This document shows, piece by piece, positions 1 to 64,000 of a stretch of 64,000 nucleotides of DNA (within the stretch, counting starts at the first letter, position 1; every line of letters starts with the position of its first letter). The notes under the pieces were generated by a model. It had not been told where the DNA came from. It made no database searches and saw only the letters and a list, made by a program, of their open reading frames with translations. The stretch spans positions 15,060 through 79,059 of the forward strand of contig JALGXW010000011.1 in the NCBI GenBank assembly GCA_029821875.1, read 5' to 3'. The position numbers and the translations under genes were made by a program. This DNA comes from Candidatus Hebobacterum abditum (GTDB taxonomy: Bacteria > Armatimonadota > Hebobacteria > Hebobacterales > Hebobacteraceae).

Positions 1-250
1 CGTCGCCCGCGTTGTATCGGCGCGTGCCCTCGGGAGTGCTGATGTCACACCACCCCGTTATCACGACACCCCACTCACCGTAAGGATGGCTGTGCTCGCC
101 GCTCTCATAGGCATCCTTGGAATGCCAGAATACAACCTGCTGCGCCGGCCCCTGCACCATCCATCCCTTTACTGGCAGCGACTTGTCGTAGGGGAACAGC
201 ACCCGTGCCAGGTTTCGAAAGATCTCGGCGAAGTCCAGCTCTTCTTCCAT
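1..250 (-). CDS. cupin domain protein (partial, 3' end runs off the window)
   Basis: Hand translation of the minus strand from ATG at 250 gives MEEELDFAEIFRNLARVLFPYDKSLPVKGWMVQGPAQQVVFWHSKDAYESGEHSHPYGEWGVVITGWCDISTPEGTRRYNAGD with no stop before position 1. It carries the cupin motif G-x-HxH-x3-E-x6-G. Alternative in-frame starts exist at 265 and 364. This ORF is absent from the track because it has no stop in the window. Confidence 0.55.
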   Translation of the reverse strand, partial: MEEELDFAEIFRNLARVLFPYDKSLPVKGWMVQGPAQQVVFWHSKDAYESGEHSHPYGEWGVVITGWCDISTPEGTRRYNAGD

Positions 251-901
251 AGCTGCATCCCCCATCTGGCCGTCGATACAGCGGCCGCACGCGCCAGCCT
301 TCGGCCGCACCGAACATTCGCCCGGTTTCCTGCCTCGTGGCCAATCGCGGCGCATGCGCGCCATCGCGTGCTCGCCGTCCACGGAAGTCTTCCACGAGCT
401 TGTCTGCCTCTCCTGGGGTGTCAGAAGAGCCCCAGCCGCGCGTCATTTGACCTGTCCACCCGAAACCTGGTATAGTTAGGGTGAACGGATTGAACAGCGA
501 GGGAACCCGCCGGCTCTGCTGCCGTGGAGGGGCTCGCCAAGGCAACCGTGTTCTGTTGTCTTCCCCGCTGATTCCCTGAGACATGCGCTACCGGCGTCTC
601 AGCGGCGCGGGGCACTCAGCACTCTTGGCCGGCGCGGCCGGCTCGGGCGAGCCAGGTTGCGGGCCGCCAGTAGTGGTCTCTCCGGAGGGCTTCCTCCTAC
701 ATAACGCGATCGTGGTGGCCGCGCGTGGGCGCGGCACTGCTGTCAGTGGCTGAGGAGAAGCTGGATCACTGCCGCTTACTCAGTGAGCAGTATCGGGCAG
801 ACAAACCGTTGCCGCTGATTGGCCGAAGCAGGAGCGTGTGACAGTCCGCGCGGGAGTCGGCTTGAGCGCCCGCGGGATATGGTGAAGGGAGTTGATGCGC
901 A

Positions 902-2356
902 ATGGCAGGGATGGTCGGGATCATCGGAACACCTGACACTGAATGGGTGCAGAGCAGCCTCAATACCATCGCTTACCGGGGGGGCGCGGGGGAGGCCGTC
1001 TTCCGGCACGACGGCGCCGTCGTAGGTCAGGTGTGGCCGGCAGCCCAGGGAGCATTCGCGACGGGAGCGGATGGCCACTCAGTGGCGTTGGATGGTGAAG
1101 TGCACAACTGGACCGAACTGTCGGTCGGCAGCACCTGCGCGCTTGAGGCGATCGAAACTGCCTACGAAGTCAGAGGGCCTGAGTTCGTGTCGCACCTCGA
1201 CGGCCCCTTTGCCCTAGCGGTGGCCGGACCCGACGGTACCCTACTCGCGCGTGACCGGGTCGGGAAGTCGCCACTCTATCTCCAGAAACCTGGCAACGGA
1301 CATGTTCGCTTCGCCTCCGAGGCGAAGGCCCTGATAGGCGGAGAGGGGGAGATCACGGAGTTCCCTCCGGGCCATTACTACACAGCCGATGGCGGTCTCG
1401 TCAGGTTCGCGCGCATCCAGACGCGCCCTCCCGTCGATCTCCCGGAGGATGAAGTGGCGGAGGAGCTCCGTGGCAGGCTCGTCGCCTCCGTCGAAAAGAG
1501 GCTGAGCACTGGTGAGGTAGGGGCGTGGCTTTCCGGGGGGATCGATTCCGCCAGCCTGACGGCACTGGCCCGTCGACAGGTGCCGGAACTGAAGACGTTC
1601 GCGGCGGGTGTCGAAGGAGCGCCCGACCTCGAGTACGCACAGATGGTGTCGGAGTTTGTCGGGACAGAGCACCACGAGCGCATCTGCGGTCTCAGGGAGA
1701 TGCTCGAGATACTACCTGCCGTCGTCTACTACCTGGAGTCTTTCGACGCGCTGTTGGTTCGCTCGAGCATCACCAACTTCTTGGTGGGACGACTGGCGTC
1801 CGAGCATGTTCCGGCCGTCCTTTCGGGCGAGGGTGGGGATGAGCTTTTCGCCGGCTACGCGTACCTGAAGCGGCTGGAGCCCTCTGAGCTGCCGGGCGAG
1901 CTCGTAGACATCACGCGCCGCCTGCACAACACCGCCCTGCAGCGCGTCGATCGGTGCTCGGCGAGTCACGGTCTGGTGGCGAGGACTGCTTTCCTCGATC
2001 AGGACGTGCTGGATTACGCGCTGCAAATACCGGCCGCGATGAAGATCCGCGACAACGGGTCCATCGTCGAGAAGTGGATTCTCCGCCGCGCTGTTGACGG
2101 TCTTCTGCCCGAGGAGGTCCTCAACCGGACAAAGTCCAAGTTCTGGCAGGGCGCGGGCGTGGGCGAGCAACTGCAGGCGTATGCTGAAGAGATCATCTCC
2201 GACGCTGAGTTCGCGGCGGAGAGAGAACTGCCGGACGGCTTGACCATCAACACGAAGGAAGAGCTCTACTACTACCGGATCTTCCGAGACATCTTCGGAT
2301 CGCAGTTGGGCGCGGGGCTAGTCGGAAGGACAAAGGGCGCTCCGGCAGAGAAGTAA
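902..2356 (+). CDS. asparagine synthetase (AsnB) family protein
   Basis: 484-aa ORF with PP-loop motif AWLSGGIDSASL and SGEGGDELFAGY, typical of the Asn synthase domain. The N-terminus MAGMVGIIG lacks the Cys2 nucleophile of class II amidotransferases. Confidence 0.85.
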   Translation: MAGMVGIIGTPDTEWVQSSLNTIAYRGGAGEAVFRHDGAVVGQVWPAAQGAFATGADGHSVALDGEVHNWTELSVGSTCALEAIETAYEVRGPEFVSHLDGPFALAVAGPDGTLLARDRVGKSPLYLQKPGNGHVRFASEAKALIGGEGEITEFPPGHYYTADGGLVRFARIQTRPPVDLPEDEVAEELRGRLVASVEKRLSTGEVGAWLSGGIDSASLTALARRQVPELKTFAAGVEGAPDLEYAQMVSEFVGTEHHERICGLREMLEILPAVVYYLESFDALLVRSSITNFLVGRLASEHVPAVLSGEGGDELFAGYAYLKRLEPSELPGELVDITRRLHNTALQRVDRCSASHGLVARTAFLDQDVLDYALQIPAAMKIRDNGSIVEKWILRRAVDGLLPEEVLNRTKSKFWQGAGVGEQLQAYAEEIISDAEFAAERELPDGLTINTKEELYYYRIFRDIFGSQLGAGLVGRTKGAPAEK

Positions 2357-2414
2357 CGCCAGGCCGGGCTCGCGACGGAGGCGAAGCGCGCCTGGACGAG
2401 AGGCCGAGCATTAG

Positions 2415-4040
2415 ATGCGAGGAGTTGGTTCTCGGGGCGGGCACACGCGGCGGGACTTCCTCAAGCGGAGCGTAGGGGCACTGGCCGTTGTCGGGGCTGG
2501 CCCAAGCCTGCTGACTGGCCTCCTCGCGGGGTGCGGGCGGCGGCAGGCGGGGCAGCGCGCCCTGCGAGCAGATCTGGTCAGAGGAGCGCTCTCCGTTGCA
2601 CTCGATGCTGATGTCCAGACGCTCGACCCCGCCATGCACCGCTCCCGCACCGTCGAGGCCGTGGTCAGGAACGTCTGCGATGGGCTCGTCGCTCGCGATG
2701 CGGAGATGCGCTACGTCCCCCAGCTTGCGGAGTCGTGGGAGCTGGAGGGCGATACGCGCTGGGTCTTCAGGTTGAGGAAGGGCGTAACGTTCCACGACGG
2801 ATCTGCCTTCACCGCTGACGACGTCAAGTTCACCATCGACCGGATCATCGGCGCGATCCCCGGACTGCCGCCATCCCCGAGGAAGGATCTCCTCGGCCCG
2901 GTGACCGGGACAGAGGTCCTGGACGCGCACACGGTTGCCATCATCACCGACGGGCCGTACCCGATCCTCCACAAGAAGCTCGTCTTCCAGGAGATCTGCC
3001 CGCGGGCCTACTTCGAGGAGGTCGGCCCCGATGAATTCGCGCGGAAGCCCATCGGTACGGGGCCGTTCCGCTTGGTGGAATGGATCGCCGGCGAGCGCAT
3101 TGTCGTCGAGCGATTCGACGAGTACTACGGCGGCTCACCGGAGGTCCCTCCGGTCGAGCCTGCCAAGCTGGCCGGCGTCATCTTCCGTCCCCTCGAAGAG
3201 GCGGCCACGCGGCTGGTATCGCTCGAGGCGCAGGAGGTCGACGTGGCGGTCAACGTCCCTTCGGATCAGGCCGACAGAGTCGACACATTCCCGACTGCCC
3301 ATCTCTCCGTGGCGCAGGGAACGCGGACTCACTTCGTTGGGCTCAACTGCGCGCGGAAGCCGTTCTCCGACCGGCGCGTGCGAGAGGCAATGAGGCATGC
3401 TGTGGATCCCAAGCCGATCGTCGAACAGTTCCTTCTGGGCCGTGCACGCGCCCTCCCAGGTATGCTCGTGCCGATGGCCTTCAGCTACGACGAGTCGCTG
3501 CCCGAGCCCAGACAGGATCCGGGAAGGGCACGGGCCCTGCTCCGGCAGGCTGGCTATGCAGACGGGTTGGAGGTAACGTTGGACTGCGAGGCAACGGACA
3601 AGCGGATGGCGGAGGCCATCGCGGGGGTCATGGCGGGAGCCGGCGTCCGCGCGGAGGTCAGGGTCTGGAAGAAAGACAACTTGTTGAATCAACTGCGGCG
3701 TCAGGAGCGAGACATGTTCCTCACCTCCTGGGGCAACTCGAGTCTGGATCCCTCCGGCATTCTTCCCGTTCTGTTCAGGTCGGACGGCTATTCGAATTTC
3801 TTCGGGTACCGGAACGGAACGGTAGACAGGCTTCTGGAGGAGGCGGACCGGGCGATGGATCCCGAGGTGCGCGCCCGGAAGTATGTCGAGGTGCAGCGCA
3901 TTCTTCATGCGGACATTCCGACATGCTTCCACTTCGCTCAGGAAGAGCTGTACGGCGTCTCGGACCGAGTGAGCAACTTCCGCGCCCGGCCCGATGGCAT
4001 GCTCCCGATGCATGACGTGTCCCTTGCCGACGAAGCCTAG
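2415..4040 (+). CDS. ABC transporter substrate-binding protein, family 5 (peptide/nickel type)
   Basis: Tat-like signal RRDFLKRSVGALAVVGAG. Length of 541 aa and overall pattern fit DppA/OppA-like binding proteins. It is the first gene of a permease/ATPase operon. Confidence 0.9.
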   Translation: MRGVGSRGGHTRRDFLKRSVGALAVVGAGPSLLTGLLAGCGRRQAGQRALRADLVRGALSVALDADVQTLDPAMHRSRTVEAVVRNVCDGLVARDAEMRYVPQLAESWELEGDTRWVFRLRKGVTFHDGSAFTADDVKFTIDRIIGAIPGLPPSPRKDLLGPVTGTEVLDAHTVAIITDGPYPILHKKLVFQEICPRAYFEEVGPDEFARKPIGTGPFRLVEWIAGERIVVERFDEYYGGSPEVPPVEPAKLAGVIFRPLEEAATRLVSLEAQEVDVAVNVPSDQADRVDTFPTAHLSVAQGTRTHFVGLNCARKPFSDRRVREAMRHAVDPKPIVEQFLLGRARALPGMLVPMAFSYDESLPEPRQDPGRARALLRQAGYADGLEVTLDCEATDKRMAEAIAGVMAGAGVRAEVRVWKKDNLLNQLRRQERDMFLTSWGNSSLDPSGILPVLFRSDGYSNFFGYRNGTVDRLLEEADRAMDPEVRARKYVEVQRILHADIPTCFHFAQEELYGVSDRVSNFRARPDGMLPMHDVSLADEA

Positions 4041-4052
4041 GCCTGCGAGAAC

Positions 4053-5069
4053 ATGTGGGGCCGGTTTGTAGGACATCGGCTGCTGCAGCTCATCCCGGTT
4101 CTGATCGGGGTGAGCTTCATCGTGTTCCTCACGATGCATCTGACGCCGGGGGATCCGATAGAGCACATGCTGGGCCAGGCGGGCCGGATCACCCAGGCAC
4201 AGATCGACGAACTCCGCTCCCACTACGGGCTCGACCGCCCGCTGTTGGTTCAGTACGGGCTCTTCCTGGGGAATGCGGCCGTCGGCGACTTCGGCCCGTC
4301 ATACAGCCATCAGGGGAGATCGGTCTCCCAGGTGGTGGCGGAGAGATTCCCTGCCACCCTCGAGCTAACACTGTTCGCCTTCGCGCTCGGGATCATGCTC
4401 GCAATCCCCGCCGGCGTCGTCGCCTCGCTGCGGCCCCATGGTCGGTTCGACCGCACTGCGACCGTGACCGCGCTGCTCGGCATTTCGATGCCGGGCTTCT
4501 GGCTCGGGATCATGCTTATGATCGTCTTCGGACTTCGGCTGCAGTGGCTCCCGATTTCCGGCCGCATCGACCTGGCATTAGTGCCCCAGTATGTCACCGG
4601 GCTCCATACGGTGGACTCTCTACTTGCCGGCGACGGAGCCGCGTTCTGGAGCGCGCTCAAGCACCTGGCATTGCCCGGTCTGGCGATGGCCGCTCCGATG
4701 GCCGCTATGGTCATGCGGATGGTCCGATCGTCGATGATCGGTGTACTCGGCCAGGACTACGTGCAGTTCGCGCGCGCGAAAGGCCTGCCCGAGAGAGACG
4801 TCATCGGGAAGCATGCGCTGAGGAACGCACTCATTCCAACCGTGAATATCGTTGCGCTCCAGACCGGTTTACTCCTGAGCGGGAACATGATCATCGAGAC
4901 AGTCTTCCAGTACCCGGGCCTCGGGAAGCTGGCCGTCGACGCCATCGCTGCGGCGGACTATCCGCTGGTACAAGCGGTCGTGCTGATCTATGCCGTCTCG
5001 TACGTGCTCCTGAACCTGGCCGCGGACGTGCTGCATGCCGCGCTGGACCCTCGTGTGCGGCTTGCATGA
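4053..5069 (+). CDS. ABC transporter permease (DppB/OppB-like)
   Basis: 338 aa. N-terminus RLLQLIPVLIGVSFIVFLTMHLTPGDP is typical of DppB/OppB, and the protein has multiple TM segments. Confidence 0.9.
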   Translation: MWGRFVGHRLLQLIPVLIGVSFIVFLTMHLTPGDPIEHMLGQAGRITQAQIDELRSHYGLDRPLLVQYGLFLGNAAVGDFGPSYSHQGRSVSQVVAERFPATLELTLFAFALGIMLAIPAGVVASLRPHGRFDRTATVTALLGISMPGFWLGIMLMIVFGLRLQWLPISGRIDLALVPQYVTGLHTVDSLLAGDGAAFWSALKHLALPGLAMAAPMAAMVMRMVRSSMIGVLGQDYVQFARAKGLPERDVIGKHALRNALIPTVNIVALQTGLLLSGNMIIETVFQYPGLGKLAVDAIAAADYPLVQAVVLIYAVSYVLLNLAADVLHAALDPRVRLA

Positions 5070-5084
5070 AGGCTGAGCGCGCGA

Positions 5085-5984
5085 ATGTCACAGTCAGTTA
5101 CTGAAGACGAGATTCTCGCACCCGTCGCGGGAACGGCGCCGGGGATGCTCCGGCTGCTCGTGGGTAACCGCGTCGCGGTCGCCGCAGGCATTGTCGTATT
5201 GCTGTTCGTGGCGGCAGGGCTCCTGGCGCCTGCGATTGCGCCGCACGATCCGAATCTGCAGGATCCAAGCGCGATCCGCGTGCCGCCGTTCTGGCAGTCG
5301 GGCGGAAGCAGCACCTACCTGCTTGGGACGGACAGCTTGGGTCGCGACCTGTTGAGCCGCATGCTCTACGGTGCCAGGATCTCCATCCTGCTCGGCGTCG
5401 CCGTCGTGCTCATCACATTGCTCGTCGGCACTGCCCTCGGGATGGCCGCTGGCTACTTCCGCGGCTGGTTCGACGCAGTCATGTCACGCGTCGTCGACAC
5501 GCTGCTCGCCTTCCCGTTCCTCATCTTCGCGCTCGCCATCATGGCGGCGACTGGGCCGAATCTGGTCGCTCTCGTGCTCGCGCTGGCCTTCAAGGGCTGG
5601 GTGGACTTCTACCGCGTTGCCCGGGGAGACGTCTTGGCCGCGCGGGAGGCCGACTACGTCGCAGCGGCGCGCGGCCTCGGTGCCAGCACACCGTACATTC
5701 TCCTCGGCGAGATTCTGCCGAACATTATCCCACCTCTGATAGTGCTGGCGACGCTGCGGATGGCCACCATCATCATCGCGGAGGCGTCGCTCAGCTTCCT
5801 GGGGATCGGAGTTCCCCCGAGCATACCGGCCTGGGGCACGATGGTGTCCGACGGGCGCGCAGATGTGGTCAGCGCCTGGTGGATCGCCACGTTCCCCGGA
5901 CTGGCTATTCTGCTGCTCGTGCTGTCGGTTAACCTGTTCGGAGAGGGACTGCGGGACGTGCTCGACCCGCGTATGAGAAGATGA
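5085..5984 (+). CDS. ABC transporter permease (DppC/OppC-like)
   Basis: 299 aa with the LGTDSLGRDLLSRMLYGARISILLG motif typical of DppC/OppC. Confidence 0.9.
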   Translation: MSQSVTEDEILAPVAGTAPGMLRLLVGNRVAVAAGIVVLLFVAAGLLAPAIAPHDPNLQDPSAIRVPPFWQSGGSSTYLLGTDSLGRDLLSRMLYGARISILLGVAVVLITLLVGTALGMAAGYFRGWFDAVMSRVVDTLLAFPFLIFALAIMAATGPNLVALVLALAFKGWVDFYRVARGDVLAAREADYVAAARGLGASTPYILLGEILPNIIPPLIVLATLRMATIIIAEASLSFLGIGVPPSIPAWGTMVSDGRADVVSAWWIATFPGLAILLLVLSVNLFGEGLRDVLDPRMRR

Positions 5985-6985
5985 TGAGGCAGCCTCTGCT
6001 AGAGGTCCAACATCTCCGCACCCGCTTCGAGACCTACCGTGGCACGCTTCGCGCGGTGGACGGCGTCAGCCTCACGGTCAGCCGGGGTGAGACAGTTGCG
6101 CTCGTCGGCGAAAGTGGCTGCGGCAAGAGCGTTGCCGCCCTGTCGATCATGCGTCTGATCCGGCCGCCAGGACGGATCGCAGGCGGCCGGGTCATCCTTG
6201 ACGGCCGGGACCTGCTTGAGGCGTCGGAAGTCGAGATGCGCGGCATTCGCGGCGGCCGCATCGCCATGGTGTTCCAAGACCCGCTGTCCACTCTCAACCC
6301 AACGTTCACCGTCGAGAGTCAGGTCACGGAGACGCTCCGCGTCCACCGCGTGGCGGCCGGCGCGCAGGCGCGAGACCGAGCGATCGAGCTTCTCGACGCG
6401 ATGGGCATTCCGGCACCAAGGGAGCGTCTGCGGAGCTACCCGCACGAGTTGAGCGGCGGAATGCGGCAGCGGGTCATGATAGCCATCGCCGTCTCCTGTC
6501 AGCCTGAGGTCCTCATCGCCGACGAGCCGACCACGGCCCTAGACGTCACCCTGCAAGCCCAGATCATGGACCTCCTCGCCACGATCAAGGAGGAGCGCGG
6601 CCTCGCCACCGTACTCATCACTCACGACCTGGGTATTGTGGCCCAGTTCGCGGAGAAGGCGGCCGTAATGTACGCGGGGCAGATCGTCGAAGAATGCCCC
6701 GTATCGCGTCTCATGGAGGAGCCGCTCCATCCCTATACCAGCGGCCTCCTGCGTTGCGTCCCCAGGCTGGGCCGGCCCGACGTTCCGATAACTCCGATAG
6801 AGGGGACGGTGCCCGATCTCGTCAGCCTTCCGGCCGGGTGCCGCTTCGCGCCTCGGTGCCCCAAGGTCATGGCGCGCTGTCGGCAGGCCATGCCGCCTCC
6901 GTACGAGGTCGACGCGCAGCGCCTCGTTCGCTGCTTCCTCTATGCTGGTGCCGACACCGCCTCCGCTGCCGAAGAGGAAGATTAA
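5981..6985 (+). CDS. ABC transporter ATP-binding protein (DppD/OppD-like)
   Basis: Walker A GESGCGKS, signature LSGGMRQR, Walker B LIADEPTTALD, and the C-terminal oligopeptide-type extension. 4-nt overlap with the upstream permease. Confidence 0.9.
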   Translation: MMRQPLLEVQHLRTRFETYRGTLRAVDGVSLTVSRGETVALVGESGCGKSVAALSIMRLIRPPGRIAGGRVILDGRDLLEASEVEMRGIRGGRIAMVFQDPLSTLNPTFTVESQVTETLRVHRVAAGAQARDRAIELLDAMGIPAPRERLRSYPHELSGGMRQRVMIAIAVSCQPEVLIADEPTTALDVTLQAQIMDLLATIKEERGLATVLITHDLGIVAQFAEKAAVMYAGQIVEECPVSRLMEEPLHPYTSGLLRCVPRLGRPDVPITPIEGTVPDLVSLPAGCRFAPRCPKVMARCRQAMPPPYEVDAQRLVRCFLYAGADTASAAEEED

Positions 6986-9027
6986 TGTCGAGGCACGTCG
7001 GCGTTGACATCGGCGGGACATTCACGGACGTCGCTGCCGTCGATCTCGACTCGGGAGAGAGCCACTTCCGCAAGCTGCCGTCAACGCCCGCGAATCCTGC
7101 GGACGGCGCTGCTGCGGGGCTGGCCGCCTTGTCGGCAGAGGTCCCGCTGGCGGACGTCAGCTTCTTCGCGCACGGCACCACCGCCGGGACGAATGCCCTG
7201 ATCGAAGGGAAGGGCGCGCGGACCGCTCTGATCACGACCGAGGGATTCCGAGATCTGTTGGAGATCGCCCGCCAGCGGCGGCCCGCGCTGTACGATCTGC
7301 TCGCACGCAAGCCGCGCCCGCTTGTGCCCCGTCGATGGCGTCGAGAAGCCGCGGAGCGCCTCCGGTCTGACGGCTCGGCCGTGCGCGCGCTGGATGCCGA
7401 ATCACTCGAGAGGGAGTTGAACTTCCTCAAGCAGGAGGGGATCGAATCACTCGCCATCTGTTTGCTTCACTCCTACGCGAACTCCTCGCATGAGCGCGAG
7501 ATCCGTGCCCTTGCCGAAGACCTCCTGCCGGGCATCTACGTCACAGCGTCTTCTGATCTTCTCCCCCGGTTTCGCGAGTACGAGCGTTTGAGCACAACGG
7601 TCGTCAACGCTTATCTGGGCCCCTTAATGAGCCGCTATCTCATCGCTCTCGGTGAGAGGACGGCGGCGGCGGGAGTGCGCGTGCCACCCCATGTTATACA
7701 GTCCAACGGCGGCCTCTACCCGCTGGCGGAGGCCAGTCGCGTGCCGGCCGCGACCATTCTCTCCGGGCCCGCAGCCGGGGCGACCTCGGCGGCGAGCCTG
7801 TGCGCTCGATTGGGCATCGAACGCGCTATCTCGATGGACATGGGCGGCACGAGTACTGACGTCTGCCTGATCGACGGGGGACTGCCGGCCGCCGCCTCGG
7901 GACGAGAAGTGGCCGGATATGCCGTCGAACTCCCGGGCGTGGACGTCCGGTGCATAGGCGCGGGCGGGGGAAGCATCATCGCGGTCGATCCCGGCCGCCT
8001 TCTTCAGGTCGGCCCGCGAAGCGCCGGCGCGGAGCCGGGGCCGGTGTGCTATGGGCGCGGGGGCGCTGAGCCGACGCTCACGGACGCCCTCTTGGTGTTA
8101 GGCAGGCTTGCCCAGGCAGGCTTGCTCGGGGGCGAGATGCCTCTCGACGCGACGAGTGCGCTGAAGGTTGTTGGCGAGCGGGTGGCCGAGCCGCTCGGCC
8201 TGACGACGGAGCAGGCCGCGGGGGGAGCAGTCGAGGTCGCCGTCGCGAACATCTGCCGCGCAGTCGAATCACTGACAGTGGCCCAGGGACACGACCCACG
8301 CGAGTTCCGGCTTATCGCCGCGGGGGGCGCGGGGCCGCTGATCGCCTGCGAGGTCGCGAAGACGCTTGCGATCGAGGAGGTGATAGTGCCGGACCATCCG
8401 GGGAGCTTCTCGGCGAACGGGCTGCTGGTCAGCGACATCCGCCGAGACTGGGTGAGGACGCAGTTCATGCGCGCCGATGGGACGGCTCTGTCCGTCCTGA
8501 CAGAAGGGCTCCGACAGTTGGAGCAGGCGGCCCGTGACTGGCTGGCAGAGAACGCCCTCGCTGACCATCCGTTCGTCACGCTGCGGAGTGTCTCCGCTCG
8601 CTACGAGGGACAGGACTACGAGCTCGATGTGGCGGTGCCGAGCGGGAAGATCGATCGGCGCGCTCTCGCCACGATCACGGCCGCTTTCCATTCGGCCCAC
8701 GAGCAGCGCTATGGCTACCGCCTGTCCGGTCAGAATGTCGAGTTCGTCGATCTGCGCGTGGCCGCCATCGCTGATGTTCCTGCTCCCCGCCGGGCCGCAT
8801 CAGTAGGTGGCAGGCGCGTTCCCGAGCCGACGAACATGAGGACGGTCTACCTCAAACAGAGGGGGGCACAGGTGCAGTGCCCAGTCTACGAACGAGGGGA
8901 GCTTGTCGCTGGGTGCTCGGTGGACGGGCCGGCGATAATCGAGCAATATGATTCGACGACGTACATCCCACCGGGAAGCACAGCGCGGGTCGAGGCCGAT
9001 GGCGACTTGCGCATCACGTCAAGGTGA
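6985..9027 (+). CDS. hydantoinase/oxoprolinase family protein, A subunit type
   Basis: Within the 6694..9027 ORF, ATG at 6985 (TAATG overlap with the preceding stop) gives MSRHVGVDIGGTFTDV, the canonical HyuA N-terminus. The upstream 97 codons overlap the ATPase gene and are rejected. Confidence 0.85.
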   Translation: MSRHVGVDIGGTFTDVAAVDLDSGESHFRKLPSTPANPADGAAAGLAALSAEVPLADVSFFAHGTTAGTNALIEGKGARTALITTEGFRDLLEIARQRRPALYDLLARKPRPLVPRRWRREAAERLRSDGSAVRALDAESLERELNFLKQEGIESLAICLLHSYANSSHEREIRALAEDLLPGIYVTASSDLLPRFREYERLSTTVVNAYLGPLMSRYLIALGERTAAAGVRVPPHVIQSNGGLYPLAEASRVPAATILSGPAAGATSAASLCARLGIERAISMDMGGTSTDVCLIDGGLPAAASGREVAGYAVELPGVDVRCIGAGGGSIIAVDPGRLLQVGPRSAGAEPGPVCYGRGGAEPTLTDALLVLGRLAQAGLLGGEMPLDATSALKVVGERVAEPLGLTTEQAAGGAVEVAVANICRAVESLTVAQGHDPREFRLIAAGGAGPLIACEVAKTLAIEEVIVPDHPGSFSANGLLVSDIRRDWVRTQFMRADGTALSVLTEGLRQLEQAARDWLAENALADHPFVTLRSVSARYEGQDYELDVAVPSGKIDRRALATITAAFHSAHEQRYGYRLSGQNVEFVDLRVAAIADVPAPRRAASVGGRRVPEPTNMRTVYLKQRGAQVQCPVYERGELVAGCSVDGPAIIEQYDSTTYIPPGSTARVEADGDLRITSR

Positions 9028-9034
9028 CACAGCC

Positions 9035-10735
9035 GTGGGAGCTGACCGACCCAATCAGGTCGACCCGATAACACTCTCGGTGATATCGAATCGCCTTCTC
9101 GCCATCGCCGAGGCGATGGGCGAAGCACTCGTCCGCAGCGCCTTCTCGCCGAATATCAAGGAACGGCGCGACTGCTCGACCGCGGTCTTCGACCGCCACG
9201 GCGCGCTCGTCGCGCAGGCCGAGCATATCCCCCTGCACCTCGGGTCGATGCTCGGGGTGGTCGAGGCCGTGCTCGACCAGTACGGTGAGGAGATCCAGCC
9301 GGGCGATGCGTTCGTCGCCAACGATCCATACCTTGGCGGCGGGACGCACCTGCCGGATGTGACCGTGGTCTCGCCCTTCTTCTGTGACTCCGGGTTGGCA
9401 GGCTTTGCCGCGAACGTAGCTCACCACGCGGACATAGGCGCGCGCGCGCCCGGCGGGATTTCGGGAGACGCCGGCTCCATTGAGGAGGAAGGGCTTCGGA
9501 TTCCGCCGACGAGGCTGGCGACGGCCGCGGGACCATGCGAGGAGGTACTCGAGTTGTTCGCCTCCCACTGCCGAATGCCCGAGCAGCGGCGTCTCGACCT
9601 GCAGGGCCAGGTCGCGGCAAACCGGCTCGGGCTCGCCGATCTGTCACGGCTCTTTGACGACTACGGCTCGCAGACTATGCACGCGGCAATGCAGAGACTC
9701 CTTGCGGCCACGGAGCAGCGAATGCGCTGCGCGATTGGCGAGCTGCCGGACGGTTCATACGCGGCCGCCGATTCAGTGGAGGGCGTGGCAGGCGAGGGCC
9801 CAATCCCCATCGCTGTGCAGGTCGATGTGACCGGCGATCACCTGCACTTCGACTTCGCGAAGAGTGGCGGACCATCGCGCGGCGCGATCAACGTCCCGTT
9901 GAACGCGCTCTTCGCCACGGTGTACTACGCGCTGAAGGCCTGCCTCGACCCTGGCCTGCCGTCCAATGCCGGTCTCCATCGAAGTGTCGAGGTCACCGTG
10001 CCGGAGGTGAGCATATTGAATGCCCGTGCGCCGAGCGCCGTGGGCGCGCGGACCGACACCTGCCAGTGTGTGGCAGGCTGCATCATCGCGGCTTTCTCGC
10101 AGGCGCGGCCGGGCCGTCTGCCTGCGCCGAGCAACGACGCGAGCACGGCCGTGGTGTTCTCGGGCATCGATCCGAGAAGCGGCGCCGACTACGTGTATGT
10201 CGAGGCGGTGGCGGGTGGAGCTGGCGCAGGTCCGGATCGCGACGGCATGGACGCGGTGCAGGTGCACATCACGAATACGTCCAACCTGCCGGTCGAGGCA
10301 CTGGAGCACGCCTTCCCGCTCCTCGTGGAGCGGTACGAGCTTGCTCCGGATTCGGGCGGTCCCGGCGAGTTCCGCGGGGGCCTGGGCGTGGTGCGGGCCG
10401 TTCGCGTGCTGGAAGGCGAGGCGACGTTCTCCGCCCACGGTGACCGACACGAGCGGCCGGCCCGCGGGGCCGCGGGCGGGGCGGCCGGAGGTCTCGGCGC
10501 GTATGTGATCGAGGATAGCTCGGGCCGCCGCCGGAAACTTCCCTCGAAGGTCTCCGGGATCAGGCTGCTCTCCGGCGACCGTGTCGAGATCAGAACGCCG
10601 GGCGGCGGCGGATACGGCCGGCCCGCTGAGCGAGAGCCCGACGTGCTGGGGGAGGACATCCGGAATGGAGTCGTGTCTTCCGAGCAGGCGGGCCAGGCGT
10701 ACGGATTCGATCCCGAGTCTGAGGGGCAGCCGTGA
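9035..10735 (+). CDS. hydantoinase B/oxoprolinase family protein
   Basis: DPITLSVISNRLLAIAEAMGEALVRSAFSPNIKERRDCS is the typical Hydantoinase_B N-terminus. GTG at 9035 is the first start after the hyuA-like stop; ATG at 8999 is an alternative. Confidence 0.8.
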   Translation: MGADRPNQVDPITLSVISNRLLAIAEAMGEALVRSAFSPNIKERRDCSTAVFDRHGALVAQAEHIPLHLGSMLGVVEAVLDQYGEEIQPGDAFVANDPYLGGGTHLPDVTVVSPFFCDSGLAGFAANVAHHADIGARAPGGISGDAGSIEEEGLRIPPTRLATAAGPCEEVLELFASHCRMPEQRRLDLQGQVAANRLGLADLSRLFDDYGSQTMHAAMQRLLAATEQRMRCAIGELPDGSYAAADSVEGVAGEGPIPIAVQVDVTGDHLHFDFAKSGGPSRGAINVPLNALFATVYYALKACLDPGLPSNAGLHRSVEVTVPEVSILNARAPSAVGARTDTCQCVAGCIIAAFSQARPGRLPAPSNDASTAVVFSGIDPRSGADYVYVEAVAGGAGAGPDRDGMDAVQVHITNTSNLPVEALEHAFPLLVERYELAPDSGGPGEFRGGLGVVRAVRVLEGEATFSAHGDRHERPARGAAGGAAGGLGAYVIEDSSGRRRKLPSKVSGIRLLSGDRVEIRTPGGGGYGRPAEREPDVLGEDIRNGVVSSEQAGQAYGFDPESEGQP

Positions 10736-10790
10736 TGGCGGGGGGCCGACCGGAGCGCGGGATTAGTCGAGGCCGGCGCAGGGATAGGCG

Positions 10791-11765
10791 ATGAGCAGCG
10801 ACGGCGTGCTACTCACAGCAGCGCATGTAACGAAGCACTTCCCCGCGGGGAAGCGGCGAGTACTGCGGGCCGTTGACGATGTGAGCCTGGAGATAGCCCG
10901 CGGGGAGACGCTCGGGCTCGTCGGCGAGAGCGGCTGCGGGAAGACGACTCTGGGGAAGTTACTGTGTCTTCTCGAAGAGCCGACGCGCGGGGAGATCTGG
11001 CTCGACGGGACAGACCTCTTGCACATCCCTCCCAATGAGTTGCGGGAGCTCCGCCCCCGCCTGCAGATGATCTTTCAGGACCCGTTCGCTTCGCTGAACC
11101 CGCACAAGACCATCGAGCAGATCGTCGGACTCCCCCTGCGGATCAAGAGTCTTCGCGGCAAAGCGCGGATACGTGAGCGGGTCCACGAGTTGCTGGGAAT
11201 GGTTGGCCTCGATCCCTCGCAATCCGGCCGGTTTCCCCATCAATTCAGCGGCGGGCAGAGGCAGCGCATCGGCATCGCCAGAGCACTGGCTTGTGAGCCG
11301 GAGTTGATCATCGCGGACGAGCCAGTCGCGTCGCTCGACGTCTCCATACAGGCTCAGATTCTCCAAGTGTTGCGCGATCTCCAGGCCCGGTTCCACCTGG
11401 CCGCGATCTTCATCTCGCACGACATCAGCGTCGTGTCGCATGTGTCCCAGCGAATCGCAGTGATGTACCTCGGCAGGGTCGTGGAACTCGGGCCGGCGCA
11501 GGATGTTATCTACGATCCCAAGCATCCCTACACGCGCGCGCTCCTGTCAGCCGTTCCCCGCGTCGGCGAGGCCCAGCCGGAGGCGACGCTGTTGCCCGGA
11601 GACATCCCCAGCCCGATCGCGGTGCCGCGCGGCTGCCGCTTTCACACGCGCTGCTACCTGGAGCAGGTGACCGAGTGCGGGACCGGCGAACCCGGCCTTC
11701 GCGAGGTGGCGAATGGACACTTCGCGGCTTGTCATCTTGCCCGCAGCAAAGCGGCGGAGTCGTAG
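10791..11765 (+). CDS. ABC transporter ATP-binding protein (DppF/OppF-like)
   Basis: Walker A GESGCGKTT, FSGGQRQR, Walker B IIADEPVASLD. Confidence 0.9.
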   Translation: MSSDGVLLTAAHVTKHFPAGKRRVLRAVDDVSLEIARGETLGLVGESGCGKTTLGKLLCLLEEPTRGEIWLDGTDLLHIPPNELRELRPRLQMIFQDPFASLNPHKTIEQIVGLPLRIKSLRGKARIRERVHELLGMVGLDPSQSGRFPHQFSGGQRQRIGIARALACEPELIIADEPVASLDVSIQAQILQVLRDLQARFHLAAIFISHDISVVSHVSQRIAVMYLGRVVELGPAQDVIYDPKHPYTRALLSAVPRVGEAQPEATLLPGDIPSPIAVPRGCRFHTRCYLEQVTECGTGEPGLREVANGHFAACHLARSKAAES

Positions 11766-11802
11766 TGCCCGGCGCGGGCGCCCGGCACTCCTTACTCTCC
11801 CC

Positions 11803-12333
11803 CTAGGCGCGCTGCAGGCGTTCGAGCCTGAACCTCGCCTGGTAGTCGTGGGGGTCCAAAGCGAGGGCCGCCTGATACTCCACCGCTGCTTGTCGTCGCC
11901 TCCCGAGTTTGACATACGAGTCGCCGAGGAACACGTGGGCCGCGACGTTTCCCGGATCACGTTGGAGCGCGGCCTGGTACTGCTTCATGCGCCGTCGGAC
12001 ATCTGCTGCTCGCCCGGACCTGCTGCCTACCTGGCCCAGTATCTGAACGGCTGCCCACACCGCGAGTGGGATGGCCAACAGGATGAGGAAGTTGACGCCC
12101 TCGAAGTGGCGGATGTTCTGCACCGCAGCGATCTCGCCGATGAAGAGTGTCAGCACGAGCACGAAGGCCTGCATGCCGCCGATGTTCCCGGCCTGCCAGG
12201 AGAGCACCAAGTGGGCGCAGGCGCCCATGGCGACCAAGATGACGAGGGCGGTCTTCGACCAGGAGATGAGACCCTCGCGGGTGAGGTTGCTGACCTTAGT
12301 CAGGAAGTGCTGGATCGTGTCGCCGTCGACCAT
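11803..12333 (-). CDS. membrane-anchored TPR repeat protein
   Basis: The C-terminal region ALQRDPGNVAAHVFLGDSYVKLGRRRQAAVEYQAALALDPHDYQA is TPR-like, preceded by about 3 hydrophobic helices. Start chosen at MVDGD (12333), which forms a TGATG overlap with the upstream stop. Confidence 0.6.
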   Translation of the reverse strand: MVDGDTIQHFLTKVSNLTREGLISWSKTALVILVAMGACAHLVLSWQAGNIGGMQAFVLVLTLFIGEIAAVQNIRHFEGVNFLILLAIPLAVWAAVQILGQVGSRSGRAADVRRRMKQYQAALQRDPGNVAAHVFLGDSYVKLGRRRQAAVEYQAALALDPHDYQARFRLERLQRA

Positions 12334-13190
12334 CAGCGGCTCTCGCGCGCGGGCAACGTGAACGTGACTTCCAGTCCTCCCGGGACTGCCTCCTCCCGCA
12401 TGGTTCCGCCGAGGGCCTCCACGAGCATGCGACACCTCTCCCCGCGGTGCGGGCCCTCGGGCAATGGCGCGGGCTCACCGTCAGTGACGGGACTGCTGCA
12501 GCGAATCGAGAGCTGCAGAAGATTCGGCTCGGCCGCCCGCCGGGCAGTCAGCTTGACCACTCCGCCGCTCGGCACCCGTCCAATCCCGGAGCTCAGCAGC
12601 TCGACCAGCAGCTCCACGACCTGGTCGGATCGGGCCTCGGGGGGCGGCAGGTCCGTAGTCAGGTCTACTTGGAGTTCGACTTCCTTCTCCTGCGCGGCGG
12701 CGCGCACGGATCCCACGACCGCCTCGATCACGCTGATGAAAGGCGTGTGAACAGAGGCGGTCTGTCCAACTTCGGCCACTCGCTCGAGAGCGTCAAGCTC
12801 CTCCACGAGGTCGATCACCTCGCCCCCCTCCGCGGCGGCGCGGCACACGAGTTCCCTCTCCTCCTCGGTCAACGCCTCCGGGTGTTGGCATTCCAGCGCT
12901 CGCAAAGCCGCCACGAGCGAGACAAGGCGCGGCCGCAGGTGCTCCATGAGAGCGGCGCTGAGCTCGGCGACGACTTTGTCCTTGTCCGACGGCTCCTGGG
13001 CCCGAGCCATGTGCAGCGCCACCATGACTATGATGACCACGACAGTCATCTCCACGATCAACGCCACCAGATGGATATGGGGGCCGTGCAGTCCCCAGAC
13101 ATGGAGTACGGCCTGCCATAGCGCGAACGTGAGGAACGCCGCGCCAATGATGAGGACCATCGGACGCCGTCTTCGCTCGGCTTGCTTCAC
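12333..13190 (-). CDS. membrane-bound histidine-kinase-like protein (degenerate ATPase domain)
   Basis: Two N-terminal TM helices, an H-box-like MEHLRPRLVSL, and a C-terminal fold-like region ending GLEVTFTLP. I could not find clear N, G1 or G2 boxes. Confidence 0.55.
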   Translation of the reverse strand: MKQAERRRRPMVLIIGAAFLTFALWQAVLHVWGLHGPHIHLVALIVEMTVVVIIVMVALHMARAQEPSDKDKVVAELSAALMEHLRPRLVSLVAALRALECQHPEALTEEERELVCRAAAEGGEVIDLVEELDALERVAEVGQTASVHTPFISVIEAVVGSVRAAAQEKEVELQVDLTTDLPPPEARSDQVVELLVELLSSGIGRVPSGGVVKLTARRAAEPNLLQLSIRCSSPVTDGEPAPLPEGPHRGERCRMLVEALGGTMREEAVPGGLEVTFTLPARESR

Positions 13191-13568
13191 GGCAGAATCC
13201 CTCCTTCACCGTCAGAATTCGAGCCTAGCACCAACATCTGGCCTCCGGCCGTAGTGGGCTACCCTGTCGCGGCGGCCCACGCCCAAACACACAGCACTCG
13301 CTTTGTCTGCTACCGACTGGCGTCCTGCGCAGAAGTCCGCACAACGCTACATAGCGGGAGCGAAGGACGTCGGCCTCACTCACTTGAATGGTGTGCACTC
13401 GTCCTACTAGAAAGGGATAGCTTGTTCATGTTGGGCCGGCATCACAATGTCCGAGGCGACGTGACAGGAGAACGTCGCAGAGCGGCCAACTAGCTTGAGG
13501 ATAGCCGATGTCTTGCTGAAGTGCTGCCTGAAGAGGATCCGACTTTCGCTAAGTCCGCGAGGAGTTTC

Positions 13569-14855
13569 ATGAGCGCTGCACCTCGCGCCTTTCACATCAT
13601 GGCCAAGCCAACCGGCGCGGTCTGCAACCTGGCCTGCGACTACTGCTTCTTCCTCGCCAAGGAGCAGCTCTATCCCGACAGCCAGTTCCGCATGAGTGAG
13701 GAAGTCCTCGAAGCGTACGTTCGCCAAGTGCTCGAAGCGCATCAGGTCCCGCAGGTCACCATCGCCTGGCAGGGGGGAGAGCCCACGCTGATGGGCCTCG
13801 ACTTCTTCCGGCGGGCGCAGGAGTACATCGAGAAGTGCCGCAAGCCCAACACGACCGTCGAGTCCACCATCCAGACGAACGGCGTTCTGCTCGACGACCA
13901 ATGGTGCCAGTTCCTCCACGAGAACAAGTTCCTGGTTGGCATCAGTATCGACGGGCCGCAGGAGATGCACGACGCCTACCGTCACGACAAGGCGGGCAAG
14001 CCGGTCTTCGACCGCGTGATGAGTGGCTTGCGGCTGCTTCAGAAGCACAAGGTCGAGTTCAACATCCTCGCCACAGTCCACGCGGCGAACGGCGACCACG
14101 GTCTGGAGGTCTACCGCTTCTTCCGCGATGAGGTCGGAGCCCAGTACCTCCAGTTCATCCCCATCGTGGAGCGAGACAACGAGACCGGCTTTCAGGAGGG
14201 CAATGCGCTGACCGATCGCTCGGCGAGCCCGGAGCAATACGGACGCTTCCTCATCTCGGTCTTCGACGAGTGGATTAAGCGGGACGTCGGGGAGATGTTC
14301 GTGCAGACCTTCGATGGGGTGCTCGCCTCCTATGTCCGCGGTCGCTCCACGCTGTGCGTCCTGAGCCCGACGTGCGGCGAGGGGGCCGCGCTGGAGCACA
14401 ATGGTGATCTCTACTCCTGCGACCATTTCGTCGAGCCCAGGCACCTGCTGGGCAATATCCTCGAGACTCCCATCGCCGAACTGATGGGCTCGGAGAAGCA
14501 GCGCAAGTTCGGCCGGGACAAACAGGACACGCTCCCGCAGTACTGCCGCGATTGCCGATGGCTGTTCACGTGTAACTGCGAGTGCCCGAAGAACCGGGTC
14601 GGCACGACGCCGGACGGCGAGCCGGGCCTCAACCACCTGTGCGAGGGGCTGAAGGCGTTCTTCGAGCACGCCGAGCAGCCCATGCAGCTCATGGCGCAGC
14701 TGCTCCAGAGCGGTCGCGCCGCGCCCGACATCATGCCGATCATGGCCGAGGCCGAAAGGCAGATGGAGGCCAGGTTCGCCAAGGCCGGCCGCAATGACCC
14801 CTGCCCCTGCGGCAGCGGCCGCAAGTTCAAGCGTTGCCACGGCCAGGCCCGGTAG
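13569..14855 (+). CDS. radical SAM/SPASM anaerobic sulfatase-maturating enzyme-like protein with C-terminal SEC-C motif
   Basis: FHIMAKPTGAVCNLACDYCFF carries the CxxxCxxC radical SAM motif. Cys-rich SPASM region CRDCRWLFTCNCECPKNR. The terminal DPCPCGSGRKFKRCHG is a SEC-C zinc motif. GTG at 13521 is an alternative start. Confidence 0.85.
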   Translation: MSAAPRAFHIMAKPTGAVCNLACDYCFFLAKEQLYPDSQFRMSEEVLEAYVRQVLEAHQVPQVTIAWQGGEPTLMGLDFFRRAQEYIEKCRKPNTTVESTIQTNGVLLDDQWCQFLHENKFLVGISIDGPQEMHDAYRHDKAGKPVFDRVMSGLRLLQKHKVEFNILATVHAANGDHGLEVYRFFRDEVGAQYLQFIPIVERDNETGFQEGNALTDRSASPEQYGRFLISVFDEWIKRDVGEMFVQTFDGVLASYVRGRSTLCVLSPTCGEGAALEHNGDLYSCDHFVEPRHLLGNILETPIAELMGSEKQRKFGRDKQDTLPQYCRDCRWLFTCNCECPKNRVGTTPDGEPGLNHLCEGLKAFFEHAEQPMQLMAQLLQSGRAAPDIMPIMAEAERQMEARFAKAGRNDPCPCGSGRKFKRCHGQAR

Positions 14856-15225
14856 CTTTGCGGGGCGGGCCTGTCTAGCCGCAGAGATCAACGGCACGCT
14901 CGTCCCCTTCTCCGATGACGCGGTCACCACCGACCTCGTCACTGGCGACCTCGTCGGTACGACGGAGTACCAGTCACACGTCGGCAAGTTCACGGTCGTT
15001 GGCGCAGGAGCAGGGCTCGCAGTCTCCGGGTCCAGCAGGAAAGACAGAAGGCGGGGGACGGCGCGGGGTGCCGCCATTGGCACGCTCGTGGGCGCCGCCG
15101 CGGGTCCGAGCGTCAGCACCGACGACGTCGTGGTTCCCATCGCCACAGAAGTCGGCGTCATGCTGCGCGACGGCGTCGCCCTCCCGAGCCCGGCTCCTCC
15201 GGCTCGGCCCGGAGGCGGCCTCTGA
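14794..15225 (+). CDS. small glycine-zipper-like protein (start uncertain)
   Basis: This frame has very high third-position G+C and a Gly-zipper segment RGAAIGTLVGAAAGP. The only canonical start (ATG 14794) overlaps the preceding gene by 62 nt. Confidence 0.35.
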   Translation: MTPAPAAAAASSSVATARPGSFAGRACLAAEINGTLVPFSDDAVTTDLVTGDLVGTTEYQSHVGKFTVVGAGAGLAVSGSSRKDRRRGTARGAAIGTLVGAAAGPSVSTDDVVVPIATEVGVMLRDGVALPSPAPPARPGGGL

Positions 15226-15429
15226 GTTGAGGAACGGAGTGCTGTACGTCCCAAAGGAGCTGGTGCTGGCGAAGAAGCTGGTGTGGGAGGCGAGCGCGCG
15301 GAGGCTCACGCTGCTATGGGGGCCCGCCTGCAAGCGGCCACCTCGGCCGGTTAGCAACCGGCGCGCGGAGCGCGCTCACAGGTCGAGATCGCGCTGGACT
15401 ATGGCGGGGGGTGCCAAGCCCCCCTGCTC

Positions 15430-16272
15430 TCACGCGCTGAGATCCCTGCGGACCGAAACCGTCCGGTCGGCCTCAACTGTCACCGGGACGGCAAGCCTCT
15501 TCTGCTGTCTTGGCTCCCAGAGGACGAGCGAGTGTTCCCCTGCAGACAGTCGGACTGTGATCGGGCACTTGCCCCGCGCCGGGCCGCCATCGACGTACAC
15601 CCAGACCTCCCAGTCGCCGGGCTGTGTTTCGATGGCGACAGATCCGTATCCCGGCCCGCTGCTGGTCTCTGGCTTTGCGGGCGAGCTGGCTGCCGCGGTC
15701 TGCCTTGCCCTGGGCCTTGATCTGACAACCTGGTGCTGCTGCGCTGGTTTCTCGCTCTTGGAGGTGGCGGCCGGGCGCGCCGATGTCGTGGTCGGAGGCC
15801 GCTTTGTGGCGACTGAGGCTTGCCGCAACTTTCGTGCCGGCTCCGGCTCCTTGGCGTCCGGTCCCAGACTGAGGACTAAGGTCACGTCCTTCCTGCTGGT
15901 TGGCGTATCCGGGCGCGGGTACTGGCTGATGACTGCGCCGGTGTCTGTGGTGTCGCTCGGCCTCTCCTCCCCAACCGCACACTCGAATCCCGTCTTTGTG
16001 AGCTTGGCCTCGGCATCTGCGCGACTCATGCCGACAACGTCAGGCACGTAGCGAACAGTGGGCCCGCTGGAGCGACCAAGGGAGAGTGAGACGAGGACCA
16101 CGATGGCCGCCGTCGCGGTGAGAATCCCAGCAGAGATCTTCAACCATGGGTTCGATGCTCTCGGAGGCGTGGCATCCCGGTTTGCTGCTCTGGTGCCGGC
16201 CAACATAGCGCCGCACCGGACGCAGAACACTGCGCCTTCGAAGACCACGTCGCCGCACTTCGGGCAGATCAT
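15430..16272 (-). CDS. zinc-ribbon / TM / PASTA / PEGA domain protein
   Basis: MICPKCGDVVFEGAVFCVRCG zinc ribbon followed by a TM helix. PASTA-like VPDVVGMSRADAEAKLTKTGFECAV...VISQYP. PEGA-like C-terminus GSVAIETQPGDWEVWVYVDGG. SD GGGAGG lies 7 nt upstream of ATG 16272. Confidence 0.7.
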   Translation of the reverse strand: MICPKCGDVVFEGAVFCVRCGAMLAGTRAANRDATPPRASNPWLKISAGILTATAAIVVLVSLSLGRSSGPTVRYVPDVVGMSRADAEAKLTKTGFECAVGEERPSDTTDTGAVISQYPRPDTPTSRKDVTLVLSLGPDAKEPEPARKLRQASVATKRPPTTTSARPAATSKSEKPAQQHQVVRSRPRARQTAAASSPAKPETSSGPGYGSVAIETQPGDWEVWVYVDGGPARGKCPITVRLSAGEHSLVLWEPRQQKRLAVPVTVEADRTVSVRRDLSA

Positions 16273-16734
16273 GTCGATCCCTCCCAGTATTGCTCTGGGA
16301 ACCGACATGCTATCTTTGCTGTGCACAGCACAGCAGAGGTGCTGTCAGTCCGTGGGGTCTGCTGCGCCGAGCTCTCATGCCGCAGTACTCTCGCGGCCTT
16401 CAGCGCAAAACAGTCCCTGCTTGTTTGTTCCACAACCGGGGCGAGGACACAGATATCGTACAGCCAGGGCCCCTGAAAGCGACGTCTAGGCCTGTCTGAG
16501 CCGGAATGGCGATTCGCGCGCGGCTGCCGGCAGAGGCCTGAGAGGACATCGGCCGGGGAGTGCGACCATGCAGGTCCGGCCCTGGCGCTGCAGAAGACAC
16601 CTCCACGTCAGCTTCCCTGAGTTCTGCGAGCTGCCCGCGGCGGCACCCCCGTGCTGATGGCGGCCTGCGTGGGCCCTCGCCGGGAGCACGGGCGAGCCGA
16701 CGGGGACACCACGACACAGAGGGGATTCAGCACG

Positions 16735-19700
16735 ATGCTTGGGCGAGGCAGACATTCCTATCCTCATATTCTGGTAGCCTTCCTGCTTGCGGCGGGCGTG
16801 CTATGCGCGCCGGCGCTGGGCGATTTCGAGTTGCCCGGTGCCGCGGGTCGGGCGGTATGGGAGGCGGAGGAGGCGGAGCAGGTCGACGCGTGGGAAATCA
16901 GCGCGCCCGGCGCGAAGGGCGCGCGGTACGTGCAGCCCAGCACCACGCACGGCGAGGCGACGCTGCTGTTCCCGTTTGAGGCAGAGGGGGCAACGACGCT
17001 GCGAGTGCGGCCGGTGTGGTGGCGCAACGGAGAGCAGAAGCTCGCCCGGCGATTCCCCTATCCATTGGCGAGGAAGCCGGGGCCGGACGTGGTGGACTTC
17101 GTCGGGGGGAAGGTGTTCTGCACCGCGCCGGAGGCGGGGAACGTGCTGATCGTCGGTGCGGCCGAGGAGAAGGTAGTGGGGTCAGTGGCGGTGGGCGGAT
17201 ACCTGACCGACCTCGTAGCGGATCGCGAGGCGGGGAAGGTGTACGTGGCCGATGCGCTTGGCGACCGGGTGGTCGTGATCAACGCCGAGCGGCCAAGCGT
17301 GGTGGGGGGATTCAGCGTGTCGGGGAGCCCGTGGGCGCTTGCGCTGGATGGCGGGACTCTGTACGTCGCGTGTCGTGATGGGAAGCGCGTGGTCGCGCTC
17401 AGCGCGGCGTCGGGCGAGGTGAAAGGGGAGGCGCACTTCGAGGCCGCACCGATCGGTGTGGCGCTGGTGGGGGAGGGGGAGAAGCAGCTAGTCGTCCGCT
17501 TCCAAGAGCAGGCGTTTGATGTCTTCACGCTGGAGGAACTGACTCCGGACGAGGAGCGGTTCGCGGCCCTCGACATGACCGGCAAGCCGCCGGCCGGCTG
17601 CGGCGGGCCGACGTGTGACTGCAAATGGGTGGAGGCGGTGGGGCCGCACCAGATCGCGATCGTGAGTGAGAAGCGACGCGAGATCGTGGATGTGAGCGTC
17701 GTAACGCGTCGGCCGGAGGCGGCCGGTCTCGAGGGGCAGCTGCCTGAGAACCCAGGGCCCTGTGCACTCGCGATGATGTACATAGGGGAGCCGCCGCGCA
17801 AGCAAGTGGGGTTCTTCACCGCGCCGAGCAGGGGACTGGTGGGAGTTGTGGACCTCGACAACGGCGTGCTTGAGGACCCAGTTCTCGTGGGAGGGTATCC
17901 GGCGGGGCTGACGCGCGATGAGGATAACGAGAAGTTGTACGTGTGTGATGCCGCGGGCGACCGGGTGGTGGTGATTGATGCCGCAACTCGGCAGGTGGTG
18001 CGCGAGATCGCCGTCGCCGGGCAGCCCTGGTCGGTCGTGCTCGTGAAGGAAGTGGCCTGGCAGCGCCCCGGTGATTGGCAGCCGCGGCGGGGAGAGGGGC
18101 CGATCATCGAGCCAACGCAGGTGAACCGGCTATACGTGGCCTGTCGCGAGACGGAGGAGCTAGTTGCGATCGATCTGGAGACGGAGGAAGTCGTGGCACG
18201 CGCACGACTACGGGGTGAGCCGAGCCGGGCAGAGTTCGTGTCAATGCCATCTCCCGCCTGGTGGCCGGTGATGGCCGATGATCGGATCCCATTCGCGCTC
18301 CACCCGCGGCTGGCCGTGGCAAGGCGGCCGGTCTGGATCGACCCGGAGACGCTGGCGGCAACAGCTGCGCCGTCGGGCACCCTCGATGCCTTGCCGCGGC
18401 GGACCGAGGCGCAAGTCCCCGTGGGCGGCGCGACGAAGACGTTCGCCGCGGACAATGAGCTCGTCTTGGGCGTTGATGGAGAACGCTGGATCGACCTGAG
18501 CGAGGCGGCGGACGCGCAGCGGATGGCGGCCCGGCCGCTGCACGCGAAGGAGATGCCCGGCACGATCACGGTCTCGCTCGACGAAGGACCCGAGTACGAC
18601 TGGGCGCGTAGCATCTGGACAGCACCGGACAGCGAGCTGTTCCTGGTCAATGACTCGGACGAGTTCTGGCGCTACAACGCGGTGAGCGTGCCTGTGGAGC
18701 CGGGCAGGCACGTCCTCCGGGTGAAGGCGCACAGTCCCTACGCGCGGTTCGATGCGCTTGTGGTCAGGCGGTCGCTGGAGCCCGATCTGCTGATGGAGGT
18801 AGTTCCCGAACCGCGCGCAGTGCACGACCAAGTGCCACTCGCGTCATACCAAGGCGTGTTCTACGACGAGGAACCGGTGCGGTTCACGGTCGCGGTGACC
18901 AACAGAAGCGAGAAGCCGGTCCGCCTGCAGTGGGGAGGTTCCCTGCGCAACTACCTGGGTGAGGTGCTGGAGGAGTTCGGGGACGAAGAGGTGCTGACCG
19001 TCGAGGGGGGAGATACCGTCACGATGCCGCTGGCGTTTGAGCCCGAAGAGACGGGCCGGTTCGCGCTGAGGGTGGGTTGTGTCTCCTGGGGGGCACCGCG
19101 GGGGACGCTGGTCAGGGACGTGCGCTTCGTTCGGCTGCCCAAGCTCGAGCATCCGCGTCTGTTCTGGCGCGCAGACGAAGAGAACGACATCCGGGCGCGC
19201 ATCGCGCAGTACCCGAACCTGTTTCGGCGCTACGGCGAGTGGCTGGAGCGGATGGCGCAGCGGGAGGGCAGGTTCCCGGAGCGGTTCCTGCCCCCGGGGA
19301 TCACGCGGGACGAGCTGATGGCGGCTGCGCCGGAGGACATGCCGCAGTGGGAGAAACGGGAGGGCTGCGGCTGGCGGATGTATGAGCTCGGGTGGCGGGT
19401 GTTGGCCGCTCAGTTCGTGCAGCGCTTCCTGAAGCCGGACAGCGCGACGCTGAGCAGCAAGATCGAGGGACTGCGCGGCGCGGAGAGGGCCCAAAGCTAC
19501 ATCCAGTACCACCACCACGGCCCCTTCTTCCCCGGGACCGCGGCCTCACTGGTGGACTTCGCTCCTGGGGAAGCACGGCAGGAGATGAAGCTCGACGACT
19601 TCTTCGAGCAGCACATGGGGGACACGAACACACTGCCGTGGACCCTGGTGATGATCGAGGAGCCGCTGACACCCGTAAAGCGGGCGCTTGTCTACGAGTT

Positions 19701-21348
19701 GGCGACATGGACGACCAATGCAGAGAGGTACTTCGAGGCCCGTCGGGGGGAGCGAGGCGGTCCGTGGTGGCTCGACCCGTATACAGGATGCCGGTGCCCG
19801 AACAGCGGGTACACCATCAGCTTCGTGCTGATGAGCAACTTCCTCGGGGAGCCGCGGGTGTTCGAGAACCCGATCTTCCGCGGCTACCTCACGTTCCAGC
19901 GATACGCCGACCCGATTCGCGACAACCGCACACTCATGCCCGGGCGGAGAGGGCCGAACGGCGAGCCGTGGCGGTGGCTGCTGAGCGCGCTCTGCCGGCA
20001 TCCTGTCGACAAGTCGGTCTACGGATGGGAGGAGTGGGTCGAGACGATGGAGGGGCCTTTGCCCGATGACGAGGAAGCGGCCGTGGATAGTCTCATGGCG
20101 CTGGAGGGGCGCGAGCTCGCCGGGCCGCTGTACGGGAACACGCACTACTTCGTGTCGGGCGTGGCCGTGCCGGTAGCACTCGCCCTTGGCTGGTACGATC
20201 CTGGCGCGCCGGAGGTGCAACCGGACGAGCTGCCGCCAACGGCCGCCTTCGATGTGGAGGGCTGGGTGGCGATGCGGTCCGGCTGGGATTTCCAGGCGAC
20301 CGAGGTGACGTTCGTCTCGGGCGTGAGGGACCACACGACGCGACACAAGCCAAACCACGTCACGATTGTGAAGAGTGGGGAGTTTCTACTCGGGACGCCG
20401 AGCCTGCTTTGGGATGACGGCAACAACGTGGGCGTCTGGGGGAACAGCGTCGTGGTCGGTGACGACTGGACCGAGCAGTGGCGGATGAACCTCCAACACC
20501 CGCGGGATGGCGAGCACATGGTTATCAACCGGTTCTCCCCGTGGAACTGGACCTACATCGCGCGGGACCGGCACATGGCGGGGTACAGACCTTCGGAGCA
20601 GGCCTGGGGCGGGGGACTGAACCTGCACGGACACACCGAGACGATGTTCATGAACGAGGGTCGATTGCTGGCCTACCAGACGTGGCCCGACCTAGACTAC
20701 GTCGCCGGCGACGCGAGCAACGCTTGGCGGTGCGAGGAGGTGGCACAGCTCGACCGGCAACTCGTGTTCCTCAAGCCCGACGTAGTAGTCGTCTACGACC
20801 GGGTGAAGCTCGGGCCGGAGGCCGATGAATCCCGGTGGCTGGCTGCAACGGGGCTGCATCTGCAGATCGAGGGGAGCACGTTCCGCGTGTTGAGCCGGTC
20901 ACGGTGCTTGGTGGGGGCGGTCGTGCTGCCAGACGAAGCGGTGCTCGCGACCCCAGAGCTCCCGGAGGACGCGTGGTATTGGCGCGGACAGCAAGCGCTC
21001 GAAGTGAGGCCGCCCGGACCGCGCGACGAAGTGGAATACCTCGTGGTGATGCGAGTCGGCGAGCCATGGCCGGCCTACCCGCGGCCGGAGCTGATCGAGC
21101 GTGAGGGCCGGGTGGGCGTGAGGCTGACGCTGGAGGATCGGGAGATCGCGGTGGCCTTCAACCGCGGCGGTGCGGTCGGCGGTAGAGCCACCATCGAAGC
21201 GGACGGCACGGTGAGCCGCTACGATCTTCGCGAGGAGATCGTAGACAGCTACGCGGGGTGGCAAGATGACCCGCGGCACGAGAGGTGGGAGCAGGAGCGG
21301 TTTGGGTTCATGGTGCCCGAGGTAGCGGCCAGCTCGGGGCGACACTGA
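16735..21348 (+). CDS. secreted YVTN-type beta-propeller repeat protein fused to a heparinase II/III-like (polysaccharide lyase-like) region
   Basis: Signal peptide MLGRGRHSYPHILVAFLLAAGVLCAPALG. Repeated motifs GKVYVADALGDRVVVI / EKLYVCDAAGDRVVVIDA. The later region, with HPRLFWRADEENDIRARIAQYPNLF and HKPNHVTIVKSGEFLLGTPS, resembles DUF4962 plus heparinase II/III. Confidence 0.8.
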   Translation: MLGRGRHSYPHILVAFLLAAGVLCAPALGDFELPGAAGRAVWEAEEAEQVDAWEISAPGAKGARYVQPSTTHGEATLLFPFEAEGATTLRVRPVWWRNGEQKLARRFPYPLARKPGPDVVDFVGGKVFCTAPEAGNVLIVGAAEEKVVGSVAVGGYLTDLVADREAGKVYVADALGDRVVVINAERPSVVGGFSVSGSPWALALDGGTLYVACRDGKRVVALSAASGEVKGEAHFEAAPIGVALVGEGEKQLVVRFQEQAFDVFTLEELTPDEERFAALDMTGKPPAGCGGPTCDCKWVEAVGPHQIAIVSEKRREIVDVSVVTRRPEAAGLEGQLPENPGPCALAMMYIGEPPRKQVGFFTAPSRGLVGVVDLDNGVLEDPVLVGGYPAGLTRDEDNEKLYVCDAAGDRVVVIDAATRQVVREIAVAGQPWSVVLVKEVAWQRPGDWQPRRGEGPIIEPTQVNRLYVACRETEELVAIDLETEEVVARARLRGEPSRAEFVSMPSPAWWPVMADDRIPFALHPRLAVARRPVWIDPETLAATAAPSGTLDALPRRTEAQVPVGGATKTFAADNELVLGVDGERWIDLSEAADAQRMAARPLHAKEMPGTITVSLDEGPEYDWARSIWTAPDSELFLVNDSDEFWRYNAVSVPVEPGRHVLRVKAHSPYARFDALVVRRSLEPDLLMEVVPEPRAVHDQVPLASYQGVFYDEEPVRFTVAVTNRSEKPVRLQWGGSLRNYLGEVLEEFGDEEVLTVEGGDTVTMPLAFEPEETGRFALRVGCVSWGAPRGTLVRDVRFVRLPKLEHPRLFWRADEENDIRARIAQYPNLFRRYGEWLERMAQREGRFPERFLPPGITRDELMAAAPEDMPQWEKREGCGWRMYELGWRVLAAQFVQRFLKPDSATLSSKIEGLRGAERAQSYIQYHHHGPFFPGTAASLVDFAPGEARQEMKLDDFFEQHMGDTNTLPWTLVMIEEPLTPVKRALVYELATWTTNAERYFEARRGERGGPWWLDPYTGCRCPNSGYTISFVLMSNFLGEPRVFENPIFRGYLTFQRYADPIRDNRTLMPGRRGPNGEPWRWLLSALCRHPVDKSVYGWEEWVETMEGPLPDDEEAAVDSLMALEGRELAGPLYGNTHYFVSGVAVPVALALGWYDPGAPEVQPDELPPTAAFDVEGWVAMRSGWDFQATEVTFVSGVRDHTTRHKPNHVTIVKSGEFLLGTPSLLWDDGNNVGVWGNSVVVGDDWTEQWRMNLQHPRDGEHMVINRFSPWNWTYIARDRHMAGYRPSEQAWGGGLNLHGHTETMFMNEGRLLAYQTWPDLDYVAGDASNAWRCEEVAQLDRQLVFLKPDVVVVYDRVKLGPEADESRWLAATGLHLQIEGSTFRVLSRSRCLVGAVVLPDEAVLATPELPEDAWYWRGQQALEVRPPGPRDEVEYLVVMRVGEPWPAYPRPELIEREGRVGVRLTLEDREIAVAFNRGGAVGGRATIEADGTVSRYDLREEIVDSYAGWQDDPRHERWEQERFGFMVPEVAASSGRH

Positions 21349-21696
21349 AGAACGATGTCGTTGGGCGCGGAAGCCGGCGCCGGAACGCGTGTTGGTGGCG
21401 AGCGACGCGTGTGTAACGGGTATATCCGCCGAACGCGTGCCCATCCGCCAGTGCCTCGTCGGGCAGCGGGCATCGCGACAGAAGCCGAGGGGATGGTAAC
21501 GATGTAACGGCCGGCCCGATAGGTGACGCAACTTGCAGGACTGTCACATGAGCCAATGAGCCACTGGGCCGGTCTTCTTCTTTGTCAGGGGGGTGATCGC
21601 CAAGCTTGTCCCACATCCCCCGCGCAGGAATCCTAGGCCGTCTCGCCGGCTCCCCCACGCTTGGGGGACGCGGCGGGGTCCTACCGGAGATCGGGC

Positions 21697-23433
21697 ATGA
21701 CTGTGTCCGCGGAGACGAACAGCAGCGATAGCGAGAAGCGGCCTGCAAAGGCGCTCCTTGTCCTTCGAGTCCTGCTCGGGATGGCGCTTGCTCCGGGAAT
21801 CCTCATTGCCGTGGTTGCGGCCGCGTCCGGCCTCGTCGAGAGCGCCGACGCGCTCGATCTCTGGATGTCGGGCGTGGCCGACATGCTCGCCCTGCGGGCC
21901 GAGACGCTGGCTCTGCTTGTCGCGCTCGTAGTCGCCATCCCGGGTCTGATGCTCGCGGGTCTGCTAGCGCGCCCGCGCTGGTGGTTGCCGGCCGTGCTGC
22001 CCTTCCTCCTTGGCTGCCTCCTTTGGCACGTGATGATGCGCGACATCAGCGCAGGATACGCCTACCCTTACTACATACAGCTGCTGTCCGTCTTGCACGT
22101 GGCGGGGACGGGTGCCGCCTTGTTCTTCGGCTGGCTGGGCTCGCGCCTCGCGCGCGGTGCCGGGGCCAGACAGACGTTGATTGCCCTGGTGACCCTATGG
22201 ACTGGCGGAGTCTGTCTCCTCGCGCTGGGCCGCGCGGAGATGGGGGATGACTCGGCCCTCGCGTTCTGGTTGTTCGCCGCGGGCTTTGAGTTGGGCCTGG
22301 GCGTGGTCGCGCTCGTCGGTTACTGGACGAGAGAAAACAGAGACCTTCTCCAGGTGAGCTGGGTGCTCTGGTGTCTCGTGGCCCTGGCCGCGGTTGCCGT
22401 TGGGCGTGGACTGGCGGCGGCCGGAGCGCTGGCCTGGTACTCTCCGCTGCCAGCGCTTGTGGTCGGGGGCGCGGTGTTCTCTGCGCTTGGCCTCGTGGCG
22501 GCCGCGCTGAGGCGCTCGAAGGTGGCCAAACGCCTCACGCGGGCCAGGGCCGTCCTCGGTCTCGCGTGTGTTGCGTCAGCAGCGGTAACCATGGCGCTGG
22601 CCAGGCTCTTCCCTCACCCCGCGCTTGCCAGCGCCGGTGGCTCGGGCTACGTCCTTCTGTCTGTTTCCCCAGGACTGGCTTCCTCCGTCGAGTTTCGCGC
22701 CGACCGCGTGCGGATAGCAGGCAGCCCAGACGGCCTCGACGACGCGCCATGGGTGGCGAGCGATTCCGTCGCCCCACCATACACGACCTTCTTGCCAGTC
22801 GGGGTGCCAGTGCCGCGAGAACAGCTGCCACCTGGGTGTGCCGGAGTGCAGGCGCGCTTCCAACTGATAGACTTCGATTATCTCTCGTTCGGCGCGAGAC
22901 GATGGGGCAAGCGCGCGGCGCTCCACGACATGATGGGTATAGTTGATGTCGGCTATCTCTTCAGGGATGCAGGGGGAGGCGACTGGACATACTGGGTGGG
23001 CGCGGGCTGGTTTGACATATCGGCGTCGGCGGATGGATCAAAGTTGGTGGAGATTCCTGCCTCTCCCCCCGACCGACCTGAGCTGACACTCTCGGTAGAC
23101 CTCGAGCGCGAGGAGAGGCACCACGTCGGGTTCGGCCTACGGCTCACGAGCGCAGACCGCATCATCGAAGACGTCGAGCGGGACGGCGAGAGCGTGTTGG
23201 CCAGTCTCGTCGTCTCTGATGCATCCGGCAATAGAGTGGTCTCCACGCGGGGCACGCTTGACGATCTGGGCTTCACCTGAGGGGGCCCCTGCTACTCCGT
23301 GCGAGTAGCCGACCCGGGCAGCTACGTGTGCAAGGCTGCGATCGACGTTGGCCCGTTGGGCGGCATGCTTGAGGCCGAGTCGGCCTTCACGGTCCCCCAG
23401 CGGCCGCAGACACGTCGCCGGCTGAGCTACTGA
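21697..23433 (+). CDS. polytopic membrane protein with C-terminal extracytoplasmic domain; putative selenoprotein (in-frame TGA at 23278..23280)
   Basis: The ORF to 23280 is clear, with about 8 hydrophobic helices followed by a soluble domain. Reading TGA as Sec adds 50 codons (GGPCYSVRVADPGSYVCKAAIDV...) that are homologous to the post-TGA tail of the 24543 gene. A hairpin lies 10 nt after the TGA. Confidence 0.6.
23291..23309 (+). promoter_or_regulatory. putative bacterial SECIS hairpin
   Basis: GCUACUC-CGUGC-GAGUAGC is a perfect 7-bp stem with a 5-nt loop containing GU. It starts 10 nt after the TGA at 23278..23280. Confidence 0.55.
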
Positions 23434-23601
23434 CAGCGTCGTGTGGCGGCCTGCGGCGCACTGGCGCCGAGGGGGAGTTTGTGCTAACCTACGTGGAAGC
23501 CGACTGCGGCTCTCTAAGGGACACGACGCGCCTCGATCCCTCACGGACAGAGGGAGGGCTCGCTTTCGATAGAATGTGTCGCGACGAAAGGAGCTGCTGA
23601 G

Positions 23602-24480
23602 ATGAGATGGCTGCCTGTGCTGTTGCTGGTCGCGCTACTGCTTCCTGCTCCGGCCGAGGGTTCCTCGGAAGAGCCAGTGGCGGTCACTGCCCTTCTCTCG
23701 GGCGAGGTTGCACCTCTGGTCATCACGCTCGGCAGCCTCGACAGCGGGTGGTGCCGGTTCACCACTGGTGGGGGCGGAGGCACGGACATCTACTCCGCGA
23801 TGTATGGCATACAGCCCTCCCCCTACTACACAAAGGGAGAGACCGTCTGCGCTGGCGACCAAGTGTATCTGCTCGCCTACAAGACCGAGACCCGTCAGGC
23901 AGGCTACTTGGCACTCATGACTGGCCAGCGAGACATGGAGGATGTCCCCGCGGTCACGGCGGAGACGGAGCTCGGCCTGTGTCTTCTCAATCTCGCCACC
24001 ATCGGCAGCTTCCTTGACATCAGCGCCTTCGACCTGGAGTCGGAGATCCAACGCTACGCGGAGGCCGCCGAGCGGCTGGAGACCACTCTCGCGGGGATGC
24101 GGGGCGGCTATGATTACGAAGAGGGGGCCGCCGAGGACAACCTCGACGAGATCGCTCTGGCACTCGAGATGTACACCATCGACCACGGGGACGTTCTGCC
24201 TCCTATGTCTACGCAGGAGGAGTGGCAGGAGGCGCTAAGCTGGTACGTGGCTGACTTATCGGTCTTTGTCGATTCGGCGACGGCCGAGCCATATCCCATC
24301 AATGCATCTCTGTCAGGTGTGGAGCTGGCCTCGATGGAGGAGCCTGGGGAGATCGTCGCCGTCTACGAAGCTCAGCTTCGTGACGACGAGACACGAAAGG
24401 TCGTCTTTGCCGACGGCTCCACTGGATACATCGCCGAGGACGCCTGGGCCCAGATGAAGGCTGCATCGGGCATCCAATAA
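23602..24480 (+). CDS. secreted hypothetical protein
   Basis: Signal peptide MRWLPVLLLVALLLPAPAEG and SD GAAAGGAG upstream. The C-terminal half (NLDEIALALEMYTIDHGDVLPP...VFADGSTGYI) loosely resembles the conserved C-terminal module of DUF1559/pseudopilin-like proteins. Confidence 0.75.
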   Translation: MRWLPVLLLVALLLPAPAEGSSEEPVAVTALLSGEVAPLVITLGSLDSGWCRFTTGGGGGTDIYSAMYGIQPSPYYTKGETVCAGDQVYLLAYKTETRQAGYLALMTGQRDMEDVPAVTAETELGLCLLNLATIGSFLDISAFDLESEIQRYAEAAERLETTLAGMRGGYDYEEGAAEDNLDEIALALEMYTIDHGDVLPPMSTQEEWQEALSWYVADLSVFVDSATAEPYPINASLSGVELASMEEPGEIVAVYEAQLRDDETRKVVFADGSTGYIAEDAWAQMKAASGIQ

Positions 24481-24542
24481 GTTGATGGCCGGCAGGCAAG
24501 GGCCATGAGGGGCCGCCTTTTGGAGGCGAGTTAGGACCTGGA

Positions 24543-25373
24543 ATGCGACACGCGCTGAAGCTCAGTCTGGCATGTATGCTGCTGGCAGGGGCGCTGTTAG
24601 CCCCTGCCCACGCCGCGCCGAAGGCGGTCTACGTCAAGCTGACGTCAGGCACTGACGGCGGGCCGGTGGCGTACGCGGAGCTTCGAGGCAACGAGATCCG
24701 CGTGGCTCCCACCGTCGAGCGGCTCGTCGACGCAGAGGCCATAAAGGCAAGTGATGCCGGCCTCGAGCGCCATGGCAACATGGCCTATCAGCACGGCACG
24801 TTCCCTTCCGTCGACCTCCCGGCGCAGGACCCCGAGGTCGCGAAGGTGTCCGCCACATTCTCGGTGTGGCGCGCGGTGAGTCGGAGCCGGAGCCGACGTT
24901 GGGAAACAGAGAACTTCAGGGTCAGCGCCGAGATATCGTTCGCTAAGCGCGGCCCCGGCGGCGCGGTCTGGACCTATGTGTTCAGCTCCCACGCCGAGGC
25001 GAGCGCGGCGACGCAGCCGTCGAAGGCCGCCAGCCTCGCCATCCCGCCCCTTGAGAAACTCCAACTGAGTATGGAGACCCAGGTGAAGGGGAGAGAGGCG
25101 GGCATTGGCCTGCGGCTGAAGTCGGGCGAAGTCGTTCTCACCCACGTGCGCCGCAACGGCGATGCCGCCGTGTGCACGCTGGAGATCTATGACCGGCAGG
25201 GACAGAAGGTGAGCACCCACAAGGGCGATCTCCAGAAGTTCGGGTTTACCTGATCGGGACCATGCTACTCCGTGAGAGTGGCCAATCGAGGATCGTATGT
25301 AGTCAAGGCGACGGCGGATGTGAGCGCGGATGGCCAGCCGCTGACCGCGGAGGCGAAGCTCTTCGTTCGCTGA
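24543..25373 (+). CDS. secreted protein, paralog of the C-terminal domain of the 21697 gene; putative selenoprotein (in-frame TGA at 25251..25253)
   Basis: Signal peptide MRHALKLSLACMLLAGALLAPAHA. Reading through the TGA adds SGPCYSVRVANRGSYVVKATADVSADGQPLTAEAKLFVR. A hairpin lies 10 nt after the TGA. A rho-independent terminator follows the extended stop, not the TGA. Confidence 0.6.
25264..25282 (+). promoter_or_regulatory. putative bacterial SECIS hairpin
   Basis: GCUACUC-CGUGA-GAGUGGC is a 7-bp stem with one U-G wobble replacing the U-A pair seen in the paralog, and a 5-nt loop with GU. It starts 10 nt after the TGA. Confidence 0.55.
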
Positions 25374-25397
25374 ACTGCTGGCGCGGATACTGCAATG

Positions 25398-25432
25398 GCG
25401 CCACGGCCCGGATTGGGTCGTGGCGCTTTCTT
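25398..25432 (+). terminator. rho-independent terminator candidate
   Basis: 8-bp stem GCGCCACG ... CGTGGCGC followed by TTTCTTCGTG, located 25 nt after the extended stop at 25373. Confidence 0.55.
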
Positions 25433-25564
25433 CGTGTCCTCGCGGGGACGGCGAGCAAGCGGGCCAGGCGAGCAGCCGGCGTGGCCGGACGTGAGGAGCA
25501 CAGCTCGGGAGGCTGCTGAGAGACTGCCGGCGCTGACGCCGGCCGGGATATGTGAGAGGACGGC

Positions 25565-26794
25565 ATGGAGCGCGAGCGGACAACAGCCTTCAGCGAAGCC
25601 TGCAACGCCGGAGAGCCGGCCGTCGCGCCGGACGGTAAGGGAGACCCGTTCGCCTGGTTCGCTTCGATGCTGCCTAACTGCCTGGAGTACGCGAAGGCGG
25701 CCAAAGCGGAGGGGCGGCCGATCGTCGGCATAACGTGCGAATACACGCCGAGAGAACTGATAGTCGCCGCCGGGGCGGTCCCGGTGTGCCTGTGCGGCGG
25801 CTCCGCGGACACCATTCCTACGGCCGAGCGAGACCTTCCCGCCAACCTGTGTCCGCTGGTCAAGTCCACCTATGGCTACCACGCAGAGAAGGGCAACCCA
25901 CTCCTTGAGATGGCCGATCTGCTTGTGGTCGAGACGACCTGCGACGGCAAGAAGAAGATGTACGAGCTGATGGCCGAGAGCCGGCCCGTGCATCTGCTCG
26001 AGCTGCCGCAGAAGGCGGAAGACGATGCTGCCTTCGAGCACTGGGCGGGCGAGCTTCGCGCCCTTGTCGCCGTGCTTGCGGAGAAGCTCGGCGGCTCGCC
26101 GTCCCAGGATGGCATCGAGAGCGCAATTCGAGCCATGAATCGCGAGCGATCGCTGCGGCGCGACCTGGCCGCCCTGATGCAGTCGGACGCCCCCCCGCTA
26201 ACCGGACGGCAACTGCTCGACTGCCGAAGCATCATCGCCGGCGTTCCTGTGGCTCTGGAACAGTATGAGCGGACGCTGGACATGCTTCGGGCCGGGGAAG
26301 CGCGTGGCGAGATGAATTCGGGGGTGCGCGTGCTGATGACAGGCGTGCCGATCGTCCGGGGAGCGGAGCGCGTTGTGGACATAGTCGAAGGAGCCGGCGG
26401 CCTCGTCGTCTGCATGGAGAACTGCACAGGTGTCAAGCCGATTCTCGACGACGTCGCAGAGGGTACGCCCGATCCGATGCACGCGATAGCCGAGAAGTAC
26501 TTCGCGCTGCCCTGCTCGGTGATGACGCCGAATGAGCGACGGCAGACGACGCTCCGTCAGCTGGCGGAGGAGTACCGACCACAGTGCGTGATCGAGCTCA
26601 TCTGGCAGGCCTGCCTGACCTATGACGTTGAGTCGTTCTTCATCCGGCGTCTGGCGGAGGAAGAACTCGGGATACCGTATCTTCGAATCGAGACGGACTA
26701 CTCGCCATCCGACTCCGCGCGCATTGAGACACGGGTGCAGGCTCTCTTCGAGACGGTGCGCGGGCGGTCTGTTGCCGAGACGAGAAGAGGATGA
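25565..26794 (+). CDS. 2-hydroxyacyl-CoA dehydratase family / double-cubane-cluster (YjiM-like) protein
   Basis: 409 aa with conserved Cys positions (ITCEYTPRELI, VCLCGG, NLCPLVKS, ETTCDGKKKMYE). It is a single subunit immediately followed by an activase gene. Confidence 0.75.
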   Translation: MERERTTAFSEACNAGEPAVAPDGKGDPFAWFASMLPNCLEYAKAAKAEGRPIVGITCEYTPRELIVAAGAVPVCLCGGSADTIPTAERDLPANLCPLVKSTYGYHAEKGNPLLEMADLLVVETTCDGKKKMYELMAESRPVHLLELPQKAEDDAAFEHWAGELRALVAVLAEKLGGSPSQDGIESAIRAMNRERSLRRDLAALMQSDAPPLTGRQLLDCRSIIAGVPVALEQYERTLDMLRAGEARGEMNSGVRVLMTGVPIVRGAERVVDIVEGAGGLVVCMENCTGVKPILDDVAEGTPDPMHAIAEKYFALPCSVMTPNERRQTTLRQLAEEYRPQCVIELIWQACLTYDVESFFIRRLAEEELGIPYLRIETDYSPSDSARIETRVQALFETVRGRSVAETRRG

Positions 26795-26797
26795 GCC

Positions 26798-27571
26798 TTG
26801 ATCTGTGCTGGCATTGACGCGGGCTCCAGGACGACCAAGATCGCCCTCATGGGAGACGGCGACGAGGTGCTGCTCGCGTCGGCGGTGGGCGAGCCGGGTG
26901 CGTGCACCGCGACTCAGGCGGAGGAGCTGTTCGAGAAGACCGTCGCGCAGCACCAAGTGGACCGGGACCGCATCGGGCGCGTCGTCGCAACGGGATACGG
27001 CCGCGCGGCACTACAGATGGCCGATACGACCGTCACCGAGATAACATGCCATGCCCGCGGGGTGCAGTTTCTCGAGCCAAGAGCGGCCACCGTGGTGGAG
27101 ATCGGCGGACAGGATAGCAAGATCATCCTGCTGGACGGGAACGGCGGGGTCCGCGATTTCGTCATGAACGACCGTTGTGCGGCTGGCACAGGTCGATTCC
27201 TGGAGATGGTCGCGGAGCGCCTCGACGTCGGGGCCGTGGGGCTTGGCGAGTTGGCGGCCGGGAGTCAGAAGCCAGCGACCATCAATCCCACTTGCGCCGT
27301 CTTTGCGGAGACTGAGATCATCGGACTGCTATCGGCCGGCGCGAAGCCCCAGGACGTCGCGGCCGGCGTGCAGGAAACCGTCGCCACCCGCATGGCGACT
27401 CTGGCCGTAGGCAGGGCCGAGCGGCCCGTGGTCTTCGCCGGTGGCGTGGCGCTGATACCGGGGATGGCCAGCGCGCTGAGTCGCGCCCTTGCGTGTCAAG
27501 TAGAGGTGGCGAGCGCGCCGCAGCTCACCGGAGCCATCGGAGCGGCGCTCATAGCCTGCCGGGAGGCATGA
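26798..27571 (+). CDS. CoA-substrate-specific enzyme activase (BcrAD/BadFG/HgdC/YjiL-type ATPase)
   Basis: ICAGIDAGSRTTKIAL, VVEIGGQDSKII, NDRCAAGTGRFLE (cluster-ligating Cys), CAVFAETE. TTG start. Confidence 0.85.
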   Translation: MICAGIDAGSRTTKIALMGDGDEVLLASAVGEPGACTATQAEELFEKTVAQHQVDRDRIGRVVATGYGRAALQMADTTVTEITCHARGVQFLEPRAATVVEIGGQDSKIILLDGNGGVRDFVMNDRCAAGTGRFLEMVAERLDVGAVGLGELAAGSQKPATINPTCAVFAETEIIGLLSAGAKPQDVAAGVQETVATRMATLAVGRAERPVVFAGGVALIPGMASALSRALACQVEVASAPQLTGAIGAALIACREA

Positions 27572-27688
27572 TGCGTTGAGCAGGCCGCGCGAGCAGCATG
27601 TTGAGAACGGGACAGATGGGTGCTATGATGATCTGTCTGCTGGCAACATCACGAGTCGCCTTGAGGGACTGTCAGAAAGGACCCTTCC

Positions 27689-27967
27689 ATGACAGCAGGC
27701 AGGGCAGGCTTCCTGGTCTCGCTGGTGCCACTGGCGGTCTATCTCTCCGCGATATGTTCCCAGCCTGGCTGAGGGACGTCTGTCGGAAGCCTGTTAGGCT
27801 TCCTCGCGGTGGGATCGATCCCGGTGGCCCTTGGGCTTGGCATCAAGGGCCGGCGGCAAGGCGTTGACCGTGCGTACGCGACAGCAGGATTGCTGATCAG
27901 CAGCGTGACAGCGGCGTTTGTCTTGTTGCTGCTTGGTGTCGGGCTCGCCATGTCGGTGTATAGGTGA
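27689..27967 (+). CDS. small two/three-helix membrane protein; putative selenoprotein (in-frame TGA at 27770..27772)
   Basis: Hand translation: MTAGRAGFLVSLVPLAVYLSAICSQPG-TGA-GTSVGSLLGFLAVGSIPVALGLGIKGRRQGVDRAYATAGLLISSVTAAFVLLLLGVGLAMSVYR. Both halves are hydrophobic. A hairpin lies 12 nt after the TGA. The stop is 31 nt upstream of selD. The post-TGA half has no convincing start codon of its own. Confidence 0.45.
27785..27803 (+). promoter_or_regulatory. putative bacterial SECIS hairpin
   Basis: GGAAGCC-UGUUA-GGCUUCC is a perfect 7-bp stem with a 5-nt loop containing GU, 12 nt after the TGA at 27770..27772. Confidence 0.5.
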
Positions 27968-27997
27968 GTTCGAGTCGATCGTGCAACTAAGGAGTGG

Positions 27998-29629
27998 ATG
28001 GTGGCAGGTACGTCAAAGCGGGCGCGAGTGATGGGTCGGTCTGCCCGCGTTGGGCACTGCATCTGCGATCCGAGGAAGCCGTGCCCCTGCGACGTCTTCC
28101 TGGAGCAAGACGTGTGTCTCTGTGCGGGCGAACGCCTGCCGGACGCCGACAGCCCCACGGAGTCGATCGCCTTGACCAAGCTAGTGAAGAACGCTGGCTG
28201 CGCCTCGAAGATCCCTCCCGCCTACCTGGCATCGATTCTCTCCCGCCTACCGAGGATAGAGGACCCGCGGCTGCTCGTCGGGAGCCACACAGCGGACGAC
28301 GCCGGGGTCTTCGAGATCGCCCCTGATCTGCTCCTGGTGCAGACGGTCGACGTCTTCGCTCCCTGTGTCGATGATCCGTACGAGTTCGGACAGATCGCGG
28401 CCTGCAACTCGCTGAGCGATTGCTACGCAATGGGTGGGACCCCGCTCACTGCGATGTCTGTCATCGGCTACCCCGCGCATACCTTGAGCGATGAGTGGAT
28501 GTGCCAGATCCTACGGGGGGGCATGGACAAGCTGGCGGAGGCCGATGTGGTCCTCGTCGGCGGCCACAGCGCCAACGACGACGATATCAGGTTCGGCTTC
28601 GCAGTGACTGGCATCGCGAGCCAGGCCGACCTGATCACCAACGCAGGCGCGCAGCCGGGTGACCTGCTCATCCTGACGAAGCCCCTGGGAACGGGGATAG
28701 TCGCCTTCGCCTCCCAGGTCGGACGCGCCTCGGAGGAGGACAAGCGAGCGTCCGCGGCCTCCATGATGATGCTCAACCGGGCCGCGTCGCAGGTCATGCG
28801 CGAGGTTGGCGCTCATGCCTGCACGGACGTCACGGGATTCGGCCTCCTCGGCCACCTTCGCCACATGGTGTGCGCAAGCCGCGTCACAGCAGAGGTCTGG
28901 TGGGAGAGACTGCCGCTGTTCGAGGGGATCGGGGGATATGCTCTGGACGGCCTGGTCTCCGGGGCCGCCGAACGCAACCGGGAGTTCGCCGGGGAACTGA
29001 CCGAGGTGGGGGAGGCGACCCCGGAATGGGTGTTGGATGTCCTCTATGACCCGCAGACATCGGGGGGACTGCTGATTTCCGTTGCGGCCACATCGGCCGA
29101 GCCCACTGTCTCGCGGCTCAAATCGCTGGGGTGCACCGAGTCCGCCGTAGTCGGCCAAGTGACCGAGGAATCGGAGGGGAGGATACTGGTGAAGAAGGCA
29201 GATGAGAGTGCCGCGAGTGACGCCGTGTCGGGCTCACCCGCGCGTGACAGGGCGGCGCAAGACGACATCGCGTCGGCAGCCTCGCGGAGTGTGCCTGTGG
29301 CAGAGGCGAACACCGAGGAATGCTGCGCGCCTGGCAGCGCTCCCGCCGACGCGAGCGAGACGCAGAGGCGGTTCAGCCAGTTCATGGGCGCCGCCTTCGG
29401 GCCCGGCGCCCTGGACGTGGTTCAGAAAGAGCTCGTCACGATCGCGCTGTCGGTTGCGACGCGCTGTGAGCCATGCCTCAAGGTTCACCTGGACAAGGCC
29501 GAGAAGATGGGAATCTCGGCTGATGAGGTGAAGGAGGCCGCCTGGATGGGCGTGGCCTTTGGCGGCGCCAGCGCGATGATGTTCTGGACGGAAGCATCGA
29601 AGCTGCTGCTTGATGACGAAGGCGCGTAG
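27998..29629 (+). CDS. selD: selenide, water dikinase (selenophosphate synthetase) with N-terminal Cys-rich extension and C-terminal AhpD/carboxymuconolactone-decarboxylase-like domain
   Basis: SelD core: LTKLVKNAGCASKIPP (Cys form of the catalytic loop), DDAGVFE, QTVDVF, GGHSANDDDIRFG, TDVTGFGLLGHL. N-terminal HCICDPRKPCPCDVFLEQDVCLCAGE. The C-terminal roughly 90 aa contain the RCEPC (CxxC) motif typical of AhpD-like domains. Confidence 0.9.
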   Translation: MVAGTSKRARVMGRSARVGHCICDPRKPCPCDVFLEQDVCLCAGERLPDADSPTESIALTKLVKNAGCASKIPPAYLASILSRLPRIEDPRLLVGSHTADDAGVFEIAPDLLLVQTVDVFAPCVDDPYEFGQIAACNSLSDCYAMGGTPLTAMSVIGYPAHTLSDEWMCQILRGGMDKLAEADVVLVGGHSANDDDIRFGFAVTGIASQADLITNAGAQPGDLLILTKPLGTGIVAFASQVGRASEEDKRASAASMMMLNRAASQVMREVGAHACTDVTGFGLLGHLRHMVCASRVTAEVWWERLPLFEGIGGYALDGLVSGAAERNREFAGELTEVGEATPEWVLDVLYDPQTSGGLLISVAATSAEPTVSRLKSLGCTESAVVGQVTEESEGRILVKKADESAASDAVSGSPARDRAAQDDIASAASRSVPVAEANTEECCAPGSAPADASETQRRFSQFMGAAFGPGALDVVQKELVTIALSVATRCEPCLKVHLDKAEKMGISADEVKEAAWMGVAFGGASAMMFWTEASKLLLDDEGA

Positions 29630-29702
29630 GGACAACTGTGCCCTCTTCTATGGAATGCGCGGAGGACCTCGGGTCGAAGTCAGGCAGCGTTGACGTCGAG
29701 GC

Positions 29703-29801
29703 GGGAGCGGATTGGTTCTGGTGGACCTCCCCGGGCTTCAAACCCGGCGGTGGGGCCCTGATAAGGTCCTGGGTGGGTTCGATTCCCACACGCTCCCGCC
29801 A
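29703..29801 (+). tRNA. selC: tRNA-Sec (anticodon UCA)
   Basis: Anticodon arm CCGGG-CUUCAAA-CCCGG with UCA at positions 34-36. Long variable arm GGGCC-CUGAUAA-GGUCC. T arm GUGGG-UUCGAUU-CCCAC. Acceptor GGGAGCG/CGCUCCC, then G73 and an encoded CCA. It lies between selD and selA. Confidence 0.85.
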
Positions 29802-29850
29802 ACTCGGTCTGACGACTTGATTCAAGCGGAGAACCGTTCCTAGAGAGCAC

Positions 29851-30756
29851 ATGAGCACGAGCGACCGCCGACAGCGACTGCTGGAGAAACGGCCACGAGT
29901 GCAGCTCTACTCCCTCGTTGTGCTCAACAGCTACATCCTCGCACCTGTCGGCAAGTACATCTGCCTGCCTGTGCTGAACTGCTACGCCTGCCCGATTGGG
30001 ACCGTCGCTTGTCCGGTCGGAAGCATCACCGCCTTCGTTATGGTGCCCTACTTCCCATTCTACGTCATCGGCATGCTGGGCATCGCCGGCCTTGCCGTCG
30101 GCAGAGCCTTCTGCGGATGGGCCTGCCCGTTCGGGTACGTGCAGGATCTGCTCCATCGCATCCCTGGCCGCAAGTTCGGGCTGCCTCGTGCACTCGACGC
30201 GACGAAGTACGTCTTGCTAGTCGTCCTTGTGGTGGGCCTTCCTCTTCTGCTTGGCAACCCGTACGACTTCACGGGAACTGAGCGAGTCGTCTTCGAGGCA
30301 GGCGGCACGTGGGACTACTGTGCACTGGTGTGCCCTGTCGGGACGCTCCAGGCGGGTGTGCCCGGCCTCATAGCCAATGCCGACTTCCGCGAGAAGGCAT
30401 CGTGGCGCACGGCGAGCAAGCTCGCCATCCTCGCTATCGTGTTGGCCCTCGCCGTGCTGTCGCACCGGAGCTTCTGCCGAGTTCTGTGTCCGCTTGGCGC
30501 ACTCATGGCGATCGCCTCGATTGTCAAGCTGCCCCGGCTTCGCACCGATCAGGGCGCGTGCACGCGCTGCCTGCGCTGCCGCCGCACATGCCCGACCAGC
30601 AGTCGCTTAGTACCAGAGAATGCCGGCGAGGGCGAGGCCACCTCCGAGTGCGTTCTCTGTCTCGAATGTGTGCGGGTCTGCCCTGAGGCCGGCGCGCTCT
30701 CTGCTTCCCTGGGAGGGAAGTCCCTGGTGACATCCGGAGGAAAGACGAGTGAGTAG
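29851..30756 (+). CDS. NapH/NosR-type membrane 4Fe-4S polyferredoxin
   Basis: CxxxCP motifs (NCYACPIG, VACPVGS, GWACPFGYVQDLL, LVCPVGT, VLCPLGA) within TM segments, plus two ferredoxin motifs CTRCLRCRRTCP and CVLCLECVRVCP. Confidence 0.8.
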   Translation: MSTSDRRQRLLEKRPRVQLYSLVVLNSYILAPVGKYICLPVLNCYACPIGTVACPVGSITAFVMVPYFPFYVIGMLGIAGLAVGRAFCGWACPFGYVQDLLHRIPGRKFGLPRALDATKYVLLVVLVVGLPLLLGNPYDFTGTERVVFEAGGTWDYCALVCPVGTLQAGVPGLIANADFREKASWRTASKLAILAIVLALAVLSHRSFCRVLCPLGALMAIASIVKLPRLRTDQGACTRCLRCRRTCPTSSRLVPENAGEGEATSECVLCLECVRVCPEAGALSASLGGKSLVTSGGKTSE

Positions 30757-30877
30757 GAAGACCTGGATACTGGTTGCTGTCGTGCTGTCGGTACTGGCCG
30801 CATGCCTCGCGTATGGCATCTACCTCGGCGACCCGGGCTATGTGTTCGCCAATGCCCTGGCCGTCTGCTATACGTGA
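30749..30877 (+). CDS. possible 42-aa single-helix membrane peptide
   Basis: GTG at 30749 overlaps the polyferredoxin stop. The translation is VSRKTWILVAVVLSVLAACLAYGIYLGDPGYVFANALAVCYT. It is below the track cutoff and has no homology support. Confidence 0.3.
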   Translation: MSRKTWILVAVVLSVLAACLAYGIYLGDPGYVFANALAVCYT

Positions 30878-30898
30878 CCGCTAGGAGAATGACCGCGC

Positions 30899-32323
30899 GT
30901 GTCGCGGCCCAAACCCAACAACGGTGATGACGATCGGTCCGCCCTCCGGCGGCTCCCGCGCGTGGACGACCTCCTCGCGCACCACCTGCTGGCCGACCTG
31001 GTTCGGCGCGCGCCCCGCTCTGTCGCGCTCAGTGCTGCCCGGGACGCGGTGGCCGAGGCGCGGGAGCAGATCCGCCGAGGCGAGGACATGTCCGACCACG
31101 ATTTGGTCGCGGCGCGAGCGGCCGAACTCCTGGAGGGACGCCTGCGGCCGAGCCTCCGTAGGTGCATCAACGCAACCGGTGTCATCCTTCACACTGGGCT
31201 CGGCCGAGCGCCCTTCTCGGCGGCCGCGCAGAGCGCGGTGGCGGAGGTGACGAAGGGATACAGCAACGTGCAGGCCGACATCGCAACGGGCCAGCGCGCC
31301 AGCCGGGAGGCACACGTGGAGTGGCTCCTCGAGCAGATCTGCGGTGCTCCCGCGGCGGTGGTCGTGAACAACAACGCCGCGGCGACGGTGCTCGTACTGA
31401 ACACACTGGCGGCCGACCGAGAGGTCATCGTCTCCCGCGGTGAGCTCATCGAGATCGGCGGAGCGTTCCGTCTTCCCGATATCATCCGTCTGGCGCGCTG
31501 CCGATTGGTCGAGGTCGGCTGCACGAACAGAACACACCTGCGCGACTATGAGCAAGCGATTACAGGGGACACCGCGCTGCTGCTCTCGATCCATCAAAGC
31601 AACTACGTGATCCAGGGCTTTGCCTCTCAGGTGGACATCAGCGAGATCGCCCGATTGGCGAAGTCCCGCAATCTGGTGTGCGCGCACGACCTCGGCAGTG
31701 GGGCGCTGGTCGACCTGCGCCGCTTCGGCTTGCCCTATGAACCTGTGGTGCGGGTGAGCCTGGAGGGGGGCGCCGACATTGCCTTCTTCAGCGGGGACAA
31801 GCTGCTCGGCGGGCCGCAGTGCGGGGTAATCGTGGGCGAGGCCGATCTTCTGCAGTCGATGCGTCAGAACCCCTTCTATCGCACCTTCAGGGTCGACAAG
31901 CTCACGCTCGCCGCGCTCGAGAGTACCCTGCGTCTCTTCTTGGATGTTGACGCACTGCCCGACACGCATCGCGTCATCGCCATGCTGACCGTCCCCGTGG
32001 AAGAGCTGAGGGCCCGAGCCCAAACGCTGGCGGAGACCGCGCGCGAGCGTTGTGGCTCCTGGCTTCGCACAGACGTGCGCGACGGGGAGTCGCAAGTCGG
32101 CGGCGGCTCTCTTGCAGGCCACGCGCTTCCCACTGCGCTCGTGGCGCTCGTGTCCGATCGCGTGTCGCCGCTCGAACTTGCGCGTCGGCTCCGCGCAGGC
32201 GATCCACCGGTGTTCGCGCGAGTCGGGGACGACGCCGTGCTCCTCGATGCCCGCACTATGGAGGCGAGCGACGACGCTCCTCTCGTACATGCCCTGGAGC
32301 AGGTGGGTCGCTCCCTTGGGTGA
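30899..32323 (+). CDS. selA: L-seryl-tRNA(Sec) selenium transferase
   Basis: GELIEIGGAFRLPDI and FSGDKLLGGPQCGVIVG (PLP lysine motif). The 474-aa length fits SelA. GTG start with AGGAGA upstream. Confidence 0.9.
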   Translation: MSRPKPNNGDDDRSALRRLPRVDDLLAHHLLADLVRRAPRSVALSAARDAVAEAREQIRRGEDMSDHDLVAARAAELLEGRLRPSLRRCINATGVILHTGLGRAPFSAAAQSAVAEVTKGYSNVQADIATGQRASREAHVEWLLEQICGAPAAVVVNNNAAATVLVLNTLAADREVIVSRGELIEIGGAFRLPDIIRLARCRLVEVGCTNRTHLRDYEQAITGDTALLLSIHQSNYVIQGFASQVDISEIARLAKSRNLVCAHDLGSGALVDLRRFGLPYEPVVRVSLEGGADIAFFSGDKLLGGPQCGVIVGEADLLQSMRQNPFYRTFRVDKLTLAALESTLRLFLDVDALPDTHRVIAMLTVPVEELRARAQTLAETARERCGSWLRTDVRDGESQVGGGSLAGHALPTALVALVSDRVSPLELARRLRAGDPPVFARVGDDAVLLDARTMEASDDAPLVHALEQVGRSLG

Positions 32324-32329
32324 GGCCTC

Positions 32330-34252
32330 GTGACAACGGGCCGCCATATCATCTTCGGCACCGCAGGACATGTCGACCACGGGAAGTCGGCGCTCGTGCT
32401 CGCGCTGACCGGCACTGATCCCGACAGGCTGGCCGAAGAGAAAGCTCGGGAGATGACCATCGACCTGGGCTTCGCTTTCCTCGCCCTCCCGGGCGTCGCC
32501 GATACTGTCGCCATCGTCGATGTCCCGGGCCACGAGATGTTCATTCGGAACATGGTCGCTGGCGCGAGCGGTGTGGACGCCGCCCTCTTCGTGGTGGCCG
32601 CCGACGAGGGCGTGATGCCCCAGACCGTCGAGCATCTCGAGGTGCTCCGGCAGCTGGGGATCGCCGACGGCGTCGTGGCGCTCACCAAGATCGACAGAGT
32701 TGCCGACCCTCGCCTCGACGCGGTGCAGGAAGAAACGGCCAAACTTATCGCCGGCTCCTTCTTGGAGCAGGCAGCCATCGTCCCCGCGTCGGCCACAACG
32801 GGAGAAGGTGTAGAGGAAGTGCGCCGCGCGATGGCAGACGTCGCCGCCAGGACAGAACCTCGCGCCTCGGCCGGCCCCTTTCGCCTGCCGATCGATCGAG
32901 TGTTCGTTCTCAAGGGAGTTGGCACAGTGGTCACTGGCTCAGTCGTATCCGGCTCGGCGACCGTCGGCGACGAAATGGAATGCCTGCCAGGCGGGAGGCG
33001 CGTTCGGATTCGGAACATTCACGTCCACGAGCAGCCAGTCAGGCACGCACTCGCAGGCCAGCGAGCAGCGCTGAACCTCCCTGACGTTGCGAAGGATGAG
33101 CTCCACCGCGGAGACGTCCTCGCGACACCTGGGCCCTTCGCGCCGAGCACCATGATGGATGTCCGTGTGACTCTGGCCCGCACGCTGCGATCCCCATTGG
33201 AGCAGAGGGACCGAGTGCGTCTCCATCACGGAACGGCTGAAGTGATGGGTCGTGTCGTTCTTCTCGAAGGGGACGAGATGCGAGCAGGCGGCTCCGGCCT
33301 CGCACAGCTGCGTCTCGAGTCGCCGCTCGTGGCCGCGCCGGGAGACCGGTTCGTCATGCGCTCTTACTCGCCGATGACCGTCACAGGCGGTGGGACGATC
33401 ATTGACCCACACCCGCCGAAGCGCCGGAAGGCCAGGGGCGCCGCCGCCGTTGCCGAGCGCGAGGAACTCCCGCCCGCCGAGCGGGCGATGGACGCGCTTT
33501 CCTCCGCCGGCCCGCATGGCTTGCCGGTCGCCGAGCTAGCGCTCCGGTGTAGCCTGCCCGCGGACGAGCTCCACTCGATCCTCGACGACCTCTGCAAGCA
33601 GGACCGTGCTCGCCCCGGCCGACAAGCGGCGTGGTTCTCCGAGACGGCTGTCCGCGAGATGGAGTCCCAGATCGTGCAGTGTCTGGAGGCTCTGCATGCC
33701 GACACACCGGTCCACGCGTCTCTGCCGCTGAACGCTGTCATCGAGGTCGTCGCTCCCTCGGCGGCAAAGCGGGAGTGCTTCCGGCTCGCGCTCGACGCGC
33801 TCACTGAGGGCGGCGTTGTCGTTCGGTCAGGTGACCGAGTCCGGCTTGCCTCACACGCGGCGAGCTGGACTGGCGAGGCCGCCGCTGCGCGCGACGAGAT
33901 CCTCCGCAGGCTGCTCGACAACGGCCTTGCCGTGCCGTCGCCGGAGGAACTCGCGCCACATCTGTCGGTGAACCCGAAGGAGTGTCTCAGACTGCTCGAC
34001 GCGCTGGCCGCATCCGGCGATGTGGTGAGGGTCGCGCCAGATATGTTCGTGCACGCGCAGGTGGTGGCTCACGCCACCTCTGCCGTTCAAGATTACCTTC
34101 AGCGGCAGAGGACCATGACCATCGGGGAGTGTCGTGAGCTGCTGGGCGCCTCCCGCAAGTACTTGCTCCCCTTCCTCGAGCATCTGGACAGCGCCGGAAT
34201 CACCACGCGACGGGGAAACCATCGGATACTCGCACGTCGGCCGAATGGATAA
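32330..34252 (+). CDS. selB: selenocysteine-specific translation elongation factor
   Basis: IIFGTAGHVDHGKSALVLALTG (G1), DVPGHEMF (G3), TKID (G4), followed by a long C-terminal winged-helix-type extension. 640 aa. Confidence 0.9.
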   Translation: MTTGRHIIFGTAGHVDHGKSALVLALTGTDPDRLAEEKAREMTIDLGFAFLALPGVADTVAIVDVPGHEMFIRNMVAGASGVDAALFVVAADEGVMPQTVEHLEVLRQLGIADGVVALTKIDRVADPRLDAVQEETAKLIAGSFLEQAAIVPASATTGEGVEEVRRAMADVAARTEPRASAGPFRLPIDRVFVLKGVGTVVTGSVVSGSATVGDEMECLPGGRRVRIRNIHVHEQPVRHALAGQRAALNLPDVAKDELHRGDVLATPGPFAPSTMMDVRVTLARTLRSPLEQRDRVRLHHGTAEVMGRVVLLEGDEMRAGGSGLAQLRLESPLVAAPGDRFVMRSYSPMTVTGGGTIIDPHPPKRRKARGAAAVAEREELPPAERAMDALSSAGPHGLPVAELALRCSLPADELHSILDDLCKQDRARPGRQAAWFSETAVREMESQIVQCLEALHADTPVHASLPLNAVIEVVAPSAAKRECFRLALDALTEGGVVVRSGDRVRLASHAASWTGEAAAARDEILRRLLDNGLAVPSPEELAPHLSVNPKECLRLLDALAASGDVVRVAPDMFVHAQVVAHATSAVQDYLQRQRTMTIGECRELLGASRKYLLPFLEHLDSAGITTRRGNHRILARRPNG

Positions 34253-34316
34253 CGTGGCAACGCCCGCGAGAGGCGTGGTCAGTCGCGGTCTGGCAGGCAT
34301 TCAGGAGGGAACCAGC

Positions 34317-36644
34317 GTGAGGCATCGCTTCTCATCGCGCATCACCATAGCGGCAGTGATGGTCGTGTCGCTTGTCCTCGCCTCTGTCGCACATACCGAC
34401 AGCGACGACGTCCCCCGCGTCGCCATCGTCTTCGGCCACCACTCGTACATGGACTCGCCACGCGGTGAGGGAGCGAGCGCGGTGACGTACATGAACACGG
34501 TGCGACAGGCTCTCGACGCCGTGGGGGTGCGCTATGCGGTGGTCAACGATCTAACGGTCGAAACGGGTGGGCTGGGCTGCTACGACATCGCCATCTTCCC
34601 CTACAACTTCGTCGTCCCCGAGGAAGAGGAAAAAGCGATAGAGAGGTACGTGACTGCGGGCGGCAAGATCGTCGTCTTCTACTCCATTTCCGAACGGGTG
34701 GCCGCGCTGCTCGGCTTTCGGGTTGGGGGGCGGAAGGAAGGTGACTTCTACGCCCTCCTCCTTCGCGCCGAGCGTCTGCGCGGACTCCCGGAACAGATCG
34801 TCCAGGGATCCTGGAACATCCGCCCGATCGAGTCTCCCGCGCCCGACGCCGAGATCATCGGCCAGTGGGCCGGGGCGGAGGGGAAGCCACTCGATGAGCC
34901 CGGACTGCTCATCTCGCCGCGGGGCGCCTATCTCGGGCACGTGCTGACCGAAGGAGACTCCTTCCGCAAGGGCCGCATGCTGCTCGCGGTGCTCGGCGAG
35001 CTGTCCCCACAGGTCTGGTCGGAGGCGGTGGCAAGGGCCCTCAGCAACGCGGCCGGGGCCGTCGAGGGAATGGCGGGCAAGGTAATGGCGCGGCCCACCA
35101 GTGACTCCCAGTGGCGGGCGCGGTCGACCCTGGCCGAGGTGCGGGCCGAACTCGCACAAGCCAGGGGCCTGGCGGCCCAGGGGAAAGCGGAGGAGGCAAT
35201 CGCGGCCGCCCTGGAGGCGCGGGAGAGGGCCGCCCTGGCCTACATCGAGTCCGCCCCCGAACGCGAGCACGAATTGCGCGGCGTCTGGGTGCACGACGGG
35301 TACGGAGTTCCTGGGTGGGGCTGGGAGCGCTCCATCCGCGTACTGCACGAGGGCGGCTTCAACGCGGTGTTCGCCAATCTGCTGTGGGCGGGCGTCGCCC
35401 ACTATCCCAGCGACCACCTGCCGGTCGACGAGCGTGTGGCAACGCAGGGCGACCAGATCGCGGAATGCCTGCGGTGGTGCAAGGAGTACGGCGTCGAACT
35501 CCACGTGTGGAAGGTCAACTACAACCTGCAGAATGCGCCGCCGCGGTTCGTGGACGCTCTCCGTGACGAGGACCGCCTTCAACGACATGCCGACGGGTCC
35601 GAGGTGCTCTGGCTCTGTCCCTCTGACCCGCGCAACTTCGAGCTCGAGCGCGGCTCGATGCTCGAGGTCGTGCGCAAGTACGACGTGGCCGGCATCCACT
35701 TCGACTACATCCGCTATCCCCACGGAGAGGCGTGGTACTGCGATGGCTGTCGGGAGCGCTTCTCCCGCGACACCGGCGCGGCCCCGGAGAACTGGCCCGG
35801 CGACGTGCTCGCGGGCCCGCTGCTGGACCAGTACACCCAGTGGCGGCGCGACCAGATCACGCGCCTGGTCCGCGCTGTCGCCGAGGGAGCACGCCGCATC
35901 CGCCCGGGGATCATGGTCTCGGCCGCCGTCTTCAGCTGGCCGGGCGCGATCAACTGGGTGAACCAGGACTGGCCGCACTGGATCGACGAGGGGCTGCTCG
36001 ACTTCGTGTGCCCCATGAACTACACGAGCGATCGGGAGCACCTGGAGCGCATGGTGGTCGGCGAGGTCAACATCGTCGCCGGCCGGATTCCGCTTTACAT
36101 AGGCGTCGGCGAGTTCATCATAGCCGAAACGCACGATCTGATCGACCAGTTGGAGTCTGCTCGCCGTCTCGGCGCGGATGGGTTCGTGTGCTTCTCCTAC
36201 GAGCACCTCGGCCGCACGGAGGGCCGTCTGGCCCAGCTCCATTCTTCGCTGACCGCGACAGAGACTGTTCCCCCTCATCCGGCCCCGCGGGTGGAGTTCA
36301 GGTTCGGAGAGGGAGCCGAAGGAAGGCTGGGGCCGGCCTACCCCGAGGGCGCGTCTGTGGGCCTGGAAGTCGTCTTGTCCTCCGCATCCAACTACGCGCA
36401 GCAAGTGACTGCCGCTCTCGGTGCCGTTTGGCTGGAGACGGCGGACGGCGAGTCCATGCGTCGTCTGGGGGCCGTCCGCTCGGACAAGCCAGTTGCCATT
36501 GCTGCGACACTCGGCGTTCCGCCCGGCGTCTACCGTTTGGCTGTGCGCGGGACGGCCCTGCTCAGCTCGGGCGAGGGCCGCGACTTCGTCATCCGGAGCC
36601 GGCCATTCGAGGTCGTGCCTGGGGCCATGGGCCCCTCCTCATAG
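34317..36644 (+). CDS. glycoside-hydrolase-like family 10 (GHL10/YddW-type) protein with N-terminal accessory domain
   Basis: GTG 34317 with GGAGGGA 8 nt upstream, then signal-like RHRFSSRITIAAVMVVSLVLASVAHT. Core region RGVWVHDGYG...GFNAVFANLLWAGVAHYPS...GIHFDYIRYP. Confidence 0.75.
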   Translation: MRHRFSSRITIAAVMVVSLVLASVAHTDSDDVPRVAIVFGHHSYMDSPRGEGASAVTYMNTVRQALDAVGVRYAVVNDLTVETGGLGCYDIAIFPYNFVVPEEEEKAIERYVTAGGKIVVFYSISERVAALLGFRVGGRKEGDFYALLLRAERLRGLPEQIVQGSWNIRPIESPAPDAEIIGQWAGAEGKPLDEPGLLISPRGAYLGHVLTEGDSFRKGRMLLAVLGELSPQVWSEAVARALSNAAGAVEGMAGKVMARPTSDSQWRARSTLAEVRAELAQARGLAAQGKAEEAIAAALEARERAALAYIESAPEREHELRGVWVHDGYGVPGWGWERSIRVLHEGGFNAVFANLLWAGVAHYPSDHLPVDERVATQGDQIAECLRWCKEYGVELHVWKVNYNLQNAPPRFVDALRDEDRLQRHADGSEVLWLCPSDPRNFELERGSMLEVVRKYDVAGIHFDYIRYPHGEAWYCDGCRERFSRDTGAAPENWPGDVLAGPLLDQYTQWRRDQITRLVRAVAEGARRIRPGIMVSAAVFSWPGAINWVNQDWPHWIDEGLLDFVCPMNYTSDREHLERMVVGEVNIVAGRIPLYIGVGEFIIAETHDLIDQLESARRLGADGFVCFSYEHLGRTEGRLAQLHSSLTATETVPPHPAPRVEFRFGEGAEGRLGPAYPEGASVGLEVVLSSASNYAQQVTAALGAVWLETADGESMRRLGAVRSDKPVAIAATLGVPPGVYRLAVRGTALLSSGEGRDFVIRSRPFEVVPGAMGPSS

Positions 36645-36664
36645 GCCGCTCACGCACCTTTGCC

Positions 36665-37888
36665 CTACGGCCGAGGGAGCGTTACCGAGAAGACAGTGCC
36701 GTCGGGCTCCATGCTCGTGAAGTCGACCTCTCCGCCAAGATAGCGCTCGGTGAATAGCTTCACGCTGTGTGTGCCAATGCCGCGCCCCTCTCCGCCCTTG
36801 GTGGTGAATGAGCGCTGGAAGATCTGGCGCTGGACGGACTCCGGCATCACCGCAGGGTTCGCCACGCGGAAGATGATCTCGCCGGGATGCTCCTCCGCCC
36901 AGACGCGGGCGGCCTCTCCCTCCGGCGTCGCTTCGAGTGCGTTCTTCACGAGGTTCCCGATGACGCGCTGCAGAACAGTTGCGTCGGTCTCGATGCTCAC
37001 TGTCGGCGCGGGGCCAAGCTGCAGCTCGCGCCCCCGCGCCACGTTATGGCGGCGATAGGCGGCAATGACCTTGTCCAAGACCTCAGAGACCGACACGTCT
37101 GCGACCTTCAGCTTCAGTTCTCCTCTCTCGGCCGCCAGCAGCTGACGCTGTGCGGCGATCTCGTCTGAGATCTGCTGGGAGAGGTGAAGGAGGTCTTGCT
37201 TGGCTTCGGCCTCCTGCTCGGCGTCCTGCTCCGTGTCGTTCAGCAGCCACGCGAGCGAGTAGATCCCCGTCGCGGTGTTGAGGACGTCGTGGAAAAACAC
37301 CCTCTCCAGCACTTGCCTGCGCTTCTCCCCACTTATGTCCCGGAGGGCCACGACGACGAAGTCGCGATCCCGGATGGTGACGATACTAGCGCGGACCACC
37401 ACGTCAAGCGCCCCGCCGTCGGCCTCCGCGGTCGTCTGGAGGCGGCACTCGCGCGTTACGGGTCGGCCTGACTCCAGGCACGCGACAACCGCGTTGACGG
37501 CACCGCACTCGACACAGCGCTGGCCAGTGCCGCAGCCGCCGGGACCGTCGCCGCGGTAGAGGCAGTAGGCCGCCTCCCCGGGCCGCGCGCCGAGCAGCTC
37601 CTCAGCATCAGCCTTCCCGGCAATCCCCAGGAAGGATGAGTTGCAGGCCACGATCTGGCGTTCGCGGTTGAGCACGATCACGGGGTCCGGGACGCCTTCC
37701 AGGACGGTCGGCGCGATGCGATCGGACAGGAACTGGTCGCGGGCCGTGCGGAGATCCTCCTCGGTGGCCCGTTCGGCCGGTGCAAAGTAGGTGGTGGCGG
37801 CCGAATCGCCAGCGTTCGGTGGCACTGATAGTCTCCTCCAGATGCGCGCAGAGCGGGCCCTCCGGCCGAGGTCGCGCCACGCTGCCAA
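36665..37888 (-). CDS. PAS-domain sensor histidine kinase with Cys-rich sensory pocket
   Basis: PAS-like PVIVLNRERQIVACN with CLYRGDGPGGCGTGQRCVECGAVNAVVAC. H-box FFHDVLNTATG. HATPase motifs NLVKNALEA and TTKGGEGRGIGTHS. Confidence 0.8.
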   Translation of the reverse strand: MAAWRDLGRRARSARIWRRLSVPPNAGDSAATTYFAPAERATEEDLRTARDQFLSDRIAPTVLEGVPDPVIVLNRERQIVACNSSFLGIAGKADAEELLGARPGEAAYCLYRGDGPGGCGTGQRCVECGAVNAVVACLESGRPVTRECRLQTTAEADGGALDVVVRASIVTIRDRDFVVVALRDISGEKRRQVLERVFFHDVLNTATGIYSLAWLLNDTEQDAEQEAEAKQDLLHLSQQISDEIAAQRQLLAAERGELKLKVADVSVSEVLDKVIAAYRRHNVARGRELQLGPAPTVSIETDATVLQRVIGNLVKNALEATPEGEAARVWAEEHPGEIIFRVANPAVMPESVQRQIFQRSFTTKGGEGRGIGTHSVKLFTERYLGGEVDFTSMEPDGTVFSVTLPRP

Positions 37889-38007
37889 AGAGCGCCCTCC
37901 CTCTCTCAGAGGGGCGCCGCGCGAAGGTCCTGGCAGGTATCAGACGCGTCTCATGGCTGTCCACGACCCGCGGGACATCGCACTTGCGCTGGGGCGCCGA
38001 GCGAGTC

Positions 38008-38439
38008 CTAGGAATCAAGGGGCGCGAGGTCGGAATCTCCCCCCGGCGCCGAAAGCGGCCTGACATCCCCGCCGGCGAGGACCTGCTCCAGCAGCTTGCC
38101 GAGATCCTCGGCTGGGGCCGGCTTCGTGACAACCGCGGCCGCACCAGCGCTCAACAGGCGCGCGTGGAGATCTGGATCCTCATCCGCGGTGATCACGACC
38201 ACCGGGATGCCAGCCGACTTCGGATTGCCCTTCATCTCCTCCAGCGCCTCCACGCCGTCCATGAGGGGCATGTTGATGTCCAAGCTGATGAGATCGTACT
38301 CGCCCTGGGCCGCCTTTATCTTTCCCTGGGCCCCATCGCTGCAGTAGTCCATCGTGTGCTCGATGCCCGTCGACTTGAGCACGGTTGTTATCAGCCGGGC
38401 TATGGGCGCCTCGTCATCGATAACCAAGATCTTCCTCAT
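38008..38439 (-). CDS. single-domain response regulator (receiver)
   Basis: MRKILVIDDE...DLISLDINMPLMDG...VVVITA...VTKP. Confidence 0.9.
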   Translation of the reverse strand: MRKILVIDDEAPIARLITTVLKSTGIEHTMDYCSDGAQGKIKAAQGEYDLISLDINMPLMDGVEALEEMKGNPKSAGIPVVVITADEDPDLHARLLSAGAAAVVTKPAPAEDLGKLLEQVLAGGDVRPLSAPGGDSDLAPLDS

Positions 38440-38683
38440 GTCGCGTCCCTCCCTCCCTTTCGTCTCACGGATGGTTCTTCACCAGCGGTCCAAGAGAACC
38501 TGTCTCTGTCACGTGACAGCGACCTCCCCAGGGCCTCCGCGTCCCCGCGCGCATCCGAACCCAAGGCGACTGCTTGGCGCCGGTGCGGGGAACAGTCTCT
38601 CAGACGAGAGTGGCGCCAAGCCAAGCGACAGGCCGCGAGAGCTTCCCGTCCTGTGCTCACCAGTGGCCGGCGGCCAGAAGAGC

Positions 38684-40189
38684 TCAGCCCGCGCGGGGCA
38701 GGTAGATCGTAAACGTCGATCCCCTTCCGACTTCCGAGTCGACTTCGAGCCGGCCGCCGTGGCGGTCCACAATGTCGACCACGGTGGGTAGGCCGAGGCC
38801 CGAGCCTCGCGCCTTGTTCCCTGTCCTGAACGTCTCCAGCACTTGCTCCTTCGACTCGGCATCCATGCCCTCGCCGTTATCTGACACTCGGATGATGGCC
38901 TGTCCGTCGCGGTAGTCTGTGGCAACCATGACGTGCCCGCCGCTGGGAAGGCAGGCGTCCATGGAGTTCACGACCAAGTTCACCACGCAGCGGTAGATCC
39001 CGCGCTTGCTGTGCGGCCAGCGGTTGAGGCCGCGCCGGAGTTCCGTGGCCAGGTCGATGGCTCTTGTCCGCGCTTCAGCCTGCAGGAGGCTGACCGCATC
39101 GGCGACGGTAGCGTTCAGGTTTCCCGGGCAGATCTCATCTGGACGCTCTGGGTCGTAGGTGAGCACATCCTTGCAGAGATCGGCAAGCCGCTTGACGTGT
39201 CGGTCGAGGATCTCCCAGGCCGTCTTGATGTCATCCATGCGGCCGCGATCGATAGCTCGTCGGATGATGAACGAGGTTCCAGTCAGCGCATGGGCGACGT
39301 CCTTGAGAAAGTGAGACAGTCCGGCCAGCGACTCGCTGATCGATGCCATGCGTCCCGCGGCCGTTGCCTCCTGGAGCAGCCGCGCCTTCTCGACAGCCAG
39401 TCCGACTTCGACGGCATAGCGTTCCATGAACCATTGATCATCCTGGGAGAAAGCCCCCTTGGTGCTGTTTGCCGCCGTGATCACGCCGAGCACGCGGCCG
39501 TCCGAGTCGTGCACCGGTACCGCCAGCAGGGAATCAGTCCGGCAATGGCAGGCCTCATCGAAGGCCTGGTTGAACGGCACATCGTCTTGCTGAAGTGGCG
39601 CCTGGTACGGGTCCCTGACATTCACCGTCTGGTCGTTCACGGCTGCGTACCCGACCGCGCTGCTGTCGTCAAACGGAATCTCTACCTGCACGGCCCTGCC
39701 ACGCATCCTGAACTCGCCGTGGAGGCGCGGGGGCCGGCCCCGCAGCAGAAGGACGAGGCTCCGCTGCGCCTGTGTCAGAATGCGCGCCTGCCTTGTGGTC
39801 TCCGCGATGACGGCATCGAGGTTGAACCTGGCCCGAAGCCGGTCGCGGATGCCCATCAGAGACTCCACCTGGGTGATCCGCGCGTGCAGGATATCCGTGT
39901 CCCGAATGCCCTGTGCCAGCTTCACGAAGCGGAACTCCTGTCCCTCCTCGTCTCGGACCTGCAGGAAGAAGCGACAGGCGAGGCAACGCTCCTGTTTGTC
40001 TACGAAGTCCCCTTGGGGCTCTCCGAAGCAGAGGGTGCCGGGCACCGTCCAGCAGATACGACCGGCGTTGACCCCGTCGTTGACGCCGGTCGATGTTACG
40101 TCGAGGGCCGCCGGGCACGGCTCTGAGGAACCCGGGCCGTAATCGCAGGCCATCACCTCCCAGCAGTTAGCCTTCTCTGTGCTCGCCAT
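38684..40189 (-). CDS. two-CW domain / GAF sensor histidine kinase
   Basis: N-terminal NCWEVMACDYGPGSSEPCPA...AGRICWTVPGTLCFG...CLACRFF fits the two-CW Cys/Trp pattern. This is followed by a GAF-like middle region, an H-box SLAGLSHFLKDVAHAL, and a HATPase with DNGEGM and GSGLGL. Confidence 0.85.
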   Translation of the reverse strand: MASTEKANCWEVMACDYGPGSSEPCPAALDVTSTGVNDGVNAGRICWTVPGTLCFGEPQGDFVDKQERCLACRFFLQVRDEEGQEFRFVKLAQGIRDTDILHARITQVESLMGIRDRLRARFNLDAVIAETTRQARILTQAQRSLVLLLRGRPPRLHGEFRMRGRAVQVEIPFDDSSAVGYAAVNDQTVNVRDPYQAPLQQDDVPFNQAFDEACHCRTDSLLAVPVHDSDGRVLGVITAANSTKGAFSQDDQWFMERYAVEVGLAVEKARLLQEATAAGRMASISESLAGLSHFLKDVAHALTGTSFIIRRAIDRGRMDDIKTAWEILDRHVKRLADLCKDVLTYDPERPDEICPGNLNATVADAVSLLQAEARTRAIDLATELRRGLNRWPHSKRGIYRCVVNLVVNSMDACLPSGGHVMVATDYRDGQAIIRVSDNGEGMDAESKEQVLETFRTGNKARGSGLGLPTVVDIVDRHGGRLEVDSEVGRGSTFTIYLPRAG

Positions 40190-40260
40190 GGTACCGCTGC
40201 TTGCAGGTCCACCTCACGCTGGTCTTTCCCCGTTCGCGGCTTCTTCCCAGCCGAAAGACG

Positions 40261-40656
40261 TCAGCTCAGGAAACTGGCGACGACCCTCAGCAATTCCTCC
40301 GGATCAACTGGCTTCTCGAGATACTCCTCCGCTTGGGCTCTCAGGACTCCGTCGATTGGATACTTGCTCTTCGTGATCTGTTTCGCCACCCCGGTCAGCA
40401 ACACTACTGGTACACCTTGGCTCTCGGGCGATGACTTCAGCTTGTCGCAGGCTGCGAAGCCGTCGAGCTCGGGCATCATCACATCCAGCAGCACCAAATC
40501 CGGGTCCTCGGATTCCACCTTCTTCAGCGCCTCAACCCCGTTCTCGGCGGTCACTACCTCATACCCCTCGGGCTCAAGGATCATGGAGATCATCTTGAGG
40601 TCGTCCTGGTCATCATCGACCACAAGCACCTTCTTCTTCGCCTCTCCCATCGCCAA
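40261..40656 (-). CDS. single-domain response regulator (receiver)
   Basis: KKVLVVDDDQDD...DLVLLDVMMPELDG...VVLLTG. Confidence 0.9.
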   Translation of the reverse strand: MAMGEAKKKVLVVDDDQDDLKMISMILEPEGYEVVTAENGVEALKKVESEDPDLVLLDVMMPELDGFAACDKLKSSPESQGVPVVLLTGVAKQITKSKYPIDGVLRAQAEEYLEKPVDPEELLRVVASFLS

Positions 40657-40716
40657 CCTCCACTCGATTCGGTGATCCGCCTCTGAGAGCGAGCGCCGCC
40701 GAGGCGCCTTGCCGAC

Positions 40717-41700
40717 CTAGGCCTCCGGGGTAACGGTTGGCCGCGGCAGTAGCCCTGCGCGCTCCACTATCTCGGGGACCTTGCGCTCCCACTCGATCGC
40801 CTGTATGTGCACCCCGCGGACGCCCGCCGTCTCCCGCGCTTGCTCGATCAACTCCACAGCGATCTTGGTGCCCTCCTCCTCCTGGTTCCGCCGCGCCTGG
40901 GCCTTGTCGTCTCCGGCCGACTTCCGCGCGGCGGACATCCTTGCCATCAACTCCTGCGGCACGCTCACGCCGGCCACGGCGGCATCCATGTATCGCAACA
41001 TCCCCAGATTCCTCGGCACAATGATGCCGGCGAGAATGGCCGTCTTCTCATGGAGTCCCATGTCCCGCGCCAGCTTCATCTGCTGCCGGAACAGCTCCAT
41101 GTCATAGATGCCCTGGGTCTGGATGAAGTCCGCGCCCGCCGCCACCTTCTTGGCGAGCCGCCACGGCCGGAAGTCTACTGGGTCGCCCATCGGCGTCCAT
41201 ACCGCGCCGATCCAGAGCGGCGGTGTCTGCTCGATCTCATCGCCGCCCTGCTGCCGGCCCTCGTCCCGCAGTCCCTTCAGGATGGCGACCAGCTGGATCG
41301 AGTCCACGTCATAGACGTTCTTGGCGCCCGGGTGCCCCTTCAGCTTGCCAGCGGCGCCGAACGATTGGTGGTCTCCGGCGATGCAGAGGCAGTTGCGGAC
41401 TCCCAACGCTGCGGCACCCAAGATGTCAGCCTGTATGGCGATCCGGTTCCGGTCCCGGCAGGTCATCTGGGCAATCGGCTCCAGTCCTTCGCGCATCACC
41501 AGCACCGCGGACGCGATGCTGGACATCCTGACCACGGCCGTCTGGCAATCAGTGATGTTGAAGGCATCGGCATAGCCCCGGAGCAGCCGCGCCTTCTCCG
41601 TCACAACTTCGCCGTTGCAGTCCATGGGCGGACCGATCTCCGCGGTCACGGCGAAGTGGCCGGCCGCCAGCACTCGCTCGAGGTTGCTGCCGCTCTTCAT
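40717..41700 (-). CDS. metF: methylenetetrahydrofolate reductase
   Basis: GHFAVTAEIGPP, ADAFNITDCQTAVVRMSS and CLCIAGDH fit the acetogen/anaerobe-type MetF pattern. 4-nt overlap with the upstream metV-like gene. Confidence 0.85.
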   Translation of the reverse strand: MKSGSNLERVLAAGHFAVTAEIGPPMDCNGEVVTEKARLLRGYADAFNITDCQTAVVRMSSIASAVLVMREGLEPIAQMTCRDRNRIAIQADILGAAALGVRNCLCIAGDHQSFGAAGKLKGHPGAKNVYDVDSIQLVAILKGLRDEGRQQGGDEIEQTPPLWIGAVWTPMGDPVDFRPWRLAKKVAAGADFIQTQGIYDMELFRQQMKLARDMGLHEKTAILAGIIVPRNLGMLRYMDAAVAGVSVPQELMARMSAARKSAGDDKAQARRNQEEEGTKIAVELIEQARETAGVRGVHIQAIEWERKVPEIVERAGLLPRPTVTPEA

Positions 41701-42410
41701 GCCGTGGTCGCCTTCTCCTCTTCCGCCTCCGCCGCCAACTGACGCAGGTCCTCGCGCACCACCCGACGCGGCCCGCCGTGAGGCGAGCTGGACCAGTCCC
41801 TCGGGTCAACGATCTCCACCAATCTGTCGAGCGTGCCCAACCTCTCCATGCGGCGGATAATCAGTTCCCATCCGCAGTCCACGTCCGGACTGATCTCACA
41901 CTTGCCGTCGTTGCTGCCTCCGCATGGGCCATTCAGTATGGACTTCGAGCAGCGGGCAACCGGACAGATCCCGCCGGTCAGATGCAGTACGCAGTTCCCG
42001 CAGCCGGCGCACATCTCCACCCACACACCGGGCTCCGCGGTAGCGCCCAGGAACTTCGTGTTCAGTCCAGGGAATACGGGCACGTCGCCCGACCTCTCCG
42101 CGAGGAAGTTCACCCCGACGCCGCAGGCAAGCGAGAGCACAGCGTCTATGTTCTCATCCCTCACGCGTCCCGGCACGGCTTCGACGAACTCCGGCTCGCA
42201 CTGCCGCATCACGCAGTCCTCCAACACATCCTGCTGTCGGCCCGCTTTCCGCGCGGCGATCCGCAGCGCCGATCCTACGATCTTGGTCTCGGTCTCGCCG
42301 CCGGCCAGACACACGGTGGCACAGCCGCCACATCCGATGACGAGCACCCGTCTGAAGCCCTCTATGAACTCGACGATCTCGCCAAGCGGCTTCCTCTCTG
42401 CTACGATCAT
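41697..42410 (-). CDS. metV: methylene-THF reductase C-terminal domain protein (MetV-like, Zn/FeS)
   Basis: VLVIGCGGCATVCLAGGE and CPVARCSKSILNGPCGGSNDGKCEI are characteristic of MetV. It overlaps both neighbours by 4 nt. Confidence 0.75.
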   Translation of the reverse strand: MIVAERKPLGEIVEFIEGFRRVLVIGCGGCATVCLAGGETETKIVGSALRIAARKAGRQQDVLEDCVMRQCEPEFVEAVPGRVRDENIDAVLSLACGVGVNFLAERSGDVPVFPGLNTKFLGATAEPGVWVEMCAGCGNCVLHLTGGICPVARCSKSILNGPCGGSNDGKCEISPDVDCGWELIIRRMERLGTLDRLVEIVDPRDWSSSPHGGPRRVVREDLRQLAAEAEEEKATTA

Positions 42411-44482
42411 GTCTCCTCGCCTCGCTCAGCCGAGTTGATGCCCGCAACCTTTCGTCGTGAGATCTCCCAGAACGCCGTCCACGACACCTCCGCAGACTCC
42501 TGCGTGCGCCACAGCTCTATCCGCTCTCCACTCAGCCCTATCTCCTCCAGTATGCGCTTGGCTTCCTCCACTCGCGCGCCGAGCCTATCCTCCGCGGTTG
42601 GGTACAGGCATTCGCCCTCGGCGCAGGCGATGATCGAGACGCAATCGGCCCCTTGCTCGAAGGGGGCCAGCATGTCCGGCACGCTCAACCGGCCGACACA
42701 TGGCACGAGCACCCTGGCGACTCCGGTCGTCTGGACGTCCTCCGGATTCTCTTCGAGAAACTTGCGGCTGGTGGTCTCGAACAGACAGCAGTAGGACACG
42801 ATCAACGCGGGTGGGGCGGCCTTCTGTCTCTCGGCCAGCAGGCGACTCAGATCCTGTTCGATGCGCTCGGCTCCGAAGCGTTTGAGGGCGACCGCGGCCG
42901 CCGGGCAGACAGCGGCACAGAGACCGCAGGCCTGGCACTCCTCCTCGGGCATCGACGCGGTCTTGGCTACAGCTGCGACGCCGAAGGGGCAGATCCGGAC
43001 ACATGTCAGACAGGCGGCACAGCGTTCTTCGTCTACGAAGGCCCCTGTCGTACACGCGAGGCAGCGTTGCGCCTCCGCGCGCGCCTCCGCCTCGGTGAAG
43101 CCCCGCTCGACCTCGGAGAAACCCTGCACTCGCTCCTCGCCGGGCGGGCGGTCTACCTCCACGCGTGCTCGCTGCTTGATGTGCTCTATGGTGTCATCTG
43201 GCAGATCACCGATCGTGGGGAGCTCTTCTCTCGGCGTCTGCTTCAGGAGCCCTCCGGTGTCGAGAAAGTGCTGGATTGCCCGGGCCGCGCGATGACCGTC
43301 GGCCACAGCCTCCACCGCCGCGCCAGGCCCGGTGCTGACCTCCCCGCACGCGAACACGCCGCGCTCCGACGTCACCATCGTTTCGGGGTCATACTCAAGT
43401 TGGCCCCGACTGCCGATCCTGATGCTGGAGTCCCTCAGGCAGGTCAGGTCCGCTGCCTGCCCGATGGCCAGCACGACCGTGTCGGCGCTCAAGCTGGAGC
43501 CTTGGTCCTCATCGAAGGCCGGGCTGAAGTTCCCCTCGTCGTCGAAAACGCGGACGCAGCGCTTCAGCTCGACGCCCGTGACTCTCCCGTCGTCGCTCAG
43601 CACCGCCCGCGGTCCCCAGGAGGTCGCCAGGTTCACGCCCTCCTCCAGCGCCTCCTCGATCTCCCACTCCCAGGCCGGCATCTCATCCCGCGCTTCGAGG
43701 CAGGTCATCGTCACGTCGGCGGCCCCCAGCCGCCGCGCGCACCGCGCGACATCCACCGCAACATTGCCTCCCCCGATGACGACCACGCGGTCACCGAGAG
43801 GTGGTGGCTCACCCAAAGACACAGCTCGCAGCACAGGGAGCGCCAGCAAGACGCCGTGGCTATCGATGCCAGGGACTCCGAGGCTCCGACTTTCGCTTAG
43901 GCCCGTGGCAAGAAGAGTCGCGCGGAAATCGCGCTGTAACTCTGTGAGAGGGATGTCCCCACCGACGGCACACCGTGTCCGCAGTTCTATGCCCAGTGCG
44001 AGGATGTCATCGATGTCTTCCCGGAGCACCTCATAGGGGAGGCGATACCGGGGAATGGTCGTGCCCAACATCCCGCCTGGCTCGTCGGCGCTCTCGAAGA
44101 CGACGACACCGAACCCCACCCGCGCCAGATCGTGAGCAGCGGTCAGGCCTGCAGGCCCGGCACCGACGATGGCGACTCTCTCCTTGCGTGTGCGCTTGGC
44201 GGGCCCGCGTCGGCGCAGGCGGTACTCGCCGGTGGCCTCGACGATGAAGCGCTTGAGTTGCCGCAGACCCACCGGAGCATCGACCTTGTGGCGTCGGCAA
44301 CTCTCCTCGCACGGATGATGGCAGATCCGGCCACAGACAGAGGTGAACGGATTCGCCTCCAGCAGCAGGTCGAGCGCCTCCTCGTAGTGTCCCTCCAGGA
44401 CGCGCTCCACCATGAGGCGAGTATCTGTGTGCACCGGGCAAGCAACTAAGCAAGGGGCCTCGCGCGCGGCCCGCGTATCCAT
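42407..44482 (-). CDS. GltD/NfnB-like NAD(P)H flavin oxidoreductase fused to 2x[4Fe-4S] ferredoxin and MvhD (FlpD)-like domain
   Basis: N-terminal region CLVACPVHTD...NPFTSVCGRICHHPCEESC. Dinucleotide folds VAIVGAGPAGLTAA and VVVIGGGNVAVD. Ferredoxin motifs CAACLTCVRICP and CQACGLCAAVCP. MvhD-like C-terminus VSYCC...LVPCVGRLS...IIACAEGEC. Confidence 0.8.
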   Translation of the reverse strand: MDTRAAREAPCLVACPVHTDTRLMVERVLEGHYEEALDLLLEANPFTSVCGRICHHPCEESCRRHKVDAPVGLRQLKRFIVEATGEYRLRRRGPAKRTRKERVAIVGAGPAGLTAAHDLARVGFGVVVFESADEPGGMLGTTIPRYRLPYEVLREDIDDILALGIELRTRCAVGGDIPLTELQRDFRATLLATGLSESRSLGVPGIDSHGVLLALPVLRAVSLGEPPPLGDRVVVIGGGNVAVDVARCARRLGAADVTMTCLEARDEMPAWEWEIEEALEEGVNLATSWGPRAVLSDDGRVTGVELKRCVRVFDDEGNFSPAFDEDQGSSLSADTVVLAIGQAADLTCLRDSSIRIGSRGQLEYDPETMVTSERGVFACGEVSTGPGAAVEAVADGHRAARAIQHFLDTGGLLKQTPREELPTIGDLPDDTIEHIKQRARVEVDRPPGEERVQGFSEVERGFTEAEARAEAQRCLACTTGAFVDEERCAACLTCVRICPFGVAAVAKTASMPEEECQACGLCAAVCPAAAVALKRFGAERIEQDLSRLLAERQKAAPPALIVSYCCLFETTSRKFLEENPEDVQTTGVARVLVPCVGRLSVPDMLAPFEQGADCVSIIACAEGECLYPTAEDRLGARVEEAKRILEEIGLSGERIELWRTQESAEVSWTAFWEISRRKVAGINSAERGEET

Positions 44483-44730
44483 CGATGCCTCTTGAGCGCC
44501 AATCTGAATCCTACTCTATCACATTCTCTCATCGCACCCGCCGTCTGTCAACCGAGCATCGATGAGCCGACCAGGCGCTCCTCTGCACCGTCGCCTCTTC
44601 TGTTCGACAGTGAGTCTGAGATCGGGGCGCCGCGCGGCCTCGACGAGCGCCATCGGAGATCGAAGGCAGGGAGGACGGGCGTCGCGCCTGGGAATCGCTA
44701 CAGCATTTGGACTGCGCGGCTGGCTTCCCA

Positions 44731-45690
44731 TCAGAAACGGTCTGATGCATGGCGCGACGCGGTCTCTCGCGCACGCTCGATCACGTCGCGCGTCCACGCC
44801 ACTCCCATGGGCCTCACCGCCAGCAGCGCGGCCCCTACGGCCGGAGCCACTGGCGGGATGACCGGGCGAACGCCGGGCGCGACCGTCGTGAGGTGGTGGC
44901 AGACGCGGTCCCACCATAGGCGGCAGTGGCGCGCCACACCACCAATGCGGATCGCGGGGAACGACATGTCGGCAAGGCTCAGCTCGTTGATGATGTCGAT
45001 GGCCAGCTCTGCCAGTTCGTCCGCCGCGCAATGTAAGCAGTCGATGCTGATTCGGTCACCGGCGCTGGCCTCAGCGTCGACCGTTTTCGCGAGAGCCGCG
45101 ATCTCCCTTCTCGTGATGCCCTTGACGTAGACTCGGTCGAAGACGCCGTCCAGTGCGGCCACGTCGAGCGCGCGCGGCATCGCCTCTGCCAGGCTCGTTC
45201 GGCGGGCCTCCGTCCAGTGAGAGGCGAAGGCTGCGCGAAGTCCTAGCAGGCCGATCGCGTACGCGCTCCCGTAGTCGTTCAGTATCGGGCCCCGCCCGCC
45301 GAAGTGGAGGTCACGGCCATCGGGCGCCCGGCCGTGAACGAAGGACCCGGTGCCGGCGAGGACGATGATCCCCCACTCCTCTTGGGCCGAAGCGAAGGCT
45401 GTGTCTACCTCGCTTGCCTCCATGTAGCACACCAGGTTGTTGTGAACCCTGACCGCATCGCGCGCGGCGCCTTCGGGTAGGTGGCCAGCGACCCAGACAT
45501 CGGCGCCCTGCACCGCGGAGAGCGCTCCGGTGACGGCCTCGACATACGAGCTGGAGACCACCTCTGGGGGATCGTAGTAGACGTGAGTCGGGCCGCCGCG
45601 TGCCCAGGCGACGACGGCGCCGCTCTCCTCCATGAGCACCGCGTCACACTTGGAGCCACCCCCGTCAATTCCCAGTGCATACCGAGGCAT
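44731..45690 (-). CDS. BadF/BadG/BcrA/BcrD-type ATPase (N-acetylglucosamine kinase-like)
   Basis: MPRYALGIDGGGSKCDAVL and IIVLAGTGSFVHG. Start chosen at 45690; the longer 404-aa ORF has an Arg-rich N-terminal extension that does not look like real protein. Confidence 0.8.
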   Translation of the reverse strand: MPRYALGIDGGGSKCDAVLMEESGAVVAWARGGPTHVYYDPPEVVSSSYVEAVTGALSAVQGADVWVAGHLPEGAARDAVRVHNNLVCYMEASEVDTAFASAQEEWGIIVLAGTGSFVHGRAPDGRDLHFGGRGPILNDYGSAYAIGLLGLRAAFASHWTEARRTSLAEAMPRALDVAALDGVFDRVYVKGITRREIAALAKTVDAEASAGDRISIDCLHCAADELAELAIDIINELSLADMSFPAIRIGGVARHCRLWWDRVCHHLTTVAPGVRPVIPPVAPAVGAALLAVRPMGVAWTRDVIERARETASRHASDRF

Positions 45691-45839
45691 CGGATCCCTG
45701 CCGACACTCCAGCTACCCGGATCAAGTGCGACGCCGTGGACGAAAGCCCTGCTCCAGGCGCCAATGCCACAGGCATCACGTGCGGGAGCGCCGAACCCAA
45801 GCCAGGTTGGCATCCGTGCTGTCGGAAAGGAGCCCATTG

Positions 45840-47558
45840 ATGAGCCAGGGCAAGGGTAGTTGCAGCGTGAAGATCGGCGGCACGCGAGTCGCCGCCTCCA
45901 CTCACGCCATCGTCGTTCCCGACTCGGCCACACCGCAGGAGACACATGCCGCCGGTGATCTGCAGGCCCACCTCGAGCAGATCACGGGCGAGAGCTTGCC
46001 CATTCTGACAGACAGCAAGGCCGGTGACAGAACGCCGATCGTCGTCGGCAAGAGCGCTCTCCTCCCGAAACTCGGCCTCGCCACCGACTTCGACTCACTG
46101 GGGCAGGAGGGGATCGCCATCAGGACCGCGGGTCCCGCCATGGCACTGCTCGGGAACGCCCGCGGTGCGCTCTACGCCTGCTACACCTTCCTCGAGGACT
46201 ACCTGAGCTGCCGCTGGTTCACGCCGGACTGCACGGCACTGCCGCAGGCGGGTACGTTCGACATCCCTGAGATCGACCGGCGGTACGTGCCGCCCTTGGA
46301 GTATCGTGCAACCGACTACCCCAACTCAAGAGACGCCGATTGGGCCGTCCGCAACAAGATGAACGGCCAGTTCACCGAGATCGATGAGCCGCGCGGCGGC
46401 AAGATCGCCTACCGGGGGTTCGTTCACACCTTCAACTCGCTCGTGCCACCGGAGAAGTACTTCGCCGACCATCCCGAGTACTACTCCGAGATCGACGGCA
46501 CACGGGTCGGCCCCGACCGGAGCCAGCTCTGTCTCACCAATCCCGACGTGCTCCGCATCGCAACCGAGACCGTCCGCCAGTGGATCCAGGAATCCCCGGA
46601 GGCGTCCATATTCTCCGTCTCTCAGAACGACTGGGAGAACTACTGCCAGTGCGCCCGCTGCACCGCGCTGTCGGCGGAAGAGGGCAGCCAGATCGGCCCC
46701 ATTCTCCACTTCGTGAACGCCATCGCAGACGATGTGGCGGGGGACCATCCCGACAAGATCATAGACACCCTGGCCTACTGGTACAGCCGCAAGCCGCCGA
46801 AGAGCGTCCGGCCCCGGCCCAATGTCGTCATCCGTCTCTGTTCCATCGAGTGCTGCTTCATCCATCCCCTGGAGAGCGATCCCTACAACGCCTCCTTCGT
46901 GGACGACATCGAGGAGTGGTCGCGCGTCTCCAACCGCCTTTGGATTTGGGACTACGTCATCAACTACGCCCACAACATTCAGCCCTTCCCGAATCTGTAC
47001 GTGCTCAAGCCCAACATCAACTTCTTCCTCCGCAACGGCGTGACCGGCATCTACGAGGAGGCCAACTACTTCTCACGCGGCGGAGAGCTGGCCGAGCTGC
47101 GCACCTACATCATCGCCAAGACCCTGTGGGATCCGTCCTATGACACCGACAGGGCGATAGACGAGTTCCTGTCGGGCTACTATGGGCAGGCCGCCGCACC
47201 CATCCGCGACTACCTGAACCTGCTGCACCGGGAAGTGCCAGCAACGCCCGACCTCCACGTGCGGATCTACGCGCCGCCTGAATCCTATCTCACGCCCGAC
47301 CTCGTGCGCCGGTCGGCCGCGCTCCTCGACAACGCGGAGGAGGCCGTGGCGGACGACGTCGAGCTTCTCCGCCGCGTGCGCGTCGCTCGCCTGCCTATCA
47401 TCTATACACAGCTTGCGCTAGGCATCGAGACAGGGGAGGCGAAGGCCGCGTTGGTGGCCCGGTTCGAGGAGATCGCGCGCGCCGAGGGAGTGACCAAGGT
47501 GGCCGAGTGGGGCGAGCTTGCTCCGTTGGACGCGTGGCTGGCCGCGCAGCGCGCGTGA
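45840..47558 (+). CDS. DUF4838-like putative glycoside hydrolase
   Basis: ATG 45840 with GGAAAGGAG upstream. Motifs GFVHTFNSLVPPEKYFADHPEYYSE, QLCLTNPDV, SVSQNDWENYCQCARC and DTLAYWYSRKPP are as I recall for DUF4838 proteins. Confidence 0.7.
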   Translation: MSQGKGSCSVKIGGTRVAASTHAIVVPDSATPQETHAAGDLQAHLEQITGESLPILTDSKAGDRTPIVVGKSALLPKLGLATDFDSLGQEGIAIRTAGPAMALLGNARGALYACYTFLEDYLSCRWFTPDCTALPQAGTFDIPEIDRRYVPPLEYRATDYPNSRDADWAVRNKMNGQFTEIDEPRGGKIAYRGFVHTFNSLVPPEKYFADHPEYYSEIDGTRVGPDRSQLCLTNPDVLRIATETVRQWIQESPEASIFSVSQNDWENYCQCARCTALSAEEGSQIGPILHFVNAIADDVAGDHPDKIIDTLAYWYSRKPPKSVRPRPNVVIRLCSIECCFIHPLESDPYNASFVDDIEEWSRVSNRLWIWDYVINYAHNIQPFPNLYVLKPNINFFLRNGVTGIYEEANYFSRGGELAELRTYIIAKTLWDPSYDTDRAIDEFLSGYYGQAAAPIRDYLNLLHREVPATPDLHVRIYAPPESYLTPDLVRRSAALLDNAEEAVADDVELLRRVRVARLPIIYTQLALGIETGEAKAALVARFEEIARAEGVTKVAEWGELAPLDAWLAAQRA

Positions 47559-47607
47559 GGGCCCGCGGCCACTGAGGGGCCGCCAACTGAGTGCTCGCCC
47601 GTTCGCT

Positions 47608-49725
47608 TCAGCCGCTGATGGCTGTCTCTCGGAATCCAACCAGGCCGCACTCGACGATGTAGCCGGCCCCGCCGCGGCCGAGCCGCTCGTCGGTCCCGCG
47701 AAGGATCTCCTGCCCGTCGAGGCTGGCGACGACATCGCTTCCCTTGACGGTGAGCGCCATGTCGTGTAGCTCTCCGACCTCCCAGGTGCAGGGCGCCTCC
47801 GCCAGGACCGTCTCGCCGTAAAGGTTGAGGACGAGCTTCAGGGCATCTCGGGTCTTGATGAGAGCGAGGTAGCGCTGTAGGCCCTGGTACCGTGCCACGA
47901 GGCCGCCAGCATCGGCCAGCGCGACAGTGAATCGGGCAGAGATCGTGTAGTCGGTCCAGTCATCAGTCCCGGTGATGACGACCCCGCGACCCTTGTCCTT
48001 CCCGAAGTGCGTCATTGGCTGCGCGTCCTGGGGGAACTTCCCGATCACGCGGTCGGCGTCCACGACCCAGCCCAGCACCGTCCCATCCTTGTCTCGCGGA
48101 AGGTCGTCCGGGATGTGGACGTCCGGCGCTCCGCTGAAGCGCACCGTGTCTACGGACACTGATCCCGTGGCGCCCGGGCCGCCTCCGATCTCCAGGCCGA
48201 TGTCCTTTACGGGGAAGCCGCGCTCGCCGGGCGCTGGCAGCGTGAGGGCGAAGGGCGCACCGGCCTTGAGGTCGGCCGTGTCGCCGTAGACTACTGTCGT
48301 GCCCGTGCTCACGTTGCTGCCCTCCTCGCCGGAGAAGCATCGCGCAAACGGGCGGATCGTCGTGCCTGCATCGCACCTTCCGGCCATCCCCTCCACCGTC
48401 GCCGTCTGTCCGCGGTAGAGTTTCGGAGTGCCCACGATTGCATACCCAGGCCCGCCTGGCTCTGCGAACACGGGTGTGGACACCCGGACCGGGTGACTCG
48501 GGGCCACGTGGCGGAACCGGATCTCGAGCATTCGCTGCCCCCCGGCCGCCGCAACGTTCTCCACCGCGGCCGTTCCGGGCAGACCCTGGTCCGTCTGCTC
48601 GACCATGTACCCATGCTGGCTGCCGGGGAGGCTGAAGTGGTGCCACGCTCCGCCCTTCGGTGCCTCAACCTGCGGCCAGCCCATGACAGCGCGGCCCATG
48701 TGCGCGATGCGCAACGCTTCGATGAGGCAGTCGGTGGTGAGTCGAGCCCCCTCCGCAGTAGGGAGCAGCATCCGATCGGCGAACGGCGATTGGAAGTCGT
48801 AGTCCCGGCTGATGCCATCCAGGCCGACCTGGATGCCCATCACGCTGCCCACGTTCGCGGCGTTGCAGTCGGTGTCCCACCCGGCGGTGTTTATGATGGC
48901 CTGGCCGAGGCGGAAGTCGTCGCCCGCGTAGCTCCACGCCATGACCATGATGGCGTGGTTTGGCACCATGTGGCAGTAGCCGCCGTAGGCTTCGTAGCTG
49001 TACTTCTCGGCGATGCGATCGTAGGTCTTGTGCCAGTCTCGGTCTTTCGCCGTCCATGCTCGGACGTCGCGGTGAACCTGGGCGATGCAGCTGTCTTCGG
49101 GGATGACACTGACGCCGATGTCCAGGAGCTTCTCCATGTCCTTCTCGACGAAGGCGGCCGACACCATGGCCGCCACGACCTTAGCGCCGTTCGCCGCCTC
49201 TCCATCGTGAGAGACGCGCGCGGCCGGCTCAGCGAGTCGGGCCGCCAGCTCCGGCTCGCCCGCCGCAACCATGCCGAAGGCATCGATGAAGATCTGCGCG
49301 CCGATCTGCTGCGCGACGACTGGCCCGTTGAGTTCGAGGCTGCCGCTCTTTGGTGACGGGAATCCCTGAGCGAGACGGAGATAGGCCGTGTGCTCGGTGG
49401 ACACGCCCATCCCGCCCCACCAGAGGATGGTCTTCCCTTCGATCAGGTAGTTGAGCCACGTCTTCCCGAAGAAGTCCTCCGGCGTGTCTGCATAGAGGCC
49501 GCTGTCCTCCAGCGCTCGGATGAAAGTGAAGGTGCCGGTGATATCGTCGTCCGTGACGATCAGCGGGTATCCACGGTCCGCCGCGACATAGCGATCCACC
49601 AGGCCCCAATGGGCGACGAGATCCTTCTTCCGCCACCCCTCGAACGGCCGTCCCATGTAGACTCCGATGACCTTCCCCAGCACCCCAGCGTAGACTTGCT
49701 CTTCGTAGTTCGCGATCTCACGCAC
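47608..49725 (-). CDS. ADP-ribosylglycohydrolase family domain fused to a C-terminal DUF1080/LamG-like domain
   Basis: The N-terminus YAGVLGKVIGVYMGRPFEGW...VTDDDITGT...GWDTDCNAANVGS is ARH-like. The C-terminal roughly 200 aa (DWTDYTISARFTV...GGAGYIVECG) resemble a concanavalin-like domain. Confidence 0.75.
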   Translation of the reverse strand: MREIANYEEQVYAGVLGKVIGVYMGRPFEGWRKKDLVAHWGLVDRYVAADRGYPLIVTDDDITGTFTFIRALEDSGLYADTPEDFFGKTWLNYLIEGKTILWWGGMGVSTEHTAYLRLAQGFPSPKSGSLELNGPVVAQQIGAQIFIDAFGMVAAGEPELAARLAEPAARVSHDGEAANGAKVVAAMVSAAFVEKDMEKLLDIGVSVIPEDSCIAQVHRDVRAWTAKDRDWHKTYDRIAEKYSYEAYGGYCHMVPNHAIMVMAWSYAGDDFRLGQAIINTAGWDTDCNAANVGSVMGIQVGLDGISRDYDFQSPFADRMLLPTAEGARLTTDCLIEALRIAHMGRAVMGWPQVEAPKGGAWHHFSLPGSQHGYMVEQTDQGLPGTAAVENVAAAGGQRMLEIRFRHVAPSHPVRVSTPVFAEPGGPGYAIVGTPKLYRGQTATVEGMAGRCDAGTTIRPFARCFSGEEGSNVSTGTTVVYGDTADLKAGAPFALTLPAPGERGFPVKDIGLEIGGGPGATGSVSVDTVRFSGAPDVHIPDDLPRDKDGTVLGWVVDADRVIGKFPQDAQPMTHFGKDKGRGVVITGTDDWTDYTISARFTVALADAGGLVARYQGLQRYLALIKTRDALKLVLNLYGETVLAEAPCTWEVGELHDMALTVKGSDVVASLDGQEILRGTDERLGRGGAGYIVECGLVGFRETAISG

Positions 49726-49727
49726 AG

Positions 49728-49991
49728 TTAGTTCTCCTCACAGGCGATAGGCCCCCAACCGGTGCCGCAGGGCCCGGCGATGACCGTCTGGCAGTGAAGG
49801 CCCGCCTTCTCAGGCAGGCAGCTTCCCTCGCGGCGAGGCGGGTCGATGAGGTCCGCCTCGCCGAAGTCGAGGGGCCGCTTCCCATTGTTCACCAGAGGTG
49901 TACCGGCCGCCTTCATCACTAGGTCAGTTCGACCCCGGCCCCCCGTCTCCTCACGTGCCATGACGTAGTCGGGCTGCACACGGCGCTTCAT
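49728..49991 (-). CDS. small Cys-containing hypothetical protein
   Basis: 87-aa ORF with high third-position G+C that ends 2 nt before the next gene start. Contains CLPEKAGLHCQTVIAGPCGTGWGPIAC. No family recognised. Confidence 0.4.
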   Translation of the reverse strand: MKRRVQPDYVMAREETGGRGRTDLVMKAAGTPLVNNGKRPLDFGEADLIDPPRREGSCLPEKAGLHCQTVIAGPCGTGWGPIACEEN

Positions 49992-50277
49992 GGTGCATCC
50001 GGGGCGGAATGCCGTGCGCGGCCTCCACGGGCGAGGTGTACCGAGAGATGGCGATGGGATCGTGATCGTAGAACCGCGTGTCGTAGCACTCGTATACGAC
50101 CGCGAGGTTCGAACGAAAGATACGCGGGGGCCCGCTCACACGCCCGTGGTCGGCGAGCTGGCGCGCTTGCTTGATCTCCTGCAGCCCCGCCAGGTCGCGC
50201 TCCTGCTCTCGTCGCTCGGATCAGCAGGGCCCACATCCGCCCATAAGCCAGTGTCCCAGGCCCACGACCCACAGCAT
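49951..50277 (-). CDS. hypothetical protein; possible selenoprotein with CGPC-TGA motif (in-frame TGA at 50221..50223)
   Basis: Hand translation: MLWVVGLGHWLMGGCGPC-TGA-SERREQERDLAGLQEIKQARQLADHGRVSGPPRIFRSNLAVVYECYDTRFYDHDPIAISRYTSPVEAAHGIPP... High GC3 persists on both sides of the TGA. The first canonical start after the TGA is GTG 50139, 27 codons downstream. I found no strong SECIS hairpin. Confidence 0.3.
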
Positions 50278-50322
50278 GCCCAGTGGTCACTGCTGCGTCT
50301 GACATCGGCAGGAGCGCTCCAC

Positions 50323-52683
50323 CTACCGTAGGTACCCCAGTGACCGGAGGTTCTCGACCATGTCAGGATGCAGTTCCCCGGCGGTCAAGATACGGGTGCC
50401 TCGGGGCGCCACAGCCCGAGGCTGCCACGCCCATATGCCCCAGGATTCTGGCTCCGCCGGAACCGGGGGCGTCGCCGACAACAGCCGCGATGTGGCTCCC
50501 GCCCCAATGCGCACGGGAAGCGCCTCGGGGGAGATCCCCGTCACCCCGAGATGGAAGCGGCCGACCCCCACGGCTCGGCCGCCGACGCTGGCTGACAACG
50601 AGACGGTCCCGGCCGGGCCCTGGGGCGCGACCAGGACGACGTGCGGCTGATCACCTGCTGGAAGTTCGACAATCGCCCGCACACCTTCCGGGCTTCTAGA
50701 CGCCGACGGGTCGCCGGCCGGCCGGCGTCCTCCCACACGCTCGAGCTTGGCTTCATCGGCCAGGGTCGGCACGTCCAGGTAGCCCAGCGCATCGTCACAC
50801 TGTAGCTCCAGGACGGTTCGGTCCGGCCTCTCTCCGGCAACTACCACGCGAGTCCCAGATGCTGCAACCATCGCCAGCTCGGCGAGCACTCGCCGCATAC
50901 GGCTCAACTGATCGCGTCGCGTCGCTGCCAGGTCCTCGACCTGACTTGGATCGGTGTCGAGATCGTAGAGTTCCTCTCTGCCAGCATGGCGCAGAACCAT
51001 GTAGCACCAGTTGCCATCGCGGGCCATGAGACCGAACTTGGGGCTCTCCGAGAGAATCGGCTGCGCCTGCTCCTCCGCCCTTCCCTCGATCAGAGGCAGC
51101 AGCGAGCGGCCAACGAACCCCGATGGTACCCCGACGCCTGCGAGGTCAAGCAAAGTCGGCGCCAGGTCCACCAGGCCAACCGACTGACGAACCCGCCTCC
51201 CCCCGCCGCGACCATCCGGGAGGCGGATGATCAATGGCACGTGTACGATCTCCTGATAGGGCGCCCAGCCGTGCATCAGTTTTCCGCGTTCGCCAAATGC
51301 TTCCCCGTGATCGGCAGTCACGACGACGATTGTGTCCTCTCCCATGGCACTGGTCAGCACCCAGTCAATGAAGCTCGCCAAACACTGATCTGCATGCAGT
51401 ATCTCGCCGTCGTACAGATCCACGATGTACTGCAGTTCGGCCGCGGTCAACGTGCTGTCCGACCTATTCTCGAATATCGCCTCCCTGAGTCTGATCGGGT
51501 CGCGCAACGGCCCCTGATAGCCTCGGTCGAAGTGCTCCAAGCAGTCACCGCGCCCATGGAAGTAATCATGGATGTCGTAGGTGTGAAGCAACAGGAAGAA
51601 GGGGTGTCCGTCACTCATGGGAAGCCGGCGCTCGAGGGCGGAAATCTGATCGGCCAGCCGGGGGGTGTGCTGTGGGAGGAGATACCAATCGAAACCAGCG
51701 TCGAAGCCCAGCGCCGGGATGAGGTAGCCGCCGCCCACAGAGGCAATTGTCGTGTAGCCCGAGGTTCCGAGTTGCTGCTGAAGACTCACCGGCATGGAGA
51801 CCGGGGACAGCAGGAGGTCGTCCTCTTCGTCGCCCTGATCGCCGGAGGCGCCGACGCTCGACCCGCGGACCAGCGGATAGCTGGAGGTGAGCATGCTCAG
51901 TACGGAGGGGAGCGTCCCGGTCGCCTGGGAGTTGGCCGCCTCGAACAGAACGCCCTCTCTGCTCAGCGCATCCAGGAAGGGGCTCGTCTCACGTAGGTAC
52001 CCGTAGCAGCCGACATGGTCCGCACGAAGAGCATCGAGGACGACGAGCACGATGTTGGGCCGCGGGCTGTCAGCAGGCCCGAGCACCACTGGGTTCACCC
52101 ACACGGCATAGGCGGCCGAGTGCTCCTCCTCCCGTCCCGGCGGGGGCCCACCAAGCGGCTCCGTTGCCAGCTCGATCTCCACCTCCTCCGCCGCGGACCC
52201 CGGAAGATCGAGGGTCATGGGCACCCAGTTCGGCGTGTCCGGCCCGCGCCAGTGATCCAGCACCTGGTCGAGCAGTTCTGCCTCTCTCTCCGGTGTGGAG
52301 ACCCGTATCGAGAACCGAACTTGGCCTCGCCTATCCCTGCTAGTTGGCAGAAGCCCGAACGCTAGGCGCAGCCGAGTGCCTTGTGGGAAGCGGCCCGACA
52401 TCTTCAGGCGATACGGCGCGGGCGCGCACACGATCGGAGTGTGTAGGTCCCCCAGGGCAAGCCTGGCACGGCCGTCGCTGCCCCTTGCGATGTCCACATC
52501 GGCATCCCTGCCCCGGAAGTGATCGGCGAGGCGAACCGCTTGCCCTGGCCGGATGCCTCCTATCTCGAAGGACTCAGCGCGCGCCTCAGCGGCCACCTGA
52601 GGACGAACTCGATCCCCGCATCCTGCTGCAGCCAGTATGATAAGCAGCGTTGGCAGCAGCAAACATCTGGCAAGCGTTGTCAT
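50323..52683 (-). CDS. sulfatase-like (alkaline phosphatase superfamily) lipoprotein with long N- and C-terminal extensions
   Basis: Lipoprotein signal MTTLARCLLLPTLLIILAAAGC. Core motifs NIVLVVLDALRADHVGCYGY and VVTADHGEAFGE. The nucleophile region reads ATGTLPSVLSMLTSSYP, with Thr in place of the Cys/Ser of CxPxR. Confidence 0.8.
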   Translation of the reverse strand: MTTLARCLLLPTLLIILAAAGCGDRVRPQVAAEARAESFEIGGIRPGQAVRLADHFRGRDADVDIARGSDGRARLALGDLHTPIVCAPAPYRLKMSGRFPQGTRLRLAFGLLPTSRDRRGQVRFSIRVSTPEREAELLDQVLDHWRGPDTPNWVPMTLDLPGSAAEEVEIELATEPLGGPPPGREEEHSAAYAVWVNPVVLGPADSPRPNIVLVVLDALRADHVGCYGYLRETSPFLDALSREGVLFEAANSQATGTLPSVLSMLTSSYPLVRGSSVGASGDQGDEEDDLLLSPVSMPVSLQQQLGTSGYTTIASVGGGYLIPALGFDAGFDWYLLPQHTPRLADQISALERRLPMSDGHPFFLLLHTYDIHDYFHGRGDCLEHFDRGYQGPLRDPIRLREAIFENRSDSTLTAAELQYIVDLYDGEILHADQCLASFIDWVLTSAMGEDTIVVVTADHGEAFGERGKLMHGWAPYQEIVHVPLIIRLPDGRGGGRRVRQSVGLVDLAPTLLDLAGVGVPSGFVGRSLLPLIEGRAEEQAQPILSESPKFGLMARDGNWCYMVLRHAGREELYDLDTDPSQVEDLAATRRDQLSRMRRVLAELAMVAASGTRVVVAGERPDRTVLELQCDDALGYLDVPTLADEAKLERVGGRRPAGDPSASRSPEGVRAIVELPAGDQPHVVLVAPQGPAGTVSLSASVGGRAVGVGRFHLGVTGISPEALPVRIGAGATSRLLSATPPVPAEPESWGIWAWQPRAVAPRGTRILTAGELHPDMVENLRSLGYLR

Positions 52684-53036
52684 TGGGGCGTGCTCCGCGG
52701 GACGGCGCGGCTCCCGGCAGACGCTGTCCTGTCGGCGGGCCGCGGCCATTGGCTCCCGCCATTCGGTCTCTGCGCTCCGGTGTGATTCACCAGAGCGCGC
52801 TTCACAGTTGTGCTCCCCAACAATCCTGTCCGGGCGCCTCCGGGACATGTTGTTCCCTTGTGCGCAGGCAGTATCCTGCCCCTCATGAGCACCGTTCCGA
52901 GCTTCCTGCTAAGTGCCGGATGTGTGTTGGGAGGCGTCTGGGGCTGGTCCGGGATGCGCTCTGCTTCGGCTGGGTGATGCTGCTGCCTAAGGCCCGGCTG
53001 GTCGCGCGGCCGGGAGTTCGCCTATGGCTCACTGTC

Positions 53037-54605
53037 CTACTTCAGGTATCCCAGATTCTGTAGGGCTCTCTTCACCTCGGGCGCGAGACGTATCTCTCGG
53101 GTCGGAGGCAAGCGCGCCTGCTCGAGTTCCGGATCAAGGAAGTGCATTGGCGGCACCGCTTGCGCGAGCGCGAACTCACGGAACGCGTCTGCCATGTCTT
53201 CACCAACATCTGGCCTATCGCTGAGCACGTCTTCCCTCTGCTCAGGATCGCTCGCGAGATCATACAGGGTCCGCCAATTGCCGTGTCCCCACAGAAGAAG
53301 GGAGTAGCGCTCACCTCGGACCATGTACTTGCCTCCATGCCGCGCGGCGCGGACGAACGCGTAGTCGCGCACCCGATCCGCTGTTCCCGCAATCAGCCCG
53401 AGCAGCGAGTGCCCCTGGACCCTATCCTCAGGGTACGACAAGCCGAAGAGATCGAATAGCGTCGGGAGTATGTCGATGGTCTCTGTCAGCGCGTCGATGC
53501 GGCCTCGCGGGCTGCTGCCCGGGAACCTCATTAGCAGCGGGATGCGCGTCCCTTCGTCGTGGATGGGCTCACCGTGCCACACGAACCCGTGCTCGCCGAA
53601 GGCCTCCCCGTGATCTGACGTGACGATGAACAGGGCGTCCTCCCACACGCCCGCGTCCCGGAGCAATCGTTCGGCCTCGCCAACCGCCCAGTCGCCGTAG
53701 CGCAGGTTGGCATCGTATAGGTTGATCCACTCGGGGAGGGGATGGATCTCATCGGGCAATTCTGACTGCAGTGGGAAGTCGTACTCGCCAGGGCGGAACC
53801 TCTCCGGGTCATAGCCTGGGGGATCGCTTCCACTGAACAGCACCGCGATCTCCTCAGGCGACTCGTATGGACGGTGCGGCGGCATCAGGTGGATGTAGAC
53901 GAAGAACCGCTCCCGGGAATGCTCCTCTAGCCACCTGCCGAACAACCTGAGGCAGGGCTCTGGAGAGCACCATGTCTCACCTGCCTGCATGACCGCACGT
54001 ATCTCGGGATCGTAGTAGGCCTCTTCGAAATAGCGTCCCAGCTCCAGGGCGGGAGAGGCATTGAAGTTGGAGCTGAAGAGCGCGGTCTTGAATCCAGCCT
54101 GGGTCAACCCCTGAGCCATTGTGAACGTCCCACTCGGCAACGGGCGGCACCCGTATGCCAGGTGAGTAGCCGGGTACTGCGAAGTGAACAAGGAGGCTGT
54201 GGATTCCTTCGTCCGGGTGAACTGGCAGAAGTGCTGCTCGAAGACGACTGCCTCTCCTGCAAGCCGGTCGATATTGGGTGTGGTCGCCCGCGGGTAGCCA
54301 TAGCACCCAACATGATCTGCTCGAGCGGCGTCCAGCACGAGCAGGACGACGCTGGCGCTCCGTGCTGCCTCTCTGAGAGCAGTCACCTCCGGTGGATCGG
54401 ACGTGGAACGAGATACGCGCCGCGTGCCCCAAGTGCAGTAGGCCGCGTATCCGGCCGCCGCCAACAGCACCAGGGCTGGTGCGAGCCGAGTGAGTCGAAG
54501 CCAGGGGCTCACCCCTGTAGAACCTCCCGTGCTCCCGAGGCGTGCGGTCCGAGTTCCCTGAGAAGCTCCGCTCGAGTGCTCGGCCAGTCGCGCCGCGGGC
54601 GGCAT
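53037..54605 (-). CDS. sulfatase-like (alkaline phosphatase superfamily) protein
   Basis: VVLLVLDAARADHVGCYGYPRATTPNIDRL and IVTSDHGEAFGEHG. The nucleophile region reads FTRTKESTASLFTSQYP, again without CxPxR. Confidence 0.8.
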   Translation of the reverse strand: MPPAARLAEHSSGASQGTRTARLGSTGGSTGVSPWLRLTRLAPALVLLAAAGYAAYCTWGTRRVSRSTSDPPEVTALREAARSASVVLLVLDAARADHVGCYGYPRATTPNIDRLAGEAVVFEQHFCQFTRTKESTASLFTSQYPATHLAYGCRPLPSGTFTMAQGLTQAGFKTALFSSNFNASPALELGRYFEEAYYDPEIRAVMQAGETWCSPEPCLRLFGRWLEEHSRERFFVYIHLMPPHRPYESPEEIAVLFSGSDPPGYDPERFRPGEYDFPLQSELPDEIHPLPEWINLYDANLRYGDWAVGEAERLLRDAGVWEDALFIVTSDHGEAFGEHGFVWHGEPIHDEGTRIPLLMRFPGSSPRGRIDALTETIDILPTLFDLFGLSYPEDRVQGHSLLGLIAGTADRVRDYAFVRAARHGGKYMVRGERYSLLLWGHGNWRTLYDLASDPEQREDVLSDRPDVGEDMADAFREFALAQAVPPMHFLDPELEQARLPPTREIRLAPEVKRALQNLGYLK

Positions 54606-55021
54606 GAGCTATCGCTCGGCCTTTCTACACGATGCCCGGTGCTTCCTGTCTACGCCCACAAGTCGCCGCGCCAGCGGCAGCGCGGGCTAGCTGGAGGGCG
54701 CAGGAGCCGTGAAGACCTGCGCATCTCCGGTCTCAAGCCATCGAGCCAACACGCCTCGCCCAGGAATGACGGTGTCGAGGTAGGTGTGACCGGCCTCCCC
54801 GAAGTTGGCCACCACTTCCACTCGGTCTCCGAACACAGTGCGCTGAACCAGTCGATCTGGAGTCAGCCACGCGAACTCGGTCAGTGGGAGCAGCCCTAGC
54901 TCGCGGTGCAGTGGCGAGAAGAACGCCTAGTGGGTCTCCATCCTCCCCCTGTGCTTCTCTGCGCGTTGCATACGTCTGTCGATCACGGAGTCCCCGGCTC
55001 TCCTCAGGCTACTGGCCCCTC

Positions 55022-56143
55022 TCAGGGGGCAGTAGCCGCACCTTCTGCGGTGCCGGTCTGCGTGTCTCTCACGGCCTGCACTGCTCCACTCACCGCGTTG
55101 AGCCAGTCCGGGGACACCTCACCTGGGGCGGTCCACTCGCTCTCGACGTAGAGCCAGACATAGTTGTCAGTGGCCCGCAGGGCGTTCTCCAACGTCGCCC
55201 GCATGATCTGCGGATCCATCGGGTAGCTCTTCTTCCACTGGCGGTTGTATACGCCGAACCCGATGCTCACTCTGCTGACCCATTTGCCGCGAAGGTCGCG
55301 GGGGATGAAGGCGCAGTCCGTCTCGTCAGAGGCGATCTCCCACTTGCGCCATTCGTATGATCGGGCGAAGTCCTCAGGCGTCCGGTACTGGTAGACCTCG
55401 CCGCCGTCAACTACCGTCGCGCTGTCCGGCGCGCCCTCGACGAGCCCCGCGAAAAAGGGCCCCCTGAGGTCGCGCTCGCTCGCCACAGCCTGCAGAAGAG
55501 TCACGTGCTGAGGGGTCTTGGGCTCTGAGATGTAGGGGCCGTGGAAGACGAGGAACACGACTTCCGGGAACTCGCCGGCGACAACCTCCATCACTTCCCG
55601 CCCGCGCCGCCTCATCTGGGCCTGGTACTGCTGGAGGGAGTACGCCGGGTAGCGGACGTCATCCGGGTGGCGCCAGACCTTCTCTCTGTAGGTCTCATTG
55701 TCGAACATGATCCCGATGAGTCCGGCGTCCTCCGCCGCACGTGCGAGGTTGCGCCAGTTCGAGAGCACCATCGACCAGTCGTCGAACACATCCGGAAACC
55801 CGCGCGTATGGATGACCACCATATTGCGCGTGCAGCGGTGGAATGCTCCCTTCACTGGCGCCAGGCTCGCCGCGATCTCCTCGTAGGTGCACACCTCTCC
55901 CGACAGCAGTACCTTGCCCGACGCGGGGATCTGCATGCTCGTCCCGTCCAAGGGCAGACTATCCAGGTGCGCCGCGTTGGCCACGACTTTCGCCACCGGC
56001 TGCCCGCCCCGTTGATGCAGGATCACGTGTCGCTCCTCATCCCCCGGCGCTAAGCGCACCGGTCCGGCCGCCCCCAGCAGCAAAGCGACCACACTGATGC
56101 CCGAGAGAGCGGCCTTCAGCAAGAAGCTATTGGCTACTGACAT
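55022..56143 (-). CDS. secreted hypothetical protein
   Basis: Start at MSVANSFLLKAALSGISVVALLLGAAG (signal-like). No family recognised. High GC3. Confidence 0.6.
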   Translation of the reverse strand: MSVANSFLLKAALSGISVVALLLGAAGPVRLAPGDEERHVILHQRGGQPVAKVVANAAHLDSLPLDGTSMQIPASGKVLLSGEVCTYEEIAASLAPVKGAFHRCTRNMVVIHTRGFPDVFDDWSMVLSNWRNLARAAEDAGLIGIMFDNETYREKVWRHPDDVRYPAYSLQQYQAQMRRRGREVMEVVAGEFPEVVFLVFHGPYISEPKTPQHVTLLQAVASERDLRGPFFAGLVEGAPDSATVVDGGEVYQYRTPEDFARSYEWRKWEIASDETDCAFIPRDLRGKWVSRVSIGFGVYNRQWKKSYPMDPQIMRATLENALRATDNYVWLYVESEWTAPGEVSPDWLNAVSGAVQAVRDTQTGTAEGAATAP

Positions 56144-56213
56144 ATGTCTCGCTCTGCTCCGGTGGCTGTGGCCGCTCGCACCCGAGTGAGGGCCGGCTTG
56201 CCGCGCGCCCGAG

Positions 56214-57146
56214 CTAGTGCATCTCCGGCTCACACGTTCCGATGCCGCCGCGGTAGAAGCTGAAGCGCACGTTGGGGTGCAGCGCGAGCAATGACATTGG
56301 CACCGCGGCGTCGGCGAGCTTCTTCGATATCATGAGGGTGGTCAGGCGCATGCCGAAGGGGTTGTCGTGCTTGCCGGCGTGCCAGATTGACACGCGCTCT
56401 GCCTTCCAGGTCTCCTGGGGTCCCACCGTCAGTGCTTGCGTCGGGACTTCGGACACCTTGCCGCCGCCGGAGGTGCGGGCGTTCTGGATGATCGTCATCG
56501 GATGCAGGTCCACCACGCGGGCTCCCAACTTCAGATACTCCTCAGGAGGAGGCGGGCCGTCCGCATAAGGGGCCTCTCGCCTCGGCGGATCGTTGAAAGC
56601 CCAGTGCTTCACCTCTCCCTGGCCGCCCTGCATGACGACGCAGCACACACTGTCGAAGGCGGCACTGTACTGCTCCAGGTTGCCGGCCTTTGGGAAGTGC
56701 AGGTTCTCCTCCGGCATCCTCAGATCGGGCTTGATGCGGTCGAAGCACAGCTCCCTGTCGGCCCGCTCGAAGGACAGGTCATGCGTCGCGGGGACTTCCC
56801 TGCCATCCATGTACCACTCGTCCATGCCCCAGAAGTGGGCGTGCCGCAGGTCGAGTTCCATCGCGTTGACGAGCTGCGCCACCAACGGGAGCTGCTCCGT
56901 GGGGCCGATGGGGCCGCAGATGCCGGCCGGCTCATCTTCGGTCGCCTGCTGCCAGGCCTCGATGTACTCCAGCGCCTCCGCCAGGTACAAACTCTCCAGC
57001 GTGTCGTAGAAGACCACCTCGAAGCCGGGCCGGGAGAGCGCGAGCATGTCGTCCGGGGCCAGTCTCGCGGCGTCCGCGACCACATCCTTGTCCAGCGTGG
57101 TGTAGTCCCACCACTGCGGTGCAACGACACTCAGCGGTCTGCTCAT
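56214..57146 (-). CDS. glucosamine-6-phosphate deaminase/isomerase (NagB) family protein
   Basis: Motifs [10 protein letters not shown] and HFWGMDEW fit the NagB/6-phosphogluconolactonase superfamily. Confidence 0.75.
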
Positions 57147-57179
57147 CGATTCCTCCCAGAGGTCGTCTCGCCCCGATGC

Positions 57180-58343
57180 CTACTTCGGGGCCGCGCGCGC
57201 GGCCAGGTAACGCTCAAGGCGATCCATGCCTTCGGCAATCCTGTCGCGGTCAGTGGTGTAGCTGAGTCGGATGTACGTGTTGCTGGCAGGACCGAAGTCC
57301 ATGCCGGGAGTCACAGATACTCTCGTCTCGTTCAACAACTCCTTGGCGAATGCGACCGAGTCCTGTGAGAACGGAGTGACATTGGCGAACACATAAAACC
57401 CGCCGGCCGGGTATCCGGGTACGCCGAAGCCGATCTCCCTCAACCGACGCACGATGAGGTCGCGCCGCCCGCGGTACTCCTCCCGCATGCGCTGCACATG
57501 CTCCTCGCCCTTGCGGAGGGCTTCGAGCCCGGCGACCTGCGACACCGTCCCGGCGGCCAGGAGGAAGTTCTGGTTCATGTTGCGCACAACGGATAGACAC
57601 GAATCGGGAACGACTACCCAGCCGAGTCGCCATCCAGGCATGGCATAGCGTTTCGAGAATCCATTCACGACGAAGCAGCGGTCCGTGTACTCGAGCGCGC
57701 TGTGACAGCGGTCCGGCTCGTAGCAGATCTCGTGGTAGATCTCGTCCGAGATCACCCACGGGCCGAGCGAGCAGATCCGCTCCAGATCCGACGGACTCAC
57801 GCGAGCCCCAGTCGGGTTGGCCGGAGAGTTCACCATGACGGCCTTCGTGCGGTCGCCTGTAAGTTCTGCGATGCGATCGGCAGAATAGGCGAACTCCTCG
57901 GACTCAAGGACTGGGAACCGCACGCACTTGGCACCGAGGAATCGAGCCGCGTTGGCATACCCCGGATAGCCGGGATCGGCCATCAGCACCTCGTCCCCCA
58001 GATCGACCACCGCTGCCATGGCCAGCAGCAGGGCTGGCGAGGAGCCGGACGTCAGGAATACGCGATCCGGGTGGATCTCCGCGCGGTAGCGCTCGCGATA
58101 CCAGTCCGATATCGCCTCCCGCAGCGCCGGCACCCCGGCGCTCGGCGCATAGCCTGTTTGGCCGTCGTCGAGGGCCCTCTTGCCGGCCTCGATCACGGGG
58201 GCCGGTGAGGTCCAGTCCGGCTCCCCCGCCTCCAGGCGTATGATGTCCTCGCCCCTGGCCGTCATGAGCTTCGCTTGGTCAAGCAACTTCATGACCAGGA
58301 ATGGGGTCACACTGCTCGCGCGTTTGGACGGTCCTTCTCTCAT
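57180..58343 (-). CDS. class I/II pyridoxal-phosphate aminotransferase
   Basis: IIRLEAGEPDW, NSPANPTG and NGFSKRYAMPGWRLGW (PLP lysine). Confidence 0.85.
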   Translation of the reverse strand: MREGPSKRASSVTPFLVMKLLDQAKLMTARGEDIIRLEAGEPDWTSPAPVIEAGKRALDDGQTGYAPSAGVPALREAISDWYRERYRAEIHPDRVFLTSGSSPALLLAMAAVVDLGDEVLMADPGYPGYANAARFLGAKCVRFPVLESEEFAYSADRIAELTGDRTKAVMVNSPANPTGARVSPSDLERICSLGPWVISDEIYHEICYEPDRCHSALEYTDRCFVVNGFSKRYAMPGWRLGWVVVPDSCLSVVRNMNQNFLLAAGTVSQVAGLEALRKGEEHVQRMREEYRGRRDLIVRRLREIGFGVPGYPAGGFYVFANVTPFSQDSVAFAKELLNETRVSVTPGMDFGPASNTYIRLSYTTDRDRIAEGMDRLERYLAARAAPK

Positions 58344-58633
58344 GCCTGCTCTCGACCGCGGGCGTACTTCTGTCGCGAGCGGTAGTGTACCTCCCCGCGC
58401 GGGTGCGCATGCCCCGAGGCCCGCGGGTCTGGCGGGGAGGCGCTGTGGTTGCTGTCTTGTCAGCCTGGCTCACGTCCTGGCGATCGTCCGCGGGGCGCCG
58501 ACTTCCCTGCTCCTGTGTGGCCGGCCTGGGGCGACCAAGGCAAGACGTCGACGCTCGGCCGACGCCGGGCCCACTTTCGCACACGCCTCATCGGCAGAAC
58601 CGCCTTCAAGGGCGTCGACACGAGTGAGTGAGT

Positions 58634-59053
58634 CTAGGAGGGAGGTGGTTCACCGGGGGAGGTGTCCTCTGCGCTGTCCGTCCCGAGGACGTCCAGGGAG
58701 CGTCGGACCGCGACGAGCAGATCATCCAGCGCCAATGGCTTCATCAGATAGAGATCCACTCCCGTTGTCCAGGCCTGGGATACATCGGCATCATCTCCCC
58801 GTGCCGTGAGGATGATGACCGGGAGATGCTTCGTCGCGGCATTCTCCCGGAGCACACGGAGGGTCTGAAAGCCGTCCATCACTGGCATGTTGACGTCGAG
58901 AAGGATCAGGTCTGGCGGCTCTGCCTCCACGGCTTGCAGGCACTCTGCGCCATTGCCCGCAGTGCGGACCTCGAGGCCCTCGTGCCGAAGCGCGTGCTCG
59001 ATCACCTTCCGGACTGACGGCTCATCGTCGACGACGAGGACCTTCTTCGCCAT
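58634..59053 (-). CDS. single-domain response regulator (receiver)
   Basis: KKVLVVDDEPSVRK...DLILLDVNMPVMDG...VIILTA...LMKP. Confidence 0.9.
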   Translation of the reverse strand: MAKKVLVVDDEPSVRKVIEHALRHEGLEVRTAGNGAECLQAVEAEPPDLILLDVNMPVMDGFQTLRVLRENAATKHLPVIILTARGDDADVSQAWTTGVDLYLMKPLALDDLLVAVRRSLDVLGTDSAEDTSPGEPPPS

Positions 59054-59484
59054 GGTCTCGCTCCCCGGCTGATTCTGCGGTCGCCTCGGCAGTCATGCCC
59101 GATCGCCCGGCAGGACTGCCTGCGGTCCGCTGCGGGGTCACGATGCCAGGGCACGGGGCTGCCTACTTGCCTTCCGAGCGGTTCGGCGAGATCTGCTTCG
59201 ATCCCTCCCTCGAGCAGACCCCAAATGGCTTCGATGGCAGCACACGATGTTGATGTGAGATGGGGGTGGCACACACCTTGGAGCCGCGGCAGCTCCCCCA
59301 CGGAGTCCTTGAGAGCTGCTGTAGGGCCTCCACCGGGGGAGCCAATCGACAAGCAGCACTCTGTGGGCCACCCCCGAACGTGCACCGAGGGCGCTCAGGC
59401 GGCCATCTCATGCCGGTGCGGCGCCGCCGGCCGCTCTCCTCCGGGAGCCAGCTTGGGTGGCGCGAGAAAACTTCACAGAACCCC

Positions 59485-59535
59485 TTGACACGGGGCCGGA
59501 AGTGTGGTAAGTAATATTACGTTACGTAATATTAC
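59485..59535 (+). promoter_or_regulatory. sigma-70-like promoter with tandem palindromic operator upstream of padR
   Basis: TTGACA (59485..59490), 17-nt spacer, then TG-G-TAAGTA. Two copies of the 10-bp palindrome GTAATATTAC (59511..59520 and 59526..59535) form an AT-rich island in GC-rich DNA. Confidence 0.45.
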
Positions 59536-59543
59536 CAGTCGAT

Positions 59544-60137
59544 ATGGGTGTGACGATGCCAGAGGAACGCCTCACAACCTTCGAATACGCTCTCCTCGGG
59601 CTGATCGGAATATCCCCGATGGCGGGCTACGACGTCCACAAGGTCTTCGCCACCACGCCCCTCGCCCATTTCAGCTCCAGCCCGGGCGCCATCTACCCGG
59701 CCCTCCGCCGGCTCGCGCGGCGCGGCCTGCTCGACGCCCAGCTCGACAGGACCAAAGAGACGCGCCCACGCCGCGTCTACGCTTCCACCGACGCTGGCGA
59801 GGAAGCTCTTGAGGCATGGCTGCACCAGCCAGTGACGCAAGAGGAGTTGATCCGGGGTGGGGGAGCACCCATCCTTCGCTTCGCCCTCGCCGAAGGCAGG
59901 CTCTCGACCGAGGAGGTGTTGGCGTATCTCGACAGCTATCGAGAGGCGCTCGAGTCCTACGTCGAGGAACTTCACGGGCACGAAGGACGAATGCCGCCCC
60001 ACGCGCCCCTGCACACTCGCCTCGCCCTCCGGCATGGCATTCGCGGCTATCAGGGCGAGGTGGAGTGGACCAAGTGGGCCGCCGGTAGGATCAAACGCGC
60101 AGCTTGCGGCTCCCGCAAGGGACGGGCGCCGCGCTGA
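59544..60137 (+). CDS. PadR family transcriptional regulator
   Basis: FEYALLGLIGISPMAGYDVHKVF...SPGAIYPALRRLARRGLL is a PadR winged-helix signature. Confidence 0.85.
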   Translation: MGVTMPEERLTTFEYALLGLIGISPMAGYDVHKVFATTPLAHFSSSPGAIYPALRRLARRGLLDAQLDRTKETRPRRVYASTDAGEEALEAWLHQPVTQEELIRGGGAPILRFALAEGRLSTEEVLAYLDSYREALESYVEELHGHEGRMPPHAPLHTRLALRHGIRGYQGEVEWTKWAAGRIKRAACGSRKGRAPR

Positions 60138-60170
60138 AGACTCGGATACATGATACATAGGGAGGTCACA

Positions 60171-61229
60171 ATGGGAGACGGAATGTCGCGAGTCACACTG
60201 AACATCTGCGTCGTGCTGCTGTTGCTCGTCGCCACGGGAGCGGCGGCCGCGGGTGAAGGCGAGTCGGCCGCGCCGCAACCGCCCGCCGACCAGTCGGAGA
60301 TCTGGGGCTGGTGGCCCGTGGTGCCGTGGGATAAGCAGCCAGTCGAAGCGGCCGCCTGGACGGAGATCCTCAACCAGCCGCTCGACCTCACCCGCAAGGG
60401 CAAGGCCGGCGAGCAGCATCGCTACCAGATCAAGCGGGTCAACCTGACGGTGGACCGAGAGGGCAAGGTCATCAGCCGCATGACCGCTGAGGCCGAGTTG
60501 GCGCGGACGCTTGTGCGCGAGGCCGAACCCGGCCTCTGGGTCGAGCAGTGCGAGTGGCAGAGCTTCGCCACCGCGATGGGCATGGGCCCGGACGAGTACC
60601 CGAGCCTCCAGGAGTTTCCGAACGCGCGAGGCATCTCCTATGAGTTCTCACCTCGCGAGTTCGACTACGTCAACCCCCCCGCCGACTTCGGCCGAGTCGG
60701 CGACGATGCCGTCGGGTACCTGCTGAAGGTTCTCACCATGGACGCCATGGGCTGGGACACGGTCCTTCTTACCCTCCGCGACGAGGCTGGGAGCAAGGTG
60801 CACATCGGGGACACGTGGCGCCACGCGGCCTTCGAGCCCTGGGACATCACGTCTGCCACAGGGGAGGAGTCGGTAGGCCAGTACCACGCGGGTGAGATGC
60901 AGACCAGCATCGCTGGCTTGACTCGCTTTCGCGGAGAGCCGTGCGTGCTCATCTGGTTCTCGATGGAGGGCAACGAGGTGACCCAGAAGATGGACACGCC
61001 GCAGGTCGCACTGGATATGAAGAGCACCGAGTACTTCCGCGGCGAGATCGCCGCCTCCCTCGTCGACGGCCGCGTCGTTGCGATGGAGATCTGGGGCCCT
61101 CTGCCCTGCGTTATGAAGATGGGCTTCGGCGGAGAGCCGCCCACAGAGCAGCCCATAGGGGCCTTTATCCAGCAGGTCAGCATGTGGGAGGTCCCAGCCG
61201 TTGCGCAGGAGCAGCCCTCCGGCCTGTGA
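60171..61229 (+). CDS. secreted hypothetical protein
   Basis: ATG 60171 preceded by GGGAGG-5 nt. Signal-like MGDGMSRVTLNICVVLLLLVATGAAAAG. No family recognised. Confidence 0.65.
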   Translation: MGDGMSRVTLNICVVLLLLVATGAAAAGEGESAAPQPPADQSEIWGWWPVVPWDKQPVEAAAWTEILNQPLDLTRKGKAGEQHRYQIKRVNLTVDREGKVISRMTAEAELARTLVREAEPGLWVEQCEWQSFATAMGMGPDEYPSLQEFPNARGISYEFSPREFDYVNPPADFGRVGDDAVGYLLKVLTMDAMGWDTVLLTLRDEAGSKVHIGDTWRHAAFEPWDITSATGEESVGQYHAGEMQTSIAGLTRFRGEPCVLIWFSMEGNEVTQKMDTPQVALDMKSTEYFRGEIAASLVDGRVVAMEIWGPLPCVMKMGFGGEPPTEQPIGAFIQQVSMWEVPAVAQEQPSGL

Positions 61230-61305
61230 CATCACTGGGACCCGAAGTGGGCGCGCCGGGTAACGTCTAGCTCGGGGAACTGGGCAGGATTCGGCGCAGA
61301 GGTAC

Positions 61306-61339
61306 GGCAGCCACCGCAGCTAAGATCGCGGTGGCTGCC
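61306..61339. terminator. hairpin between convergent genes (possible bidirectional terminator)
   Basis: 12-bp perfect stem GGCAGCCACCGC ... GCGGTGGCTGCC with a 10-nt loop. There is no clear U-tract. Confidence 0.4.
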
Positions 61340-61414
61340 GATGCGTAACAGAGATGCTAGCAGCGTGCGAGTCGATGGGCTTGGCGCCGATGCCTGCCGG
61401 GAGCCGTGGGTGTG

Positions 61415-62179
61415 CTAGACCACCGACTTCACTCGGTCTATGTACGCCTCCCATACCCGCTTCATCTGGGCCTGCGCTTCGTCCGGTGGCAGAAGGTTGT
61501 GGGAGATGTTCACGATGGGGGGCTGGCCGCGCTCGCTGAGCAAGCGTGCCACCTCGCAGTTGATCGCGTTGACCGCGGTGACGAAGCCGAACGTCGAGCC
61601 GGGCCCCACCTTCTCTCGCAGGCCGGGTATCTCGATCATCGCGTCGCCGGCCGGGACACAGGTGTCGACGACGATGTCGGCTATCTCGCAGAGGCGCTTT
61701 CCGCTGGAGTGGCGAGGAGGCACCGACAGAGTGTGCTCCATGGAGGTGAGCGCGACCAGGGTCAACCCCTGCTTCTTGGTCTCCAGGGCCATATCGATCA
61801 CGACCCCGTTGATGCCGGAGTGTGAGAAGATCATCATCGTATCGCGCGAATCGAGGCGGTAGTTCTCCAGAATGATCTGAGCGAACCCCTCCAGCCTCTC
61901 CAGAAAGAGGAACTGAGGCACGCCGCTGTCACCGACGACGTTCGTGAAGTACGACAGGCAGTGCTCTGTCATCGGGTGATAGCCCACGAAGCCGCCGATG
62001 CGAGGGTAGCATTCCATCACCGGCAGGGAGCCGTGCCCCGCCCCGAACAGGTGGACCATGCGGCCGGCGGAAATCGATTCGGCGATCGTTTCCGCCGCAG
62101 CCGAGATGTTGTCCCCCTGTGTGTCCCGGATTCGGCGGTGAATCTCCTCCGTCTTCTCGAACCAGTTCTGCGCAGACAT
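61415..62179 (-). CDS. SIS (sugar isomerase) domain protein
   Basis: VHLFGAGHGSLP and IFSHSGINGVVIDMALETKKQGLTLVALTS. TGATG overlap with the upstream ROK gene. Confidence 0.8.
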   Translation of the reverse strand: MSAQNWFEKTEEIHRRIRDTQGDNISAAAETIAESISAGRMVHLFGAGHGSLPVMECYPRIGGFVGYHPMTEHCLSYFTNVVGDSGVPQFLFLERLEGFAQIILENYRLDSRDTMMIFSHSGINGVVIDMALETKKQGLTLVALTSMEHTLSVPPRHSSGKRLCEIADIVVDTCVPAGDAMIEIPGLREKVGPGSTFGFVTAVNAINCEVARLLSERGQPPIVNISHNLLPPDEAQAQMKRVWEAYIDRVKSVV

Positions 62180-63114
62180 CAGTCGGCTCCCTCCTTCTGG
62201 TCAGTGTGTTGCCAGGCCAGGCGTGCGGCCCCCAGCCAGGCCGCGTCTTCGCCCAGCTTCGCGACCACGACGCGAACGGCGCGAGCGATCTGCGGCTGAG
62301 CCTCCTGCAGCACAAGGCGCTGCACCCGCGGCAGCAGCAGGTCAGCGCCCCCATTGATGACACCTCCGGCCAGCACGACAATCTCCGGGTCCACCAGGCT
62401 CACCAGGTTCGCCACCGCCAGGCCAAGCGCCTGTGACGCTTCGTCAACCGCCTGCCGCGCCTCGGGGTCGCCCTTGCGGGCCGCCTCGAAGGCTTCCTCG
62501 GCTGTCTCCTTGCTGGCAGCGGCGGCGATCGCTGGCCCTGAGGCGATGGTCTCGAGGTCCCTCCCTGCTGGACTCCCCGTGGCCTCGCCCTGCCGCCAGT
62601 CGAAGGCCCACCACCCGAGCGCGCCGGCCACTCCGACGTGTCCGGTATGGAGGCGTCCCCCGAGGATCAGCCCCCCGCCGATCCCCGTCCCGATGGCAAC
62701 GAGGGCGACATCCTTGGCTCCCCGCGCAGCCCCGCACCACCATTCCCCCATCGCCCATGCATGGCCATCGTAGTGAAGGGAGACAGGGAGCCCCAGGGCG
62801 TGCGAGACGGGGCGGGCGACCTCAACCTCTTGCTGCCACCCCGCTATGTTCGGAGCCCAGAGGACGCGATCGGCTTGCCGATCGATCACCGCCGGGACGG
62901 CAATGCCGACCCCGGCCAGCCGGCCTTGCGCGGGCGCCTCCTCCCGGATCAGATCGTGGAGCAGGGCGGTGATCTGATCCACGACATGCTGTCCCCCCTC
63001 TGCTGCCGTAGGTACGCGGTGGGAGGCGACCACGCGGCCCCGCTCATCCGCGATGCCGGCCGCGATCTTAGTCGCTCCGACATCTACACCCGCGAGAAGC
63101 CGGTCCCCCGCCAT
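62179..63114 (-). CDS. ROK family sugar kinase
   Basis: MAGDRLLAGVDVGATKIAAG and LVAIGTGIGGGLILGGRLHTG. Start set at 63114; the 253-codon upstream extension of the track ORF is rejected. Confidence 0.85.
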   Translation of the reverse strand: MAGDRLLAGVDVGATKIAAGIADERGRVVASHRVPTAAEGGQHVVDQITALLHDLIREEAPAQGRLAGVGIAVPAVIDRQADRVLWAPNIAGWQQEVEVARPVSHALGLPVSLHYDGHAWAMGEWWCGAARGAKDVALVAIGTGIGGGLILGGRLHTGHVGVAGALGWWAFDWRQGEATGSPAGRDLETIASGPAIAAAASKETAEEAFEAARKGDPEARQAVDEASQALGLAVANLVSLVDPEIVVLAGGVINGGADLLLPRVQRLVLQEAQPQIARAVRVVVAKLGEDAAWLGAARLAWQHTDQKEGAD

Positions 63115-63318
63115 CTGGTCTCCTGCCGGGCTTGGCACTGAGTCCACGAGAGTCTCCCCCTGTGTGTTGGCTGCGTCTTGGCCAGCTACACTGGGCGCTG
63201 TGCTGATTCTCCGACGGGAAGAGGCGCACCTCTGCAGGTGATGGCGGCCGGCGCGGTCTGGCCTAAAGGACCCGGTCAGTACCGCAGCGAACGCGCAGTG
63301 AGTTCCAGCACAGAGAAG

Positions 63319-64000
63319 ATGGGATGGATGGACGTGATGCGAAGCCCGGTGGTCAATCTCTGCGGCGACGACGAATCGCTCTGGCAGGCCGAGGACGCCG
63401 GCGCTGGCGGGGGCGCCTTCCACAAGCCGGGCCTTGCTGCCGGCTCCTCGTTCACGTTGACGCTCACCCGCGCTGGTCGTTGGCGGAGTGCTCCTCGGCA
63501 TGTGGAGCCGGACCGCCCCTATGTGCTCGAATGTGACGTGAAGGGGCGCGGCCGGATCGGGCTGGTGTGGGTACGCGAGGGCAGGCCGCTGGGGCAGCTC
63601 CCCGATGGGGCCGCTCACACTGGGCAGGTGTGGACCTCGCCCGATGGCACGCCTCGATTCGCTCAGTTGGCGGAAGTGGGATCGGTCTGGTCTGAAGAGA
63701 TCGCAGCCGACGAGTGGCAGCGTGTGAACGTGAGTGGCGTCAGCCCGGTTGCGGCAAACCGCGTGCAGGTGGTGCTGGAGTCCCTCGGGGAGGGGGAGGC
63801 GGCCTTCGATTCCCCCTACCTGGATGGGCTGGGAGCCGTGCCGGTGGAGATCGCCCTGCCTCCCGCATATCACCCAAGCAGCAGCAAGGTGGCGACCGTT
63901 GTCGTCCGGGAGCGGGCCGCCGGTGGGAGCTTGGAGATTCTGTCAGGGGGGGAGGTCGTCTTCTCGGGGACGCTCCGGCGCTGGGGCGAGTACATCTGGG
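63319..64000 (+). CDS. putative carbohydrate-active protein, N-terminal beta-sandwich then Ig-like module (partial, runs off the window)
   Basis: Hand translation from ATG 63319 is open to 64000: MGWMDVMRSPVVNLCGDDESLWQAEDAG...VQVVLESLGEGEAAFDSPYLDGLGAVPVEIALPPAYHPSSSKVATVVVRE... High GC3. The tail resembles the Ig-like N-domain of GH9-type enzymes (weak). Confidence 0.5.
   Translation, partial: MGWMDVMRSPVVNLCGDDESLWQAEDAGAGGGAFHKPGLAAGSSFTLTLTRAGRWRSAPRHVEPDRPYVLECDVKGRGRIGLVWVREGRPLGQLPDGAAHTGQVWTSPDGTPRFAQLAEVGSVWSEEIAADEWQRVNVSGVSPVAANRVQVVLESLGEGEAAFDSPYLDGLGAVPVEIALPPAYHPSSSKVATVVVRERAAGGSLEILSGGEVVFSGTLRRWGEYIW

Follow-up and report, generated by a model that had tools for sequence, protein, structure and literature searches.

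Genes and in-frame TGA codons at the locus

The window, meaning the whole stretch of 64,000 nt that was analysed, holds three neighbouring genes on the forward strand, here called genes A, B and C, with the following features:

21697-23433, +: gene A, nine predicted transmembrane (TM) helices, then an extracytoplasmic tandem beta-sandwich; read through at the putative Sec codon 23278-23280
23278-23309, +: gene A Sec-UGA and hairpin (UGA 23278-23280, 10-nt spacer, hairpin 23291-23309; 7-bp stem, loop CGUGC)
23602-24480, +: gene B, secreted, with a signal peptide; a distant relative of the DUF1559 / H-X9-DG proteins
24543-25373, +: gene C, signal peptide, then a tandem beta-sandwich; read through at the putative Sec codon 25251-25253
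25251-25282, +: gene C Sec-UGA and hairpin (UGA 25251-25253, 10-nt spacer, hairpin 25264-25282; loop CGUGA)
25397-25427, +: intrinsic-terminator-like hairpin of 14 pairs, 3' of the extended stop of gene C

Gene A starts at ATG 21697, its homologue in the fetched locus L001 starting alike, and is predicted to have its N-terminus inside and its C-terminus outside. Its in-frame TGA, preceded by ...DDLGFT, is followed by 50 further open codons (GGPCYSVRVADPGSYVCKAAIDVG...) and a closing TGA at 23431-23433; both the TGA and the 50-codon extension are retained in the homologues of loci L001 and L004. The apparent ORF of gene C (24543-25253) ends in the same manner at ...QKFGFT-TGA, past which 39 further open codons (SGPCYSVRVANRGSYVVKATADV...KLFVR) lead to a closing TGA at 25371-25373. 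Gene C is a paralogue of the C-terminal part of gene A (28-33% identity over ~220 residues), with a likeness that peaks around the TGA, and the conserved extension U-x-G-P-C-Y-S-V-R-V-A is found in both. Gene B contains no such TGA and is found again beside the family in other loci. The preliminary description of this DNA had proposed two paralogous exported domains, each containing a TGA followed by an open, conserved extension, and the checked sequence bears this out for genes A and C. It had also placed a terminator only after an extended stop, which agrees with the hairpin at 25397-25427 and with the lack of a detectable terminator after gene A.

Hairpins downstream of the UGA codons

A similar hairpin 10 nt past each TGA, as described earlier, is present at 23291-23309 and 25264-25282, with the common sequence GCUACUC-CGUGN-GAGURGC (7-bp stem, 5-nt loop) and one U-G pair in the stem of gene C. 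The bacterial SECIS (bSECIS) model published by Zhang and Gladyshev and summarised in PMC13188914 has a loop of 3-9 nt with a G among its first two nucleotides, a stem of 4-16 bp, a UGA-to-loop distance of 16-37 nt and an energy limit of MFE <= -7.5 kcal/mol. Both hairpins fall within all of these limits, with an apical loop 17 nt past the UGA, a 7-bp stem, a 5-nt loop whose second and third nucleotides are G and U, and folding energies of -8.9 (gene A) and -8.5 kcal/mol (gene C); U-A stem variants from other loci reach only -6.6 kcal/mol. The combined pattern of TGA and hairpin occurs at just two sites in the window, those of genes A and C, and in 0 of 100 shuffles. Compared with shuffled sequences the stability of the two hairpins is ordinary (z about 0.2-0.6), and their significance therefore comes from comparative data rather than from folding energy.

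Codon usage at the Sec column and conservation of the extension

Searching 1.84 billion proteins with a profile yielded 204 clusters at 50% identity; of the best 150, nearly all stop at profile position 235/236, their last residues being GFT, GFG or GFS. When 70 fetched loci were searched with a motif pattern that leaves the Sec-column codon unconstrained, 81 of the 82 motif instances had TGA at that column and none had a Cys codon. The lone sense-codon copy (AGG) carries Val in place of the Cys and has lost the hairpin. Ten full-length non-Sec homologues have R, P, W, E, E, R, L, A, G and S at the column, and these also lack the Cys at +4. We found no Cys-for-Sec homologue and hence no Sec/Cys pair for the beta-sandwich family. 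The proposed homologue comparison, which asked for TGA or Cys at the aligned position, is borne out as to the retained TGA and the conserved extension, but not as to a Cys form. The suggested pairing of Sec and Cys in U-x-G-P-C likewise stands in part: it is frequent in the Sec forms but not universal (exceptions SAPN, GGAPL, GGTPR, GGRPN and SGPS), so that a selenenylsulfide cannot be universal either.

Homologues at 25-90% identity retain the TGA together with a conserved, coding-like extension, so that in genes A and C an in-frame UGA is flanked on both sides by conserved coding sequence. Divergence within the extension is biased to third positions (window versus loci at 58-90% identity). 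Within the hairpin, synonymous sites are frozen among 61 distinct sequences (Ser TCC in 61/61, Cys TGC in 60/60, Val GTG in 58/61), whereas the third positions of the flanking Gly, Pro and Ala vary freely. The helix is paired at 99.1% in these sequences, one stem pair covaries (C-G 45, U-A 15, U-G 1; matched by 0 of 500 shuffles), and loci L013 and L067 contribute additional compensatory variants. The SECIS-model check suggested in the preliminary description accordingly returned a hairpin that agrees with the published bacterial consensus and shows compensatory changes. Since conservation of C-Y-S-V-R-V-A is partly imposed by the RNA hairpin, this string is unusable as a protein active-site signature.

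These patterns bear on whether the TGAs are true stops, with products that end at ...GFT and a downstream conservation that belongs to a separate element such as a structured RNA or a short ORF of its own. In public annotations and gene calls all of these proteins do end there, under the name "hypothetical protein", and the hairpin could in principle serve another role. We nevertheless give this reading hardly any credence: the extension is in frame at every locus and diverges like coding sequence, conservation collapses past the second stop, an independent ORF would have neither a start codon nor a ribosome-binding site, and the sense-codon homologues continue straight through in the same frame. 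Furthermore, the AlphaFold2 prediction for a non-Sec homologue (pLDDT 91.9, all-beta, two sandwiches) places the Sec column in a turn that precedes three strands, and these are the strands of its domain that a truncated product would lack.

Selenocysteine machinery and a conserved selenium island

Downstream of gene C, on the same strand, we observe the following features:

25565-26794, +: double-cubane-cluster (Fe8S9) anaerobic reductase, DCCP (NF040772, 390.4 bits versus a cut-off of 350)
26798-27571, +: DCCP reductase, an acyl-CoA-dehydratase-activase-type ATPase (TIGR00241, 242 bits)
27998-29629, +: selD, Cys form (...NAGCASK...), with an N-terminal Cys-rich stretch and a fused C-terminal AhpD/CMD domain
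29703-29801, +: tRNA-Sec (selC), found by ARAGORN; Rfam 67.3 bits
29851-30756, +: NapH/MauN-like polytopic membrane ferredoxin (Fer4_5; Pfam Fer4_5 in homologues)
30749-30892, +: small ORF, candidate selenoprotein with one TM helix, ending ...C-Y-T-U-P-L-G-E (Sec codon 30875-30877, final stop 30890-30892)
30891-30909, +: hairpin of the small ORF, GACCGCG-CGUGU-CGCGGCC, beginning 13 nt past the UGA
30899-32323, +: selA (TIGR00474, 530 bits)
32330-34252, +: selB (TIGR00475, 380 bits)

The selD, tRNA-Sec, selA and selB genes reported earlier downstream on this strand are thus confirmed at 27998-34252 by HMM, ARAGORN and Rfam searches, with selD, selA and selB each above the NCBIfam equivalog cut-offs, and the complete set of selA, selB, selC and selD is encoded. 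The two DCCP assignments are also supported by synteny. The membrane ferredoxin scores 64-69 bits, over its C-terminal ferredoxin part only, against cut-offs of 213 (TIGR02163) and 234 (NF007013), and we therefore call it NapH-like rather than NapH.

Read-through of the UGA as something other than Sec, by a reassigned code (Trp or Gly) or a near-cognate tRNA, is barely credible against this background. One non-Sec homologue does have Trp (TGG) at the column. TGA, however, serves as the stop of DCCP, its reductase, selA, a 1565-aa ORF and the extended genes themselves; tRNA-Sec, selA, selB and selD are present and adjacent; and the hairpin has bSECIS geometry, covaries, and vanishes where the TGA becomes a sense codon.

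Synteny shows a selenium island common to Armatimonadota and Planctomycetota, of which the family is part. Its order, with optional elements in parentheses, is (gene B), (DCCP and its reductase), selD-AhpD, one to four family genes, tRNA-Sec, (a corrinoid protein and MtaA-like methyltransferases), the NapH-like membrane ferredoxin, a small TM protein ending in CxxU, selA and selB. In 24 of 56 distinct loci the tRNA-Sec starts 140-306 nt past the family UGA. The family is directly preceded by selD and followed by the NapH-like gene, selA and selB; in L013 the gap between selD and the family gene is only 22 nt. Every locus that captures the stretch between selC and selA has the NapH-like gene there, and corrinoid and MtaA-like genes occur in L010, L013, L015, L049, L055 and L067. 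The linkage to the Sec machinery claimed from this single locus therefore extends to co-localisation with selD, tRNA-Sec, selA and selB in two phyla. In the window itself selC is 4.4 kb away from genes A and C, and numerous family copies elsewhere are distant from sel genes (e.g. L020, L054 and L062).

The small CxxU ORF is an additional, unannotated candidate that was absent from the original finding. It adjoins the NapH-like gene, its position being fixed between that gene and selA, and it occurs in 14 distinct TGA forms and as 2 TGT (Cys) paralogues, which provide a Sec/Cys pair for this ORF. Its hairpin is paired in 98% of cells, with 2 compensatory pairs, and the GUG of the loop is the first possible selA start codon. 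A weak match to NF040920, "CD1871A family CXXC motif-containing protein" (E 9.5e-4), shares a short length and a C-terminal CxxC-type motif. The score is below the cut-off (19 versus 32 bits), and the small ORF also differs in having Sec as its second Cys and in its fixed gene position.

The gene order could suggest that the family gene is a selenium-sensing leader, in which Sec-dependent read-through tunes expression of the Sec machinery and the protein is secondary; this would take in both the family UGA just upstream of selC and the small-ORF UGA just upstream of selA. In E. coli, a SECIS-like element controls selAB translation, and here the family gene is immediately 5' of tRNA-Sec in the 24 loci above, while the small-ORF hairpin holds the possible selA start. 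Such a role seems quite improbable for proteins of 220-580 residues with export signals and a confidently predicted fold, which fall into 204 divergent clusters, with several paralogues at a locus and members remote from sel genes, and whose genes A and C are kilobases away from selC in the window.

Fold and relation to known selenoproteins

At E<=1, no Pfam or NCBIfam (release 20) model gave a relevant match to the read-through proteins (U replaced by C). Besides noise, the one hit was to the FlgD Ig-like domain (PF13860, FlgD_ig), rejected at 14.8 bits and E 0.028 as being under its gathering threshold of 27 bits. Nor is the family among the 119 selenoprotein families of the 2026 catalogue (Table 1 of PMC13188914), in keeping with the initial impression of an unrecognised selenoprotein family. 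The fold search returned generic Ig/FN3/MG-like matches only, and no further conserved polar residues or catalytic fold were found in the family. A thioredoxin-fold redox selenoprotein (CxxU / UxxC) was rejected, given the all-beta model and the U-x3-C spacing of the motif.

Like canonical intragenic-bSECIS genes (e.g. E. coli fdhF; PMC13188914), the family has a stem-loop shortly after an in-frame UGA, with G and then U as the second and third loop nucleotides and the apical loop 17 nt past the UGA, and it is accompanied by selA, selB, selC and selD in the genome. It differs from them in being unrelated to the catalogued families, in having no Cys homologues, and in being an exported, non-thioredoxin beta-sandwich. 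DUF1573 (PF07610) selenoproteins carry a UGC motif, with Sec beside Cys, and HesB-like selenoproteins (TIGR01911) have a local U-x-G-P string in common with the family; neither model matches it even at E<=1, and the likeness is limited to a motif of 3-4 residues. The DUF1573 fold is itself a beta-sandwich-type domain.

On comparative sequence evidence genes A and C very probably encode true selenoproteins of a family that had not been annotated before, and an exported beta-sandwich selenoprotein family of the Armatimonadota and Planctomycetota Sec gene cluster is strongly supported. The UGA after ...G-F-(T/G/S) would be read by SelB with Sec-tRNA(Sec), by means of the bSECIS hairpin 10 nt downstream (7-bp stem, loop CGUGN), and translation past it would complete the C-terminal beta-sandwich with its final three strands. 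The gene C product would be exported through its signal peptide, and the gene A domain would lie outside after its nine TM helices. Sec would then sit in a tight turn, G-F-T-U-x-G-P-C, with a Cys usually four residues on. Taken whole, with selenoprotein identity, island system and function together, we assign this explanation a probability of about 0.8.

Possible function of the exported proteins

As to function, for which the preliminary description had surmised a redox or metal/metalloid-binding module, we tentatively suggest an outward-facing selenol redox site or chalcogen relay. On the outward side of the membrane, the U...C turn may act as a selenolate/selenenylsulfide site, kept reduced by electrons that would pass from the NapH-like ferredoxin to the CxxU membrane peptide and on to the turn. 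It may bind or pass on a chalcogen or soft metalloid, selenium en route to SelD being the most plausible. Selenium is favoured as the cargo because Sec is never replaced by sulfur in the family and because the gene lies between selD and selC, beside selenium-linked modules. Among these, the corrinoid and MtaA-like module (type I mlp clusters) is tied to methyl-selenide demethylation (PMC10418091), and double-cubane reductases (DCCP) are correlated with SelD (Haft and Gwadz, bioRxiv 10.1101/2022.07.06.499078). The same selenium-supply modules flank selD and selC in the island, with DCCP and its reductase in the window; searches of these two papers gave no description of the beta-sandwich family, the NapH-like gene or the CxxU peptide.

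Two known systems offer partial parallels. SoxY is an Ig-like periplasmic sulfur carrier with its Cys on a C-terminal GGCGG arm. Like the family, it is a small exported beta-sandwich whose one chalcogen nucleophile is set in a Gly-rich segment, and it offers a model for a carrier of selenium or sulfur, should the family act as one; in the family, however, the nucleophile is in an internal turn with three strands after it, there is no SoxZ partner, and SoxY was retrieved as neither a sequence nor a fold match. Transmembrane reductant relays run from DsbD or CcdA to periplasmic thioredoxin-like proteins, or involve NapH/NosH/CcoG-type membrane ferredoxins. The island resembles them in encoding a membrane redox protein beside outward-facing Cys/Sec-motif proteins. 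It differs in that its NapH-like protein (69 bits versus 234) is below all NCBIfam cut-offs and has no NapG-like partner, that its acceptors do not resemble thioredoxin, and that gene order is all that connects the NapH-like protein with the CxxU peptide and the beta-sandwich proteins.

The exported selenoproteins might instead be ordinary clients of the Sec machinery, acting outside the cytoplasm as oxidoreductases (reducing disulfides, peroxides or sulfoxides) or as modules that bind soft metals (Hg, Cu, As), but taking no part in selenium handling, their proximity to sel genes reflecting co-inheritance of the trait with its main user. This is a serious contender, somewhat short of even odds. 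Most known selenoproteins are redox enzymes, several of them with genes next to sel genes or within operons of selenoproteins (reviewed in PMC13188914), the U-x-G-P-C and CxxU motifs have a redox-active look, and the numerous copies far from sel genes would fit. Redox selenoprotein families, however, normally have Cys homologues, and none are seen here; the gene lies inside the selD...selC unit and not merely near it, as the short gap after selD in L013 illustrates; and neither a thioredoxin-like or other catalytic fold nor further conserved polar residues were found.

The outward-facing selenol or chalcogen site can be carried further, to a more doubtful proposal: that this is a self-contained, two-phylum selenium island whose Sec machinery may chiefly serve an outward-facing, obligately selenium-dependent relay feeding SelD. 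The relay would lead from the NapH-like ferredoxin through the one-helix CxxU selenopeptide to the exported U-x-G-P-C beta-sandwich proteins, and would act outside the cytoplasm to capture or reduce selenium from the environment, or else some other chalcogen or metalloid. If so, this would be a selenoprotein family having selenium itself as its substrate, which would account for the absence of a Cys version.

A conserved in-frame TGA in two exported paralogues

Genes A and C, two putative selenoprotein paralogues separated by gene B, are each interrupted by an in-frame TGA, beyond which the frame stays open up to a second TGA.

21697-23433 (+), gene A: ATG at 21697; TGA at 23278-23280 after ...TLDDLGFT; 50 open codons; second TGA at 23431-23433
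23602-24480 (+), gene B
24543-25373 (+), gene C: start at 24543; TGA at 25251-25253 after ...DLQKFGFT; 39 open codons; second TGA at 25371-25373
25397-25427, terminator-like hairpin of 14 pairs, 3' of the extended stop of gene C
29703-29801 (+), tRNA-Sec, downstream of genes A and C, as are selD, selA and selB

Gene C and the C-terminal 220 residues of gene A are paralogous (28 to 33% identity), with G-F-T-[TGA]-x-G-P-C-Y-S-V-R-V-A as their best-conserved stretch. A hairpin, GCUACUC-CGUGN-GAGURGC, begins 10 nt 3' of the TGA in both genes (-8.9 and -8.5 kcal/mol), and the composite pattern of TGA plus hairpin occurs at these two sites only in 64 kb and in none of 100 shuffles. The layout claimed in the preliminary description (GFT-TGA, open extension, alignable motif and hairpin 10 nt on) is thus present in genes A and C, and the terminator that it placed behind the extended stop and the Sec machinery that it placed downstream on the same strand were both recovered.

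Gene C has a predicted classical signal peptide. Nine transmembrane (TM) helices are predicted for gene A, and by the positive-inside rule its C-terminal domain would lie outside; the TM part is poorly supported in an AlphaFold2 model (mean pLDDT 64.6) and has homologues in A-type, that is, membrane-anchored, family members only. The product of gene B carries a classical signal peptide and, at its C-terminus, the motif ...VVFADGSTGYI; gene B adjoins a family gene or a double-cubane-cluster reductase (DCCP) gene in at least 8 loci, and a homologue at 37% identity is named 'prepilin-type processing-associated H-X9-DG protein'. A PDB sequence search with gene A, gene B and the family profile gave no match. 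The 1565-aa ORF directly 5' of gene A (16651-21348) was rejected as a member of the system, with no homologue in 66 related loci and no Pfam match; in comparison with locus L001 it looks like an unrelated insertion.

The TGA is almost certainly read as selenocysteine across the family

In the homologues at four related loci (L001-L004, 58 to 90% identity), both TGAs and both extensions are kept, and divergence of the extensions is skewed to third codon positions, like that of the upstream coding sequence. Beyond the second stop conservation collapses, with 38 of 40 codons non-synonymously different between gene A and L001. A profile search that used proteins ending at the TGA, against 1.84 billion representatives, returned 204 clusters (at 50% identity), 132 of them with E<=1e-10; among the 150 proteins listed from these clusters, almost all stop exactly at profile position 235/236, the last residues being GFT (65), GFG (37) or GFS (15). 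Public copies are all named 'hypothetical protein' and are all truncated. Taken at face value, such ends would make the TGAs of genes A and C genuine stops; the reading frame is conserved beyond them, and we regard this reading as very improbable.

The DNA of distant members was fetched, and genome and metagenome collections were scanned with peptide patterns in which the codon at the Sec position was unconstrained (GFTx[GS]GPCY), with a locus scan alignment of 6 sequences carrying X at the Sec column. The preliminary description had asked whether homologues carry TGA or Cys at this column; we observe TGA in 81 of 82 motif instances (70 loci) and TGY in none of the 82, together with conserved extensions. 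The lone exception, at locus L059 (position 1019), has AGG at the Sec column, Val in place of the Cys at +4, and other synonymous codons, so that the hairpin is gone; this locus is in effect a naturally occurring control on the assignment of the SECIS.

At the Sec column, the residues of ten non-Sec homologues are R, P, W, E, E, R, L, A, G and S; at the Cys column they are, in the same order, V, N, R, E, R, R, R, R, A and R, indicating that Sec is never replaced by Cys and that Sec and the +4 Cys tend to be lost together. The +4 Cys is also absent from some Sec forms (e.g., U-SAPN and U-GGAPL), and the GFG subtype has one residue more (U-G-G-A-P-C) and a spacer of 13 nt. In one homologous protein, P0039 (479 aa), the whole two-sandwich module is tandemly duplicated, copy 1 being without Sec (...FALSSMGIPRYS...) and copy 2 ending ...DFGFT, presumably followed by TGA.

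A UGA read through as something other than Sec would leave the extensions translated, and we consider it hardly credible: within the window, genes such as DCCP, its reductase and selA end normally at TGA, showing that the genetic code is not reassigned. The family-wide TGA, the hairpin and the synteny with Sec genes support the selenoprotein interpretation put forward at the outset, and the decoding mechanism is canonical.

A uniform SECIS hairpin constrains the codons after the TGA

Across 61 distinct sequences, codons within the hairpin are frozen synonymously (Ser TCC in 61/61, Cys TGC in 60/60, Val GTG in 58/61), and the third positions of the adjoining Gly, Pro and Ala codons vary freely. 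The 7-bp helix is paired at 99.1%, and one stem pair alternates between C-G (45), U-A (15) and U-G (1), going with a Val/Ile exchange in the protein; these pairing and covariation values were reached by 0 of 500 shuffles. Divergent members keep the helix in other sequence, as in GCUGCUCCGUCGGAGUAGC (L013) and GGUAUUCCGGGCGAAUACC (L067).

The published bacterial SECIS (bSECIS) consensus has a loop of 3-9 nt with G and then G/U within the first two loop positions, a stem of 4-16 bp, a UGA-to-loop distance of 16-37 nt and an MFE <= -7.5 kcal/mol (PMC13188914). The hairpins of genes A and C satisfy each of these, and together with the compensatory changes this gives a favorable outcome for the SECIS-model check proposed at the outset. 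An Rfam scan of the window matched tRNA-Sec only and no bacterial SECIS. A scan for further CGUGN-loop hairpins returned the two known sites and one at ~43364 on the minus strand, which was provisionally set aside because it lies inside an uninterrupted 691-aa ORF (42407-44482).

C-Y-S-V-R-V-A is largely dictated by the RNA, which calls for caution in taking the motif for an active site. To the idea that the family gene is purely a regulatory leader we give scarcely any weight; the products carry export signals.

An exported beta-sandwich family without a known counterpart

Pfam and NCBIfam release 20, including its curated selenoprotein models, gave no match to the family other than a sub-threshold one to FlgD_ig. 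For structure modeling we used P0110, a full-length homologue that naturally lacks Sec (...GFT-R-GGPVYSTR...), which yielded a signal helix and two beta-sandwiches at a pLDDT of 91.9. In this model, a two-residue bridge is flanked by two non-strand positions, the Sec column (residue 246) on one side and the Cys column (250) on the other, and three strands follow the Sec column (251-254, 259-267 and 276-284), so a product ending at GFT would be without three of about eight strands. A PDB fold search with the family model gave no match at E<=1e-3 and only generic Ig/FN3/macroglobulin (MG) domains. At locus L054 (4262-10600), an A-type family gene lies directly 3' of a 1592-aa bacterial alpha-2-macroglobulin; MG domains are also among the non-significant top matches of the fold search.

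The family gene belongs to a selenium gene island in two phyla

Named carriers in the Armatimonadota are M3-38_Bin_440 of the class Ca. Hebobacteria (close to the organism of the window, with SelD 91% identical), CS1-C002 and SPRUCE 339, and those in the Planctomycetota are two Ca. Brocadiia MAGs. In both phyla, the recurrent order is [gene B], [DCCP + activase-type reductase], selD, 1-4 family genes, tRNA-Sec, [MtaC-like corrinoid protein + two MtaA/URO-D-like methyltransferases], NapH-like Fer4_5, 42-aa ORF, selA and selB. The distance from the family UGA to the start of tRNA-Sec is 140-306 nt in 24 of 56 distinct loci. The window departs from this order in that an insertion of the DCCP module separates the family genes from selD.

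Several neighbors have features of their own. SelD (27998-29629 in the window; L013:6122-7732) is a three-part fusion of a Cys-rich N-terminal stretch (HCICDPRKPCPC...CLC), a core with the active-site Cys and, C-terminally, an AhpD/CMD domain that carries a CxxC motif, an architecture common to Armatimonadota and Brocadiia loci. Directly 5' of selD (25565-27571) lie an NF040772 double-cubane (Fe8S9) reductase, above cut-off, and an activase-type ATPase; NF040772 reductases occur almost always in SelD-encoding genomes (bioRxiv 10.1101/2022.07.06.499078). The corrinoid protein and two methyltransferases are found between tRNA-Sec and the NapH-like gene in L010, L013 (9708-12632), L015, L049, L055 and L067, the last with an MTTB-family methyltransferase and a glycine-betaine-type transporter upstream as well. 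For such corrinoid plus MtaA-like 'type I mlp' clusters, methyl-selenide demethylation has been proposed, with some biochemical support (PMC10418091).

A small CxxU ORF is probably a second selenoprotein

29851-30756, NapH-like gene
30749-30874, 42-aa ORF overlapping the end of the NapH-like gene and ending ...A-V-C-Y-T
30875-30877, TGA, followed by four codons, P-L-G-E
30890-30892, second TGA
30891-30909, hairpin with loop CGUGU

The pattern C-[FY]-[TS]-TGA-x-L-G is kept in 14 distinct versions of the small ORF from both phyla. In two tandem paralogues, at loci L056 and L057, TGT replaces TGA (F-C-[YH]-R-C-S-L-G...) and the hairpin is absent; judged by sequence, the TGA and TGT versions are a textbook Sec/Cys pair. 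The hairpin has the sequence GACCGCG-CGUGY-CGCGGUC, begins 13 or 16 nt 3' of the UGA, is 98% paired with two compensatory pairs, and has the loop CGUGN in common with that of the beta-sandwich family. Taken together, the ORF at 30749-30892 probably encodes a second, unannotated CxxU selenoprotein. In the product, a single TM helix and K/R at the N-terminus suggest that the CxxU tail faces outward.

The GUG in the hairpin loop is the first possible selA start (30899), in frame with the small ORF. Translation of selA may therefore be under the control of this hairpin as well, in the manner of the SECIS-like element that lies upstream of selAB in E. coli.

The small ORF matches NF040920 ('CD1871A family CXXC motif-containing protein') weakly and below threshold only. 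Nothing relevant emerged from the literature searched for Armatimonadota and Planctomycetota selenoproteins, for exported selenoproteins encoded beside selC and for CD1871A, and the 119 prokaryotic selenoprotein families tabulated in a 2026 review include no entry with the motif or architecture of the beta-sandwich family (PMC13188914). The families of Haft and Tolstoy 2025 (mSystems), compared only indirectly via NCBIfam and the review table, gave no match. The protein families and the selD-family gene-selC-NapH-like-CxxU-selA-selB arrangement were thus not found in any library or paper searched, that one paper being covered by indirect comparison.

A possible role in selenium capture

These data demonstrate the signals for recoding and for export, the conservation across the family, the fold, and synteny with both the Sec machinery and selenium-linked modules. 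Going further, we tentatively propose a function, with a probability of roughly one in three. The U...C turn would form a selenolate/selenenylsulfide site on the external side of the membrane, its reducing power likely supplied by the NapH-like ferredoxin and the CxxU peptide, and its role may be selenium-directed, either capturing the element or relaying it to SelD. We hold a generic role outside the cytoplasm, in redox chemistry or with soft metals, to be about equally likely. The selenium-directed role is favored because Sec is never exchanged for sulfur within the family, the family gene sits within the selD...selC unit and the accessory modules are selenium-linked.

Implications

With these findings, the ~119 known prokaryotic selenoprotein families would grow by two, of which one is large, comprising at least 204 clusters at 50% identity, and the other is a very small membrane peptide. 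Annotation pipelines truncate the members and call them hypothetical, and the selenoproteomes of Armatimonadota and Planctomycetota are therefore under-counted. The large family is unusual among selenoproteins in being exported, in having a beta-sandwich rather than a thioredoxin fold and in having no Cys counterpart that we could find, which makes it a good test of the abilities of selenium beyond those of sulfur. Its place between selD and tRNA-Sec, with a NapH-like ferredoxin, a double-cubane reductase and methyl-selenide-type methyltransferases, defines a concrete gene set that bears on how bacteria acquire selenium and deliver it to SelD, and the very uniform SECIS, with a CGUGN loop in both families, provides a lineage-specific model for finding more selenoprotein genes in these phyla.

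Follow-up and report, generated by a model that had tools for sequence, protein, structure and literature searches.

We found that the in-frame TGA at positions 23278-23280 of gene A, a membrane-protein gene in the window (the whole 64,000-nt stretch of DNA analyzed here), almost certainly encodes selenocysteine (Sec), judging from the sequence. A preliminary description of this DNA had proposed Sec read-through with a downstream hairpin acting as the SECIS, and every computational test that we ran supported this proposal. The best explanation, which we hold with high confidence, is Sec recoding in a family of predicted exported proteins, of which gene A would be a membrane-anchored member; a redox or carrier role is proposed for them. 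In the proposed mechanism, a hairpin with a 7-bp stem and a CGUGC loop, 11 nt past the UGA, would recruit SelB carrying Sec-tRNA(Sec), Sec would be inserted at the UGA, and the ribosome would add 50 codons before reaching the true stop at 23431-23433. The features of gene A and of its paralog in the window, gene B, are the following.

21697..23433, + strand: gene A, full coding sequence as predicted with recoding (open reading frame and translation)
23278..23280, + strand: predicted Sec codon (TGA) of gene A (motif GFT-U-GGPCYSVRVA)
23281..23430, + strand: predicted C-terminal tail of gene A, 50 codons (dN/dS, modelled strands of a homolog)
24543..25373, + strand: gene B, predicted secreted paralog of gene A (leader by inspection; TGA in the same column)
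25251-25253, + strand: predicted Sec codon (TGA) of gene B (same alignment column as the gene A TGA)
25264-25282, + strand: hairpin of gene B, GCUACUC-CGUGA-GAGUGGC
25371-25373, + strand: predicted true stop of gene B

Read mechanically, the open reading frame of gene A starts at 21661 (TTG) and meets its first stop at 23280; we chose the ATG at 21697 as the start by homology, the L001 ortholog beginning with MTLSAET. The TGA at 23278-23280 was confirmed to lie directly after ...RGTLDDLGFT, and past it the same frame reads GGPCYSVRVADPGSYVCKAAIDVGPLGGMLEAESAFTVPQRPQTRRRLSY, i.e., 50 codons up to the stop TGA at 23431-23433. The claim that no ATG, GTG, or TTG lies between the TGA and GPCYS also proved correct, because the first such in-frame codon is the GTG at 23299, which encodes the Val of CYSVRV. 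The designation of gene A as a membrane protein was borne out by hydropathy, which showed approximately 9 to 10 hydrophobic segments, with a K/R-rich loop (SKVAKRLTR) ahead of the last transmembrane (TM) segment. Gene A is laid out as a polytopic membrane N-terminal part, a predicted extracytoplasmic domain of two beta-sandwiches, the Sec codon, and the tail, and conservation along the protein peaks in a block that spans the Sec codon. The codons after the TGA had been called conserved, and the paralog at 24543-25373 indeed reads ...GDLQKFGFT-TGA-SGPCYSVRVANRGSYVVKATADV.... A 14-pair terminator-like hairpin at 25397-25427 sits after the second stop of gene B, not after the first.

The hairpin GCUACUC-CGUGC-GAGUAGC at 23291-23309 (+ strand), which had been noted previously, was present in every minimum free energy (MFE) fold. 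It begins 11 nt past the UGA and, folded alone, reaches -8.9 kcal/mol. The bSECIS model (PMC13188914) calls for a loop of 3-9 nt, a stem of 4-16 bp, a G in the first two loop positions, a UGA-to-loop distance of 16-37 nt, and an MFE of -7.5 kcal/mol or lower; we found a 5-nt loop (CGUGC), a 7-bp stem, GU at loop positions 2-3, a distance of 17 nt, and energies of -8.9/-8.5 kcal/mol. Across the + strand of the window there are 89 starts of hairpins with a 7-bp stem (G-U allowed) and a 5-nt loop, 8 of them with an xGU loop, and 2 of these 8 fall exactly 11 nt past the two paralogous TGAs; chance placement of the hairpins is excluded.

Among 68 distinct sequences, the cells of the hairpin pairs were 98.9% paired, compared with 23-58% in slid controls, a conservation that is partly protein-driven, since the codons of CYSVRVA, the best-conserved peptide, overlap with the hairpin, and that also reflects a degenerate search pattern which itself partly fixed the 5' arm. 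RNAalifold independently predicted the same helix. Covariation was seen in the same 68 sequences at pair 18-28 (C-G in 53, U-A in 14, U-G in 1) and at pair 16-30 (U-A in 47, U-G in 21), the compensatory change from C-G to U-A possibly representing few independent events and perhaps one subfamily (SVRIA). In the 3' arm, the third base of the Arg/Gly and Val/Ile codons was A or G in 68/68 sequences and C or T in none. Among the genes of the window, GTA makes up 6% of Val codons, and CGA and AGA make up 12% and 5% of Arg codons, respectively. This choice of rare codons appears to preserve the pairing of the hairpin. The Cys form of the family (L059) has lost the hairpin (-2.8 kcal/mol). The wider region, with 65% GC, folds no better than its shuffles (z from +0.8 to -0.5), so the case for the hairpin rests on its position, conservation, codon choice, and covariation.

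Purifying selection on the tail equals that on the upstream gene, as judged from codon substitutions. Its dN/dS was 0.20-0.49, compared with 0.26-0.48 in the upstream 100 codons, and in gene A the tail gave 0.31-0.49, the same as its 100 upstream codons. The differences in the tail were biased to third positions, as they were in the upstream codons, and similarity collapsed beyond the second stop. Tail length was 37-39 codons in 67 of the 78 members with a complete tail.

Outside the window, three related genomes (loci L001-L006, L004) carry the TGA at this alignment column in both of their orthologs, and it is also found there in MAGs of Brocadiia, other Planctomycetota, and Armatimonadota. 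Across Armatimonadota and Planctomycetota MAGs and metagenomes, the Sec column was TGA in 79/79 distinct Sec-form sequences, in a sample found with degenerate DNA patterns that bias it towards the GPC[YC]SV core, and the terminal stops of the family were mixed (TAG 36, TGA 26, TAA 16). The invariant signature is GF[T/S/G]-U-xG(x)PCYSV, and a genome usually carries 2-4 paralogs. A single Cys (TGC) form, L059, reads ...GTLDDFGFS-C-DGPCYSV... when aligned at the Sec column, giving 79 Sec forms to 1 Cys form. In the other non-Sec homologs, neither the Sec column nor the Cys column holds a related residue (P0124, for example, has Trp at the Sec column), and for that reason the Cys-homolog evidence comes from one sequence only (n=1). 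One member, L020, retains Sec but carries Ser where the partner Cys would be. Matches in Nibrella, Pseudoalteromonadaceae, and Sedimentisphaerales were inspected and dropped as chance matches outside the family, and 11 metagenome contigs were likewise inspected and dropped as not belonging to it (L029, L033, L050, L061, L066, L091, L092, L095, L101, L102, and L104).

A profile search returned 205 protein clusters at 50% identity, and among the best 150 hits (50%-identity representatives) approximately 135 stop exactly at G[FY][TSG], where the profile ends. In every public source, gene callers terminate the family's proteins at the Sec codon. With Pfam, we found no consistent family among 93 members, only a sub-threshold FlgD_ig match (0.028), and in NCBIfam release 20 none of the 93 matched a selenoprotein model at E <= 0.01; the sole NCBIfam hits, near the cut-off and in one member each, were to an aminopeptidase model and a hypothetical-protein model. 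The sequence-profile search of the PDB gave nothing under E = 0.18 for the family. Our literature search found no paper on the family, which may still be present in BSepDB under the name "hypothetical protein." This predicted exported family is large and unannotated, and its members are cut short at the Sec codon in public databases.

For the fold, we modelled the full-length non-Sec homolog P0110 with AF2 from a 93-sequence alignment, obtaining two beta-sandwich domains with a pLDDT of 91.6. In this model, the Sec column falls in a loop between helix 239-242 and strand 251-254, and the region aligned to the tail corresponds to strands 251-254, 259-267, and 276-284, the last three of the second beta-sandwich. 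By this model, the C-terminal beta-sandwich of gene A is expected to take its last three strands from the tail, and the signature is placed in a Gly-rich loop of this Ig/FN3-like domain. The model of gene B truncated at the UGA was poor in the C-terminal domain (pLDDT 30-47), and a PDB search with it was uninformative. Foldseek searches of the PDB with the P0110 model returned only generic FN3, Ig, and macroglobulin-domain matches, at E >= 2e-3, none of which pointed to a function. By inspection, gene B and most homologs have a basic, hydrophobic leader of the AxA type. The family's proteins are predicted to be exported, with gene A as a membrane-anchored form and gene B as a signal-peptide form.

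The window also encodes tRNA-Sec, SelD, SelA, and SelB, all at 27998-34252 on the same strand and 5-11 kb downstream of gene A, among the following neighbors.

23602..24480, + strand: secreted partner protein of 292 aa between genes A and B (conserved)
25565-26794, + strand: double-cubane-cluster anaerobic reductase (NF040772, 390 bits; PF06050)
26798-27571, + strand: ATP-dependent activase of the double-cubane reductase (TIGR00241)
27998..29629, + strand: SelD with GCASK (Cys form), joined to an AhpD/CMD domain that carries a CEPC motif (TIGR00476, 354 bits; PF02627)
29703..29801, + strand: tRNA-Sec, anticodon TCA (ARAGORN; Rfam RF01852, 67.3 bits against a gathering score of 47)
29851..30756, + strand: NapH/MauN-like membrane polyferredoxin (Fer4_5; kept in the cassette across phyla)
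30749..30892, + strand: small open reading frame with a single TM segment, candidate 47-aa CxxU selenoprotein (conserved pattern and hairpin)
30899-32323, + strand: selA (PF03841, 441 bits)
32330-34252, + strand: selB (GTP_EFTU, Beta-barrel_SelB, and SelB winged-helix domains)

The family genes are embedded in a conserved sel island of Armatimonadota and Planctomycetota. The cassette, consisting of family members, the SelD-CMD fusion, the NapH-like gene, the small open reading frame, SelA, and SelB, recurs in both phyla, and at least one cassette gene was present in 37 of the 54 short metagenome loci. The SelD-AhpD/CMD fusion adjoins family members in 21/54 of these loci, and the 292-aa partner protein, for which neither Pfam nor NCBIfam gave a hit, is found in the syntenic loci L001, L004, and L019 and in 10/54 metagenome family loci. 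In other family loci, a corrinoid protein and URO-D-type methyltransferases replace the pair of reductase and activase, the two sets never occurring together. The small open reading frame, unrelated to gene A, ends in ...AVCYT-TGA(30875-30877)-PLGE-TGA(30890-30892) and shares the 7-bp/CGUGN type of hairpin past its own UGA (GACCGCG-CGUGU-CGCGGCC, at about 30891-30909). Its pattern, C[YF][TS]-TGA-(3-5 codons)-TGA followed by the 7-bp/CGUGN hairpin, was found in 9 distinct loci covering both phyla.

We weighed three other accounts of the TGA against Sec recoding. That it is an ordinary stop, with the downstream stretch being a non-coding RNA, a regulatory element such as a terminator or attenuator, or a small gene, is in keeping with the stable hairpin in the region and with the public gene callers, all of which end the proteins there; we nevertheless consider it extremely unlikely. 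The tail lacks a start codon ahead of GPCYS, shows dN/dS values of 0.2-0.5 with third-position-biased differences, and keeps its length in multiples of three; the internal stop is invariably TGA while the terminal stops vary; full-length non-Sec homologs read through the region, where three strands are confidently modelled; and the terminator-like hairpin of gene B comes after the second stop. One in-frame stop in one assembly could also be a mistake or a pseudogene lesion, the true codon being TGG or TGC, and the TGC of the relative L059 and the Trp of the non-Sec homolog P0124 would fit such an error. This account is virtually excluded, because the TGA recurs in independent assemblies (JGI, ENA, NCBI, and Logan), being shared by the window paralog and 79 distinct sequences from two phyla, and purifying selection acts on both of its flanks. 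The third account, decoding of the UGA by a route other than Sec, through near-cognate suppression (Trp, Cys, or Arg) or a reassigned code (Trp or Gly), would by itself explain a translated tail equally well, the inserted residue being a prediction from sequence. It is very unlikely, given that TGA is the ordinary stop of 4/9 neighboring genes and is never internal in those 9 (approximately 5,000 codons), that a complete Sec machinery is encoded beside the genes, that the UGA is followed by a covarying, bSECIS-conforming hairpin which is lost in the Cys form, and that the sole substitution keeping the surrounding motif is Cys, the chemical analog of Sec.

With Sec recoding as the preferred reading, our best guess at function is a redox or carrier loop built on Sec and Cys (GF[TSG]-U-xGPCYSV) that would act outside the cytoplasm and be tied to selenium metabolism. 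Beyond the cytoplasmic membrane, the Sec and the Cys 4-5 residues further on might be joined in a redox-active selenenylsulfide or make up a covalent carrier site; the NapH-like ferredoxin and the small CxxU peptide, both membrane proteins encoded nearby, are the proposed partners. The tie to selenium or chalcogen metabolism is suggested by linkage, since the family genes accompany SelD-AhpD, selA, and selB, together with one of two sets, the double-cubane reductase or the corrinoid methyltransferases. The member L020, with Sec kept and Ser in place of Cys, argues against an obligatory Sec-Cys couple.

The linkage to the sel genes could just mean that the Sec machinery chiefly serves this family, which would be, for example, a periplasmic peroxidase or thiol-disulfide oxidoreductase, in a co-inherited island without mechanistic meaning. 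The sel genes are known to be co-located and co-transferred with a client selenoprotein gene in the case of formate dehydrogenase, a precedent for such an arrangement. The several tandem paralogs per genome fit an abundant effector, and the Sec trait has been proposed to have co-evolved with FdhA (PMC1794560). We regard this as a possible explanation, if on the unlikely side; it leaves unexplained that SelD is always the AhpD-fusion form and that the NapH-like protein, the CxxU peptide, and the reductase/methyltransferase module are kept across two phyla. By analogy, the Sec-x3/4-Cys loop may instead be a site for soft metals, metalloids, or organometals (Hg, As, Cu, or methyl-metal species) rather than a redox relay, in an extracytoplasmic binding protein that would feed the cytoplasmic double-cubane or corrinoid enzymes in an SAO-like manner. 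Such a site would suit the adjoining genes for the double-cubane reductase and activase, or for the corrinoid protein and URO-D-type methyltransferases, as well as the member with Sec and no partner Cys (L020), and double-cubane proteins have been linked to SelD and to extracytoplasmic Cys-Sec metal-binding selenoproteins (bioRxiv 10.1101/2022.07.06.499078). However, 0/93 members match NCBIfam selenoprotein models, including any Sao models in the library, the motif is U-x3/4-C and not a CU dipeptide, and the cassette has no conserved gene for an ABC transporter or efflux pump; we judge the metal site rather unlikely. More speculative still, and in our view doubtful, is a dedicated pathway in which selenium (or else methylated or elemental selenium) would be captured outside the cell on the Sec-Cys loop, and the family, together with the 47-aa CxxU peptide, the NapH-like ferredoxin, SelD-AhpD, and the double-cubane reductase or corrinoid demethylase, would deliver selenide to SelD. 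If true, this would be an extracytoplasmic system for selenium acquisition and trafficking that is itself made of selenoproteins.

Standard selenoprotein discovery relies on Cys-containing homologs (PMC12013277), and the family may have been overlooked for this reason, since its Sec forms exceed the Cys form by approximately 79 to 1. Our analysis adds a large selenoprotein family that current annotation systematically truncates, with all family genes in public databases needing a C-terminal extension of 37-50 residues, and a new structural setting for Sec, modelled as a glycine-rich loop in an exported Ig/FN3-like beta-sandwich. It also defines a sel island that brings together SelD-AhpD, the NapH-like protein, a tiny second candidate selenoprotein, and double-cubane or corrinoid enzymes. 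This offers a handle on how anaerobes acquire and handle selenium outside the cytoplasm and on why double-cubane reductases track SelD closely (bioRxiv 10.1101/2022.07.06.499078).

Gene A resembles genes with a SECIS in the coding region, such as E. coli fdhF (PMC13188914; BSepDB, PMC13326102), in its in-frame UGA, nearby stem-loop, and G-U in a small apical loop. It also resembles known bacterial selenoprotein genes in the presence of selA, selB, selC, and selD and in the truncation of its product at the UGA in databases. The minimal SECIS spacing in work on E. coli fdhF was reportedly 11 nt, the spacing of the gene A hairpin. Unlike known selenoprotein families, the present one has no detectable relation to any Pfam or NCBIfam model. 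Cys homologs far outnumber Sec forms in nearly all selenoprotein families (PMC13188914), whereas Sec prevails over Cys by 79 to 1 in the family of genes A and B. In this respect, it is like GrdA and other Sec-dominated families (FdhA, SelW-like, and GrdB), in which few or no Cys homologs exist, suggesting that Sec is ancestral (PMC1794560). There is no sequence relationship to these families, and GrdA is a cytoplasmic component of the glycine reductase complex, whereas the family of genes A and B is predicted to be exported and lies in the sel operon. The SAO system (bioRxiv 10.1101/2022.07.06.499078) shares extracytoplasmic Sec/Cys sites, which are predicted for genes A and B, and the genomic association with NF040772 double-cubane reductases and with SelD. 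In contrast to the SAO selenoproteins (SaoB, SaoX, SaoL, and SaoP), the family shows no HMM match, no CU dipeptide, and no nine-gene sao locus; its cassette is without an ABC transporter or efflux pump, it occurs in other phyla (Armatimonadota and Planctomycetota), and its genes are inside the sel operon.

The modelled placement of Sec in an Ig/FN3-like beta-sandwich also differs from thioredoxin-like and molybdopterin selenoproteins. The family falls outside the thioredoxin-fold CxxU/UxxC class, as its motif is U-x3-C or U-x4-C, its modelled fold is a pair of beta-sandwiches in which the motif occupies a loop leading into a strand, and no Trx-type Pfam hit was obtained. Comparable in architecture are the N-terminal (alpha) domain of DsbD, a periplasmic Ig-fold with a redox-active Cys pair, and the sulfur carrier SoxY, a periplasmic Ig-fold with Cys in a Gly-rich GGCGG arm. 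Neither DsbD nor SoxY turned up when the PDB was searched with Foldseek or by sequence profile, and the reactive residue, the motif, and its position in the domain all differ, the residue in genes A and B being the predicted Sec. As a working analogy, nonetheless, all three would expose a reactive chalcogen residue on a Gly-rich loop of an extracytoplasmic beta-sandwich, with a membrane electron-transfer partner encoded nearby, which for genes A and B may be the NapH-like protein.

The preliminary description had reported an in-frame TGA (23278-23280, + strand) in a membrane-protein gene, here gene A, after ...RGTLDDLGFT, followed by 50 codons and a second TGA at 23431-23433, and we found this arrangement as described, the 50 codons between both TGAs reading GGPCYSVRVADPGSYVCKAAIDVGPLGGMLEAESAFTVPQRPQTRRRLSY. 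It had also held that no start codon precedes the conserved GPCYS; the earliest in-frame start past the TGA is indeed GTG 23299, within CYSVRV, and therefore GPCYS does not come from an independent ORF. The hairpin GCUACUC-CGUGC-GAGUAGC at 23291-23309 was confirmed, 11 nt 3' of the UGA and in all minimum-energy folds of the region, and the membrane-protein assignment was borne out by approximately 9 to 10 hydrophobic segments in the upstream part of the gene. A K/R-rich loop precedes the last of these segments, from which the C-terminal domain would be predicted to lie outside the membrane. The gene probably starts at ATG 21697 rather than TTG 21661, judging from homology with the ortholog at L001, a locus from another assembly. 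Directly upstream lies a gene for a 1565-aa protein with YVTN/NHL-type beta-propeller repeats (16651-21348, +), which is absent from the syntenic Hebobacteria MAG locus, where MoxR/DUF58/RDD genes are found upstream.

A six-frame motif scan of the window found a paralog, gene B, encoding a predicted signal-peptide protein, ...GDLQKFGFT-TGA(25251-25253)-SGPCYSVRVANRGSYVVKATADV...FVR-TGA. The two proteins share approximately 30% identity across about 270 aligned residues, and their TGAs fall together in one column, at the centre of the stretch that is best conserved in the entire alignment. A reductase/activase pair and the selenocysteine (Sec) machinery follow downstream on the same strand:

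21697-23433, + strand: gene A, membrane protein with in-frame TGA
23602-24480, + strand: gene for a 292-aa predicted secreted protein
24543-25373, + strand: gene B
25565-27571, + strand: double-cubane-cluster reductase and activase (NF040772, TIGR00241)
27998-29629, + strand: SelD fused to an AhpD/CMD domain
29703-29801, + strand: tRNA-Sec (ARAGORN; Rfam 67 bits)
29851-30756, + strand: NapH-like membrane ferredoxin
30749-30877, + strand: small single-TM ORF of 42 codons
30899-32323, + strand: SelA
32330-34252, + strand: SelB

TGA is the ordinary stop in four neighbouring genes and is internal in none of nine, so the genetic code is standard. The first TGA of gene B is not followed by a terminator-like hairpin; instead, one lies 24 nt past its second, true stop (25397-25427, +; 14 pairs, then TTCTT), and genes A and B, with the 292-aa protein gene between them, may therefore form a transcription unit distinct from the reductase and sel genes. 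L001 has a hairpin of other sequence at the equivalent place.

A word-indexed protein search returned only four close relatives, of 235 to 236 aa and ending at the TGA position, on contigs from a marine-sediment MAG assigned to Candidatus Hebobacteria (Armatimonadota) and from a Logan assembly. These contigs carry both A and B; in each gene the TGA keeps its column, and the tail after it is conserved up to the equivalent second stop. The tail is, on this comparative evidence, translated, because its dN/dS (0.20 to 0.49, Nei-Gojobori counts) resembles that of the 100 codons before the TGA (0.26 to 0.48) and similarity between the window and L001 is lost directly past the second stop.

Using a profile built from the pre-TGA parts, we searched 1.84 billion representative proteins with HMMER and obtained 205 clusters at E <= 1e-3 (132 at E <= 1e-10). 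Among the best 150 of the 205, approximately 135 stop exactly at the profile end with last residues G[FY][TSG]. There are also about ten longer homologs without interruption, which have unrelated residues at both the Sec and the partner-Cys columns, e.g., GFTRGGPVYSTRL and GYTWDEPRYSTMV. The DNA of distant members, from Candidatus Brocadiia and other Planctomycetota MAGs, further Armatimonadota MAGs, and peat/sediment metagenomes, reads TGA, then xG(x)PC[YC]SV[RG][VI]A, with tails of 37 to 39 codons. In a metagenome scan that accepted TGA, TGC or TGT as this codon, 79 distinct sequences that truly belong to the family had TGA, versus one genuine Cys form (L059, TGC); the remaining TGY matches were due to chance. 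Terminal stops in the family are mixed (TAG 36, TGA 26, TAA 16).

The hairpin lies within all four constraints of the bSECIS model (PMC13188914: loop of 3 to 9 nt and stem of 4 to 16 bp, G in the first two loop positions, UGA-to-loop distance of 16 to 37 nt, MFE <= -7.5 kcal/mol), having a 5-nt loop with G at position 2 and then U, a 7-bp stem, a distance of 17 nt, and MFEs of -8.9 and -8.5 kcal/mol. That of gene B (GCUACUC-CGUGA-GAGUGGC, 25264-25282) resembles that of gene A, with one U-A changed to U-G. Hairpins with 7 bp and a 5-nt loop, G-U allowed, begin at 89 of the 64,000 + strand positions of the window; eight have an xGU loop, and two of the eight are those of genes A and B. Standard pairs fill 98.9% of pair cells in 68 distinct sequences, although the stem shares its sequence with codons of the conserved CYSVRVA peptide and its 5' arm is partly fixed by the search pattern; sliding the 3' arm as a control reduced pairing to 23 to 58%, and RNAalifold independently recovered the identical helix. 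At pair 16-30, 47 sequences have U-A and 21 have U-G, and pair 18-28 is C-G in 53, U-A in 14 and U-G in one, a double change (Tyr TAC to TAT with Val GTA to Ile ATA) that may stem from few events. The 3' arm Arg/Gly and Val/Ile codons have A or G as third base in 68/68 despite the rarity in window genes of GTA (6% of Val codons, versus 51% for GTC plus GTT), CGA (12% of Arg codons) and AGA (5%), and this codon choice points to selection at the RNA level. The corresponding sequence in the Cys form folds no longer (-2.8 kcal/mol). The wider hairpin region folds no better than shuffles. A more distant membrane-anchored relative (L019 10913-11599 and downstream), ending ...GKFEYG-TGA-GGTCRYSGRIP..., has a hairpin of other sequence and the same shape (GGUAUUC-CGGGC-GAAUACC), with two more compensatory pair changes versus the main family.

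The small ORF, with the NapH-like gene before it and selA after it, ends ...AVCYT-TGA-PLGE-TGA, and in both phyla the pattern C[YF][TS]-TGA, three to five codons, TGA recurs (9/9 distinct loci). Its product is probably a CxxU selenoprotein of 47 aa, which gene callers cut short or ignore. In 8/9 loci, a 7-bp hairpin, GACCGCG-CGUGN-CGCGGUC (loop CGUG[U/G/C]), stands 10 to 16 nt past the first UGA; that of the window (GACCGCG-CGUGU-CGCGGCC, region 30749-30909) contains a single A-C mismatch, and its fold has 5 bp. Because a hairpin of this stem length and loop also follows the UGA of this unrelated ORF, the ORF independently supports the 7-bp/CGUGN hairpin as the putative SECIS form recognised by the SelB of this clade. 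Sec insertion at UGA via a bacterial SECIS is a textbook mechanism, and we consider recoding of the family TGA as Sec very probable, the support being as strong as computation allows.

In both Armatimonadota and Planctomycetota, family genes, often two to four in tandem, accompany a cassette of the SelD-AhpD fusion, the NapH-like protein, the small ORF, SelA and SelB. Among 54 metagenome loci, with a median length of only 4 kb, SelD-CMD was present in 21 and at least one cassette gene in 37. Beside family genes stands either the double-cubane reductase/activase or a corrinoid (B12-binding) protein with two URO-D-type methyltransferases (window 25565-27571; L008 9744-12632; L019 15039-17798); the two modules never occur together in the 54 loci, which suggests that they are interchangeable cytoplasmic partners. 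The SelD-CMD fusion goes with the family in both phyla, and that of the window is a Cys form (GCASK) with a CEPC motif in its C-terminal AhpD/CMD domain and an additional Cys-rich N-terminal extension of approximately 55 residues (HCICDPRKPCPCDVFLEQDVCLC). The 292-aa protein, kept in the cassette in Armatimonadota and on a Planctomycetota-like contig (L019 8934-9800), has in its C-terminal half the motif NL.(Q/E)(L/I)ALA(V/L).MY, then D.LPPM.

Neither the window proteins nor any of the 93 family members had a significant match in Pfam or NCBIfam, and the PDB contained no related sequence. An AlphaFold2 model of P0110, a full-length non-Sec homolog, from the 93-sequence alignment (pLDDT 91.6, pTM 0.85) shows two beta-sandwich domains as well as a signal helix; the Sec column is predicted at R246, in the loop that joins a short helix (239-242) to a strand (251-254), and the tail-equivalent region would form the last three strands. 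Foldseek against the PDB matched nothing more specific than FN3, Ig and macroglobulin domains (E >= 2e-3).

The Sec, with a Cys four to five residues after it, would sit in a Gly-rich loop of a beta-sandwich predicted to be exported, and neighbouring genes encode a membrane ferredoxin and the probable CxxU peptide. From this setting we suggest an extracytoplasmic role connected with selenium/chalcogen handling, as a selenenylsulfide redox relay or a covalent carrier site. An obligatory Sec-Cys couple is weakened by one member (L020 7959; FAFG-U-GGPSYSVRVA), which keeps the Sec-TGA and hairpin with Ser for the partner Cys; the Cys is present in the member next to it in tandem (L020 9092). Rival readings are that the family binds a soft metal or organometal, as in a selenocysteine-assisted organometallic (SAO) system, or that it is a plain client selenoprotein without mechanistic link to the sel genes beside it.

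Literature searches, which did not reach the BSepDB family list, found no paper describing the family; the mechanism is known, and the family is new to Pfam, NCBIfam and the PDB. Methods based on Cys/Sec pairs miss families without Cys homologs (a limitation stated in PMC12013277) and would have missed this one because its Cys homologs are near-absent, as in few other families, such as GrdA (PMC1794560). NF040772 double-cubane proteins are almost confined to SelD-containing genomes (Haft and Gwadz, bioRxiv 10.1101/2022.07.06.499078); compared with that genome-level association, the window locus has both directly adjacent.

Follow-up and report, generated by a model that had tools for sequence, protein, structure and literature searches.

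In the fdhF mRNA of E. coli, one of the two archetypes with which the elements described here are compared, the SECIS loop carries G23-U24; the other archetype is Moorella thermoacetica fdhA. A general description is provided by the bSECISearch model, which we used as the bacterial SECIS (bSECIS) consensus in the form quoted in PMC13188914. As quoted there, it calls for an upper stem of 4-16 bp that carries an apical loop of 3-9 nt, with G at loop position 1 or 2 and usually G or U after it; the UGA and the loop are 16-37 nt apart, and the minimum free energy (MFE) is -7.5 kcal/mol or lower. At the protein level, about 110 prokaryotic selenoprotein families have been catalogued, and "nearly all" of them have Cys homologues, which current pipelines require (PMC13188914, PMC12013277). 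In addition, 955 of 970 double-cubane reductases are found in SelD-containing genomes (Haft & Gwadz, 10.1101/2022.07.06.499078).

Here, we analysed a 64,000-nucleotide stretch of DNA from Candidatus Hebobacterum abditum (the window), in which three hairpins follow in-frame TGAs upstream of a cluster of sel genes. Judging from the sequence and its relatives, we hold with high confidence that the three hairpins are genuine bacterial SECIS elements, that the UGA codons would be read as selenocysteine (Sec) via the SelB of this cluster, and that the products, P1, P2 and P3, are three selenoproteins of two families, A (P1 and P2) and B (P3). The genes, UGA codons and hairpins given below all lie on the plus strand.

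Three hairpins and the bacterial SECIS consensus

Each of the three sites combines an in-frame TGA with a perfect 7-bp stem and a 5-nt loop. By direct reading and by script, site 1 has the TGA at 23278-23280, a 10-nt spacer and GCUACUC/CGUGC/GAGUAGC at 23291-23309; site 2 has the TGA at 25251-25253, a 10-nt spacer and GCUACUC/CGUGA/GAGUGGC at 25264-25282; and site 3 has the TGA at 27770-27772, a 12-nt spacer and GGAAGCC/UGUUA/GGCUUCC at 27785-27803. The stem length, the three loops and the 10-12 nt spacers recorded in the first-pass annotation are thereby reproduced from the sequence. The annotation had also placed the loop G-U about 19-22 nt downstream of the TGA, in agreement with a loop G at the 19th nucleotide after the UGA at sites 1 and 2 and at the 21st at site 3 (with the U of UGA as position 1, G-U is at 22-23 in P1 and P2 and at 24-25 in P3). 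The stem at site 2 differs from that at site 1 by a single pair, U.G in place of U-A. This wobble-preserving substitution, noted earlier, is real and belongs to a wider pattern, with U-A in 27/46 and U.G in 19/46 sequences at that pair. The third hairpin was correctly described as having another sequence and the same geometry, which is encoded by two unrelated peptides at a matching distance from the UGA. The proposed common loop rule, N-G-U-N-N, holds for all three window loops but not for the orthologues of site 3, which have UGGCA and UGGUA, and the conserved form of the site-3 loop is U-G-[U/G]-N-A.

All three hairpins fall within the consensus ranges for loop size and stem length, and each carries the loop G (CGUGC, CGUGA, UGUUA). 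The UGA-to-loop gap of 17, 17 and 19 nt is within the 16-37 nt range but very short, at its low end. The 19-nt hairpins fold with MFEs of -8.9, -8.5 and -11.6 kcal/mol at sites 1, 2 and 3, all three below the consensus limit; the U-A variant of family A in other genomes folds at -6.6 kcal/mol. At site 3, loop positions U1 and A5 can pair, and RNAfold extends the stem to 8 bp and leaves a loop of 3 nt. The hairpins, separated from the TGA by 10, 10 and 12 nt, lie inside frames that stay open for 50, 39 and 65 codons (P1, P2 and P3), and covariation is seen in both families. The first-pass reading of the hairpins as SECIS elements is backed by the agreement of all three with the consensus, by the sel machinery downstream and by the comparative data.

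Similar to fdhF and fdhA, the elements are in-ORF hairpins starting about 11 nt after the UGA and have a small apical loop in which a G precedes U or G, and the cognate SelB has homologous RNA-binding winged helices. In contrast to fdhF, they have a perfect 7-bp stem without a bulged U, and their conservation does not extend to a long lower helix. A test for the fdhF type failed at the missing stem bulge, although P1, P2 and the window P3 all carry the loop G-U. The elements are SelB-type and not of the fdhF subtype. Rfam SECIS families, which are lineage-specific, gave no match in 23200-27900, even at E<=10.

The bare hairpin geometry, leaving the loop rule aside, is not rare. Hairpins with a 7-bp stem and 5-nt loop number 70 on both strands of the window compared with about 62 in Markov simulations, and 3 such hairpins have a TGA 10-12 nt ahead compared with 2.3 expected. 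Adding the NGUNN rule leaves 4 hairpins in 128 kb (both strands), of which 3 are sites 1-3; the expectation is 0.08 and the maximum in any of 100 simulations is 1, for a rule taken from the very three elements that it counts. Because of this origin of the loop rule, it is the comparative data, not the NGUNN count, that are decisive. A recurrence of the motif after random TGAs, which would have argued against the first-pass reading, was not seen, as 0/1516 other TGAs on either strand have it.

Two protein families with probable translation across UGA

P1 (21697-23433), the membrane-anchored form of family A, is assigned from translation through the TGA, paralogy to P2 and hydropathy. Counted from the first ATG, 527 aa precede Sec and 50 aa follow it, and hydropathy indicates about 8-9 hydrophobic segments followed by an ectodomain ending ...LGFT-U-GGPCYSVRVA.... 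Its orthologues in two other loci (L001 and L004) share this TGA and are likewise extended by 50 codons. P2 (24543-25373), the secreted form, is assigned from translation, P1 paralogy, homologues and an AF2 model; it has a signal peptide, with 236 aa before Sec and 39 aa after it, and the motif GFT-U-SGPCYSVRVA. Family A is exported or membrane-anchored. In an AF2 model compared by Foldseek, a full-length family A homologue folds as two beta-sandwich domains (Ig/FN3/PKD-like), and the family A proteins are modelled in this way, with the U-x-G-P-C loop in the second domain. Between P1 and P2 lies, as part of the context, a conserved gene for a secreted 292-aa protein of unassigned family (23602-24480), which has no Pfam or NCBIfam match and is present in 18 related loci by tblastn.

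P3 (27689-27967), of family B, is assigned from translation, orthologues and hydropathy. It is 92 aa long and has three hydrophobic segments, the first two of which flank Sec28 (...QPG-U-GT...); the positive-inside rule predicts that the PG-U-G motif faces outward. The gene is immediately upstream of selD, with a promoter-like site at 27601-27629 ahead of it.

With U replaced by C, P1, P2 and P3 matched zero Pfam-A or NCBIfam 20.0 families at E<=0.01, and a search for the motifs GFT-U-xGPC and PG-U-G in a 2026 prokaryotic selenoprotein review gave no match. Compared with catalogued selenoproteins (NCBIfam selenoprotein models, BSepDB and deep-Sep), P1-P3 are alike in being truncated in databases at the Sec-UGA, in having Sec within a short motif near a Cys (U-x-x-x-C) and in having TGA-containing homologues across many organisms, but differ as regards Cys-for-Sec homologues. 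None was found for either family in word-indexed searches, nor among the best 150 of 236 HMM matches, and the usual mark of a selenoprotein, a Sec/Cys pair, is therefore missing here. TGA-containing homologues with conserved flanks do occur in Sec users, and many of them adjoin sel genes.

Conservation in relatives and alternative explanations

Among the relatives, family A is represented by about 50 distinct sequences, drawn from Armatimonadota MAGs and metagenomes, and family B by 8. Pattern scans accepted TGA, TGC or TGT at the Sec position and returned TGA in 8/8 genome matches and, after the metagenome scan over all loci, in 70/71 matches; the single TGT match was rejected as an unrelated chance hit. 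TGA is present at the P1 position in all family A loci, and at the P3 position in each of the 8 distinct orthologues with that segment still in place. An exhaustive HMM search of 1.84 billion representative proteins gave 236 family A clusters, and about 140 of the best 150 stop exactly at ...GFT, the TGA position, as do the database homologues of P2.

The family A stem is paired in 99.1% of 322 cells (46 sequences), and the loop is C-G-U-G-N in 46/46. Pair 5 is C-G in 32, U-A in 13 and U.G in 1, with about 4-5 independent switches on an NJ tree, and is the only covarying pair of family A. The family B stem is 100% paired in 7 sequences and has two covarying pairs, one A-U/G-C/U-A and the other G-C/C-G, an observation that draws on 7-8 sequences. 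The family B loop U-G-[U/G]-N-A, with U1 and A5 pairable, is shared by the 7 aligned sequences, and the eighth (L049) has an 8-nt loop.

Among alternatives, it is highly improbable that the hairpins are a by-product of peptide conservation (C-Y-S-V-R-V-A in family A, G-S-L-x-G-F/I in P3), with no RNA function and read-through caused otherwise. Conservation of the family A hairpin is indeed partly protein-driven, because it is encoded by the most conserved peptide of the protein, C-Y-S-V-R-V-A, and the search pattern fixed most of the 5' arm. However, third positions free of protein-level constraint do not vary within the hairpin (TGC, TCC and GTG in 46/46, the third base fixed by the search pattern in none of these codons), whereas like codons 3-9 nt away vary freely: in the spacer and flanks, the third positions of Gly, Pro and Ala codons have 1.5-1.9 bits of entropy. 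The Arg/Gly hairpin codon ends in A in 45/46 sequences despite a GC-rich genome (66% GC overall, about 80% GC3). In the pair-5 switch, a synonymous Tyr change (TAC->TAT) on one arm is coupled to a Val-to-Ile change on the opposite arm, so that TAT is matched by ATA, and the C.A combination never occurs. In family B, a Ser codon-family switch (AGC->TCC) is compensated on the opposite arm. Finally, two unrelated peptides would have to give the same geometry at the same UGA distance. Geometry, covariation and frozen synonymous sites in 46 sequences thus support hairpin 1, and we regard it as very likely that the hairpins are genuine bacterial selenocysteine-insertion signals.

Public gene callers terminate these proteins at the TGA, and without the loop rule the number of post-TGA hairpins is close to expectation, as would be the case if the TGAs were real stops, the genes were pseudogenes or naturally short, and the frame and hairpin were incidental or a transcriptional or translational attenuator. 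We consider this extremely improbable, as TGA is invariant in about 50 diverged sequences and the downstream frame remains open, with its length and residues conserved. In family A it is open for 37-58 codons, in one case 105, and in this segment G250 and Y252 are conserved and variation is biased to third positions. The similarity of the paralogues P1 and P2 (32% identity, E=6e-28) continues across the TGA. About 8 full-length non-Sec relatives, in which W, R, E, L or S takes the place of Sec, align past it, and the beta-sandwich model is a confident one, with a pLDDT of 90.6 compared with 83.6 for the truncated form. These rare non-Sec family A homologues lack both the U and the +4 Cys. Furthermore, no T-tract follows any of the three hairpins, and a strong 14-bp terminator-like hairpin (25397-25427) comes after the extended P2 stop, not after the TGA.

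Recoding of the UGA other than as Sec, through a reassigned code (Gly or Trp) or hairpin-stimulated near-cognate read-through, is scarcely credible: UGA is reassigned in some uncultured lineages, and the sole non-Sec homologue that keeps GFT-x-GGP has Arg, which could be encoded by CGA, one base from UGA, but UGA ends ordinary genes of the window (the reductase at 26792 and selA at 32321), the genes of P1-P3 share their cluster, and co-vary in position, with a complete Sec system including tRNA-Sec, and the spacing and loop G fit a SelB-type SECIS.

The sel cluster and a possible role

The Sec-decoding trait is complete at 27998-34252, 0.2-6.5 kb downstream of the hairpins. It begins with a Cys-type SelD fused to a C-terminal AhpD/CMD CxxC domain (27998-29629; TIGR00476, 354 bits; PF02627) and a tRNA-Sec with anticodon UCA (29703-29801; ARAGORN; Rfam RF01852 at 67.3 bits, gathering score 47). 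A NapH-like membrane polyferredoxin (29851-30756; PF12801 and NapH models), whose gene is present in 13 loci, lies between selD/tRNA-Sec and selA. SelA (30899-32323; PF03841, E=5.5e-132) is followed by SelB (32330-34252), which has SECIS-binding winged-helix domains (PF09107, PF25461, PF09106) and a C-terminus that matches the mRNA-binding domain of Moorella SelB (PDB 1LVA, 2UWM, 2PLY, 1WSU), a SECIS-binding domain whose structure is known with RNA. Upstream of P3 are a double-cubane-cluster reductase (25565-26794; NF040772, 390 bits, cut-off 350) and its ATP-dependent activase (26798-27571; TIGR00241, PF01869), which are syntenic in 10-12 loci. Among the 28 family A loci that have at least 4 kb downstream or a sel gene seen, 23 have a sel gene at the same locus, in varying gene orders. 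Families A and B are fixed components of the selD/tRNA-Sec/selA/selB cluster in Armatimonadota.

This arrangement resembles the selenocysteine-assisted organometallic (SAO) locus in its clustered selenoproteins, some of them transport- or membrane-associated, and in the adjoining NF040772 double-cubane reductase and activase. In contrast to SAO, the proteins here are either beta-sandwich or small membrane proteins, and they are encoded in the sel operon itself instead of in a cassette apart from it; Sao family models gave no match to the proteins here. A second comparison, as a functional analogy only, is with MerP/MerT/MerA, a thiol-pair relay for Hg(II). In this analogy, P2 (U...C) corresponds to the periplasmic soluble protein with a chalcogen pair, P1 and P3 to the membrane proteins whose chalcogen lies close to the outer face, and SelD-AhpD to the cytoplasmic acceptor enzyme with an extra CxxC domain, with no sequence or fold kinship to the Mer proteins.

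In the mechanism that we infer, the C-terminal winged-helix of SelB, encoded 4.5-9 kb downstream, would bind the apical loop of the hairpin (G then U/G). SelB would deliver Sec-tRNA(Sec) to the ribosome, where the UGA would be decoded as selenocysteine, and translation would then run for the further codons up to the extended stops (50 in P1, 39 in P2 and 65 in P3). The function of P1-P3 is possibly selenium capture or a redox relay. An extracytoplasmic selenol/thiol site might capture or reduce species of selenium (or of another chalcogen or a metal) and relay them toward SelD, while the NapH-like ferredoxin and the double-cubane reductase might keep the site reduced. P1-P3 are very likely overlooked selenoprotein genes, earlier truncated or unannotated. 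The SECIS mechanism is already known, whereas the protein families appear to be new, as does their position within the sel cluster.

Three hairpins downstream of in-frame TGA codons

In each of three (+)-strand genes of the window, a long ORF runs into an in-frame TGA, and the same frame remains open beyond it. P1 (21697-23433), the membrane-anchored member of candidate selenoprotein family A, has ~8-9 hydrophobic segments followed by an ectodomain, and would read ...LGFT-U-GGPCYSVRVADPGSYVCKA..., with 50 codons past U. P2 (24543-25373), the secreted member of the same family (signal peptide, 236 residues), would read ...FGFT-U-SGPCYSVRVANRGSYVVKA..., with 39 codons past U. P3 (27689-27967), a small family B membrane protein of 92 residues, has three hydrophobic segments with ...QPG-U-GTSVGS... 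between the first two. Behind each TGA lies a hairpin at exactly the position reported in the first-pass annotation. At site 1 (TGA 23278-23280), a 10-nt spacer precedes GCUACUC/CGUGC/GAGUAGC at 23291-23309; at site 2 (TGA 25251-25253), a spacer of the same length precedes GCUACUC/CGUGA/GAGUGGC at 25264-25282; and at site 3 (TGA 27770-27772), the spacer is 12 nt and the hairpin GGAAGCC/UGUUA/GGCUUCC lies at 27785-27803. The hairpin is the local minimum-energy structure at all three sites, with an alternative at site 3 in which a U-A pair closes the loop to give 8 bp and a triloop.

The frequency of such hairpins is not in itself informative. Those of this size number 70 on both strands of the window versus ~62 in first-order Markov simulations, and those with a TGA 10-12 nt upstream number 3 versus 2.3 expected. 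Requiring an N-G-U-N-N loop leaves 4 hairpins, three of which are sites 1-3, with 0.08 expected and a maximum of 1 in any simulation, but this rule was derived from the three sites themselves. For this reason our argument is not based on the motif count, which returns to chance level once the loop rule is dropped and was rejected as proof on its own. A wider search of the window and 64 loci for further in-frame TGA codons that combine a SECIS-like hairpin under relaxed criteria with coding-like flanks gave 12 extra matches, all in apparently non-coding frames. Elsewhere in the window UGA acts as a normal stop, terminating the reductase gene and selA, among others.

The published consensus for the bacterial selenocysteine-insertion hairpin (bSECIS) calls for 3-9 nt in the loop and 4-16 bp in the stem, a G among the first two loop positions, a UGA-to-loop distance of 16-37 nt and an MFE <= -7.5 kcal/mol (PMC13188914). 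All three elements lie within every one of these bounds, with UGA-to-loop distances of 17, 17 and 19 nt and MFE values of -8.9, -8.5 and -11.6 kcal/mol, respectively. If the U of UGA is numbered 1, the loop G-U occupies positions 22-23 or 24-25. The corresponding loop of the E. coli fdhF SECIS has G23-U24; in contrast to fdhF, which has a bulged U, the elements here have none. In addition, an Rfam scan at gathering thresholds, and also at E<=10, returned only tRNA-Sec, with no SECIS family and nothing meaningful across the hairpins. Given the missing bulged U and the lack of an Rfam SECIS match, we assign the elements to the general SelB-binding bSECIS rather than to the fdhF subtype. The RNA element is thus of a known, textbook kind. 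With the observation itself confirmed, we regard the SECIS interpretation of the three hairpins as very probably correct, and we infer SelB binding and Sec insertion at the three sites.

Selection on the hairpins at the RNA level

Across 46 distinct family A sequences, 99.1% of stem cells are paired. The substitution that was initially proposed to preserve a wobble recurs throughout the family: where site 1 has U-A, site 2 has U.G, and the 46 sequences divide into 27 with U-A and 19 with U.G. A second varying pair is C-G in 32, U-A in 13, U.G in 1 and C.A in none. The switch from C-G to U-A is synonymous on one arm (Tyr TAC->TAT) and changes Val to Ile (GTA->ATA) on the other. On an approximate NJ tree from which the residues encoded by the hairpin were left out, this pair undergoes ~5 state changes, with the U.G intermediate adjoining a U-A clade.

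Synonymous sites are the cleanest control for RNA-level selection in family A. In the spacer and 3′ flank, codons for invariant Gly, Pro, Ala and Gly residues have third-position entropies of 1.5-1.9 bits. Within the hairpin, Cys is TGC, Ser is TCC and Val is GTG in 46/46 each, although the search pattern left these three third positions unfixed (TGY, TCN and free GTN allowed), and the Arg/Gly codon is A-ending in 45/46 in a genome with a GC3 of ~80%. Mean entropy at third positions falls to 0.50 within the hairpin, from 1.29 upstream and 1.57 in the spacer, and is back at 1.45 downstream.

In family B, tblastn and regex searches of the collected loci identified 8 distinct orthologues with TGA, including the window's own, and these lie immediately 5′ of selD in every case inspected. 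The 7 gap-free aligned sequences have 56/56 stem cells paired, with one covarying pair appearing as A-U, G-C and U-A and another as G-C and C-G, and a Ser codon-family jump (AGC->TCC) is compensated on the 3′ arm. In one orthologue (locus L049) the loop is 8 nt and the stem is unchanged. The shared loop G-U described in the first-pass annotation holds for the window's copy of P3 but not for family B as a whole, where the loop is U-G-[U/G]-N-A. This loop fits the published pattern N1-G-[G|U]-N-N2, with N1 pairing N2 (PMC13188914).

The Sec position and protein architecture in the two families

P1 and P2 are paralogues with 32% identity over 243 residues (E=6e-28), and their alignment is continuous across the TGA. 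A syntenic contig (L001, 58% identity) retains the TGA, the open downstream frame and the hairpin at each of the three sites. Searching GTDB species genomes with a DNA pattern in which the Sec codon could be TGA, TGC or TGT yielded 8 sites, 8/8 with TGA, the named organisms being Armatimonadota, including Ca. Hebobacteria. The same approach yielded 50 loci in metagenomes. Over all loci collected, 70/71 pattern matches have TGA, and the single TGT is an unrelated chance match. In protein databases, all matches from word-indexed searches are 225-236 aa and end at the TGA, and when 1.84 billion representative proteins were searched exhaustively with an HMM, 236 clusters matched, ~140 of the best 150 terminating at ...GFT. 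No Cys-for-Sec form of family A was found in the word-indexed searches or among the best 150 of the 236 HMM matches. The few full-length relatives among those 150 have W, R, E, L or S at the Sec position and have also lost the Cys at +4, so that U and this Cys would seem to behave as a coupled pair. One homologue (P0042, 479 aa) carries the family A module twice in tandem, first in a non-Sec form (…DFALS-S-MGIP-R-YSAPV…) and then in a copy that terminates at …DFGFT, presumably at a Sec-UGA.

AlphaFold models truncated P2 with a pLDDT of 83.6 and no PDB fold match, and models a full-length non-Sec homologue confidently (pLDDT 90.6) as two beta-sandwich domains. Foldseek returned only generic Ig, FN3, PKD and macroglobulin-type beta-sandwich matches for the latter, and no credible match emerged when the family A alignment was used as a sequence profile against the PDB. 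As these matches are generic and none has an enzyme-like fold, we make no functional assignment. Aligning the sequence of P2 with that of the homologue P0152 puts the Sec position in a second-domain loop. The signal peptide of P2 suggests that its Sec faces outward; for P3 the same is suggested by the positive-inside rule, with a KGRRQG loop between hydrophobic segments 2 and 3, and by analogy with P2 the Sec of the P1 ectodomain would be outward-facing too.

P3 might be no more than a Sec-sensing leader peptide that controls selD. However, its hydrophobic segments and a G-[FY]-A-I-[AS]-G motif are conserved at the protein level, and we therefore take P3 to be a real protein. A terminator-like hairpin (25397-25427; 14 bp, GC-rich, with a T-tract) lies 24 nt past the extended P2 stop rather than past the TGA, and in L001 and a second related locus, L004, the corresponding regions have a comparable inverted repeat with a T-rich run behind it. 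A promoter-like site with an extended -10 (27601-27629, TTGAGA-17-TATGAT) lies 60 nt 5′ of P3. Together, the terminator-like and promoter-like sites suggest that P3, selD and the later genes may form a separate transcription unit. In a close relative (L064; GCA_975903045.1, CDLKKX010000492.1, 2418-2606), the P3 orthologue is shorter by ~90 nt. The first hydrophobic segment, the Sec codon and the SECIS 5′ arm are all part of what is absent, and the deletion junction falls at the repeat AGGCTTCCT (hairpin 3′ arm); either a natural variant without Sec or a collapsed assembly could explain the gap.

The sel cluster and a possible selenium route

The gene order is P1, a 292-aa protein, P2, a double-cubane reductase, its activase, P3, SelD-AhpD, tRNA-Sec, a NapH-like ferredoxin, SelA and SelB. 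The 292-aa secreted protein (23602-24480) adjoins family A genes in 18 loci. The double-cubane-cluster reductase (NF040772, 390 bits; cut-off 350) and its BcrAD/BadFG-type activase, together at 25565-27571, lie between two selenoprotein genes and are syntenic in 10-12 related loci. Such reductases were previously found in SelD-containing genomes in 955/970 cases, with no mechanism offered (Haft and Gwadz, 10.1101/2022.07.06.499078). In the three-part SelD (27998-29629), a Cys-type SelD core (GCASK) is preceded by an N-terminal stretch rich in Cys (CICDPRKPCPCDVFLEQDVCLC) and followed by an AhpD/CMD domain that contains a CEPC motif. Between tRNA-Sec and selA, a NapH-like membrane polyferredoxin (Fer4_5; 29851-30756), which is no standard sel-operon component, is conserved in position in 13 loci. 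The SelB C-terminus aligns to the mRNA-binding domain of Moorella SelB, for which a crystal structure with SECIS RNA exists, and both share an SRKY motif. Among the 28 family A loci with enough flanking sequence or a sel gene visible, 23 have selD, selA or selB in the same locus, in arrangements that vary (e.g., selD / family A / NapH-like / selA / selB). Upstream of the cluster lie a radical-SAM/SPASM protein with a C-terminal SEC-C motif (13521-14855) and a 1565-aa YVTN/NHL beta-propeller repeat protein (16651-21348).

P1, P2, P3 and the 292-aa protein have zero matches in Pfam-A and in NCBIfam 20.0, which includes curated selenoprotein models, and the motifs of P1, P2 and P3 are absent from a 2026 review (PMC13188914). 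Both selenoprotein families and their residence in the sel cluster appear new. According to this review and the deep-Sep paper, nearly all known selenoproteins have Cys homologues, and candidates lacking them are discarded by current pipelines (PMC13188914, PMC12013277), which would account for P1, P2 and P3 having been missed. With no Cys-for-Sec relatives found, they belong to a class that such pipelines filter out (PMC12013277). They are predicted to be exported or outward-facing. Confirming the hairpins is mainly a correction to annotation, in which three window genes and hundreds of database entries end early at the Sec codon. The compact 19-nt SECIS may also be of use in engineered Sec insertion.

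It is tempting to speculate, at low confidence and as a proposal we consider rather unlikely as a whole, that the soluble exported P2, the polytopic P1 with its matching ectodomain and the small membrane protein P3 form a Sec-based extracytoplasmic capture-and-relay system that delivers environmental selenium to SelD-AhpD, with reducing power from the double-cubane reductase, which is ATP-driven, and from the NapH-like ferredoxin. An exported selenol/thiol site would capture or reduce selenium species, which might then be handed on via membrane-bound Sec proteins toward the SelD-AhpD enzyme, while the ferredoxin and reductase would hold the selenol/thiol site reduced. The logic resembles that of the MerP/MerT/MerA relay, although the sequences are unrelated. 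If true, the families would never tolerate Cys because Sec itself carries or exchanges selenium, and the relay would represent the long-sought physiological selenium donor pathway of selenophosphate synthetase. The two families and their place in the sel cluster merit follow-up. They are part of a selD / tRNA-Sec / selA / selB cluster across a phylum-level lineage and adjoin the double-cubane reductase. Selenium delivery to SelD in vivo is incompletely elucidated (PMC13188914), and the P1-P3 cluster provides a concrete, testable candidate for this route.
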